A DNA stretch of 28,348 nt, from positions 1 to 28,348 of the forward strand of contig DAOVET010000032.1 in NCBI GenBank assembly GCA_030668825.1, in the 5' to 3' direction. This DNA comes from Candidatus Heimdallarchaeota archaeon (GTDB lineage Archaea > Asgardarchaeota > Heimdallarchaeia > Heimdallarchaeales > Heimdallarchaeaceae). Every line of letters starts with the position of its first letter. Within the stretch, counting starts at the first letter, position 1. This document shows, one piece after another, positions 1 through 28,348 of this stretch. The notes beneath the pieces were generated by a model. That model saw only the letters and a program-made list of their open reading frames with translations, ran no database searches and was not told the origin of the DNA. A program made the position numbers and the translations under genes.

Positions 1-219
1 TTTCTGATGGCATTTGTATTATTACAGTCACCAGGAAAATACACTCTCCCCATCAAACTGTACACTTTTCTGGGGTCTATAGAATCTAGTACTCCTGAAT
101 GGGGATTATTTGCAGCTGCATCAATATTAGTAACAATTCCTCTGCTTTTGGTGTTCGTATTTCTAAGAAATTATCTGCTTAAAGGAATTGATAATTCAGT
201 AAATATAAGAGATGTATGA
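1..219 (+). CDS. Carbohydrate ABC transporter permease (MalG/UgpE-like), C-terminal fragment; 5' end lies outside the window
   Basis: Frame is open from base 1. 'TLPI..Y...G.....WGLFAAASILVTIPLLLVFVFLRNYLLKG' is the typical MalG-type C-terminus. Overlaps the ATPase gene start. Confidence 0.85.
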   Translation, partial: FLMAFVLLQSPGKYTLPIKLYTFLGSIESSTPEWGLFAAASILVTIPLLLVFVFLRNYLLKGIDNSVNIRDV

Positions 220-1336
220 AATGAAAGTTGAAATAAAAAATCTAACAAAAAAATATGGAAAAAAAACAGCTCTCAATGATATTAATGTCACAATTCCTGA
301 AGGAAGTTTCACTGTTATCCTTGGTCCTTCAGGAAGCGGAAAAACCACATTATTGAGAATTCTAGCTGGATTATTATATCCTTCAGAAGGTCAAATATTT
401 TTTAATGAAAAAAACATAACAGACATACCTGCAAATAAAAGAAACATAGCAATGGTTTTTCAAAACTATCCTCTTTTTCCACATATGACTGTAGAAGAAA
501 ATTTGCGTTTTCCATTAGAGAGTCAAAAAGAAGGAAATTTGTTTAAAAGAAGAACTTTCACATCATCAGACGTACAAAATAAAGTGGATGAAACACTAAA
601 ATTATTTAAATTAGAGGAACATAGAAACAAGTATCCTTCTCAACTAAGTGGAGGAGAACAACAAAGGGTAGCTATTGGTAGAGAAGTAATTAGACAGCCA
701 GTGATTTTTCTCTTTGATGAACCACTAAGTAATATTGATGCAAGATTAAGATATGAGATGAGAACATGGATACGAAAACTTCATGGAATTCTGAAGACAA
801 CAATGGTTTATGTGACACATGATCAAGCTGAAGCTCTCAGTCTCGGAGACAATATTATTTTATTGCAAGATGGAGAAATTGCTCAAATGGGCCCTCCTGA
901 AGAGCTTTATGACGAACCTAATCAGAAGTTTGTAGCACAATTTATTGGTAACTTTCCGATGAATTTTCTCAAATTTAGGATATCAAAAAATTCAGTCTTA
1001 TTAGTTATTGATGAAAAGATTTTGCTTCCTAAAAATCTTCAAAAAAGAATACTAGAAGAAAATATCACAGAAGGTGAAATAGGATTTAGAGCAGAAACTA
1101 TCAGAGAACTAGACCCAAACAAAACTGTTGATGAAAATCAAATAGTACTGGAATGTTCTATCGCTGATTCAGAAAAAATACTTGATCAACAGGTTTTAAC
1201 TCTGAATTATAAAGGAGAAAACTTATTCTTTGTCACTAAAACTAGGAAGAAATTCACAATAGGTCAAAAACTTCCAGTTCTTCTACACTCTGAATCCCTC
1301 TACACTTTTACTGGAGACAACAAGAGAGTATTTTAG
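212..1336 (+). CDS. Sugar ABC transporter ATP-binding subunit (MalK/UgpC family)
   Basis: Walker A GPSGSGKT, Q-loop MVFQNY, signature LSGGEQQ, Walker B FLFDEPLSN, H-loop YVTHDQ, and the MalK-type 'P.NQKFVAQFIG' leading into a C-terminal OB/TOBE-like region. Confidence 0.95.
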   Translation: MYEMKVEIKNLTKKYGKKTALNDINVTIPEGSFTVILGPSGSGKTTLLRILAGLLYPSEGQIFFNEKNITDIPANKRNIAMVFQNYPLFPHMTVEENLRFPLESQKEGNLFKRRTFTSSDVQNKVDETLKLFKLEEHRNKYPSQLSGGEQQRVAIGREVIRQPVIFLFDEPLSNIDARLRYEMRTWIRKLHGILKTTMVYVTHDQAEALSLGDNIILLQDGEIAQMGPPEELYDEPNQKFVAQFIGNFPMNFLKFRISKNSVLLVIDEKILLPKNLQKRILEENITEGEIGFRAETIRELDPNKTVDENQIVLECSIADSEKILDQQVLTLNYKGENLFFVTKTRKKFTIGQKLPVLLHSESLYTFTGDNKRVF

Positions 1337-1464
1337 TAAAATTTTTTAGTTAAAATTTTGACTAGAACCATCACAATCTTATTAATATTATTTTAACAAA
1401 TATATTAAAGAGAACAACCATAATATTTGTTTGGTTCTCAATCTGGGGTAAAAAATCTATTCGA

Positions 1465-4400
1465 GTGAATCAGATGGCAGAAGAAGACTTAGGGGAGGTA
1501 TTCGATAAAATCGATGTAGGAGTAACTGTAATTAAAAATGATAAGATTGAATTTGCAAATGATTATTTGTTACAAATCATAGGATATTCATTGAAAGAGA
1601 TAAAGGGAAAAAATTGTGTCTTTTTTGCAGCCAAAGAAGAAAAAAACAGATTGCAAAAAATTAAATCTGAAAATGATAAGCTGAATACTTACGCAAAAGA
1701 AATCGAACTTTGGATTGTAACAAAGGATGGAACTAGAAAATACATACGAAATCGTTTTTATCCAATTAGAGAGGGAGAAAAATCAAATAAATTTTTTATA
1801 ACTACTAACGATATAACAAGAAAAAAACAAAAAGAAACCAAAGTTACGGCTTCTGAGTTCAAAAAATCAAAATTCTTAGATTATCTAACTGAACATATAA
1901 TTTTTTATGATACGGACATGAAAATAATCTGGTCTAATAAGATAGCAAGTGATCTATTGGGCCAATCTCCGGAGGATATTGTTGGAGAAACATGTTATGA
2001 ACTATGGTATCAAAGAGACCAACCATGCGACAATTGCCCCGTTATTAAGGCAAGAGATTCAGGACAGGAACATATTGCAGAAGTAATAACTCCAGATCAT
2101 AAAACTTGGTTCGTTCGAGGATACCCTGTTTATGGAGATGATGGGAGTTTAATTGGAGTAGCAGAATTAGCTAGTGATATTACAGAAAGTAAACAAACAT
2201 CCAAAGAACTTCAAGAAAGTGAAGAAAGATTTAAACAGATTTTTCATAATACAAATGATGGTATCTTTGTCAGTAGAAGAGGAGATGATGGGGTATTTGA
2301 AGAGATTATTGAAGCTAACAGTGTAGCTGCTGCCATGTATGGTTACACTCGAGACGAATTCATGAAGATGAACCCATCTGACTTCATTGTTACAGGAGAA
2401 AAGGAAAGTTTTGAGTTTGTGCAAGAGTTAATGGAGAAAAAAGAACTTACTTTTGAGAGAATGCATAAAACTAAAGATGGAAGGGTGATAATTGTGGAAA
2501 TTAGTTCTCACTTATTCACTCTTGGTGATGACTTAGTCAGTTTAGCTGTTGTAAGAGATATCACTGAAAGGAAAGAAGAGCAAGATGAGTTGATAGAAAG
2601 TGAAGAAAAGTTCAGACAAATAGTTCAAAATGTAGATGAAGCTATTTTCATGTCACCCTTAACATCTGATAATATTATGGGGAAGTTTATAGAAGTCAAT
2701 TATATAGCATGTGAATGGACTGGATTTTCAAGAGAAGAACTTCTTCAAATGACACCAGTTGATTTGCATTCCCCAGAAGAAACTGTTGGACAATCAGAAA
2801 TCGGTAGAAATCTATTAGAAAGAAGTAGAACTACATTCGAAGGGTACATAATTCACAAAGACGGGAGTAAGATTCCAGTTGAATATAACACAAATATCTT
2901 CCTAATGAACAATGAAAGAGTTGTATTAACAACAGCTAGAGATTTAAGAGAAAAAATAAAAGCAAAGGAGGAGCTAACTAGTAGTGAAGAAAGATTTAGA
3001 CAGATATTCCATAATACAAGTGATGCAATCTTCTTAACTCATCTAAAAGAAGATGGTTCTTCAAGTAAATATATTGAAGCGAATGATGTAGCACTAAGAT
3101 GGTTAGGCTTTTCTAAAGAAGAATTGCTTGATAAGTTCTCTATTGATATTACAGCTCCTGAGGAAAAAGAGTACAATTCTGAATATACAAAGAAGATTGT
3201 GGACACAGGTCATGCGACTTTTGAAACTATTCTATTTTCTAAAGATAGAAAACGGATACCAGTTGAAATTAATTCACACATCTTCGAATTACAATCTCAA
3301 AAAGTAATACTTTCAATAGCAAGGGATATTACTGAAAGGAAAAAAGCCCAAAGAGACTTAATGGAAAGTGAGGAAAAGTACAGAAAATTAGTTGAAACAA
3401 TTCCCGCTGCAATTATACGTTCAGATTCATCTGGTAAAGTGACATTTGTCAATAAAAGAGCAGTTACACTTCATGGTTATGAGAATGAAAATCAATTACT
3501 TGGAAAGAATACTAATGAACTAATTGCCTATGAGGATACTTTTACAGCTCAAGATGTTCAAAGAAGAACCATAGAAGATGGATTCATTCATGACATTGAA
3601 GTTTCAATTTTAAGAAAGGACGAAACAATCATCCCAGGCGTGTTTCATGCAGCAGCTATAAAAGATAAAGAGGGAAGCGTTTTTGGTTTTATAAGTGTTG
3701 AAATTGATATTACTGAAAGGAAAAGAGCAGAAGAAGCTCTTAAAGAAAGTGAACAAAAATTTAGACAAATATTCCAAAATGCAAAAGATGCTATTTTCAT
3801 TCACAAAATAAATGAATATAACGAAATTGGGGACATGATGGAAGTAAATAAAACAGCTTGTCAGTGGTTAGGGTACACTCGAGAAGAGCTTCTAGAATTT
3901 GAAATTGATGCAAATAGTAATTTTGGTTATCTTCAATTTTCGCTGGAAATCACAGAAGATCTATTCGCCGCAGGAACAAAAACTTTCGAAACGCAAATAG
4001 AGAATAACAAAGGTGAATTGCGACCAGTGGAGTTCAGTTCCCATCTCTTTACATTGAGAGATCAACAAGTATTGCTTTCTGTAGCTAGAGATATAACTGA
4101 AAGAAAGAAAGCAGAACTGTCTATTAGGAAAAGTGAGGAGAGATATAGAACTCTTATTGAAACTTCCCCAGATGCTATTATTCTGATTGATCAAGAAGGA
4201 CGAGTTTCTTTTGCTAATCAACAGACTGCAAGTATGTATGAATATGATGACATAGAAGATATGATTGGTTTGACAACTGTTGATTTTATTGCTAGAGAGG
4301 ATCTAGAATTTGCAAATAATCAACTAAAGCTGGTTTTATCTGAAGGAAGATTGCAAAATACACACTTTATGTCATTGAAGAAAGATGGGAGTAAATTTCC

Positions 4401-5934
4401 AATAGAACTAAGTGCTTCTCTAACTACAGATGAGGAAGGGAAACCTTCAGAGATAATGGTTGTTATTGGCGATATTGAAGAAAGAATGACCGCTGAATCA
4501 GCTCTTAAAGAAAGTGAAGAAAAATTCAGACAAACTTTTGATCAATCAAATGATGGTATATTCCTACATGATTTAAGAGGAAACATTCTGGATGTCAATC
4601 TACGAGTTAAAGAGCTCTTCGGTTATTCGAAATCAGAATTTCTTCAGTTAACCATAACACAGTTGCACCCTATTACAGAGCAAGAAACATCTAAGAATGC
4701 ATTTGACATGATAGAGGAGAAGGGGTCTGTTAATTTTGAAACCAAATTTAGAAGAAAAGACGGTTCTGTCTTCCCTGCAGATGTATCTTCTAGTAAGTTT
4801 GAAATTGGAGGAAAACAGGTTGTTCAGGGAATTGTTAGAGATATAACGGAGAGAAAGAAAGCAGAAGAAGAACTTATAGAAAGAGAAGAACAATATAGAC
4901 AAATTTTCAATAATACAAATGATGCTATTTTCTTGACAAACATCGATGAAGAAATTAATAGTACCAGTCCGTTCATAGAGGTTAATGACGTAGCTTGCAC
5001 ACTATTGGGATATGAAAGGGGTGAACTTTTAAAAATGAGATCCTCTGAGATTACAGCCCCTGAAGACAGAGATGTACTTTCTGAAAACATTCATCAAATT
5101 ATAAAGGAAAGAATGACAACTTTCGAAAATACACTAATATCAAAGGATGGAAAAAGAATTCCTACTGAAATCAGTTCTCATGTTTTTGAGCTTCGAGGTG
5201 AAATGTGTGTTCTATCAGTATCTAGAGATATTACTGAGCGAAAAAACGCAGAGAGAGAATTAATGGAAAGTGAGGAAAGATATCGTAAGCTCTTCCATGA
5301 AGCAAATGATATCATTGCAATTCTGAGTATACCACGAGATGGTTCTATCGGTAATATTGTTGAAGCAAATGATCCAGCATTAGTAATGACCAAATATACA
5401 AGAGAGGAACTAGTTGGTTTGAGTCTTGTAGACCTTGTTAAGGATTTAACTGAGGAAGAGATAATTGATTATTTCGCTGAAATGATGGAAAAATATATCA
5501 TTAGATTTGAACGAGAATTTATCCGAAAAGATGGGACAACCTTCCCAGTTGAAATCACCGCAACACCCTTTACTCTTAAAGAGGAATTAACAATGTTAGT
5601 AACAGCAAGAGATATCACTGATAGAAAACGAGACGAGGAGCTTAGAAGGCAAGCTTATGATCAAATAGCTCAGAATATAGAAGATTTTGCTGAATTGGTA
5701 GATAGAATTAGAAATCCTCTAATGGGTGTAATAGGTTATGCTGAACTTTCTGAAACCTTACATTCAACAATTATAATCGAGGAAGCAAGGAAAATAGAAG
5801 AGATTACTCAAAAAATTTCAGACAGTTATCTAGAAACTGAAAAAGTAAGAAAAATTCTTAGATCTGAGATTGATTCAAAAGAAAATAATGAAGCCGTTTC
5901 AGAGAAAGTTGAAAAAGAGGAAACAAAAGAGTAA
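1465..5934 (+). CDS. Soluble multi-PAS sensor (11 PAS/PAC repeats) with a C-terminal HisKA-like helical hairpin and no HATPase domain
   Basis: Eleven units of '(E)SEE(R/K)(F/Y)R..F....D.IF ... (R)DITE(R)K'. C-terminal 'QNIEDFAELVDRIRNPLMGVIGYAEL'. No N/G1/F/G2 boxes and no TM segments. Start is GTG 1465 or ATG 1474. Confidence 0.92.
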   Translation: MNQMAEEDLGEVFDKIDVGVTVIKNDKIEFANDYLLQIIGYSLKEIKGKNCVFFAAKEEKNRLQKIKSENDKLNTYAKEIELWIVTKDGTRKYIRNRFYPIREGEKSNKFFITTNDITRKKQKETKVTASEFKKSKFLDYLTEHIIFYDTDMKIIWSNKIASDLLGQSPEDIVGETCYELWYQRDQPCDNCPVIKARDSGQEHIAEVITPDHKTWFVRGYPVYGDDGSLIGVAELASDITESKQTSKELQESEERFKQIFHNTNDGIFVSRRGDDGVFEEIIEANSVAAAMYGYTRDEFMKMNPSDFIVTGEKESFEFVQELMEKKELTFERMHKTKDGRVIIVEISSHLFTLGDDLVSLAVVRDITERKEEQDELIESEEKFRQIVQNVDEAIFMSPLTSDNIMGKFIEVNYIACEWTGFSREELLQMTPVDLHSPEETVGQSEIGRNLLERSRTTFEGYIIHKDGSKIPVEYNTNIFLMNNERVVLTTARDLREKIKAKEELTSSEERFRQIFHNTSDAIFLTHLKEDGSSSKYIEANDVALRWLGFSKEELLDKFSIDITAPEEKEYNSEYTKKIVDTGHATFETILFSKDRKRIPVEINSHIFELQSQKVILSIARDITERKKAQRDLMESEEKYRKLVETIPAAIIRSDSSGKVTFVNKRAVTLHGYENENQLLGKNTNELIAYEDTFTAQDVQRRTIEDGFIHDIEVSILRKDETIIPGVFHAAAIKDKEGSVFGFISVEIDITERKRAEEALKESEQKFRQIFQNAKDAIFIHKINEYNEIGDMMEVNKTACQWLGYTREELLEFEIDANSNFGYLQFSLEITEDLFAAGTKTFETQIENNKGELRPVEFSSHLFTLRDQQVLLSVARDITERKKAELSIRKSEERYRTLIETSPDAIILIDQEGRVSFANQQTASMYEYDDIEDMIGLTTVDFIAREDLEFANNQLKLVLSEGRLQNTHFMSLKKDGSKFPIELSASLTTDEEGKPSEIMVVIGDIEERMTAESALKESEEKFRQTFDQSNDGIFLHDLRGNILDVNLRVKELFGYSKSEFLQLTITQLHPITEQETSKNAFDMIEEKGSVNFETKFRRKDGSVFPADVSSSKFEIGGKQVVQGIVRDITERKKAEEELIEREEQYRQIFNNTNDAIFLTNIDEEINSTSPFIEVNDVACTLLGYERGELLKMRSSEITAPEDRDVLSENIHQIIKERMTTFENTLISKDGKRIPTEISSHVFELRGEMCVLSVSRDITERKNAERELMESEERYRKLFHEANDIIAILSIPRDGSIGNIVEANDPALVMTKYTREELVGLSLVDLVKDLTEEEIIDYFAEMMEKYIIRFEREFIRKDGTTFPVEITATPFTLKEELTMLVTARDITDRKRDEELRRQAYDQIAQNIEDFAELVDRIRNPLMGVIGYAELSETLHSTIIIEEARKIEEITQKISDSYLETEKVRKILRSEIDSKENNEAVSEKVEKEETKE

Positions 5935-5971
5935 TGCCAATACCGGTCTATCTTAACTAACCTCCCAACAA

Positions 5972-5979
5972 TTTATATA
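5972..5979 (+). promoter_or_regulatory. Archaeal TATA box (TTTATATA) for a probably leaderless CaCA transcript
   Basis: TTTATATA begins 30 nt upstream of ATG 6002; no SD motif. Confidence 0.55.
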
Positions 5980-6001
5980 TTACTCGAGAATATTTCTGAG
6001 T

Positions 6002-7222
6002 ATGAGTTTTCTCAAGAAATTCAAACATGCATTTCACATAACACTTTGGGAGGCAATAATAGCTTTATCTATAATAATTACATATTTCATTCTAGCAAAA
6101 GCTGTTTATGCAGGTCATCCTCCTCTTTGGTTAACAATATCAGGTTTTGTGGTAGGAACTTGGTTAGCTTTTAGACCGTCTGAGTGGGCTGTATCAGGAT
6201 TGAAAAGTGGGGCAAAATATGTAGGTTTGTCAGAATATGTGGCGGGTGTATTATCAAGCATTGCTTCAAACTTACCAGAAGCTGTAATTGCAATTATATT
6301 ACTTACTTCAAAAACAGGTGTTAAGGCTACAAATCAACTTATGGCAGTAGTGACAGTATTGTCAGCAGCAGGTTTTAATACAATTATTCTCGGAATTGCA
6401 ATCTTAATTGCTACTTTAAAAAAGAGAGGTAGTATAGATGTTCCTGATGATCTAGAAAAAAGAGAATCACCTATCATCAGATGGGCTATTGTAGCACTAC
6501 TAATGACAGTACTCTTTGGTTTTGTTCAGTATTCTTATTTTGGTAAGGATGATTTAAATTTGGCACAACTTACAATACCTGTAGCAGCAATGCTTGCAGC
6601 TAGTTATGTTATTTATCTTGTCTACTTAATTTTTGTAAAAGAGAATACCAATAAAATGACTAAACATTTAGAGGATAATGGAGAAGAGACAGAAGAACTA
6701 CACAAAACAGATGAAGAACACACTAAGAGTAGTTCTAATGATCATGCTCTTCTTTCCAAACCATTGACATTTCTTCTTCTCATACTAGGATTTGTAGGGA
6801 TTTACTTTGGCGGTGAAACACTTACTGAAAGTGTTCAGCATTTGATAAGTAACGTTACTTTCTTTTCTTCTCCAAAAGGACCTATAACTGCAGCTCTGAT
6901 ATTAGGCGCAGCTGGAGCAGTTCCTGAACATGGAATTGCGATTATTTCAGCAGCGAAAGGTGAAATAGAAGTAGGAATTGGTAATGCAATGGGGGGAATT
7001 CTACAATCAACATTATTGATCTTTGGTATTATTGGAATCATAGTTTCAATAACTCTTCATCCATTTATACTAATTCAATTGGGGTCAATTGCAGGAACGC
7101 TCTGGTTTGTTAAAAGATGTATACAGGATGGAAGGTTTGATACGTTTGAAGCTATAATGATTATATTACTTCAAACTCTCGTTTTTATTATACTGTTTGA
7201 GGACATAGCAATTCTTATTTGA
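6002..7222 (+). CDS. Ca2+:cation antiporter (CaCA superfamily, Na+/Ca2+ or Ca2+/H+ exchanger)
   Basis: About 10-11 hydrophobic helices in two halves, alpha-1 repeat 'SIASNLPE', alpha-2 repeat 'AGAVPEH...GNAMGG', and a central acidic/His loop. Confidence 0.88.
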   Translation: MSFLKKFKHAFHITLWEAIIALSIIITYFILAKAVYAGHPPLWLTISGFVVGTWLAFRPSEWAVSGLKSGAKYVGLSEYVAGVLSSIASNLPEAVIAIILLTSKTGVKATNQLMAVVTVLSAAGFNTIILGIAILIATLKKRGSIDVPDDLEKRESPIIRWAIVALLMTVLFGFVQYSYFGKDDLNLAQLTIPVAAMLAASYVIYLVYLIFVKENTNKMTKHLEDNGEETEELHKTDEEHTKSSSNDHALLSKPLTFLLLILGFVGIYFGGETLTESVQHLISNVTFFSSPKGPITAALILGAAGAVPEHGIAIISAAKGEIEVGIGNAMGGILQSTLLIFGIIGIIVSITLHPFILIQLGSIAGTLWFVKRCIQDGRFDTFEAIMIILLQTLVFIILFEDIAILI

Positions 7223-7228
7223 AGGATA

Positions 7229-7260
7229 TATTTCTCATTTTTTTCATTTTTCTCTTTTTT
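7229..7260 (+). terminator. Oligo-T/pyrimidine tract terminator after the CaCA gene
   Basis: 'tttctcattttttt catttttctctttttt' immediately after the stop; archaeal-type U-rich terminator. Confidence 0.5.
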
Positions 7261-7348
7261 CATCACTTAAGAAATTGTAGACTTGACTGAAACTAAACTT
7301 CATCATTTTCCTTTCTGGGTTTAAATATTCTACACTAGACTTTATATT

Positions 7349-7582
7349 ATGCGCAGCAACCAGATTCTACCTGGTACAGATCAAACTGAGAAGGAGGTAG
7401 TATTATTACACAAGAATGGAGAAATCATCTCTATAAACAAATCCGTCTATCAAGTTAGAATTTACAGGGAACCAAATAGAAAAATTTTCACAACCTCAAT
7501 TGAAAGAGCGTATACAATTTTAAAAAAGAACGATTATGATTATTCGGAAGCAAACTTTTACTATAATAGTAAAAATGTATGA
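7349..7582 (+). CDS. Small hypothetical protein (77 aa)
   Basis: Fills the intergenic gap without overlap. TTTAAATA at 7320-7327 starts 29 nt before the ATG. Composition is globular-looking. Confidence 0.6.
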   Translation: MRSNQILPGTDQTEKEVVLLHKNGEIISINKSVYQVRIYREPNRKIFTTSIERAYTILKKNDYDYSEANFYYNSKNV

Positions 7583-7589
7583 TGGAGTA

Positions 7590-8822
7590 TTAATTTACTT
7601 CATCGAATACTTTCTCTATAACACCTAAAGCCCATGTTAGTTCAGATTTTGTTACTACTAAGGGAGGTGCAAACCTAATTGAAAATTCATGTGTTTCTTT
7701 AGCAAGTAAACCTACAGGAGAATTATTCATCATTGCCTTAGTATAGGGTCGAGCTTTATTATTTAGCTCAATAGCGACTAAAAGACCCTTACCTCTAACT
7801 TCCTTAATTTTCTTTGGATACTTTTCTTGAATTCTTTTTAAACCATCAACAAAGAATTTACCAAGCTCTAAAGATATTGCAGAATAATCTACTTCTCTGA
7901 TAAGATTGCAAACAGCATCTAGTACAGCCATTCCTAAACTATTTCCACCCCAAGTGGAACCGTGAGTTCCAGGAGTAAGAACATCCATTACATCCCAATT
8001 TGATAAAACACCAGATACAGGAAAAACTCCTCCACCAACCGCTTTAGCAACAAGAGTGATATCAGGTTTGATACCTTCATGTTCAGATGCAAAAAGAGCT
8101 CCTGTTCGACAGAGACCAGTTTGGATTTCATCAGCAATTGTTAGAATGTTGTTTTTCTCACAAATTGTTTCTACTTCTTTCAGATATCCTTCAGGAGGAA
8201 TTAAAACTCCTGCTTCTCCTTGAATTGGTTCAAACATGAAAGCTACTGTATTCTTATTAATCGCTTTCTCTAATGCTTTAGCATCACCATATGGTATGAC
8301 CTTAAAACCAGGTGTCTTTGGACCAAAACCAGAAAAAGCATCAGGATCAGATGAAAAACCAATTATTGTAATTGTTCTTCCATGGAAGTTATTTTCACAA
8401 ACAATAATTTCTGCTTTGTTTTCATCTACTCCCTTCTTTTCATAACCCCATTTTCTGGCTATTTTCAGAGCGGATTCAACAGCTTCAGCACCTGTGTTCA
8501 TTGGAAGAAAGACTTCATAGTTAGTCAATTCACACAGATTCTTTGCTGCTTTCCCCATAGCATCATTACAGAAAGCTCTAGATGTCAGAATAACCCTATT
8601 TGCTTGTTTCTTGAGCGCCTTTACTAATTTAGGATTGTTATGACCAAAATTCTGGCTTGAATAAGCACTTAAACAATCCAAGTATTTTTTGCCATCGACA
8701 TCCCAAACCCATGTTCCCTTAGCTTTCTTAATAACCACAGGAATTGGTTTGTAATTGTGAGCAGTCCATTTTTTATCTAATTCTAGATAATATTTTGACA
8801 TGTTCTTGATATTTTTAGGCAT
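7590..8822 (-). CDS. rocD: Ornithine--oxo-acid aminotransferase (class III PLP)
   Basis: 'AHNYKPIPVV', 'YLDCLSAYSSQNFGH', 'PMNTGAEAVE', 'NFHGRT', 'EPIQGEAG', 'DEIQTGL.RTG', PLP lysine in 'VAKAVGGG', 'PGTHGSTWGGN', 'LAKETH..IRFAPPL'. Confidence 0.95.
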   Translation of the reverse strand: MPKNIKNMSKYYLELDKKWTAHNYKPIPVVIKKAKGTWVWDVDGKKYLDCLSAYSSQNFGHNNPKLVKALKKQANRVILTSRAFCNDAMGKAAKNLCELTNYEVFLPMNTGAEAVESALKIARKWGYEKKGVDENKAEIIVCENNFHGRTITIIGFSSDPDAFSGFGPKTPGFKVIPYGDAKALEKAINKNTVAFMFEPIQGEAGVLIPPEGYLKEVETICEKNNILTIADEIQTGLCRTGALFASEHEGIKPDITLVAKAVGGGVFPVSGVLSNWDVMDVLTPGTHGSTWGGNSLGMAVLDAVCNLIREVDYSAISLELGKFFVDGLKRIQEKYPKKIKEVRGKGLLVAIELNNKARPYTKAMMNNSPVGLLAKETHEFSIRFAPPLVVTKSELTWALGVIEKVFDEVN

Positions 8823-8889
8823 ACAACCACCACTTTCAGTTTTCTGAAGGGGAGTTGATTTTTAAAATTTTAGATACAAAGAAGATAAA

Positions 8890-9897
8890 CTATGACCTTC
8901 TTTTTTTTCTAATGTAAATCAAACCTGAAAGTAGGGTAATAGCAGTTAATATTGATAAGATTGAGAAAGGAGTTTTTTCAATAGAGATATAGACTTCCAT
9001 GTCATTAATCACAAATAAGCTGTCTACTAAAAATATGAAAATATCACCAAGAGCTTGTTCTCCTTCAATCCACTCAATAGAGCTAAAATCATACTCGAAA
9101 TGCTGTATTATTGTTCCAATGGATGTACCAAAGAGAATAGCTGTTTCAAAACCAATCAGTGATAATTTAACGTTGGAAAAATCTAAGGTTATATTACTGA
9201 CAAGTGTATTAAATGTGATACTTTTATCTTCAATAGGTACTTCAGTAAAATGGATATCATCAGGATCGGTCCATGATAGCTCTTCACCTAAAACTATTGC
9301 ATTCAACCTAATTGTTCCTTTCAGCAAAACAATAGGAGTAAGTTCTAGTCCAACCGATTGTAACACTGGTAATTCAGGAATTTCAATTCCATCAACTGTA
9401 AAGAGGATAGGGCTGAAATTTATGGGGATCGTGATATTTTCTCCCAATAAAGTCTCAAAATCAGCAAAAGATTCAATTTCACCTTCCTTCACATCAATAT
9501 AAACAGGTCCAGTACTTGGGGTTACTATAATTATTGTACCATTTAATCCGAGAGTGAAATTACCTGGATTACTGCTTATTTGTAACCCAAATTCTGTAGT
9601 ACCATCTTTGACATCCTTGTTCAAGTATGAAGTAAAATTAAGTGGTACATGCATATTTGTGTTAAAGGATAGCCTTGGTGCAATTGCATATCCCAAAGTG
9701 TCATTTGCAATATTAAAGAATAAGTTTATTTTATAATCTTGTGTGAAATTTACTAAACTAGAAGAAGTAAACCAGTCTTCGATATTTTCGATTGTATCCT
9801 TTTGAAATTCAGCTGTAACATTACTGTTTAGTGATTGAAAACTTATACTGAGTAGAATAGTTAATGTAATTATAGTAAATATTTGCTTCTTCTTCAT
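8890..9897 (-). CDS. Secreted beta-rich cell-surface protein with N-terminal signal peptide and C-terminal TM/basic sorting signal (CTERM-like)
   Basis: True start is probably ATG 9897 (MKKKQIFTIITLTILLSISF..., a signal peptide). C-terminus 'EKTPFSILSILTAITLLSGLIYIRKKRRS' has motif + TM + basic tail. Confidence 0.8.
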   Translation of the reverse strand: MKKKQIFTIITLTILLSISFQSLNSNVTAEFQKDTIENIEDWFTSSSLVNFTQDYKINLFFNIANDTLGYAIAPRLSFNTNMHVPLNFTSYLNKDVKDGTTEFGLQISSNPGNFTLGLNGTIIIVTPSTGPVYIDVKEGEIESFADFETLLGENITIPINFSPILFTVDGIEIPELPVLQSVGLELTPIVLLKGTIRLNAIVLGEELSWTDPDDIHFTEVPIEDKSITFNTLVSNITLDFSNVKLSLIGFETAILFGTSIGTIIQHFEYDFSSIEWIEGEQALGDIFIFLVDSLFVINDMEVYISIEKTPFSILSILTAITLLSGLIYIRKKRRS

Positions 9898-10003
9898 TAT
9901 CTTCAATATAACAACGGGAACATAATCTATAAAAGCTTTGTATTTACAAAAATTGGTTGAAAAACCCAAAAGAATTTAATAGAACATACTCTAATAAAAG
10001 GAT

Positions 10004-10984
10004 ATGAATGAGAAAGCCTTGGAAATGGAAGATAAAAGTCAACAAAGACGACTAAGAAAGGAAAAAAAACGGAAAGAAAAAAAAGTAAAGGTCAGAGAAA
10101 AAACCTTTTGGCAAATTGTCTGGTCAGGAATACTTGTTTTTCTTAAGATTATCTGGAAAATTGTCAAATTCATTCTAAAATATATACTATTTCCATTCTG
10201 GATTACAGGAGTTTTAATGGTTAAATGGTATAAATTCTTGCGATTCAGAAGCGACGAACCTTTAACGAAAGAAGATAAAAATTTCCTCTCCTTAATCCCT
10301 CATACTTTCTTTATGATAGGATTAACGATTGTTCTATTCTATCTATTGTTCTACTTAGATGTCTTTGAAGATACTAAGAATTTAGTTGATCCAGGTTTCT
10401 GGGCATCTATTGGCAGCTGGTTTGTTGATTTAGGTCAAGGAATTTATTGGTTACTAGATATTATCTTTGTTAAATTCCTTTGGGAAATGATTGTTCTACC
10501 TTTTTCTGGAATTCTTTCATCTCACCAATGGGTTTCAGCTGCAGTTCTTTTGGCTGTAGTAATCGTTGGTGGAGGATTGCTAATTTTACTATATAATCTA
10601 ATAAAGAAAGGAAAGCTGATTATATGGTTGAAGAAAGTTTTCAGAGGATTAACTGACTGGGTCAAGAGTACTCATCAGAAGGTAAAGGATTTTATTCTGA
10701 AGTATCTCATTGGCGAAAAGTATGTGAACTCTAGATCTAAGAATTTCTTCTGGACAAATGTTTTATTCCAACTAATAGTGACAGTGGCTTTCTTTGTTTT
10801 TGCAATCTATATGGGAATCCAGAAATACTTCAACGATCCTGTAGCTCCTTGGGGTGAAGGAGATGTTCTAAGATTTGCAGCTTATACAGCAGCTATCTTA
10901 TTCGTTGGTGTAGGAATTTTCGCTACTTGGTTCTTTACAATCGTACATGGTGTTTCTTCAGATCCTCAAGAAAAAACAGAATAA
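10004..10984 (+). CDS. Hypothetical polytopic membrane protein with Lys/Arg-rich N-terminus
   Basis: About 6 hydrophobic segments, Trp-rich amphipathic helices, TATA-like TTTAATA ~29 nt upstream, and a T-tract after the stop. Confidence 0.8.
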   Translation: MNEKALEMEDKSQQRRLRKEKKRKEKKVKVREKTFWQIVWSGILVFLKIIWKIVKFILKYILFPFWITGVLMVKWYKFLRFRSDEPLTKEDKNFLSLIPHTFFMIGLTIVLFYLLFYLDVFEDTKNLVDPGFWASIGSWFVDLGQGIYWLLDIIFVKFLWEMIVLPFSGILSSHQWVSAAVLLAVVIVGGGLLILLYNLIKKGKLIIWLKKVFRGLTDWVKSTHQKVKDFILKYLIGEKYVNSRSKNFFWTNVLFQLIVTVAFFVFAIYMGIQKYFNDPVAPWGEGDVLRFAAYTAAILFVGVGIFATWFFTIVHGVSSDPQEKTE

Positions 10985-11099
10985 TAATGAAGAATTTTCT
11001 TCATTTTTTCTTTATTTTTCAATATTAATCTCTTATTCATATTGATGACAGAAACTTTAAAACCTAGTTTTTACAAGTTTGCACATTATTGGTGATGAA

Positions 11100-12113
11100 A
11101 TGGCAATTCGAATTGGTATAAATGGTTTTGGAAGAATTGGAAGAGGGATTTTTCGAGCAGGATTTAACAATCCAGGTATTGAATTTGTTGGAATCAATGA
11201 TATTGGTGATTCAAAAACTATGGCTCATTTATTGAAGTACGATAGTGTTCATGGTCTTTTTGATCACAAAATTGAAGCAACTGATTCATATCTAATTGTT
11301 GATGATGTAAAAATACCTATTTCAAAAGAAAGGGACCCAGTAAATATTCCTTGGAAGGATTGGGGAGTTGAGATAGTTTTCGAATGTGTAGGATTTTTTA
11401 GAACATTTGAGCTTGCGTCTAAGCACATTGAAGGAGGAGCGAAAAAAGTAATTCTTTCTGCACCCGATAAAGGTAAAGTAAAACCTATTCCTGCTATTGT
11501 GTTAGGGGTTAATGAAGACAAATTCAATCCCACAGAGGATGTTGTTATCTCTAACGCTAGCTGTACAACCAACTGTTATGCCCCAGTAACCAAGGTTTTG
11601 GATGACGCATTTGGTATTGAATCAGGATTTATGACTACTATTCATTCCTATACAACAGATCAAAGATTATTAGACTTACCTCATAGTGATTTACGTAGAT
11701 CAAGATCTGCAGCTCTATCTATGATTCCAACATCTACAGGTGCCGCTACAGCAGTAGGAAAAGTACTGCCACATCTTCAAGGAAAACTCGATGCTATGTC
11801 AATTAGAGTTCCAACTCCAAATGTTTCTCTAATAGATGCGGTTTATACTCTTGGAAAAGAAGTAACTGCAGAAGAGGTTAACAACAAATTCATTGAAGCA
11901 TCAAAAAGCAATCTAAAAGATATCTTAGCTGTTTCTAATGAACCTCTAGTTTCTATAGATTACAATGGAAATCCGTTCTCTGCAACTGTTGATTTACCTC
12001 TAACAAAAGCAATTAAGAATCAAATCAAAGTTGTTGCTTGGTATGACAATGAAACTGGATACTCAACAAGAATGGTAGACTTAGCAAAATATGTAGCAAG
12101 TAAGGGATTATGA
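11100..12113 (+). CDS. gap: Type I (bacterial/eukaryote-type) phosphorylating glyceraldehyde-3-phosphate dehydrogenase
   Basis: 'GINGFGRIGR', 'LLKYDSVHG', catalytic 'SNASCTTNC', 'TTIHSYT', 'IPTSTGAA', 'RVPTPNVS', 'WYDNETGY'. SD GGTGAT precedes ATG 11100, which is preferred over TTG 11079. Confidence 0.97.
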   Translation: MAIRIGINGFGRIGRGIFRAGFNNPGIEFVGINDIGDSKTMAHLLKYDSVHGLFDHKIEATDSYLIVDDVKIPISKERDPVNIPWKDWGVEIVFECVGFFRTFELASKHIEGGAKKVILSAPDKGKVKPIPAIVLGVNEDKFNPTEDVVISNASCTTNCYAPVTKVLDDAFGIESGFMTTIHSYTTDQRLLDLPHSDLRRSRSAALSMIPTSTGAATAVGKVLPHLQGKLDAMSIRVPTPNVSLIDAVYTLGKEVTAEEVNNKFIEASKSNLKDILAVSNEPLVSIDYNGNPFSATVDLPLTKAIKNQIKVVAWYDNETGYSTRMVDLAKYVASKGL

Positions 12114-12116
12114 CAT

Positions 12117-12285
12117 GAATTTTGTACAAATTCTTTAGAAGTGCCTGAAGCACATCATGGGGACGCCACATCCCCTCCTACACCGCCCACATCATCTTAA
12201 GATGCTTACGGTTCGCTTTTGGAAGTTCGTTGGATATAGCCCCGAGGATCACCATAGTAATGGTGCATAGCTATAATCCTTCAAC
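12117..12285 (-). ncRNA. Candidate structured non-coding RNA of unknown family
   Basis: 72/145 G+C over 12141-12285 (hand count) in an AT-rich genome. Multiple stems on the minus strand, G-U pairs favouring that strand, and a TATA box starting 26 nt upstream of the first paired G. Confidence 0.6.
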
Positions 12286-12303
12286 GTATAATCTACACTA
12301 CCC

Positions 12304-12313
12304 TATTTAAATA
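12304..12313 (-). promoter_or_regulatory. TATA box (TATTTAAATA) of the candidate ncRNA
   Basis: Minus-strand TTTAAATA at 12311-12304 lies at canonical archaeal spacing to 12285. It sits between two convergent genes, so no CDS could use it. Confidence 0.6.
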
Positions 12314-12345
12314 CCAAAAAAATGTACAAAAAACAGGTTATAATG

Positions 12346-12711
12346 CTACATTTCTTCTAGACTTTTTATCAAAGCAACTAAGGCTTTGTATAAACAGTCT
12401 GAGCATTCTTTAGCATCAGGATCCATGAACAGTAGAGTTTCTCTTGTGTTTTCATAGACTTTTTGAGGTATTGTTCTACCTCTGAGCTCTATTCTTTTCT
12501 TTTTAGTTGGACAATAAATTACATTTTCATCATCCAAAACCACAGCGTTTAAACAAAATGTAGGGTTAGCAAACTCTTCCAAATCTGCAGTAAGAAGATC
12601 ATCTGGATCATAAAAAGAGACTAATAAAATCATTTCAAGCTCATCTTCAAGAACACAATAAGTAGTATATTCAATCTCTCTATGCATTGGACAGGGTTGC
12701 ATTATCCACAT
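12346..12711 (-). CDS. Small Cys-rich hypothetical protein, possible metal binder
   Basis: 121 aa with 'CPMH', two lone Cys, 'YCP' and 'CSDC'. No overlap with neighbours. Alternative start ATG 12702. Confidence 0.75.
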   Translation of the reverse strand: MWIMQPCPMHREIEYTTYCVLEDELEMILLVSFYDPDDLLTADLEEFANPTFCLNAVVLDDENVIYCPTKKKRIELRGRTIPQKVYENTRETLLFMDPDAKECSDCLYKALVALIKSLEEM

Positions 12712-12817
12712 CAGAATCTACGCCTTTGATATAGACATCTGCTAATGATAAATAAAAGTCTTACATAATACCTACGAGATATGAATCAAGTGAAAGAAAA
12801 AGGGAGAAAAAGGGAAA

Positions 12818-15800
12818 TTATTGTCTTATAGGTGCCCTACTTCTGTAATCGTAGTAAATTTTGGTTATTTCCCCAACAATTTCTTCATTAAAGGTTACAA
12901 TTAAAAGTGGATCTCCACTTGGAGCTTTGTGTCCTAAGAAACCTTCTTCTATACCATCTCTGGTTCCCATCATTACTGTTAGGTTTGAATCATCCTTTAC
13001 AACTACATTCCCCATACCAAGCATTTTGCTTAAGATAACTTTATCTTCATCTGTATGAGCTGTTGTATTTGTTACAATTTCTAGTTTTCTAGCAAATGTT
13101 TCAATGAATTCAGAATCTATCCAATTTAGTCTTGGGCAAATTACTGTAGCAGAAGACTTTGTATTTCTCAAGAGAGACATCATAGTTCCATTAACTTGTT
13201 CGTGACCTGTTACTATCCACATATCTTCAATTGGATTTGGTTCAATTCCTGATCCCAGCGATAAAACACTTTTGATCAATTTCATTGATTCCCCAGTTGC
13301 ATCTAAAGCTCCCCCAATCTTATTTGGAATTGAACTTAGTGTTCCTGAAATACTAGTGTCTACATTTTCAATTTCTTGTTGAGTTCCTTTGATTATATTC
13401 TCTTTAAAACTCATAAGTTTGGAGCTGTAATCATCTTTCTCAGTATTTACAATCTTTGAATCCTCTTGAGCTGCATTCAATTTTTCTGTTAGAGAGTTCA
13501 AATTGGAATCAAATAGGTCAGTTAAAGTTTTTTCTAAATTACTGAGGTCTGCATTAACCGCATCATTTCCGGAAGTTATAGCCTCTGTAAGAGCATCCTT
13601 TGTTCCTTGTATATTAGTTACCAGGGCAGATGAATTTGAATCTGAATTAGTAATAAAGCTATTAACTTGATGAGACATGTTTAATTCATAATCATTCTTT
13701 TCTTTTTCAAACTCATTTTGAATTTCTGTGACATTATTAACAAAGTCAGTTGCCATGCGTTCATAGGATTTCTCTAGATCTCTTTGAACGCTAGTAAACA
13801 TTGTATCAATTTCTGTCTGAGCACCTACTTGAAATTCTTTTATGGAAGAGCTCAAATCGGTTGCAAATGCATCAGAATCAGTTTTAACCCATTTTGGATA
13901 ATTTGCACCAAGCTTTTGAAGCTCTCCCTTAGTAGTTGCAAGTGCTTCATCTAATAATGATGATTTCTCAGGAGAAACATTTAATTCCGCCAATACACCT
14001 TCAGTACCTTCAATAAACTGTTGGACTTCTTGCTCAATTAAATCATTAATCTCGGTTTCAACCTTTGCTGTTTGAGCACTATAATTTTTAGCAGCCTCAT
14101 CTAGAGTGACAGAAATGTCAGTATCAAGAGCCTCTTTCGCAGATTTAAATTCACTTTGCAAAGATTTCATTGTTACATCCATTGAGGAAGTAGCTTTGGT
14201 CACTAATTTGGAATGATCTTCGATGTTTGTCTTGAGTAATTCCTGAAGATTAGTTGTTACTTCAATATTATTCTTCTTCATTACATCAAGAATTTCTTGT
14301 TTTGTTGTTTGCAGAGCTTCTAGACCATCTTGAATCGTCAGATGAATTTCTGTTTGACCTTCATTATCTTCAGTTGAATCTGGAACTTGGAGAAGTTCAT
14401 CTAATGAACCACTTATGGATTTAGTTATATCCGAAAATGCTTTAGATTCAGCTCCTATTACATCAGCTAATGATTTAGTGCTTGTCCCTTGTAGCTCATT
14501 AAATTGCTCTTCATAAATAGTATAAGTTTCTTCAATAGTTCTTTTCATATCATCTGAAGATGCTGTAAATTGACTACTGATTTCACTCCTTGAAATGTCA
14601 AATGATTGGCTGGTTTTTTGAAGGGTATCTATTGTGAATCTTGCTAAATCTTCTAACCTTATATTCATTTTTTCAAATATCTCATTAGACAAAGAATTCA
14701 TTGAATTTGTCAATGTTTGAATCATTTCCTCCATTTTATTTCCAACATTCTCCTTTACTAGCTCAATGTCTCTATTCATGCTTCCGATTAGTTGAGCCAT
14801 TCGTGGTCCCTCTTCTTTTCCAAATACTTTTTGAAGCTGTTTCTCATCTAATCCTTGAAATGCTTGGTTAATCACTTCAATTTTTGCAATTGATGATTTA
14901 AGCTGATCATCTAGCTCTTGTAATCTTTCAATGCTAGCTTGATAGTTAATCTGAACAACATTAGGCACTTCATCTCTAACATCTCTTCCTCTTTTAGAGA
15001 ATTCATCTGAAAAAACTTCAACATCAGATTTGAATTTGTTTTCCTTTTCAGTTATTAGATTTTGAATTGTTTCATTGTTATCCTTAACGTTTTCCTCAAT
15101 ATTAGAGATAACAGTGGCTTTTAATTCATTAATATGAGAAGTAAAGTTTTCTTTGAATTCCTCATGTGAGGTGGCAAACTTTTCTTTCCGAGCTTTCAAA
15201 GCCTTTTCATATTTAGCAGTTGTTTTTGATAATTTATCTAAATACGCGTTAGTTGATTCTCTAAATGCAGTCATTATGTCTTCTACAAATAGTTTGATTT
15301 GATTACTTACGTTTTCAATTGAAGAAGACAGATTTTCTTCAAACAGATTGAAACCAATTTCTATTCCTGAATTAAGTAAAGATAGTAAACTATCGCTATT
15401 CTTTTTGAATTCCTTAAGATATGAGTTTAAATCATTACTCAGTTTAACTTTCATTTCCTCTGTTTTTGCTTCAGCTTGTGTAATTAAATCTCCCAGCTTT
15501 TCAACAGAATCAACTTTAGTTTTATTCAGTAAATCAACAAACTGATTCTCATTCCCTCTCAAAATATTTACCGCTGTTTCTTTTGAATTATCAATTGAGG
15601 TTCTAATTCTGTCTGTTGTTGCGTCTTCAAGTTTTTTCAATTCATCATTTAATGAAATAAGAACTTGCTGTACTGTTACTTGATATTCGTCAAGCTTTTT
15701 CTCATAGTTTGCGATAATTTTGTTTACTGTATCAGAAAGCTTCTTAGAGGAATCTCTCACTACTACGTTTGAATCTGCTGAGATCTTTTTAACAGTTTCA

Positions 15801-16591
15801 TCAGTAACAGTTATAATTACATCTTTTCGTTCTGCTGCTGCTTCTATGAATTCCTGAAGCTGAACTGATAAGCTTTCTTTTATCCCCCCGACTTTTTCAA
15901 GAAGAGCATCAAGCTGTATTTGAGTTCTATCATCATGTTCTTTTTGCAGAAAACCTAGTCTTTCCTCTATTTTTACTTTGAATGAATCATGATGTTCACC
16001 TATTTTGTGAATCGTAGAATCAAAAGAACTAAGAACATTCTCTTTTACTCTTTGTGCAGTTTTTGCAATGGCATCACTGTTTGTTTCTGAAATATTGGAT
16101 GATTCTGATTTTAACCTTTCAATTATTTCAGCTGTTTCAGTTTTTCCTGACGAAATTACGTTTGTTATTGAATCCAAAAATTTAGTGGCAGTTGATGCAA
16201 TTTCAGAAGCATGATCATCAACATTTTCTGTAATGTTTACATGAAATGCTGATAACTGTGACCTGAAATTATTCATTGTTTTATTCCAATCTTCTTTTAC
16301 ATCATCACTTAATGCTTTTAATTCAGTTTCTAGACGAATAGATACATCCTCTGTAAGCTTAATTTGTGGGGGGAGTGGAATGAAATACGATGTTCCCTCT
16401 TGGTTTTTAGCTTTGATTTCTCTAATGTATCCTTTGCCAGCTAAACTATTTAGAGCACTTTGGATTATATTTGCGGGGTGTTTGTAATATGTTTGAATTT
16501 GACCGATGGTTCTAAAACCATATTGAACAATTATTGAATAAACTTGAACTTCATCTTTCGATAACCCAATCTTTTCTAATGTTCCTTCCAT
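12818..16591 (-). CDS. Giant TrmB-like protein: N-terminal wHTH, ~1000-aa coiled coil, C-terminal TrmB effector/PLD-fold-like domain
   Basis: N-term 'LEKIGLSKDEVQVY...ALNSLAGKGYI...YFIPLPP' resembles the TrmB wHTH. C-term 'WIVTGHEQV...LLRNTKSSATVICP...RDGIEEGFLG' resembles the TrmB C-terminal domain. The middle is amphipathic helical. Start is ATG 16591 or GTG 16600. Confidence 0.8.
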   Translation of the reverse strand: MEGTLEKIGLSKDEVQVYSIIVQYGFRTIGQIQTYYKHPANIIQSALNSLAGKGYIREIKAKNQEGTSYFIPLPPQIKLTEDVSIRLETELKALSDDVKEDWNKTMNNFRSQLSAFHVNITENVDDHASEIASTATKFLDSITNVISSGKTETAEIIERLKSESSNISETNSDAIAKTAQRVKENVLSSFDSTIHKIGEHHDSFKVKIEERLGFLQKEHDDRTQIQLDALLEKVGGIKESLSVQLQEFIEAAAERKDVIITVTDETVKKISADSNVVVRDSSKKLSDTVNKIIANYEKKLDEYQVTVQQVLISLNDELKKLEDATTDRIRTSIDNSKETAVNILRGNENQFVDLLNKTKVDSVEKLGDLITQAEAKTEEMKVKLSNDLNSYLKEFKKNSDSLLSLLNSGIEIGFNLFEENLSSSIENVSNQIKLFVEDIMTAFRESTNAYLDKLSKTTAKYEKALKARKEKFATSHEEFKENFTSHINELKATVISNIEENVKDNNETIQNLITEKENKFKSDVEVFSDEFSKRGRDVRDEVPNVVQINYQASIERLQELDDQLKSSIAKIEVINQAFQGLDEKQLQKVFGKEEGPRMAQLIGSMNRDIELVKENVGNKMEEMIQTLTNSMNSLSNEIFEKMNIRLEDLARFTIDTLQKTSQSFDISRSEISSQFTASSDDMKRTIEETYTIYEEQFNELQGTSTKSLADVIGAESKAFSDITKSISGSLDELLQVPDSTEDNEGQTEIHLTIQDGLEALQTTKQEILDVMKKNNIEVTTNLQELLKTNIEDHSKLVTKATSSMDVTMKSLQSEFKSAKEALDTDISVTLDEAAKNYSAQTAKVETEINDLIEQEVQQFIEGTEGVLAELNVSPEKSSLLDEALATTKGELQKLGANYPKWVKTDSDAFATDLSSSIKEFQVGAQTEIDTMFTSVQRDLEKSYERMATDFVNNVTEIQNEFEKEKNDYELNMSHQVNSFITNSDSNSSALVTNIQGTKDALTEAITSGNDAVNADLSNLEKTLTDLFDSNLNSLTEKLNAAQEDSKIVNTEKDDYSSKLMSFKENIIKGTQQEIENVDTSISGTLSSIPNKIGGALDATGESMKLIKSVLSLGSGIEPNPIEDMWIVTGHEQVNGTMMSLLRNTKSSATVICPRLNWIDSEFIETFARKLEIVTNTTAHTDEDKVILSKMLGMGNVVVKDDSNLTVMMGTRDGIEEGFLGHKAPSGDPLLIVTFNEEIVGEITKIYYDYRSRAPIRQ

Positions 16592-16605
16592 TTTAATCAC
16601 TTCTT

Positions 16606-18054
16606 TTATAATTGATCTTTTATTGTTTCAAGATTCCTTTCTAGTCTTTCTAATCGACCTATGAGATCTTTTCTCAACTTTTCTGCTTGTTCTGCTTTTT
16701 TGATATTGTCCTTTGCTTCAATTTCAAGATTAGTTACAGTGGAATCTTGTGTTTCAACAATCTTGCTTTTTGCGTTCGAGGACATAGTTGAAATTTCAGC
16801 TATAGTATCTTTTTGAGCTGAATCTATTCTTGAGGTAATTTGTTGACTTGTTCTTTCTAAGGAAACTTTTACATCAGTAATTTCCTTTTCAAGAATCGAT
16901 ATTCTTTCTTCTGCTGTTTTTGCAGCATTACCTTGTAGATTTTCAGATTTTTCAACAACATTTGTTAGAATATTATCTAAATGGCTTCTAATATCACCCT
17001 GTTCCCTTGACACAAAGGATTTTATTTCTTGTTTAATTGAATCTGATTGTTCAGAGAGAGTTGATAAAATTCCATCCACTTTATTGTTGAAATCCCCTTC
17101 AAACTCTTTAAGTTCAGAATCATGTTCATTATATTGTTTATTTGTTAAATCATCATAAGATCCTAGCATTGATTCTTTAGATGAATTGAAATTTGACATA
17201 GTTACTTCATTAACATCAATCATTCCAGTTTCATATTCTGCTAAAACGTCTTGTACTTTTGCAATTTCATCAACAAGATACTTGTCCATGGAATCGGTTA
17301 CATCAGATAATTCAGATTGAATTCTTTGAACTGCGTTATTAACTAGCTGTCCTAATTCACTTTTTATTCGATTAAAGCTTTCAAAGACAGATTCCATGTT
17401 TTCAGTTAACTTATCACCATACTCTGATCTTAAATGTTCTATAGATTCTTTCATGATGTTTTGAGCAATATTAATGTTAGATTCAATCTTTGCTCTCATA
17501 TCTTCTGAATTGTTCTTGAAGGTTGAAAGATTATTTCCCTTTACAGTACTAACATCTTCTTTTACACTATCAATTGCTTTTCTAAAAGCATTAACTTGAT
17601 TGTTTGCTAATCGTTCTAAATCTTGTTCATGGTTTGTAAGAGTGGTTCTTATTTTTTCACCAAATGAAGAAGAATACTCAACAAAGTTGGTTTTTCCTTC
17701 ATCTAAAATAGAAGAAATAGATTCATGTAGTTTAGATAATTCATTTTTTGTATTGTCTAACTTCGATACTACAGATTCTGATTGACTTTTAGTCCATTCA
17801 TCAATTAGTTTTTTATTTTCAGATACATTTGCTTCAATAATATCATCTAATGACTGTCTATTTGTGTCGATTAAATTGCGTAAATTCTCATTCAAACCAA
17901 TAAACTTGTTTTGAACTAAAGTTGCTAGAATTTGATAAAATTGATGTAATTCCTTCAAGTTTTCTAGAGATTCTTTAAAATTGACAATCTCTCCATCTAA
18001 ATTTTCAATTTCTCTTTTCACTTTTTCTAAATCTTTTGTTATTCTTTCTGACAT
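16606..18054 (-). CDS. All-helical long coiled-coil (apolipoprotein-like) hypothetical protein
   Basis: About 482 aa, no Pro or Cys seen, E/K/S/N/L/I-rich with periodic hydrophobics. SD GGTGA overlaps the upstream stop and precedes ATG 18054 (track start GTG 18063). Confidence 0.85.
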   Translation of the reverse strand: MSERITKDLEKVKREIENLDGEIVNFKESLENLKELHQFYQILATLVQNKFIGLNENLRNLIDTNRQSLDDIIEANVSENKKLIDEWTKSQSESVVSKLDNTKNELSKLHESISSILDEGKTNFVEYSSSFGEKIRTTLTNHEQDLERLANNQVNAFRKAIDSVKEDVSTVKGNNLSTFKNNSEDMRAKIESNINIAQNIMKESIEHLRSEYGDKLTENMESVFESFNRIKSELGQLVNNAVQRIQSELSDVTDSMDKYLVDEIAKVQDVLAEYETGMIDVNEVTMSNFNSSKESMLGSYDDLTNKQYNEHDSELKEFEGDFNNKVDGILSTLSEQSDSIKQEIKSFVSREQGDIRSHLDNILTNVVEKSENLQGNAAKTAEERISILEKEITDVKVSLERTSQQITSRIDSAQKDTIAEISTMSSNAKSKIVETQDSTVTNLEIEAKDNIKKAEQAEKLRKDLIGRLERLERNLETIKDQL

Positions 18055-18063
18055 CTTACTCAC

Positions 18064-19827
18064 CTAAAAATCCAATTCTTTTTCGATATTTTCAATAGAA
18101 ATTTCTTCTACTTCTTTTGGCTCAGGTTCTTCTAAAGGAATCTTTATTTCCTCTTCTCTCCTGTAAATCATATTTGTAAAATAATTGTGATGTATGCTTC
18201 CCTTTTCAAACATCTCAACTGCTTTTTTCCTAATTCTTTCGAAGTTAGTTTTGTCCCCCATGTTCTTATAACAATCAAGGCTTGATTTCAAGTAACCTCG
18301 TATAGCGTATTCACTTTTTTCTACAAGCAGTGTTACTGATAGTTTTTCAAATTGATCTGCAGCTCTTGCAAATGATCTATTTGCTTTAAGTTCTTCTTCA
18401 ACTGTTTTGTAATAAAAGGCAGATTTTAGGTAAAGTCTAGCTGCAAAATAAAAGTTCTTTTCTTCGAATTCTCTTGCGATTTTTTCGCAGAATGCTCCTG
18501 CTTGCTCTAATTCATTAATCTGTTCAAATTGTTGAGTATTGATCAAAGTTAAATCATATGCCTTTTGATATATTTTTCTCTCAATACATATATTAGCGAT
18601 TTTCTGAATTTTTGAAGCTACTGCAAAATCAGCAAGTCTGTCTCTAATTTTAACTGATAAGTTCCCAACTTTTTCTATAATCTTATCTGTTGGGGAGATG
18701 TATTTACTCAAATCCTCTAGAATGGAATCAAGTGTAACCATTAGTGAGGTAAGGGGACTGAATAATCTCATTCGGAACTTCATTGCTGTTAATAAGGATT
18801 CTTGCACCAAACGAGCATGTGTTGAACCAATCCACAAAAAACCTTTTTCTTCAAGTGACTTGAGAGCTTCAAGGGGGACATATGCAGTTAATTGTTCAAT
18901 CAAAAAAAGATTTTCATTGAATGAAGCCATTTCTGATAAGACAGACTCTTCTTCATCTGTTAGACTAAAGACCTTAGGAATATTTCTTTCAACAAAATCA
19001 TCGATTCCAAATCCAGATTTGATGAAGAAGTTACCTAAGTTTAGATCAAAGAAAGTTCTTTGACTATTATTAACAAGTTCTAGAATCCCTTTATTCACAA
19101 GTTGAGGTGCAATTCGTCGAAGATAAATCTCAGTATCTGAAACAGATAGAGGTTCTATACTAAAAATCTTTGAATTGTCTGTTAAATTTTTTTCATAGTC
19201 AAAATCAAAAAGATATTGCTTTGTTAAAGCAGAGATAATTACAATGTTGTATCCTCGAATAGATAGTTCCTTGATTATGGTTGAGAAGATTGGGTAAAAT
19301 TCTTGAATATCCATCAATTTGAATAAATGAATATTATCTACAAAGAAATACAAAGTTGTTTGTGTCTCCTGTAGCTTTTGGTTAACTTTATCTAGATTCT
19401 CGAAAAATAAATTGACATAAATCTCAGTATAAGTCTGGGAAGTTTGTTTCTTGATGTTCTCTTTGAGGGCAGGAAGATCATCACCTAATTTCTTTTTTCC
19501 TACTTTTTCAAGAACTGAACGCCAAGCTGGAGATATTTCATCAATCATATTTTTCCATTCTTTGAAGAACCCTAGCAAATCTTTTTCTTCAGGCACTAAA
19601 TCAAACATATGGAAAATATCTTTCCTTACTGATATAGAGGAAAATAATTTTCTTAAAAGAGAACTTTTTCCTGTTCCTTCATCACCAACTAGTAGTATAG
19701 AATGAGTTTTTTTTCCTTCTTTCTTCATGTCTTCTTTAATCTGACTAAAGTCTTTGATAATGTCTCTCAACCCATAAAAATCGTCAGGATTGCAAGGTTG
19801 GAAAAAGTTTGAATCTTGAGTACTCAT
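18064..19827 (-). CDS. STAND/archaeal-ATPase-like P-loop NTPase with wHTH and C-terminal SNAP-like TPR solenoid
   Basis: 'P.DFYGL' N-motif, Walker A GDEGTGKSS, Walker B-like LYFFVDNIH, 'IEPLS..D', wHTH-like 'ALKSLEEKGFLW', TPR-like 'AGAFCEKIA..FE...AARLYLKSAFYYK..E....ANRSFARAA'. SD GAGGT upstream. Confidence 0.8.
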   Translation of the reverse strand: MSTQDSNFFQPCNPDDFYGLRDIIKDFSQIKEDMKKEGKKTHSILLVGDEGTGKSSLLRKLFSSISVRKDIFHMFDLVPEEKDLLGFFKEWKNMIDEISPAWRSVLEKVGKKKLGDDLPALKENIKKQTSQTYTEIYVNLFFENLDKVNQKLQETQTTLYFFVDNIHLFKLMDIQEFYPIFSTIIKELSIRGYNIVIISALTKQYLFDFDYEKNLTDNSKIFSIEPLSVSDTEIYLRRIAPQLVNKGILELVNNSQRTFFDLNLGNFFIKSGFGIDDFVERNIPKVFSLTDEEESVLSEMASFNENLFLIEQLTAYVPLEALKSLEEKGFLWIGSTHARLVQESLLTAMKFRMRLFSPLTSLMVTLDSILEDLSKYISPTDKIIEKVGNLSVKIRDRLADFAVASKIQKIANICIERKIYQKAYDLTLINTQQFEQINELEQAGAFCEKIAREFEEKNFYFAARLYLKSAFYYKTVEEELKANRSFARAADQFEKLSVTLLVEKSEYAIRGYLKSSLDCYKNMGDKTNFERIRKKAVEMFEKGSIHHNYFTNMIYRREEEIKIPLEEPEPKEVEEISIENIEKELDF

Positions 19828-20039
19828 ATGACCTCACGTTATATTTCATTCTGTTTATATTAACCATATCTTATAAAATCTATGAATGTTCATAATATCC
19901 ACTAACACTATAGATTTTTTATCAAAATTAACTCTGTTGAAATACATTCTTAAAGTATATCTTACTTGTAAGTAGAAAACATTAAAAGTGTAAATGATAG
20001 ATGTAGCATGACTCAAACGCAGAGGTGTAAATATGATAG

Positions 20040-20459
20040 GTGAACGTTTTGTTAAATCCAGCAGAACTGGAAAGTTTAGACTACTTAGAAGAAGGGATGG
20101 CCTTTGCTCAAGAGAGGATAAGGAAACTTGAAAAAGATAACTTATTTTTGTTTGATTTACTTAATCAGAGTTTAATCATTTTGTTCGATCAATTAAATGA
20201 TAAACAGAAAGGAATTTTCTTTGAAAGTTATAGTCTAATAGAAAGAAGAAAAATATCTCTAAACCGTTTAGCAGAAAAAATTTCAACAAAGTTGGATATT
20301 TCCTTCTCAACAGCTAAATGGAATATAACTAAACTCAGAGATTTTGGTTTCTTCGAAACTATTGGTATGAGAGGTAACACCAAAACCACTCTAATATCAA
20401 CAATTATAGGTGACACACTCTATTCCACTCTAGGGCAGATCAAAAACAAAAATCGGTAA
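20040..20459 (+). CDS. Winged helix-turn-helix DNA-binding protein
   Basis: 'SLNRLAEKISTKLDISFSTAKWNITKLRDFGFF' HTH followed by a beta-wing 'ETIGMRGNTKTTLISTIIG'. GTG start is uncertain. Confidence 0.75.
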   Translation: MNVLLNPAELESLDYLEEGMAFAQERIRKLEKDNLFLFDLLNQSLIILFDQLNDKQKGIFFESYSLIERRKISLNRLAEKISTKLDISFSTAKWNITKLRDFGFFETIGMRGNTKTTLISTIIGDTLYSTLGQIKNKNR

Positions 20460-20516
20460 AAACACAAACAATAAATGAGAGATTCTATTCTCAGAATATA
20501 ATGAGGTAGAAAAACA

Positions 20517-21437
20517 ATGAATGAATCATTCGAGAAGTATAAAAAATCTGGACATATCTTAGCGAAGACTCTCGAATATGCTAAAAGCTTAGTTAAACCT
20601 GGGATAAAGCTATTGGATATTGCAGAAAAAACTGAAGACTATATCCGAGGTCAATCTGCAGTTCCAGCTTTTCCTGTAAACATTTCTATAAATGAAATCG
20701 CTGCACATTATTCTCCAAGAATAGAAGACGATAGTATCATACCAGAAGCATCTATTGTAAAAATTGATGCTGGTGTCTCTGTTGATGGATATCTTACAGA
20801 CGCAGCAAGAACCCTAGTTTTTGATGAAAAATGGCTACCAATGAAAAATCTTGCTAGAAAAGCTCTCAACTCTGCCTTAAATGCTGTTCAGGTTAATGAA
20901 AGTGTTTTTAGAATCGGAGAAATTGTTCAAAAAACTATAGAAGAAGAAGGTTTCAAACCCATTGTGAATTTAAGTGGGCATTCACTTGCTCATTATTCTT
21001 TACATGATGGTATTTCTATTCCTAATTATAGTGTATCTAAAGAAGCTAGAGATTCCACACATGTATTCCAAATAGGCAAAGCTTACGCAATTGAACCTTT
21101 TGTTACTTCAGGAATAGGGAGAGTAGTCGATACTGATCAAGAAACAATTTTCAGACATTATAAAAAAATAGATGCATCATCATTATCAAACCAATTCAGA
21201 GAAATTTACAGATTTATTGATGATAACTTCAATAGATTACCCTTCAGTTGGAGATGGGTTTACAATGCTGGCTACTCAAAAGAAAAAGTACATAAAGTAA
21301 GGAATTTTCTACTAAAACGTAATATTGTTCATGGATATCCTGTTCTAATTGAAGCTACAGATGCTCCAGTAACACAAGAAGAAGAAACTGTGTACATAGG
21401 AGAGGACAAAATACATATCCTGACAAAAAATAAATAG
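20517..21437 (+). CDS. map: Methionine aminopeptidase type II (archaeal)
   Basis: 'PAFPVNISINEIAAHYSP', metal ligands in KIDAG, LTDAA, LSGHSL, AIEPF and TQEEETV, plus the type II helical insertion ('LPFSWRW...GYPVL'). SD GAGGT. Confidence 0.95.
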   Translation: MNESFEKYKKSGHILAKTLEYAKSLVKPGIKLLDIAEKTEDYIRGQSAVPAFPVNISINEIAAHYSPRIEDDSIIPEASIVKIDAGVSVDGYLTDAARTLVFDEKWLPMKNLARKALNSALNAVQVNESVFRIGEIVQKTIEEEGFKPIVNLSGHSLAHYSLHDGISIPNYSVSKEARDSTHVFQIGKAYAIEPFVTSGIGRVVDTDQETIFRHYKKIDASSLSNQFREIYRFIDDNFNRLPFSWRWVYNAGYSKEKVHKVRNFLLKRNIVHGYPVLIEATDAPVTQEEETVYIGEDKIHILTKNK

Positions 21438-21452
21438 AAAAAGAAATGAGGT

Positions 21453-22637
21453 TTAAATTATCAGATCTTCAAGCTCTCTTGAATAAGGAGTTATTAATTC
21501 AGAACTATCTTCAGTTATTATCACAGTGTCAGAGTGTCTAAAACCACCAAACTTATACTCATATATTCCAGGTTCACATGTAAAAACCATTCCTGGTTTC
21601 ATTATCTCTTCGACTCCTATGTCTAAGAAAGGCGCTTCATGCCCTTCAAGTCCTATAGCATGTCCAGTGTGATGTTGAACAAGATGGAAAACACCTTCAT
21701 CTTTGAGGACTTTTCTTGCAGCTTTATCTACTTCACTACATGGAATGTGAGGTTTAAATGCATCTAACGCAGCATCTTGTGATTTTTTCATTACATCATA
21801 GTATCTTTTTTGTTTCTCATTAGGTGGACCAATAAACATTGTTCTTTCCAATTCAGAATGATATCCAGAAACATTTGCAGACGCACCAGTAACCAAAACA
21901 TCTCCCTTTTTGAATATTGTCTTTTGAATTACTGAATGTGGTATAGCTGACCATTCTCCAATTTGCCCCCTATATCCCGCTCTAGCTGGAAGTAACCCTC
22001 TAGGAATGAATCCTTCCAGATTTTCAAGCATTTTTTCAGATGCTTCCATGCAAGCTTGTAAAGAAACTTCTACTTCATTTTTACCTTCAGCGGTATAATC
22101 TTGTAACAAATGGTGAGCTAAATCGCCATACTTGGCTGAAATCTTAATTAAACGGAGCTCTTCTTCATCCTTCATTTTTCTCATTTCGTTGATTAGATTT
22201 GAGTGTAACTCTGTTGTAGCTTTACCTTCGAGTAGATCTGTTAGTTTGGGTCCTTCGTATCCCCAGTAACTTGAAAATGATGGAGATTCCACCCCAATTT
22301 TTGTATTTGTAACTTTTCTTTCTTCAAGCCTATTAATAAAGACATTTGCTGGATGTTTTTCATCAGGATATTCAAAATAAATTTCTCTTTCTACCCAGGG
22401 AATTTTCTCAATAAGATGTTCTCTTTCCAATCGAGGAACGTAAAACCAAGGTTCCTGAGAACGAGGGAGAACTAGGCAAATCGGTCTTTCAGTTGGAATA
22501 AAGTGATAACCTGTTAAATAATAAATTGATAATGGACTGAAGAAAATCATTGAACCAAGTTCTTTTTTATCCATGAAATCATTGACTCTTTCAACTCGTC
22601 TAATGTGGTTTTCTTTTGATATTGAATACTTATTCAT
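21453..22637 (-). CDS. M24 pita-bread hydrolase (Xaa-Pro peptidase/creatinase family) with a non-canonical metal site
   Basis: Creatinase_N-like N-domain, 'R.MKDEEEL', 'SAIPH', 'GYHSELERT', 'HHTGHAIGLEGHEAP', 'GMVFTCEPGIY', 'GFRHSDTV'. Confidence 0.9.
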   Translation of the reverse strand: MNKYSISKENHIRRVERVNDFMDKKELGSMIFFSPLSIYYLTGYHFIPTERPICLVLPRSQEPWFYVPRLEREHLIEKIPWVEREIYFEYPDEKHPANVFINRLEERKVTNTKIGVESPSFSSYWGYEGPKLTDLLEGKATTELHSNLINEMRKMKDEEELRLIKISAKYGDLAHHLLQDYTAEGKNEVEVSLQACMEASEKMLENLEGFIPRGLLPARAGYRGQIGEWSAIPHSVIQKTIFKKGDVLVTGASANVSGYHSELERTMFIGPPNEKQKRYYDVMKKSQDAALDAFKPHIPCSEVDKAARKVLKDEGVFHLVQHHTGHAIGLEGHEAPFLDIGVEEIMKPGMVFTCEPGIYEYKFGGFRHSDTVIITEDSSELITPYSRELEDLII

Positions 22638-22713
22638 GTTTATGCTTTTTCTTTAGAATGTTAAAATCTTTTTCCCATGCAACTGGACTTAAGCTAAAAT
22701 CATCTATATTGTT

Positions 22714-23163
22714 TCAGGAAAATCCAATAACTGTACTAGTGGGAAGTCTCTTTCTTATTTGTATCAAATCTGGTTTATAAAGATAAAATTCCTTAGACGC
22801 TAACTGTTCTTCCAGAAACTTATCCCAATCAATTTCTATCATCTCTAATGTTTTAAGAACTAAATATTGTTCAATTAATTCCCCAGAAATAACATAAGTT
22901 CCTTGTCCAATATCTCTCCTTCTTATAATTAAAAATGGCAGGTGAACTAATGAAATCAAGTCTTGAGGACATAGAGACTGTAATAGATCTATTTCTTTCT
23001 TATCAATGTAAAGCTGATTATTTTCTCGACTAACGTAATAATTGTATCCCTTAAGAGCTTGTTCAAGAGTAACTCTCTTCTTCGGAAGATGCATATTAAT
23101 TGAGTCAATTTCATGCTTAAGGAAATTAGATAATTTATCGTCAAATCCCAAGAAATTCACCAT
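22714..23163 (-). CDS. DUF61 (UPF0216) family archaeal protein
   Basis: 'EIDSINMHLPKKRVTLEQAL', 'VHLPFLI', 'LYKPDL..IRKRLPTST' match my recollection of the DUF61 pattern. Confidence 0.8.
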   Translation of the reverse strand: MVNFLGFDDKLSNFLKHEIDSINMHLPKKRVTLEQALKGYNYYVSRENNQLYIDKKEIDLLQSLCPQDLISLVHLPFLIIRRRDIGQGTYVISGELIEQYLVLKTLEMIEIDWDKFLEEQLASKEFYLYKPDLIQIRKRLPTSTVIGFS

Positions 23164-23166
23164 CTA

Positions 23167-23979
23167 TTACTTTGCATGTTTGCGTCGAAAGAACACTTTG
23201 TCAATATTGCTAAAAAGGAAGAAAGATCCTGAAATCATTGGAATGAACAAAGTTATCACTAGTGTTATTAAGAAAATGAAAGCAGCGCCAGTTATCCATG
23301 TAAATAAAATATCCTTCTCATCTAATGCATTTGTTATGAACACCAAAACTGTAGCATATACTACATTAAGAATTACATCTAATATGAAAGAAAAAGCTAC
23401 CCATTTCATAGTACTCTTCTTATCACTTGTAAATTTCCTTACAATTTTTCCAAGAACATATCCTATTAGAATAGCAAAAGGAATACCAAGTAAGAATGAA
23501 ATTCCTCGGATTTGTAGAAAGTCCGATATATTTGCTGGAAAAGGAATGATATTCAAGTTCTGATCAGTTATATCTATTGAAGCTAATGCAATAAGGAAGT
23601 TCAAAGTATAGTGAATGAAAGACACTAATACTGTGAAAAGTGAAATGAACAAAAGTTTTTGTCCAAAATTGTATTTTTTCTCTGCAGAATCTATGATTAA
23701 AATATCCTTTTCTTTTGTTTTTTTCTTTTTTGCAACTGGTTTGTCAATTTTATCAAAATCAGGTAACTTAGGGGAAGATGCTTCTTCAACAGATTCTAAT
23801 TCAGGAGAAATGGTAGCAGGAATTTCAACAGGTGGAGCAACTGCGATTTCAGGAGGAGCTTCAACCTCATGAGTTACAACTTCAGCTTCTAATACATCTG
23901 CATCACAAAAGACACACTTTTTAGTCCCTTTTATATTTATATTTCCACATTCTGGGCAACGAACAAATTCTTCACTCAT
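23167..23979 (-). CDS. Zinc-ribbon membrane protein
   Basis: N-terminal CPECG-x8-CVFC ribbon, Pro/Glu-rich linker, Lys run, then about 4 TM helices. Confidence 0.8.
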   Translation of the reverse strand: MSEEFVRCPECGNINIKGTKKCVFCDADVLEAEVVTHEVEAPPEIAVAPPVEIPATISPELESVEEASSPKLPDFDKIDKPVAKKKKTKEKDILIIDSAEKKYNFGQKLLFISLFTVLVSFIHYTLNFLIALASIDITDQNLNIIPFPANISDFLQIRGISFLLGIPFAILIGYVLGKIVRKFTSDKKSTMKWVAFSFILDVILNVVYATVLVFITNALDEKDILFTWITGAAFIFLITLVITLFIPMISGSFFLFSNIDKVFFRRKHAK

Positions 23980-24031
23980 TAGTAAATAATAGATATTTGG
24001 AAATTAAAAAAGTATCTAAAAAGGGAATGCC

Positions 24032-25204
24032 TTAGTAATCTACCTTATTTTCTTTAGACTCTTTAATCAGAACATCAAAAAGCTTTGATTGCTTTGAAGG
24101 CATTTTCATAATTTTTTTCAGTTCTGTTAACTGGTTCTTCTCTTCCTCTGATATTCTTTCAGGAACTGAATAATGAATTACAATCAAGAAATCACCATAA
24201 TTCATTCCATATTGTGTTTTTCGTTGAATGCCTTTTCTTTGTAATCGGAGTACGTTTCCTTCCCTAGTCTTCTTAGGAATTTTTACTTTTTCTGGTCCAT
24301 AAAGTGTTGGAATAACAAATTCTCCTCCAAGAATAGCTAGAGGAAAGGGAATTTCTATTTCCACAATGATGTTATCCGCTTGTCTCTTGTAAAACGAATG
24401 GGGCTCAACTATCAATCTTATTTGAAGATCGCCTCTTGAACCGCCTAACCTACCTTCTTCTCCTTTGTTACGAATTCTTAAACGGAAACCTGAATCAACA
24501 CCAGGAGGTATTACTAATTTTAATCTTTCATTTTCTTTAGCTCTACCTGATCCCCTGCATTCTTTGCAAAGTTTATCGATCATCTCTCCTTTACCCTGAC
24601 ATTTACTGCAGTTCTGTTGTGAAATATATCTTGTAAAACCCATTTGTCTAGTTACAGTTTCAATTCCAGAACCTTGACAATTGTCACATTTCTTTGGTTG
24701 TGTTCCTTCTTGGGCTCCACTTCCCTTGCATCTTTCACATTCTTTCTTTATAGGAACTTCAACTATTTTTTGCGTTCCAAATATTGCTTCTGTAAAAGAA
24801 ATTTGGTAATTCATCAATAAATCTGAACCTTTTTGTGGTCCTGAAGATCTAGACCTACGTCTTCCTCCAAAGAATTGACTAAAGAGGTCATCACCCATGA
24901 AGTCATCTCTAAAGAGGGATGAGAACAAATCCGAAATTGTTGAGAAATCTCCCGAATTTACTGAAGAGAAATCGGAATGAACTCCAGCGAATCCAAATCT
25001 ATCATAAGCAGTTCTTTTCTCTGAATTAGAAAGTATATCATAAGCTTCTGTAGCTTCTTTGAATTTTTCAGCTGCAGCTGAATCATCAGGATTTTTGTCA
25101 GGATGATGTTGCATAGCTAGTTTTCGAAAAGCTTTTTTAATATCTGAATCTGAGGCATCTTTTGATATACCAAGGACTTCGTAGTAATCTCGTTTTTGGG
25201 ACAT
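24032..25204 (-). CDS. dnaJ: Chaperone DnaJ (class A Hsp40)
   Basis: J-domain with HPD, G/F region, four CxxCxGxG repeats, C-terminal substrate domains. SD GAGGT. Confidence 0.98.
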   Translation of the reverse strand: MSQKRDYYEVLGISKDASDSDIKKAFRKLAMQHHPDKNPDDSAAAEKFKEATEAYDILSNSEKRTAYDRFGFAGVHSDFSSVNSGDFSTISDLFSSLFRDDFMGDDLFSQFFGGRRRSRSSGPQKGSDLLMNYQISFTEAIFGTQKIVEVPIKKECERCKGSGAQEGTQPKKCDNCQGSGIETVTRQMGFTRYISQQNCSKCQGKGEMIDKLCKECRGSGRAKENERLKLVIPPGVDSGFRLRIRNKGEEGRLGGSRGDLQIRLIVEPHSFYKRQADNIIVEIEIPFPLAILGGEFVIPTLYGPEKVKIPKKTREGNVLRLQRKGIQRKTQYGMNYGDFLIVIHYSVPERISEEEKNQLTELKKIMKMPSKQSKLFDVLIKESKENKVDY

Positions 25205-25287
25205 GATTTGACCTCATCTATTTTAGAAGCAAACAAAATAGAAAATAAAAAGGGAATAAAAATGTTATCGGTTAGAGTGTTATAAAT

Positions 25288-27165
25288 TTACTCATCATCC
25301 TCTACGGGTTCATAATCCACATCGATAACTTGTTCATCATCAATATCATGTTGAGTTGGAGCACCAGGAGCACCAGGAGCATATTGGTCTTCTGGTTGAG
25401 CTTCACCAGGAACTTGACCTGTTTCCTGATAGATTCGCTGAGATATTTGCATCATAATTTGCATAAGTTCATCAGTTTTTGCTTTAATTTTCTCAGCATC
25501 TTCAGTTTCAGTTTCTTTCTTCAGTTCTTCCATCTTTTCTTCTAACGATTTCTTCTCAGAATCAGATATTTTGTCTCCTAATTCAGTGATTGTTTTCTCG
25601 GTAGAATATAGTGCTTGTTCTGCAGTATTTTTAGCTTCGATGATTAATTTTCGTTTCTCATCTTCTTCTCTGTATTTTTCTGAATCATTTCTCATTTTAT
25701 CTATGTCTTCATCTGATAAATGTGAAGATTGAATTGTTATTTTCTGTTCCTTATTTGTTCCTAAATCTTTGGCTGATACCTGTAGAATACCATTTGCATC
25801 CATATCAAATGCAACTTCAATCTTAGGTATATTTCGGCGAGCAGGGGGTATTCCAACTAGTTGAAATTGCCCTAAAGTAATATTATCTGAAGCCATGGTT
25901 CTTTCTCCTTGAAGAACATGAACTTCAACAGATGTTTGCATATCTGCAGCTGTTGTGAAGACTTTCTTCTTTGTAACTGGAATGGTAGTATTTCTATCTA
26001 TTAAAGGAGTCATAACTCCACCCAAGGTTTCAACACCCAATGTTAAAGGAGTCACATCAAGAAGTAAAATATCTTTAACTTCGCCGGCTAGAACAGCAGC
26101 TTGAACAGCAGCGCCTAAAGCAACAACTTCCTCAGGAGCAACCCCTTTATGTGGCTCTTTACCAAACAACTCCTTAGTCATATCTCTGATCATAGGCATT
26201 CTAGTAGCTCCACCAACCAAGATTACTTGGTCTAAATCACCAGGTTTGATTTTTCCATCTTTCAAAGCTTGTCTAGAAGGACCAGCACATTTCTCTACTA
26301 AATCCTTAGTCATATCTTCAAATTTAGCTCGAGTTAATTCCATATCGAGATGCTTTGGCCCTGAAGCATCAGCTGTAATGTATGGTAAACTGATTTGTGT
26401 TTTCAATTTAGATGTTAGTTCAATTTTAGCTTCTTCTGCAGCATCTTTTAATCTTTGAACAACTTTAGAATCTTTAGACAAATCTATACCTTCTTTCTTT
26501 TTGAATTCTTCACTAATCCAATCAATTATTCTTTGATCCCAATCATCCCCACCTAGTAGGTTATTTCCAGAAGTAGCAATTACTCTAAATAATCCATCAT
26601 CAAGTTCTAGAATTGAAATATCGAAAGTTCCTCCACCAAGATCAAAAACCAAAACTCTTTCTGCACCTTCTTTGTCTAGTCCATAGGCCAGAGCACTGGC
26701 AGTGGGTTCATTTACAATTCTCAAAACATCTAAACCAGCAATTTCTCCAGCATCTTTTGTAGCTTGCCTTTGAGAATCACTGAAATAAGCTGGAACAGTT
26801 ATAACAGCTTTGTGAATTTTCTGGTTGAGATATGCTTCAGCATCTTCTTTTAGTTTAGTTAAAATTATAGCAGAAATTTCTTCAGGGTGAAATTCTTTAT
26901 CATCTACTTTGAATCTAAAATCAGTACCCATTTTTCTCTTAATACTTCGAATAGTTCTATCAGGCAAGACTATAGCCTGTCTTTTTGCTTGTATTCCAAT
27001 AGTACGAGTTCCATCCTCATTGAATGTAACAACACTAGGAGTGATTCTTCCTCCTTCAATATTTGGAATAATCTCTGGTTTACCTGCAACCATATAAGCG
27101 ATACCTGAGTTAGTTGTACCTAAATCAATTCCAACGACAAGTTCTTTTTTTGTTTTATTACTCAT
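25288..27165 (-). CDS. dnaK: Chaperone DnaK (Hsp70)
   Basis: 'GIDLGTTNS', 'TVPAYF', 'NEPTA', 'DLGGGTFD', linker '[13 protein letters not shown]'. It lacks the N-terminal insert, as in Gram-positive/archaeal DnaK. SD GGTGA. Confidence 0.99.
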
Positions 27166-27274
27166 TTTATCACCATTAAGGTACTTAGTTAATGTAAAAT
27201 ATTTGCTTTACTTAAACAAGCGTTTTGATTTAGATGTCATATAGTGATATATATATCTTATCATTGGAAAAAAA

Positions 27275-28297
27275 TTATCCAAAGGTAGGTTTCCCTTTGG
27301 AGCTATGACGAGTTCGTTTCTTTTTCTGTGTTTTATAATAGGGTGATTTATAGAGCAAAATGCCTCTTACTGTTGGTTTGAATAGCTTAATTAAGAATCT
27401 CCTAAAACTAATTTTCTTCTTGAATACTTTGATGAAATCTTCAAAAGAGTATCTTTGGAATCTGAGTATCTTCTGTGCTTTTGTTGTATCCATCCAATCA
27501 CAGTGATAATAGTCATCAATATTTTTTACAAGCTTAAATGCTTCTTCAGGTAACATCCCTATCCCCAAAGCTTCAAGCAGTTTTGAAACATATTCAGATT
27601 GGTATAATTGATTCCCCTCTCCACCTCCGATGAAAAGAATCTTTCCTGCAGTGTCAGCTTCAACAGCATTTGCGCAAGCTAACCCAACATCTCTAGTATC
27701 CGCGATCTCTATTCTTTGCTTTAACGGTATTTCAAACATTATATCAGGAATATTCCAGCCTAGTTCAAATGGTGTAATTGCAGCAAATCGTAAAATTGTC
27801 CAAGGGATTTTACTTATAATTATTTTCTTTTCCATCTCAACTTTATGTTTAGCATAATTATCATATTCCAGAGGATTTATTGGATCAGATATCCTTGTGG
27901 GAGGAATATGATCCATTCTGTTACCATGAACGGCGATAGAAGATGCGTAAATAAGTTTAGGGGGTGTTTCCATACTCTCTGCTGCACGTAATATGTTGGT
28001 TGCACCAGTTACATTAACATCATATGCTAAATCGGGTCTATCATATGCTAAAGGAGGTATGATTGCTGCTAGATGAATTATAACCTCAACATCTTTGACT
28101 AAATCATCTGTTACTTCCTGATTCCTAATATCTCCCCAGATAGTATCAAAATATCCAAACTTTTTCAACTTTTTTTTAATCTTTAGATTTCTAGGATTCT
28201 TTAAGTCAAAACATTTTACAAAATACCCTTTCTTAAGCAAAACCTCTAAGGTACTTTGTCCCACATTTCCAAATGCCCCAGTGAGTAAGACTCTCAT
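27275..28297 (-). CDS. NAD(P)-dependent epimerase/dehydratase (extended SDR)
   Basis: 'VLLTGAFGNVG' Rossmann motif, 'IIHLAAIIPP', 'YASSIAV', catalytic 'YAKHK'. Minus-strand TATATAA at 28326-28320 starts 29 nt before the ATG. Confidence 0.92.
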   Translation of the reverse strand: MRVLLTGAFGNVGQSTLEVLLKKGYFVKCFDLKNPRNLKIKKKLKKFGYFDTIWGDIRNQEVTDDLVKDVEVIIHLAAIIPPLAYDRPDLAYDVNVTGATNILRAAESMETPPKLIYASSIAVHGNRMDHIPPTRISDPINPLEYDNYAKHKVEMEKKIIISKIPWTILRFAAITPFELGWNIPDIMFEIPLKQRIEIADTRDVGLACANAVEADTAGKILFIGGGEGNQLYQSEYVSKLLEALGIGMLPEEAFKLVKNIDDYYHCDWMDTTKAQKILRFQRYSFEDFIKVFKKKISFRRFLIKLFKPTVRGILLYKSPYYKTQKKKRTRHSSKGKPTFG

Positions 28298-28348
28298 AAG
28301 CTAAATGGCACACCAACAGTTATATACAGTTCAGTGAAACGAATTTAT

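Follow-up and report, generated by a model that had tools for sequence, protein, structure and literature searches.

Between two convergent genes of a Candidatus Heimdallarchaeota genome lies an element of about 230 nt that is most probably a non-autonomous transposon of the TnpB family (IS200/IS605-like, IS1341-type), lacking the nuclease gene and keeping its ends, a TATA-like box and an omega-RNA gene. Its homology to the RNAs linked to tnpB genes, together with TCAT at its right end and TTAT at its left flank, leads us to read it as a TnpB-less, omega-RNA-only mini-element (PATE/MITE-like). Judged by sequence comparison, it is mobile and homologous to the tnpB-linked RNAs, it has a conserved structure that includes a pseudoknot, and it has end motifs in common with tnpB elements. 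The window analyzed was a stretch of 28,348 nt of contig DAOVET010000032.1 (assembly GCA_030668825.1). Its own genome is labelled G000 and relatives carry labels of the type G001, whilst C and L labels denote contigs and loci.

Location and limits of the element

The initial annotation had described a GC-rich structured RNA, read on the minus strand from position 12285, and the sequence there is as it stated. The flanking ORFs at 11079..12113 (+) and 12346..12711 (-) do both point inward, and the G+C peak is real (0.47 at 12150-12299 vs approximately 0.33 in the surroundings). The first of these ORFs encodes GAPDH (Pfam Gp_dh_N and Gp_dh_C), whilst the second had no match in Pfam. Further along the minus strand, at 12818-16600, a 1260-aa ORF has an N-terminal TrmB-type HTH (36 bits), and long stretches of it match apolipoprotein-type helical repeats below the cut-offs.

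The limits of the element were set from an alignment of the 6 copies found in the same genome, which have unrelated flanks, and from empty sites in four relatives (G013, G012, G009, and G018). Similarity among the aligned copies begins at the junction (T)TAT/AACCTG and ends directly after ...CATGTCAT, the sequence outside being unrelated. Taken together with the empty sites, these limits place the element at 12339..12110 on the minus strand (230 nt), without an ORF of its own. Since AT or ATA is present at both element ends, the exact junction can be placed only to within 3 nt. The helices of the initial annotation fall inside its interval of 12117..12313, but the unit itself is thus larger.

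The insertion site is the stop codon of the GAPDH gene (window 12109-12113; empty-site loci L052-L055). In the window, the TGA stop codon of ORF 11079..12113 (12111..12113, plus strand) is made of the last bases of the element. At the empty sites, termination is at a TAA codon that falls within the complement of TTAT, the insertion target, and the GAPDH protein has the same length in both cases.

Copies and insertion polymorphism

We searched 61 genomes, the window's own and 60 relatives, taking E <= 1e-29 as a strong match. The 6 copies in G000 are 81-100% identical. Strong matches occurred in 17 of the 61 genomes, these being 14/25 of the genus, 2/2 of the sister genus, 0/4 of the other genera of the family and 1/30 outside the family; many of the matches sit at contig ends. 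Dispersed copies, which the initial annotation had itself set against its ncRNA call, are therefore present. They do not refute the RNA call and instead place the element in the known class of stand-alone mobilized omega RNAs.

The four relatives with an empty site at the window locus have flanks 95-98% identical to those in the window. At these sites TTAT runs straight into the sequence found 3' of the element in the window, with one base changed. The junction was read at this one locus in the four relatives, the locus of the G005 copy being too diverged in relatives, and it would fit insertion 3' of TTAT without target duplication, apart from a one-base difference, but also a 2-3 bp duplication. 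Insertion polymorphism between genomes with such similar flanks documents recent activity in an Asgard lineage. As expected of a PATE, the element carries no protein gene, is multi-copy and is insertion-polymorphic.

An exact 31-mer of the element core was found in 18 stretches, whose records all have titles of Candidatus Heimdallarchaeota MAGs. It was absent from the viral contigs of IMG/VR. None of three 5'-truncated copies was tnpB-linked. Partial matches in G012 were considered as a longer parent and rejected, as they are truncated by contig ends. A 5'-truncated copy, L024 (G048:C96, from another family), has both flanks in common with L048 (G011:C120), which points to a larger mobile element common to both, to transfer or to mis-binning. 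Copy L044 (G013:C81, 2301-2838) is interrupted near element position 135 by approximately 315 nt of other sequence and may hold a nested insertion. Two fragments in G000, C112:4079-4153(-) and C33:10072-10138(+), show similarity to no more of the element than its left end, TATA-like box and the beginning of the 5' hairpin; the one in C112 is approximately 120 nt upstream of an ORF.

TATA-like box and RNA structure

Covariation was analyzed in 51 distinct full-length copies from G000 and its relatives. The promoter-like motif reported by the initial annotation, TTTAAATA (12304..12311, minus strand), resembles an archaeal TATA box and lies 26 nt upstream of 12285. It reads TTTAAATA or TTTATATA in nearly all of the 51 copies, and the first conserved nucleotides of the RNA follow approximately 26 nt downstream of it. 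The box is predicted to act as a promoter.

The RNAalifold consensus of the 51 copies comprises 7 helices with a total of 49 pairs, and 97.4% of cells are paired. Both sides had changed in 15 pairs, compared with 6.6 ± 1.6 in shuffled alignments (0/500 reached the observed value) and 3-8 in slid controls. Many G-U pairs across the copies fit the minus strand alone, which bears out the initial observation of strand-specific U-G pairs and supports an RNA read from the minus strand. The fold z-score that the initial annotation had proposed as a check was less telling: the single minus-strand sequence (-54.8 kcal/mol) gave z -1.72, weakly better than chance, with 10/200 shuffles as good, and the plus strand gave z -0.58. 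By covariation, however, a structured minus-strand RNA preceded by a conserved TATA-like box is well supported.

The RNA begins with a 5' hairpin domain of approximately 57 nt at 12229..12285 (minus strand, as are all RNA features below), formed by helices 1 and 2, in which 5 of the 16 pairs had changed on both sides. Examples are a pair that is G-C in 43 copies and A-U in 8, and another that is C-G in 26 and A-U in 23. The two helices that had been proposed here, GGAU(U)AUAGC with GCUAUAUCC and CACC with GGUG, thus have covariation support. Only the mini-element has this domain; nothing corresponding to it is seen in the tnpB-linked RNAs of G000. Next comes the core hairpin CCGU...GCGG (12183..12211; helix 3, 12 pairs, 4 changed on both sides), whose inner stem is variable. 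It is common to the tnpB-linked omega RNAs and lies within the nhmmer and covariance-model matches to 19 tnpB 3' ends. The single-stranded motif GUAGGAGG (12174..12181) shows little or no variation among the 51 copies and recurs in the tnpB-linked and solo matches, one of which reads GUAGAAGG.

Towards the 3' end, a GGGG..CCCC hairpin (12159..12175; helix 4) presents the loop GUGGCG (12169-12164). It is followed by a GUGC/GCAC hairpin (12141..12153; helix 6, 2/4 pairs changed on both sides) and by GAAUUU-GUACA-AAAUUC (12117..12133; helix 7), a subterminal palindrome of the right end that could form a hairpin in the RNA, a hairpin in the DNA for use by a transposase, or both. The alignment of the 51 copies supported these three hairpins, and the ACCGU/GCGGU stem with its inner stem, as the initial annotation had drawn them. 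The CUUCC/GGAGG helix of that annotation did not hold, since its 5' strand varies freely among the copies whilst GGAGG is invariant.

ARAGORN found no tRNA or tmRNA in the window, in agreement with the initial reading. A search of the whole window against Rfam 15, one of the checks that reading had called for, gave 0 matches at the gathering score, and at E <= 10 the region 11900-12500 gave chance-level rows only. The same was true at E <= 1 for 13 loci including tnpB-linked RNAs. The RNA family formed by the element and the tnpB-linked RNAs is not covered by Rfam. Contigs over the element from four runs labelled "RNA? (probably DNA)" show differences or other flanks, and probably derive from other copies.

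Homology to tnpB-linked omega RNAs

A profile HMM built from 19 copies was run on the whole of G000. It matched the 6 copies and approximately 25 weaker loci, the latter at HMM positions ~121-189. Most of the weaker matches comprise the core only, that is (A)AAGCG.(U/A)CCG.AAGC, the stem, GUAGGAGG and the hairpin, and the sequence just upstream of most of them, translated by eye, is a TnpB end of the INADVNAA type. The nhmmer E-values at these tnpB 3' ends ranged from 4e-9 to 4e-2.

We then used a covariance model of the 3' half of the element (R1, from alignment A2). At E <= 3e-5 it identified 29 loci in G000, comprising the 6 copies, 19 tnpB-linked loci and 4 solo loci. The tnpB-linked loci directly follow a Cas12f1-like TNB domain. 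This domain has 24 matches in G000, 20 of them in TnpB-sized frames, and R1 was found at 19 of these 20 loci (E 4e-12 to 3e-5). One tnpB ORF that was tested (419 aa) has both OrfB_IS605 and TNB. The tnpB elements of G000 are approximately 1430 nt long and 65-84% alike; most of the omega RNA in them lies inside the reading frame, and the C43 ORF stops 40 nt before the right end. Like an omega RNA, then, the element has homology to an RNA at or overlapping the tnpB 3' end, and by sequence its 3' half is homologous to the RNA that overlaps the 3' ends of the 19 tnpB genes.

Two of the results here count against the mini-element reading. The tnpB-linked RNAs scored 33-59 bits with R1, compared with 114-141 bits for the copies, and no tnpB-linked parent with the hairpin type or the ends of the element was found. 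A strict pattern for a tnpB-linked RNA with the element's hairpin type matched in 0/61 genomes; the control half of the pattern found 16 of the 19 tnpB-linked RNAs of G000 itself.

The solo loci, which resemble omega RNAs and have no tnpB upstream, are C82:6403-6524(+), C105:7939-8032(+), C133:16540-16633(+) and C127:11363-11462(-), the last lying 237 nt from a contig end. The C82 locus has the loop type of the mini-element. Among the other three, mutual similarity extends beyond the modelled right end, and they may represent another solo family. Partial TNB matches (profile positions 14/15-60, 27-35 bits) were seen in four larger-than-TnpB frames of 635-671 aa (C105:44376-44537, C133:6669-6827, C133:8904-9062, and C4:6241-6399). 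The top TNB score in G000 belongs to a 522-aa ORF at C27:1300-2868 (L118:101-1669) that has no OrfB_IS605 match, and neither the HMM nor R1 matched an omega RNA after it.

A pseudoknot at the guide junction

The loop GUGGCG of the GGGG hairpin is complementary at 6/6 positions to the last 6 nt of the element, UGUCAU (12110..12115), which end in the TCAT right-end motif. This pairing was missing from the helices listed in the initial annotation, and RNAalifold picked it unprompted on alignment A2. Complementarity of loop and tail at 6/6 positions was found in 28/28 elements (mini-element, tnpB and solo) in 7 sequence combinations, a count that leaves out one tnpB locus with an offset extract; the tnpB elements have pairs such as GUGAUG/CAUCAU, GUGGUU/AAUCAU and GUGAUU/AAUCAU. 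The right ends of 23 of the 28 were set independently of the model, 6 copies from the empty site or alignment, 11 from the tnpB-element alignment and 6 from BLAST end-points. The remaining 5 (C13a, C82 and three solo loci) were taken from the covariance model, which already held this helix, so that for these the finding is circular. In the cryo-EM structure of the ISDra2 omega RNA, the bases immediately 5' of the guide form a pseudoknot that is a hallmark of this RNA (PMC10097598), and the element has such a pseudoknot.

End motifs and the mobilizing enzyme

Directly 5' of the left end, in the flank and not in the element, lies TTAT (12340..12343, minus strand). It occupies this position in 41/50 copies, in the 4 empty sites and, by our own reading of the alignment, in 10/12 aligned tnpB elements. 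A conserved left-flank motif of this kind is expected of an omega-RNA element, and TTAT is a candidate TAM. The right end is TCAT in 49/50 copies, and the tnpB elements likewise end in TCAT.

The ends also resemble those of a classical MITE, and a rival explanation is that a DDE transposase (e.g., IS630-like) mobilizes the element by its terminal inverted repeats and duplicates 2-3 bp (TA/ATA) at the target, the omega-like core being a decaying passenger without function. By our own count the ends form an imperfect inverted repeat that matches at 17/21 positions with flank bases included, AT or ATA stands at both junctions in 47/50 copies, and IS630-linked TnpB elements with symmetrical ends have been described (PMC10691335). 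Subterminal hairpins at both ends, on one strand, would be expected of an IS200/IS605-family element. A 6-bp palindrome is situated 7 nt inside the right end, whilst at the left end there is no evident hairpin and just TGTACA as a palindrome among T runs, a point against the mini-element reading. Insertion by a DDE-type mechanism that duplicates a short target stays a rival, given the inverted-repeat-like ends, the lack of a clear left hairpin and the AT/ATA at both junctions, though we consider it improbable. The base that follows TCAT is A in 47/50 copies, but in 3/50 it is T, which breaks the duplication, and in tnpB elements it is any base. No match to DDE_3, the DDE family searched, was found in G000. 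Moreover, compensatory changes maintain both the helices and the pseudoknot among copies diverged by up to ~23%, which would not be seen in a decaying passenger.

For a PATE, a resident Y1 TnpA would be expected, and here the element departs from the type: PF01797 was found neither in G000 (90.6% complete) nor in any of the 25 genomes of the genus, an absence that also fits the MITE explanation. Both genomes of the sister genus (2/2) have PF01797, and these also carry many copies of the element. In G035, 14 matches were found, many of them broken by stops. The loci retrieved around tnpA matches in relatives lacked any R1 match (E <= 1) and had nothing that clearly resembled the element ends. 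Cas1 was not found in G000. Three ORFs in G000 have a resolvase domain, none of them beside tnpB. In the two that were scanned the catalytic domain is at the very N-terminus, unlike in IS607 TnpA. One unlikely idea is that these TnpB-less elements, with a promoter-like box of their own, spread by resident TnpB and RNA alone through guide-directed cutting and copying, or else by an unknown enzyme.

The predicted guide

If the RNA passes the right end, the flank at 12090..12109 (minus strand) would be read as a guide, antisense to the last GAPDH codons. This flank differs in every copy. As in an omega RNA, the scaffold stops exactly at the right end, which the empty sites fix within 3 nt, and copy-specific flank follows; we infer that the flank acts as the guide. 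None of the 6 would-be guides had a second perfect match in G000 (a 16-mer was used for the window copy), which fits a selfish and not a regulatory role. The 16-nt guide of the window copy has one match with a single mismatch, at C4:18913(-), where TTAT is 2 nt off the adjacent position; this may be the 3' end of a paralogous gene.

These data bear on a second alternative, in which a solo omega RNA has been domesticated to serve the host and guides TnpB, or a TnpB-like repressor without nuclease activity, to sequences of host or foreign origin. RNA-guided repressors derived from TnpB are known in print, G000 holds other types of solo omega-RNA-like loci, and in the element a conserved TATA-like box of its own is combined with a new 5' domain. 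However, the guide of each copy is its own flank, with a second perfect genomic match in 0/6, and the copies are insertion-polymorphic and patchy among close relatives, so that we give this alternative little credence. A single-purpose host ncRNA, or a 3'-UTR or terminator structure of the neighbors, forming a novel RNA family, would suit the GC-rich structure between convergent genes, the promoter-like box and the lack of an Rfam match, but is already refuted by the multiple copies with unrelated flanks, by the four close relatives without the element at the same locus and by the homology to tnpB-linked RNAs. Accordingly, the independent novel ncRNA of the initial annotation stands as a structured minus-strand RNA with its own box (covariation, 51 copies), and falls as a novel host ncRNA owing to the dispersed copies and the omega-RNA homology. 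A C/D-box or H/ACA sRNA, prompted by AUGAUG motifs, was also considered; no CUGA or ACA boxes were rightly placed by eye, there was no Rfam match, and the link to tnpB led us to abandon this reading.

Proposed mechanism

For a non-autonomous TnpB-family element we propose the following course, in which promoter use at the box, continuation of the transcript into the flank, loading by TnpB and homing are predicted steps. Transcription would start near 12285 on the minus strand. The scaffold of approximately 176 nt would then fold into the 5' hairpin, the core hairpin, GUAGGAGG and a further hairpin, with the pseudoknot between its loop and the terminal 6 nt of the element, the fold being the part that covariation establishes. 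The transcript would continue into the flank and so acquire a guide of 16-20 nt, and one of the approximately 19 TnpB proteins encoded elsewhere in the genome could bind the RNA in trans. By analogy with the published model of TnpB homing, the TnpB-RNA complex would cut a locus free of the element, recognizing TTAT followed by the flank that matches the guide. Repair from the filled copy would then restore the element, leading to its retention and spread.

Significance and comparison with known systems

For annotation, the analysis accounts for a conspicuous GC-rich "orphan ncRNA" in Heimdall-type MAGs, and the R1 model also picks up the guide RNAs of 19 tnpB genes and 4 solo loci, none of which Rfam covers. 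For mobile-element biology, it describes a guide-RNA-only element in which the 5' domain has been replaced and which brings its own promoter-like box, in a genus without a detected transposase for it. For tool building, it offers a compact natural scaffold, TTAT as a candidate TAM, and a set of resident TnpBs with which trans-compatibility could be tested. If spread by TnpB and RNA alone were true, the element would be a natural case of a transposon separating guide RNA from nuclease, the step proposed toward tracrRNA/CRISPR-type trans-acting guides. It adds no new principle, as trans-acting stand-alone omega RNAs have already been published.

Stand-alone omega RNAs are reported to be mobilized, without effector or transposase, in genomes that hold OMEGA systems, and to act in trans (PMC10691335, citing the original OMEGA paper), and PATEs are stated to "often encode" omega RNAs that require the TnpB of other elements (preprint 10.1101/2023.03.14.532601). 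With both in print, the kind of element is already known. A limited search found no paper on such elements in Asgard archaea, although the supplementary tables of the cited papers could list such loci. As these sources describe them, the bacterial stand-alone omega RNAs and PATEs resemble the element in having no protein gene, only ends and a scaffold that stops at the right end, and in being multi-copy beside tnpB elements, with TnpB expected in trans. On the same descriptions, the element differs in its occurrence in Heimdall-type archaea, in its archaeal TATA-like box and ~57-nt 5' hairpin, in the lack of any TnpA found in its genus (25 genomes) and in a left end without a clear hairpin.

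Closer to hand, the tnpB-linked omega RNAs of G000 (19 loci, IS1341-type tnpB-only) have in common with the element the core hairpin, GUAGGAGG, the loop-tail pairing, TCAT and TTAT. Unlike them, the element has no ORF, and its 5' part, 3' stems and left end are unrelated in sequence; its copies are also more alike (81-97%) than the tnpB elements are (65-84%). Classical MITEs are likewise short and multi-copy, lack coding capacity, and show insertion polymorphism and ends that resemble inverted repeats, whereas the element holds a conserved structured RNA gene, the duplication is broken in 3/50 copies and DDE_3 was not found in G000. The ISDra2 omega RNA, as described in PMC10097598, matches the element in its several stems, in the pseudoknot just 5' of the guide and in a guide that is the flank past the right end. 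The partner strand of the pseudoknot is a hairpin loop approximately 55 nt upstream in the element and a region approximately 100 nt upstream in ISDra2. The two are likened by structure, and no sequence similarity is expected.

Follow-up and report, generated by a model that had tools for sequence, protein, structure and literature searches.

The stretch of DNA analysed here (the window, 28,348 nt from an Asgard archaeon) carries on its minus strand three co-directional, tightly packed open reading frames in the order NTPase, middle protein (MID) and giant TrmB-type protein. As called, these frames span positions 18064-19827 (587 aa), 16606-18063 (485 aa from a GTG codon) and 12818-16600 (1260 aa from a GTG codon). 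Reading of the junctions suggested that MID likely starts at the ATG at 18054, giving 482 aa (16606-18054), and that the giant likely starts at the ATG at 16591, giving 1257 aa (12818-16591), which is also the length recorded for it in the protein collection. Residue numbers of the giant are given below in the 1260-aa frame and those of the MID core in the 485-aa numbering. The spacers are 9 nt between NTPase and MID and 14 nt between MID and giant, and the Shine-Dalgarno (SD)-like GGTGA of MID (18060-18064) overlaps the TAG stop codon of the NTPase. A GAGGT lies immediately 5′ of the NTPase ATG at 19831-19835, and TTTTATAA at 19871-19878, which resembles a TATA box and lies 44-51 nt before the same ATG, is a predicted promoter. 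Directly 3′ of the stop codon of the giant is a pyrimidine/oligo-T tract (about 12792-12817), which may be a terminator-like feature. An earlier note on this DNA had described the three co-directional genes, the overlap of an SD with the NTPase stop and the pyrimidine tract after the last gene, and each of these was found again when the sequence was read. There is also a small divergent open reading frame at the cluster. Existing annotation calls the three proteins only "hypothetical", "ATP-binding" or "HTH domain-containing".

The first gene encodes a STAND-type P-loop NTPase of 587 aa (18064-19827). Its P-loop matches Pfam AAA_16 above the Pfam cut-off (E 9.7e-9), and its AF2 model has a mean pLDDT of 85.6. 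The P-loop domain, a helical domain and a winged helix occupy aa 1-345 (about 18793-19827), with a beta-alpha core at aa 43-224, helices up to aa 286, and three helices and a hairpin at aa 291-340. A TPR-like helical solenoid follows at aa 346-551 (about 18175-18792), made up of ten helices modelled at aa 343-551; no Pfam TPR model matched it, and it is TPR-like by fold only. The acidic C-terminal tail (18067-18174) shows conservation within the window's own family but not beyond it. In Foldseek searches, the top match was the STAND-TPR protein 6mfv (E 2e-8), and Avs3, SAMD9, the archaeal ATPases 2qen and 2fna, Orc1/Cdc6, Apaf-1 and MalT (8bob) were also among the top matches; Avs4, SIR2-STAND, CED-4 and NOD2 were matched as well. 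Thus, the idea that this gene encodes a STAND-like NTPase with a TPR-like sensor holds up in both model and structure search. Compared to the STAND-TPR NTPases (6mfv from Pyrococcus, MalT and Avs), the protein follows the same plan of P-loop, helical domain and winged helix with helical repeats behind them, but it has no fused effector or DNA-binding domain. Walker A residues G51 and G53 and Walker B residue D164 are invariant in all 22 NTPase sequences, and K54 of Walker A is kept in 20 of them and replaced by R in the other two. Hydrolysis by STAND NTPases requires a second acidic residue in Walker B. In the window's family D164 is followed by N, in other families by N, D, E, S, C or P; at the +3 position, where the other families have an acidic residue, the window's family has H or Q. 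With these substitutions, ATP hydrolysis by the NTPase of this family may be slow or absent.

The second gene product, MID (482 aa, 16606-18054), is predicted to be an all-helical hendecad repeat and does not contain a single proline. Its hydrophobic period is 3.65, with autocorrelation peaks at 11, 22, 33 and 44. Its only well-conserved stretch in the ortholog alignment is a central core (aa 191-299, 17167-17493), which includes the invariant E278. All 45 complete MIDs (425-773 aa) have this core at 0.49-0.53 of their length, and the lengths of the two arms flanking it are correlated with r 0.998. To judge from these alignments, MID has the same mirror-symmetric, fold-back layout as the giant described below.

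The third gene product, the giant (12818-16591), is by its sequence a TrmB-family protein of DNA-binding type, and it carries recognizable domains at both ends. At the N-terminus, aa 8-75 match Pfam TrmB (PF01978) with 36.2 bits against a cut-off of 25.6 (E 5.5e-9), in agreement with the DNA-binding-type winged helix-turn-helix (wHTH) that had been proposed for this protein. The next helix (aa 76-125; wHTH and helix together, 16226-16579) is the counterpart of the dimerization helix of TrmB and TrmBL2 and is conserved across nine giants. At the C-terminus lies an alpha/beta PLD-like domain of about 170 aa (12818-13336), whose AF2 model has a pLDDT of 85.5. Foldseek placed TrmBL2 (5bpd) first with an E of 1.6e-9, followed by TrmB (2f5t and 3qph) and then by PLD-fold proteins. 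In VIA-align, NucT (Z 16.5), TrmBL2 (Z 16.0, rmsd 2.2 over 128 residues) and TrmB (Z 15.5-15.6) were tied, and the highest sequence identities (16-18%) belonged to TrmBL2 and TrmB. Since nucleases of the PLD fold, Nuc and NucT, tie with the TrmB proteins in Z, the assignment of the giant to the TrmB family rests also on its N-terminal domain and on the domain order. K60, P68, R126, D127 and E130 are near-invariant in the C-terminal domain; no His is among its conserved residues, and it therefore has no HKD catalytic motif. In both sequence and model, the last helix of the PLD-like domain closes the chain, and the sugar-binding subdomain is absent. A TrmB-effector-like domain had been suggested for the giant; the relationship to TrmB and TrmBL2 stands, while the part that the giant has in common with them is the PLD-like domain rather than the sugar-binding one. 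DNA binding by the giant would follow from its homology with these proteins.

Between the two ends of the giant run about 1000 residues made up of 11-residue (hendecad) repeats. These form an N-arm (about aa 90-580, 14861-16333), in which the repeats are phase-coherent, and a C-arm of the same length (about aa 585-1085, 13346-14848). In successive windows along the N-arm, the local period is 3.62-3.72, and the self-similarity lags are multiples of 11. Across 33 giants and 46 MIDs the global period is 3.65-3.68, and its power is at least 249, compared to at most 123 in shuffled sequences. The hydrophobic stripe covers about 3-4 of the 11 positions, and the polar face is acidic and rich in S, T, N and Q. 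The locus had been thought to encode long amphipathic coiled coils. Two helical rod proteins are indeed predicted, but the period of 3.65, or 11/3, identifies hendecads and not a heptad coiled coil.

Between the arms of the giant lies a conserved central island (aa 535-667, 14600-14998), a putative apex. The island contains two breaks, R-[DE]-E-x-P at aa 542-546 and F-G-K...G-P at aa 593-599, and the symmetry centre of paired indels falls near aa 581. Three observations bear on how such a chain may be arranged. First, in 32 of 33 giants, with lengths from 1176 to 1812 aa, the match to the island HMM is placed at 0.50-0.52 of the rod. Second, the lengths of the two arms vary together (375-709 aa for the N-arm and 379-681 aa for the C-arm, r 0.986). 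Third, length variants in three lineages differ by paired, equal-sized and mirror-placed indels: 106 and 104 aa in the window's genus, 231 and 241 aa in family f23, and 33/40 and 33/33 aa in family f20. A midpoint island, co-varying arms and mirror indels together mark an arm that folds back antiparallel to itself, like that of SMC or Rad50. An intermolecular antiparallel dimer suits this symmetry as well as a hairpin does; of the two, we infer the intramolecular hairpin. The earlier note had imagined a long DNA-attached filament or tether; the mirror-symmetric layout speaks more for a hairpin arm that extends from a DNA-bound head than for an end-to-end filament. Furthermore, the arm length of MID does not scale with that of the giant, which counts against simple side-by-side co-assembly of the two rods.

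The linkage of the three genes was surveyed at 53 Asgard loci picked by their NTPase. The trio occurs in the same order at 35 of these loci, in 10 families (32 complete, and 3 with the giant cut by the contig end). These results support a linkage conserved far beyond chance, which is what the synteny check proposed at the outset had asked for. The cluster is single-copy, near-universal in the window's order and also present in several other Asgard classes, and its synteny is kept down to about 20% identity. The NTPase itself was found in 40 of 41 relatives, mostly as one copy each, and in every genome drawn from the order (43 of 43, not counting the window's own). At the 9 loci of families f5 and f7, the NTPase and MID genes are neighbours and the giant is not beside them; two f5 genomes carry the giant 8-18 kb off, on the opposite strand. 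This arrangement suggested that the giant is less tightly tied to the cluster than the NTPase and MID are to each other. The neighbours are housekeeping genes, including those for GAPDH, methionine aminopeptidase and DnaK/DnaJ. No such system is named by Pfam, NCBIfam or PADLOC, and a literature search found no description of a three-gene system of this kind, as the first reading of the DNA had also supposed. The combination of a switch-type ATPase with two predicted hairpin-shaped rods, one of them with a DNA-binding type of head, resembles no described system.

Compared to known proteins, the giant comes closest in its domains to TrmBL2 (5bpd, 5box and 5bqt), a chromatin protein of the Thermococcales with the same domain order of wHTH, dimerization helix and PLD-like C-terminal domain. 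In the passages of PMC4877046 that deal with it, TrmBL2 likewise lacks the sugar-binding subdomain, and it is described there as an abundant, tetrameric protein that coats DNA non-specifically. TrmBL2 chains have about 260 residues, whereas the giant adds a putative antiparallel hendecad arm of about 1000 residues in the dimerization helix and, unlike TrmBL2, has its gene linked with those for a STAND NTPase and for another rod protein. The sugar-sensing regulators TrmB and TrmBL1 (3qph and 2f5t) have the TrmB wHTH in common with the giant, and its C-terminal domain aligns with theirs at 17-18% identity; the giant differs from them in having no C-terminal sugar-binding subdomain and in its rod.

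The arms of SMC-type proteins are antiparallel and have a conserved apex, their lengths co-vary and their indels are paired. The giant would share with SMC, Rad50 and MukB the joining of N- and C-terminal parts by such an arm. However, no ABC or SMC ATPase head was found in it by Pfam or NCBIfam, and it has no Cys hook at the apex (cysteine makes up 0.1% of the protein). Its repeats are hendecads rather than heptads, and the NTPase is a separate STAND protein.

Collectively, these results led us to propose a conserved single-copy Asgard module of a TrmBL2-headed hairpin giant, a MID rod and a STAND switch, whose most likely function would be to organise, bridge or tether the chromosome, a proposal that we regard as about evenly poised between right and wrong. 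The giant would be a DNA-binding protein of TrmBL2 type whose dimerization helix is interrupted by a long hairpin. Two equal antiparallel arms of about 490 residues each would meet at the conserved apex, so that the winged helix at the N-terminus and the PLD-like domain at the C-terminus would form one TrmBL2-like head. The rod would project from this head by roughly 70 nm, and by as much as about 110 nm in forms of 1812 aa. Such a layout would be like that of an SMC or Rad50 arm in which a DNA-binding head replaces the ABC ATPase. MID would be a shorter rod of the same build, with two equal arms around its conserved core. The STAND NTPase may act as a nucleotide-dependent switch via its TPR-like domain and control either how the rods assemble and disassemble or how they attach to a partner. 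We infer contacts among the three proteins and a cellular role in which the chromosome would most likely be organised, bridged or tethered from the DNA-bound head.

A more far-reaching version, which we hold only tentatively, is that Asgard archaea have, in addition to the SMC/Rad50/MukB type, a machine of a third type that organises the chromosome with long arms, namely a fold-back rod of 70-110 nm with a TrmBL2-like head, whose conserved tip, companion hairpin rod and STAND ATPase would bridge distant DNA or tether the nucleoid to another cell structure. The predicted chromatin-type DNA-binding head and the rod of tens of nanometres would apply the equal-arm principle of SMC with unrelated parts, in one operon with the gene for a switch-type ATPase. 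No known prokaryotes are more closely related to eukaryotes than the Asgard archaea, and the way in which their DNA and cell space are organised bears on the origin of the eukaryotic cell. If the proposal is true, the module would be a candidate prokaryotic forerunner of DNA-anchored nucleoskeletal tethers.

Other readings of the same genes have to be weighed against the chromosome-organising module. The trio could be a split, MalT-like transcriptional switch, in which the NTPase senses a ligand via its TPR-like domain and controls an oversized TrmB-type regulator, the helical parts being oligomerisation spacers. STAND regulators such as MalT among the structural matches of the NTPase point this way, as does the description of TrmB-family proteins as mostly transcription regulators in the relevant part of PMC4877046, and the operon layout with its small divergent frame is compatible with regulation. 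We consider this improbable, since a rod of about 1000 residues under a strict equal-arm constraint, kept from the 1176-aa to the 1812-aa forms, is hard to explain for a repressor, the giant is without the sugar-binding subdomain, and a second dedicated rod protein is always encoded beside the NTPase.

No better are the chances of an apolipoprotein-like scaffold for membranes or lipids, with 11/22-mer amphipathic helices lying on a surface and the wHTH head either tying DNA to the membrane or being vestigial. The exchangeable apolipoproteins (ApoA-I, ApoA-IV, ApoE and apolipophorin III) do have the 11/22-residue amphipathic periodicity in common with MID and the giant, and these lipid-binding proteins are the best solved sequence analogues of the repeats: the MID ortholog profile matches ApoA-IV (3s84, E 1.4e-16) and ApoA-I, and one distant ortholog reaches 157.5 bits with Pfam Apolipoprotein, above the cut-off. 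The window's two rod proteins, however, stay under the PF01442 cut-off (50.1 and 68.9 against 90 bits). Apolipoproteins have Pro-punctuated 22-mers, which the proline-free MID lacks, and the archaeal proteins are cytoplasmic. The narrow stripe and the acidic polar face fit helix-helix packing, and equal arms are expected of paired helices and not of surface-lying ones. The similarity probably reflects periodicity, not descent.

Still less credible are rods of a cytoskeleton or scaffold that have nothing to do with DNA, comparable to the coiled-coil-rich proteins of bacteria, in which the TrmB-like ends would have been taken over as modules for protein-protein contacts. Long helical rods beside an assembly-type NTPase would suit them, and the mid-rod sequence of the giant drifts like that of a spacer, but its conservation profile is highest at the wHTH and the helix that follows, and the wHTH exceeds the Pfam TrmB cut-off even in giants of distant lineages.

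Defence, one of the roles the earlier note had entertained, is very improbable: an anti-virus system with an Avs-like sensor is suggested by Avs3, Avs4 and SIR2-STAND among the NTPase matches and by PADLOC matches to ZorA, LmuB and mad8, but these cover only the ZorA tail, helical stretches of LmuB/LeoBC and a 60-residue P-loop of mad8, Pfam, NCBIfam and PADLOC showed no effector domain of the nuclease, protease, TIR or SIR2 kind, and defence systems are usually patchy in distribution, whereas this cluster is single-copy, near-universal in its order and set among housekeeping genes. As to Zorya, the giant has a long helical stretch in common with the ZorA tail (E 3.9e-16); the N-terminal part of the ZorA models (PADLOC label MotA/ExbB/TolQ) is unmatched, and no ZorB-D partners are present.

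The specific NTPase family is small: of 1.84 billion representatives searched, about 30 full-length clusters reach an E of 1e-48 or better, and nearly all complete full-length relatives are 548-631 aa long.

The three co-directional open reading frames proposed by the earlier note are present on the minus strand; their coordinates are exactly as given there, and they encode a STAND-type NTPase (18064–19827), a middle protein (MID; 16606–18054) and a giant TrmB-type protein (12818–16591). The junction sequence shows the NTPase stop TAG (18066–18064) followed by GTG and then by ATG at 18054; an SD-like GGTGA at 18064–18060 overlaps the TAG, in agreement with the SD overlap that had been claimed. 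The MID stop lies at 16608–16606, and the giant likely starts at ATG 16591, 14 nt past it, as judged from the junction. With these starts, the products are of 587 (NTPase), 482 (MID) and 1257 aa (giant); the giant on record in the protein collection is also 1257 aa, and the MID ortholog of a congeneric genome is 482 aa. Residue numbers below follow the longer frames of 1260 aa (GTG 16600) for the giant and 485 aa for MID. The sequence TTTTATAA is found 44–51 nt upstream of the NTPase ATG, and a T/C tract directly past the final stop bears out the pyrimidine tract noted earlier. The window has about 33% G+C, and near-identical proteins bear source names of the Heimdallarchaeota/Heimdallarchaeaceae.

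The giant carries recognizable domains at both ends. Residues 8–75 form a TrmB winged helix-turn-helix (wHTH) above the Pfam cut-off, and this domain with the following helix (to about residue 125) and the final 170 residues are the best-conserved regions of the protein. The C-terminal 172 residues are modeled as an alpha/beta domain (pLDDT 85.5), here called the C-domain, for which the first-ranked Foldseek match is TrmBL2 (5bpd, E 1.6e-9), followed by TrmB (2f5t, 3qph) and then by proteins of the PLD fold. VIA-align gives a tie, with Z of 16.5 for NucT, 16.0 for TrmBL2, 15.9 for Nuc and 15.6 for TrmB; the highest identities (16–18%) are to TrmBL2 and TrmB, and TrmBL2 superposes at an rmsd of 2.2 over 128 residues. 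A search of PDB sequences with the C-domain profile gave nothing useful (best E 0.8). K60, P68, R126, D127 and E130 (domain numbering) are nearly invariant; the conserved residues include no histidine, and the HKD catalytic motif is therefore not evident. TrmB and TrmBL2 are described (PMC4877046) as sharing the order of HTH, dimerization helix and C-terminal domain; TrmBL2, a tetramer, is without the additional sugar-binding subdomain and forms a stiff filament on the DNA that it coats. The giant stops directly past the PLD-like domain, and its ends are therefore of the TrmBL2 type. Thus, of the proposed wHTH and TrmB-effector-like domain, the former holds, while the latter becomes a TrmB/TrmBL2 PLD-like domain at which the chain ends without a sugar subdomain. 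Compared to TrmBL2, the giant has the same end domains and likewise no sugar-binding subdomain, whereas a repeat region of about 1000 residues is found only in the giant.

This region, which the earlier note had read together with MID as amphipathic coiled coil, shows a hydrophobic period of 3.65 (11/3). Its autocorrelation has maxima at 11, 22, 33 and 44, as does that of MID; BLOSUM self-similarity has maxima at lags divisible by 11, up to 231. The period is 3.65–3.68 in all 33 giants and all 46 middle proteins tested. Spectral power over the whole length reaches 249 or more, compared with no more than 123 in shuffled sequences, and the repeat register is therefore coherent across hundreds of residues. 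The hydrophobic stripe takes up about 3–4 of every 11 positions, and the polar face is acidic and rich in S, T, N and Q. The period, the lags of 11 and the narrow stripe indicate hendecad rather than heptad repeats in both proteins, and the coiled-coil description has to be revised to that extent.

The symmetry of the giant provides a new result of this analysis, namely a predicted fold-back architecture. The sole conserved stretch within the rod is an island at residues 535–667, a putative apex, which contains two breaks with proline or glycine, at which the 11/3 period is lost. The island HMM matches 32 of 33 giants (1176–1812 aa), at 0.50–0.52 of the distance between the N-terminal and C-terminal domains; the exception is a 1123-aa protein of a two-gene variant. 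The N-terminal arm varies from 375 to 709 aa and the C-terminal arm from 379 to 681 aa, with an r of 0.986, a value inflated by kinship among relatives, which represent about ten length classes. Close relatives that differ in length do so by paired, equal-sized indels in mirror-image positions on either side of a point within the island. The 1256-aa and 1474-aa forms in the genus of the window (54.5% identity) are separated by indels of 106 and 104 aa, those of 1339 and 1812 aa in family f23 by 231 and 241 aa, and in family f20 the indels form two pairs, one nested in the other (33/33 and 40/33 aa). The center of symmetry falls at about residue 581 (window numbering), between the two breaks. 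Mirrored Gly/Pro breaks, sought by eye in both arms of the window's giant, gave no clear pattern.

The arms of SMC, Rad50 and MukB pack in antiparallel fashion, and equal arms with paired indels are what would be expected of such packing by analogy. The symmetry fits an intrachain hairpin and an antiparallel dimer equally well. The hairpin is favored because the wHTH with its helix and the C-domain would then be neighbors, the arrangement found in TrmB and TrmBL2; in addition, VIA matches the modeled helix that leads into the C-domain to TrmBL2 from residue 84 on. Taking about 0.15 nm per residue, the predicted arm length is about 70 nm for the window's giant and rises to about 110 nm in the longest forms.

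MID, which contains no proline and has no Pfam family above the cut-off, follows the same symmetric plan, as shown by a central core and equal arms. Its orthologs (425–773 aa) have in common only a 110-residue core (residues 191–299, with an invariant E278), located at 0.49–0.53 of the chain length in all 45 complete proteins and flanked by arms of 161–329 and 146–334 aa (r 0.998, inflated by kinship). Homology between this core and the island of the giant was considered on an hhalign probability of 77%, and was rejected as helical noise at 7% identity. An ESM Atlas search with MID returned sub-threshold apolipoprotein-like clusters and nothing else.

Two more proteins in the same genome, of 749 and 765 aa (L025:3466–5715 on contig C63 and L026:6145–8442 on contig C44), combine a TrmB wHTH, hendecad repeats and a C-domain of the giant type, and neither has the NTPase as a neighbor. 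The C-domain is also matched in other Asgard genomes, in open frames of 326–336, 550, 727–810 and about 1400 aa; these sizes suggest stepwise lengthening of the arms within the family. A few genes from the C44 paralog, open reading frames resembling small Ras/Rab-type GTPase, KaiC/RecA-like and roadblock-like proteins were seen by eye.

The NTPase has an AAA_16 domain above the Pfam cut-off and weaker matches to ATPase_2, NACHT and nSTAND. An AF2 model from 22 orthologs (mean pLDDT 85.6) predicts a P-loop core, a helical domain, a winged helix (residues 291–340) and a ten-helix solenoid (residues 343–551), with the last 29 residues disordered. The Pyrococcus STAND-TPR protein 6mfv (E 2e-8) is the top Foldseek match in the PDB, other good ones being Avs3, SAMD9, the archaeal ATPases 2qen and 2fna, and Orc1/Cdc6; TM-scores are low (0.24–0.32) because domain orientations differ. 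Model and structure search thus agree with the suggested STAND-like NTPase bearing a TPR-like solenoid. The NTPase profile found among PDB sequences only P-loop matches and a weak match of the TPR-like part to alpha-SNAP/Sec17 (E 0.04). All 22 sequences keep the Walker A glycines and the Walker B aspartate, and two have arginine in place of the Walker A lysine. In the family of the window, N directly follows the Walker B aspartate, and H or Q occupies the +3 position, where other families keep an acidic residue; as judged from sequence, these variants would be compatible with a slow, switch-like NTPase. This family alone has an acidic C-terminal tail (residues 552–587; 18067–18174, minus strand), disordered in the model and ending in a conserved short motif, which could be a docking peptide.

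The NTPase was detected in 40 of 41 relatives, mostly as a single copy, and its profile matched 87 genomes in a sample of 301 from the phylum (E ≤ 1e-5). In the window's own order, every drawn genome was positive (families f1, 28/28; f2, 1/1; f3, 11/11; f4, 3/3). Positive genomes also occur in f5 (11/21), f7, f9, f12, f15, f20 (source name Candidatus Borrarchaeum), f22 and f23; the two most sampled families gave weak partial matches only (f11, 4/76; f14, 2/68). Among 1.84 billion representative proteins, about 30 clusters make up the full-length family (E of 1e-48 or below), and generic ATPases come next, from E 1e-24.

Synteny was examined with four HMMs in 53 loci from 53 genomes, picked by their NTPase match, so the counts are conditional on the NTPase. 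The complete NTPase–MID–giant order with both end domains is conserved in 32 loci, which answers the call for a synteny check. The giant is truncated by the contig end in three loci, the sequence ends inside or just past MID in four, and three are uninformative. Nine loci (f5, f7) pair the NTPase with a 717–721-aa MID and no adjacent giant; in two f5 genomes, a 1539–1545-aa giant lies 8–18 kb off on the opposite strand. In two loci (f29, f30), a 627–636-aa NTPase is directly followed by a 1110–1123-aa protein with the C-domain. In this two-gene variant (L059:3887–9149 and L060:9323–14592), there is no separate MID and the wHTH match is weak or missing; the island HMM found nothing in the L060 giant. 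Overlapping or abutting junctions are frequent among the 53 loci, where starts are the first possible ones.

The slow-evolving parts are the putative DNA-binding head, the apex or core pieces of the giant and MID, and the NTPase, while the arms conserve period and length alone; on this basis the giant is read as a predicted DNA-anchored rod. The rod tip, the companion rod MID and the STAND switch would make regulated contacts, which may bridge or tether DNA. A simple co-filament of the two rods, as pictured earlier, is argued against, since comparison across loci gave no fixed ratio between MID and giant arm lengths and since the giant is separable from the NTPase–MID pair. Several rivals to the DNA-anchored rod were considered. 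First, the proteins may represent a split MalT-like regulator; the Foldseek matches of the NTPase also include MalT, together with Apaf-1, CED-4 and NOD2. Second, they may form an apolipoprotein-like membrane scaffold, given a profile match to ApoA-IV at E 1.4e-16; hendecad repeats explain this match as well as the sub-threshold Apolipoprotein (Pfam) and ZorA-tail (PADLOC) matches. Third, the giant may be a cytoskeletal rod independent of DNA. A defence system is the least likely explanation.

The folds are already known; the architecture and the three-gene module appear to be new. Family libraries named nothing except the end domains, public protein names are "hypothetical," "ATP-binding," "HTH domain-containing" or "TrmB," and a full-text literature search found no description, consistent with the view that no named system has this composition; supplementary tables of Asgard gene-family surveys might list the families.

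The cluster lies in a housekeeping neighborhood (GAPDH, two M24 peptidases, DnaK, DnaJ and an aminotransferase). A methionine-aminopeptidase-type M24 gene (20517–21437, plus strand; L013:3841–4770) adjoins it in 13 loci of f1 and f3, upstream and divergent in f1 and downstream of the giant in f3. Directly downstream of the giant gene, a co-directional 121-aa Cys-rich open reading frame (12346–12711, minus strand) without a Pfam match has homologs of 121–133 aa at the same position in seven loci of the window's family, where it may be a fourth cluster member. A 139-aa open reading frame divergent from the NTPase (20040–20459, plus strand), also without a Pfam match, is kept there in five loci of two genera and could be a local regulator. 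In f3 and f4, two extra co-directional genes lie upstream of the NTPase (L013:12316–16345, L014:10772–13977, L016:207–4342), encoding 742–821 aa without a Pfam match and about 602–604 aa with a CARDB domain; the pair is missing at that position in the window. A 1489-aa PAS-domain protein (1465–5934, plus strand) has 11 PAS_9 stretches over nearly its whole length and no recognized output domain. Three runs labeled metatranscriptomic or RNA-Seq, flagged as probably DNA, yielded short contigs that cover each of the three genes in part. In a marine-sediment run labeled metatranscriptomic and flagged as probably DNA, contigs match most of the three-gene stretch (12000–21500) at about 95% identity, so a related strain was present in another study.

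Follow-up and report, generated by a model that had tools for sequence, protein, structure and literature searches.

A predicted STAND-class ATPase with a SNAP-type TPR-like sensor domain and its conserved operon of long helical proteins in Heimdallarchaeota

The best-known prokaryotic STAND proteins are mostly defence genes or regulators, and the SNAPs bind SNARE bundles through a basic face. [quoted passage not shown] 2021 mentions neither SNAP nor NSF. According to a 2026 preprint, SNARE-like genes were found in Heimdallarchaeia only, with Lokiarchaeia, Thorarchaeia and Odinarchaeia given as examples of other Asgard lineages in which none were found, and Heimdall SNARE complexes resist murine NSF; an archaeal Cdc48-like ATPase is proposed there as a hypothesis. 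The question of SNAP-like proteins in these archaea matters because, according to that preprint, the Heimdall SNARE bundle has no known disassembly factor. For the ATPase described here the study of PH0952 (PMC6468293) serves as mechanistic template. No description of a STAND-SNAP fusion in Asgard archaea, or of the operon analyzed below, was found in the literature.

The ATPase P0001 (587 amino acids) is the first gene of this operon and is encoded at 18064..19827 in a stretch of 28,348 nucleotides from a Candidatus Heimdallarchaeota contig (the window), on the reverse strand like all features below unless stated otherwise. It was assigned as a STAND-type P-loop NTPase from its open reading frame, its model and a Pfam match of AAA_16 to residues 37-175, which scores 36.4 bits (cutoff 32.6; E 9.7e-9). 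The original prediction had drawn attention to the span 18180-18620, corresponding to residues 403-550, and had proposed that a SNAP-like motif is fused there to a P-loop NTPase. The quoted peptide of 48 residues matches residues 443-490 (18358..18501) exactly and lies in the same reading frame as the AAA_16 domain, so that the fusion is real.

Structural statements refer to AlphaFold2 models, for which 19 and 29 related sequences had been aligned. The model of the full-length ATPase (pLDDT 86.8, pTM 0.80) contains a 36-residue leader and then, in the tripartite order of NOD modules, the nucleotide-binding domain, which is its single P-loop domain, the helical domain and the winged-helix domain. 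The nucleotide-binding domain comprises residues 37-228 (19144..19719), its limits being a reading of the strand order in the model. Its Walker A motif, G48..GTGKSS56 (19660-19686), is invariant at G48, G51, T52, G53, K54, S55 and S56, and the Walker B strand ends in D164-N165 (19333-19350), where both columns are invariant and D164 closes the hydrophobic strand. The invariant GxxGTGKSS and D164 agree with the P-loop core of STAND NTPases, with N165 in place of D/E. Since Walker B reads D-N and not the usual D-D/E, hydrolysis may be slow or absent. The helical domain (residues 229-290) and the winged-helix domain (residues 291-355), which is placed after this lid and carries a two-strand wing (331-333, 337-340), were delimited at 18763..19143 by the model and Foldseek. 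Between winged helix and sensor, residues 356-396 (18640..18762) contain two helices (358-374, 381-392) and form a connecting segment for which we borrow the name arm from PH0952 and MalT by analogy.

Foldseek searches with the whole model gave Avs3 (8DGC) as best match (E 1.1e-8, about 600 aligned columns), together with PH0952 (6MFV; E 5.4e-8 over 600 columns) and MalT (8BOB; E 2.7e-5). The other top matches were SAMD9, 2QEN, 2FNA, Avs4 and Avs5, NLRs including NLRPs, Cdc6/Orc1, CED-4 and Apaf-1; for Avs3, PH0952, SAMD9, the NLRs and Apaf-1/CED-4 the Foldseek probability was 1.00 over the full length. On this showing the NTPase models as STAND-like and not NSF-like, as had been anticipated. 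NSF was absent among the 42 chains listed from the top 50 ranks, and the AAA+ proteins among the listed matches were FtsH (ranks 28-42), RFC and Hsp104. Two observations bear on the proposal that the ATPase and the SNAP-like adaptor built into it form an analogue of NSF plus alpha-SNAP, which would dock along the helical bundle of its neighbours and disassemble it: a lone nucleotide-binding domain with a winged helix behind it is the STAND/Orc type, and the absence of NSF from the listed chains also speaks against the analogy. Because the architecture is that of a STAND protein and not of an NSF-type translocase, threading or disassembly lacks a structural basis.

At the sequence level the STAND-specific Pfam models remained below their cutoffs in the window ATPase (NACHT E 0.019, nSTAND1 E 0.21). 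The best nSTAND1 match among 29 homologues reached E 0.0042, and the distant family member P0059 passed the nSTAND1 cutoff with 37.3 bits versus 27.1. ATPase_2 matched 16 of the 29 homologues, always below cutoff, and the next-nearest P-loop relatives were Mrr-nuclease-nSTAND1 proteins (13 of 19 scanned). A profile of the whole family found P-loop noise only among PDB sequences (best E 0.036), and in NCBIfam none of the three operon proteins came close to a cutoff. The structural matches to Avs3, Avs4 and Avs5 and the Mrr-nuclease-nSTAND1 relatives favour an antiviral, Avs-like STAND module, in which the TPR sensor would recognize a viral protein and the coiled-coil proteins would be the effectors. 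A figure legend that calls PF14938 'TPR-like' and also lists NACHT among the fusions of SIRim immune proteins, points in the same direction. Against this, the PADLOC match of the ATPase is limited to the P-loop (mad8, residues 26-94), and no nuclease, TIR, SIR2 or protease effector domain was found with Pfam and NCBIfam.

The C-terminal repeat sensor expected of a STAND protein, of TPR, WD40 or LRR type, corresponds in the model to a solenoid of helical hairpins (residues 397-551; 18175..18639), which the models, Pfam matches in relatives and Foldseek characterize as a SNAP-type TPR-like alpha-solenoid. It consists of seven to eight antiparallel helices (pLDDT of the sensor model 87.5). Conservation of the ATPase peaks in the flagged stretch of this domain, with a mean majority fraction of 0.81 versus 0.71 for the nucleotide-binding domain; of the 48 columns of the quoted peptide, 13 are invariant in 29 homologues. 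The motifs FYFAARLY and FARAADQF in this peptide fit the aromatic/di-alanine pattern, both by eye and by pattern. When the four sensor hairpins were compared with hhalign, the best match (22 columns, E 0.015) did not make a convincing case for internal repeats.

The likeness to SNAP emerges from the family. The window ATPase itself yielded no SNAP or TPR match, neither with the whole protein (E<=1) nor with three C-terminal pieces (E<=10), and thus stays below the SNAP gathering cutoff of 25 bits; the only repeat matched was Clathrin (E 0.04-0.1). Among 19 orthologous C-terminal segments, SNAP (PF14938) matched nine, with a best E of 0.0014 and a best score of 18.6 bits. Ten of 25 distant relatives or fragments matched it at E<=0.1 and seven at E<=0.001, compared with none of 19 unrelated AAA_16/nSTAND proteins at the latter threshold. 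The best of these, P0069 (27.9 bits, E 2.1e-6), is the only one of the 25 that exceeds the cutoff. Across the family, the Pfam model that the C-terminal domain matches most often, and usually best, is PF14938. Classical TPR models performed less well: TPR_8 was found once among the 19 segments (E 0.15), TPR_12 reached E 0.003-0.007 in distant relatives, and TPR_8 surpassed SNAP in a single fragment (P0116). PF02071 matched four of the 19 segments, with E about 1.3. Judged by the 34-residue TPR model, the domain does not appear to be a classical TPR.

The alignments to SNAP cover only positions ~26-172 of the 282 in the model and fall in at least four registers (offsets 330, 389, 409 and about 430). 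About 155 structured residues are available in the sensor, and no counterpart of the C-terminal part of SNAP, beyond model position ~172, was matched. This similarity is located at the level of repeats and does not amount to a collinear SNAP domain, and the variety of registers, covering half of the model, argues against an NSF-SNAP analogue. A profile of the C-terminal domain, searched against PDB sequences at E<=10, matched nothing and hence none of the SNAP chains. A match of a single C-terminal sequence to Rad50 in the PDB (E 0.26) was dismissed as chance.

In Foldseek searches with the sensor, SNAP-family chains occupied every listed rank up to 21 (E 1.9e-4 to 2.1e-3), headed by Sec17 (E 1.9e-4), alpha-SNAP and gamma-SNAP (TMq 0.45). 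The TMq values for SNAPs (0.24-0.45) are equalled by those of the generic TPR proteins KLC2 (0.42) and LGN (0.40), and all lie below 0.5; fold-search statistics are generous for solenoids. The predicted SNAP likeness held for the family, in which SNAP is placed ahead of generic TPRs by Pfam and by Foldseek E-values, and did not hold for the window protein alone; TM-scores do not set the SNAPs apart from generic TPRs. The rank of SNAP/Sec17 as nearest family in both searches favours the NSF-SNAP analogue, and the equal TM-scores disfavour it. Taken together, the likeness to SNAP is weakly supported as real at the family level. The sensor probably belongs to the aromatic/di-alanine, SNAP-type subclass of TPR-like repeats, which would explain why it resembles alpha-SNAP/Sec17.

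Searches of the ESM Atlas with the sensor yielded scores of <=0.84, which serve as leads only, among them PF14938-type domains in Methanobacteriota and Bathyarchaeota. As such domains may occur outside Asgard archaea, the domain need not be specific to the eukaryotic stem. As things stand, the likeness to SNAP is a property of a TPR subclass which, judging from the Atlas leads, may be widespread in archaea. As it is also entered in the Asgard catalogues already, it should not be taken to indicate a proto-NSF/SNAP machine.

The sensor is basic (pI 8.85), in a protein with an overall pI of 5.3, and is followed by a disordered acidic linker (residues 552-573) and a conserved acidic tail (residues 574-587), which were recognized from the model and from conservation and together lie at 18067..18174. 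In the model, pLDDT drops under 50 here, and residues 578-584 form a short helix. The tail, which ends in ...EISIENIEKELDF, has a pI of 4.05 and a majority fraction of 0.81. Its occurrence is limited to a single clade, which makes up 15 of the 35 rows in the tree and has a split support of 100/100.

The two genes downstream of the ATPase gene encode the long helical neighbours on which the disassembly proposal was built, and both exist on the same strand in a conserved operon. The stop codon TAG of the ATPase gene is followed directly by GTG, or after 9 nt by ATG, and the second junction is a gap of 5 nt. The second gene (16606..18063) encodes an acidic, proline-free coiled-coil protein of 485 amino acids with a hendecad repeat (pI 4.80). 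The third (12818..16600) encodes a protein of 1260 amino acids, which begins with a TrmB winged HTH (PF01978; residues 8-75, nt 16376-16579; E 5.5e-9 and 4.2e-10, above the Pfam cutoff), continues with ~1000 residues of hendecad helical repeats and ends in a globular region of ~160 residues. TrmB proteins end in a PLD-like domain, which Pfam and the Atlas did not confirm here: the C-terminal 200 residues gave no Pfam match at E<=10, and Atlas scores for the C-terminal domain were <=0.81, with Regulator_TrmB and PLDc_2 clusters at 0.78 as leads only. The hydrophobic period is 3.66-3.67 in 15 of 15 orthologues of the 485-residue protein, with no signal at 3.5, and 3.68 in the 1260-residue protein. 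Neither partner has a signal peptide or a transmembrane segment (maximal 19-residue Kyte-Doolittle mean 0.65-0.82), and neither matches SNARE in Pfam. SNAREs carry a heptad motif and, usually, a C-terminal membrane anchor. From their sequences the partners thus appear to be soluble, acidic proteins (pI 4.7-4.8) of 11/3 hendecad periodicity and not SNARE-like.

These properties bear on the NSF-SNAP analogue. A basic sensor beside acidic long-helix neighbours, in a tight and conserved operon, would suit it; hendecad partners do not, as SNAREs are heptad proteins. With soluble hendecad partners that lack a membrane anchor and a STAND architecture in the ATPase, the proposed disassembly of coiled coils is judged very improbable, and the NSF-SNAP analogy is unsupported. 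A complex prediction for the 485-residue partner with the C-terminal domain, run without controls (score 0.00, mark 0.32), speaks neither for nor against binding.

The partners also match Apolipoprotein repeats in Pfam (50-69 bits, below the 90-bit cutoff) and one another in BLASTP (E 0.003, 21% identity); the latter similarity is probably one of repeats only. PADLOC models of the ZorA tail and of the LmuB coiled coils match them with E values down to 3.9e-16, which may be counted in favour of an Avs-like module. In the ZorA and LmuB models these matches occupy positions ~260-860, a region that in ZorA is presumably outside the membrane-motor domain, and PADLOC assigned no defence system.

The gene order of ATPase, 485-residue protein and large protein is conserved down to 47% ATPase identity. 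In 25 of 27 loci, 0-10 nt separate the ATPase stop from the start of the gene for the 485-residue protein, and a large gene (1256-1484 amino acids) follows it in all 18 loci reaching that far. An acidic protein of 121 amino acids with six cysteines and no Pfam match is encoded just downstream of the operon (12346..12711); of the 16 loci where the large gene is complete, 15 have this gene, and only 274 nt are left in the other one. Upstream of the ATPase, a GAGGT ribosome-binding element precedes the ATG by 4 nt, and a TATA-like box, TTTTATAAGATA (19867..19878), is located ~40 nt from the start and recurs in 8 of 8 related loci compared. The operon is adjoined by a divergent gene on the forward strand for a putative HTH protein of 139 amino acids (20040..20459; TK0271-family of NCBIfam, E 4.6e-4, below cutoff) in 26 of 27 loci, and MetAP is likewise present in 26 of 27. 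Strict vertical conservation beside housekeeping genes such as MetAP is unusual for the best-known prokaryotic STANDs and counts against a STAND-class switch.

This core neighbourhood is constant across all examined loci, from 97% down to 47% identity, which fits vertical inheritance and not the turnover of defence islands; an antiviral, Avs-like function is accordingly judged unlikely. The same neighbourhood lends some weight to a split transcriptional module of the MalT/LAL kind, in which the ATPase would sense a small molecule or protein with its TPR sensor and control DNA binding by the giant TrmB-HTH protein or by the 139-residue HTH protein. PH0952 and MalT are among its top structural matches, the TrmB winged helix of the large partner is above the Pfam cutoff, and the divergent HTH gene is conserved. 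However, a fibre of 1000 residues and a second of 485 residues would be superfluous for a transcription factor, and an operator or target was not identified. We regard such a module as doubtful, if less than far-fetched. It overlaps with the explanation preferred below and differs from it in the proposed output only.

The host is an Asgard archaeon, on which the original prediction had made its relevance for eukaryogenesis depend: 21 of 27 related loci are labelled Heimdallarchaeota, and the other six labels name no different class with confidence. The SNAP-type domain could act as adaptor for the homotetrameric Heimdall SNARE bundle and pass it to an unfoldase such as Cdc48 in the absence of NSF. 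That the tail-bearing subfamily carries the Heimdallarchaeota label in these 21 loci is consistent with this idea, as are the resistance of Heimdall SNAREs to murine NSF, the hypothetical archaeal Cdc48-like ATPase and the finding of SNARE-like genes in Heimdallarchaeia only, all reported in the 2026 preprint. However, a search of the ORFs of 100 amino acids or more in the window detected no SNARE-like, NSF or Cdc48 gene, the ATPase family as a whole, including this domain, extends to records labelled Promethearchaeota, Wukongarchaeota and Freyarchaeota, and the similarity to SNAP is weak. The chance that the domain serves SNARE bundles in this way is therefore considered extremely slight.

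On the observed domain architecture, SNAP-type repeat similarity, conserved operon and nature of the partners, the ATPase is probably a STAND-class nucleotide-gated switch with a SNAP-type TPR-like sensor, whose output would run via its operon partners. As for ligand identity, autoinhibition, multimerization and cellular role, we infer the following steps, mainly by analogy with PH0952 and MalT. In an ADP-bound resting state, sensor and arm would keep the nucleotide-binding core closed. A ligand on the sensor would release this hold and allow ATP binding, and the ATPase would multimerize into a platform. As it lacks an effector domain of its own, it most likely acts on, or by way of, its two co-translated partners, the larger of which may be anchored to DNA as a fibre by its TrmB winged helix. 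Because the sensor is basic and the most conserved part, it may grip an acidic surface, either that of the fibres or its own tail; in the latter case the acidic C-terminal tail would be an autoinhibitory plug. Plausibly it controls how a fibre or scaffold linked to DNA is assembled, or it regulates transcription. A bolder version, in which the sensor clamps sideways on the hendecad fibre of both partners, the NTPase assembles or remodels the DNA-tethered fibre and the archaeal aromatic/di-alanine domain is the stock of the eukaryotic SNAP adaptors, is decidedly improbable. It would amount to a filament or nucleoid scaffold of the Heimdall lineage for which no counterpart has been described.

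If the module does organize fibres tethered to DNA, the Heimdallarchaeia, which are central to the debate about the archaeal origins of eukaryotes, would gain a structural system specific to their lineage, and the module would represent the first cellular, non-immune role for an Asgard STAND switch. The annotation of the locus can be corrected to a STAND NTPase whose TPR sensor is of the SNAP type and two hendecad fibre proteins, one with a TrmB head.

Compared with known systems, the ATPase shares with PH0952 of Pyrococcus horikoshii and MalT of E. coli the sequence of nucleotide-binding domain, helical domain, winged helix, arm and helical-repeat sensor, and with PH0952 an archaeal origin. 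In contrast to both, it shows no sequence similarity beyond the P-loop, its sensor is shorter (~155 residues) and fits SNAP better than the models of classical TPRs, it has no fused DNA-binding effector, its Walker B reads D-N, it ends in an acidic tail and its gene lies in an operon with giant coiled-coil proteins. Avs3, Avs4 and Avs5 likewise combine a STAND core with a subsequent helical-repeat sensor and provide the best overall structural match, but they are much larger and carry N-terminal effector domains, whereas the ATPase has no effector, no match to a PADLOC Avs model and a conserved genomic position. P-loop, helical domain and winged helix are also found in the archaeal ATPase family (ATPase_2; 2QEN, 2FNA; TMt 0.45-0.49), whose ~350-residue proteins lack arm, sensor and tail. 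An NSF-type AAA+ unfoldase is built of ring-forming modules, in NSF as tandem D1/D2, and an N-terminal domain for substrate or adaptor, an arrangement that does not appear in the model of the ATPase. The sensor resembles alpha-SNAP, Sec17 and gamma-SNAP in its antiparallel helical hairpins and putative aromatic/di-alanine motifs, but is fused to a STAND NTPase whereas SNAPs are free, and we know of no NSF partner for it. The two partners resemble the coiled-coil tail of ZorA (PADLOC ZorA models, about positions 260-770) and the 11-mers of apolipoproteins in their long proline-poor helices with an 11/3 hydrophobic period; this likeness is probably compositional or at repeat level only, and, unlike ZorA, they have no membrane motor domain and one of them bears a TrmB DNA-binding head.

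The 587-aa ATPase encoded at 18064-19827 (minus strand) belongs to the STAND NTPases, has a SNAP-type TPR sensor and lacks an effector domain; its gene heads a conserved operon with two predicted hendecad fibre proteins in a Heimdall-labelled lineage. The description of an alpha-SNAP/Sec17-like motif fused to a P-loop NTPase next to long helical proteins is correct, because all three elements are present; the interpretation attached to it holds in part. The quoted peptide matches residues 443-490 letter for letter (nucleotides 18358-18501, minus strand), within the originally delimited span 18180-18620, which corresponds to residues 403-550. The P-loop NTPase occupies the N-terminal third of the protein (Pfam AAA_16 on residues 37-175, E 9.7e-9, over cutoff), and directly after the ATPase gene, on its strand, come two genes for long helical proteins (485 aa, 16606-18063; 1260 aa, 12818-16600). 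In the alignment of homologues and the model, Walker B reads D-N. The helical-repeat domain at residues 397-551, the putative sensor, has a basic pI of 8.85 and is more conserved than any other region of the ATPase. It is followed by a disordered acidic linker and a conserved acidic tail (residues 574-587, 18067-18108, minus strand; ...EISIENIEKELDF; pI 4.05), which resembles a short docking motif that might engage either the basic sensor of the same protein or a partner. The nucleotide-binding domain also carries a basic insert (residues 96-130, 19438-19542, minus strand; SP.WRS...KVGKKKLGDDLP; pI 9.2). This conserved insert is modelled in part with low confidence, and no evident counterpart was noted among the STAND matches.

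The ATPase family was also analyzed for sequence similarity to SNAP. Among 19 orthologous C-terminal segments scanned one by one against Pfam, SNAP (PF14938) was the family matching most segments (9/19, best E 0.0014). PF02071, the SNAP-specific model of aromatic/di-alanine repeats, matched four segments (E about 1.3), the Clathrin repeat likewise four, and TPR_8 only one (E 0.15). The window's own ATPase gave no SNAP or TPR match in Pfam, even with C-terminal pieces at E<=10, and a profile of the C-terminal domain retrieved no SNAP chains among PDB sequences at E<=10. SNAP was found at E<=0.1 in 10 of 25 distant relatives and fragments, of which P0069 exceeded the 25-bit cutoff (27.9 bits, E 2.1e-6) and P0059 reached 23.8 bits. 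Classical TPR models were weaker than SNAP in this set, with the exception of fragment P0116; P0054 matched TPR_12 and not SNAP. At E<=0.001 SNAP occurred in seven of the 25 relatives, but in none of 19 unrelated AAA_16/nSTAND proteins that are reached by the family profile via the P-loop and served as controls. The flagged peptide itself contains two aromatic/di-alanine motifs, FYFAARLY and FARAADQF. For equivalent positions of the family the SNAP model took up at least four registers (offsets 330, about 389, 409 and about 430), spaced about a helix or a hairpin apart, and only model positions about 26-172 of 282 were covered. The several registers and the partial coverage indicate a repeat-to-repeat similarity, not a collinear homologous domain.

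A confident AlphaFold2 model of residues 360-587 (pLDDT 87.5) shows stacked antiparallel helices. In a Foldseek search of the PDB, all matches listed down to rank 21 were Sec17, alpha-SNAP or gamma-SNAP (E 1.9e-4 to 2.1e-3), followed by kinesin light chain 2 (KLC2; 2.3e-3) and LGN (2.9e-3). TM-scores were low and overlapping, with 0.24-0.45 for SNAPs (best gamma-SNAP 2IFU, 0.45), 0.42 for KLC2 and 0.40 for LGN. Thus the preference for SNAP over generic TPRs held by E-value, whereas by TM-score the two were essentially level. We read the sensor not as a SNAP but as SNAP-type, a member of the aromatic/di-alanine subclass among TPR-like repeats.

The likeness to SNAP is a genuine signal, though a weak one that lies at the level of repeats and is already catalogued. 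Sec17-like Asgard domains are listed in Supplementary file 3 of PMC12962969, whose entries include a Helarchaeial domain-level orthogroup (residues 417-553) that is marked there as a significant eukaryotic signature protein, with SEC17 as one SwissProt match and a Theionarchaeal TIR-domain protein as another. A second Helarchaeial group (residues 1-160) matches SEC17, cog.004941 of Lokiarchaeia matches plant alpha-SNAP, and all three entries are credited there to Liu et al. 2021. The span 417-553 coincides with the position of the sensor in the ATPase family, and the orthogroup may represent this family. The main text of PMC12962969 does not discuss these entries, and the main text of the preprint of Liu et al. 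2021 is silent on them. In another preprint, a figure legend that also lists NACHT among SIRim-fused domains labels PF14938 just 'TPR-like'. For TPR proteins carrying PF14938, Atlas offers only leads (scores <=0.84), in Methanobacteriota, Bathyarchaeota and a Thorarchaeota cluster of 600 aa. Literature searches brought up no description of the ATPase-fibre operon, an unusual and uncharacterised one.

The ATPase stop codon TAG is spanned by a GGTGA element and directly followed by GTG, with the conserved ATG of the 485-aa gene 9 nt on; the junction to the giant gene measures 5 nt. The ATPase start is preceded, at a distance of about 40 nt, by a TATA-like box, TTTTATAAGATA, which is kept in 8/8 related loci examined. 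Across 27 related loci the 485-aa gene follows the ATPase at 0-10 nt in 25; one of the two exceptional contigs stops at the ATPase stop and the other inside an ATPase gene with an in-frame stop. The giant gene comes next in all 18 loci extending that far, and a 121-aa cysteine-rich gene in 15 of 16 informative loci. In the window the product of the latter (12346-12711, minus strand, directly downstream of the operon) is acidic, has six cysteines, matches no family and may be a fourth member of the module. Of the 27 loci, 26 have a divergent HTH gene and 26 a methionine aminopeptidase gene. The identities of the three operon proteins drop in parallel from 97% to 29-47%, which fits vertical co-inheritance in a core neighbourhood. 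A role of the operon as a defence system is possible but poorly supported, since PADLOC matched no system and the operon sits in a conserved core neighbourhood. A single in-frame stop interrupts the orthologous ATPase gene at codon 295 (...EEEE*VLAEM...) in one related locus (L004:4632-6356; record label Heimdallarchaeota AB_125). The other sequences have S, A or T at this codon, and the stop may reflect a sequencing error, a pseudogene or recoding.

Both partner proteins are acidic (pI 4.7-4.8), nearly free of proline and devoid of hydrophobic segments. Their hydrophobic period is 3.66-3.68 residues, equal to 11/3, and recurs in 15/15 orthologues of the 485-aa protein with a spectral power of 271-377 versus 34-41 for the highest peak of shuffled sequences, but only 2-23 at the heptad value of 3.5. 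Judged by sequence, the partners are hendecad fibres or amphipathic 11-mer repeat proteins; SNARE-like heptad bundles were rejected in view of this period and the little power at 3.5. The 11-mer repeat also explains sub-threshold matches of the partners to apolipoprotein repeats and to model regions of ZorA and LmuB, which we take to be coiled-coil parts. The 1260-aa protein has an N-terminal TrmB winged helix (over Pfam cutoff), an 11/3 helical repeat that stays in phase for about 1000 residues, and a globular C-terminal region of about 160 residues without a family match. Its relatives (1256-1489 aa), like those of the 485-aa protein, are labelled Heimdallarchaeota or Heimdallarchaeaceae where named. 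One distant relative, P0181, shows an ATG17-like match below threshold (30.6 bits, cutoff 43).

Close ATPase homologues (47-100% identity, nearly the same length) come from records labelled Heimdallarchaeota or Heimdallarchaeaceae, as do 21 of the 27 loci; the remaining six bear the labels Thorarchaeota (one), Promethearchaeati (one) and just 'archaeon' (four). An exhaustive profile search with the ATPase family yielded 78 proteins at E<=0.001, including about 20 full-length relatives (548-595 aa) with only 15-25% identity. The window's subfamily is a single clade (15/35 tree rows, split support 100/100), to which the conserved acidic tail is confined. A small door is left for the sensor as an adaptor for the Heimdall SNARE bundle. 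According to a 2026 preprint, Heimdall SNARE bundles resist murine NSF, the disassembly factor is left open, and Heimdallarchaeia is the only class in which SNARE-like genes were found. However, the distant full-length ATPase relatives, where named, are labelled Promethearchaeota, Wukongarchaeota or Freyarchaeota, outside Heimdallarchaeia; going by the labels, several Asgard lineages are represented in the family.

Elsewhere in the window, 1465-5934 (plus strand) encodes a 1489-aa protein in which PAS domains fill nearly the whole length (11 PAS_9 stretches, E 1e-130), with no output domain at E<=1e-4. Divergent ORFs of 359 aa (8890-9969, minus strand) and 326 aa (10004-10984, plus strand) have no Pfam match at E<=0.01. 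Two convergent M24 peptidase genes (20517-22637) encode the 306-aa methionine-aminopeptidase-like protein adjoining the operon (plus strand) and a 394-aa Xaa-Pro/creatinase-type protein (minus strand). The stretch 22714-23979 (minus strand) encodes a DUF61 protein (E 5e-23) and, after it, a 270-aa protein with weak N-terminal zinc-ribbon matches below cutoff (E 0.017-0.25) and, by eye, a linker rich in proline and glutamate and a hydrophobic C-terminal half. DnaJ and DnaK (Hsp70) genes lie side by side at 24032-27165 (minus strand).

The full-length ATPase model is confident (pLDDT 86.8, pTM 0.80). A Rossmann-like nucleotide-binding domain is followed by a helical domain, a winged helix (wing strands 331-333 and 337-340), a two-helix arm, the helical-repeat domain, and the disordered acidic linker with a short terminal helix. 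Proteins of the STAND architecture are described as resting as closed ADP-bound monomers, held by contacts among sensor, arm and nucleotide-binding core, and as multimerising upon inducer binding (PMC6468293). The ATPase is most likely a nucleotide-gated switch, which might multimerise likewise. Its basic SNAP-type sensor would bind an acidic surface as ligand, and the acidic tail may fill the sensor in the resting state and thereby autoinhibit it. The output of the switch would act on or through the co-translated fibres, the TrmB-headed one of which would be tethered to DNA.

Comparison with known structures places the ATPase among STAND proteins. Foldseek aligned the model over about 600 columns to Avs3 (E 1.1e-8), to the archaeal STAND-TPR protein PH0952 (6MFV, 5.4e-8) and likewise to SAMD9, Avs4, Avs5 and NLRPs; further matches were the archaeal ATPases 2QEN and 2FNA, Cdc6/Orc1, MalT, CED-4 and Apaf-1. 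Together with the domain order of the model, these matches bear out the original prediction that the NTPase is STAND-like and not NSF-like. The proposed analogy to a coiled-coil disassembly machine, in which NSF acts with alpha-SNAP, fails at the motor, since a STAND core is a switch and a platform for assembly rather than a ring that threads.
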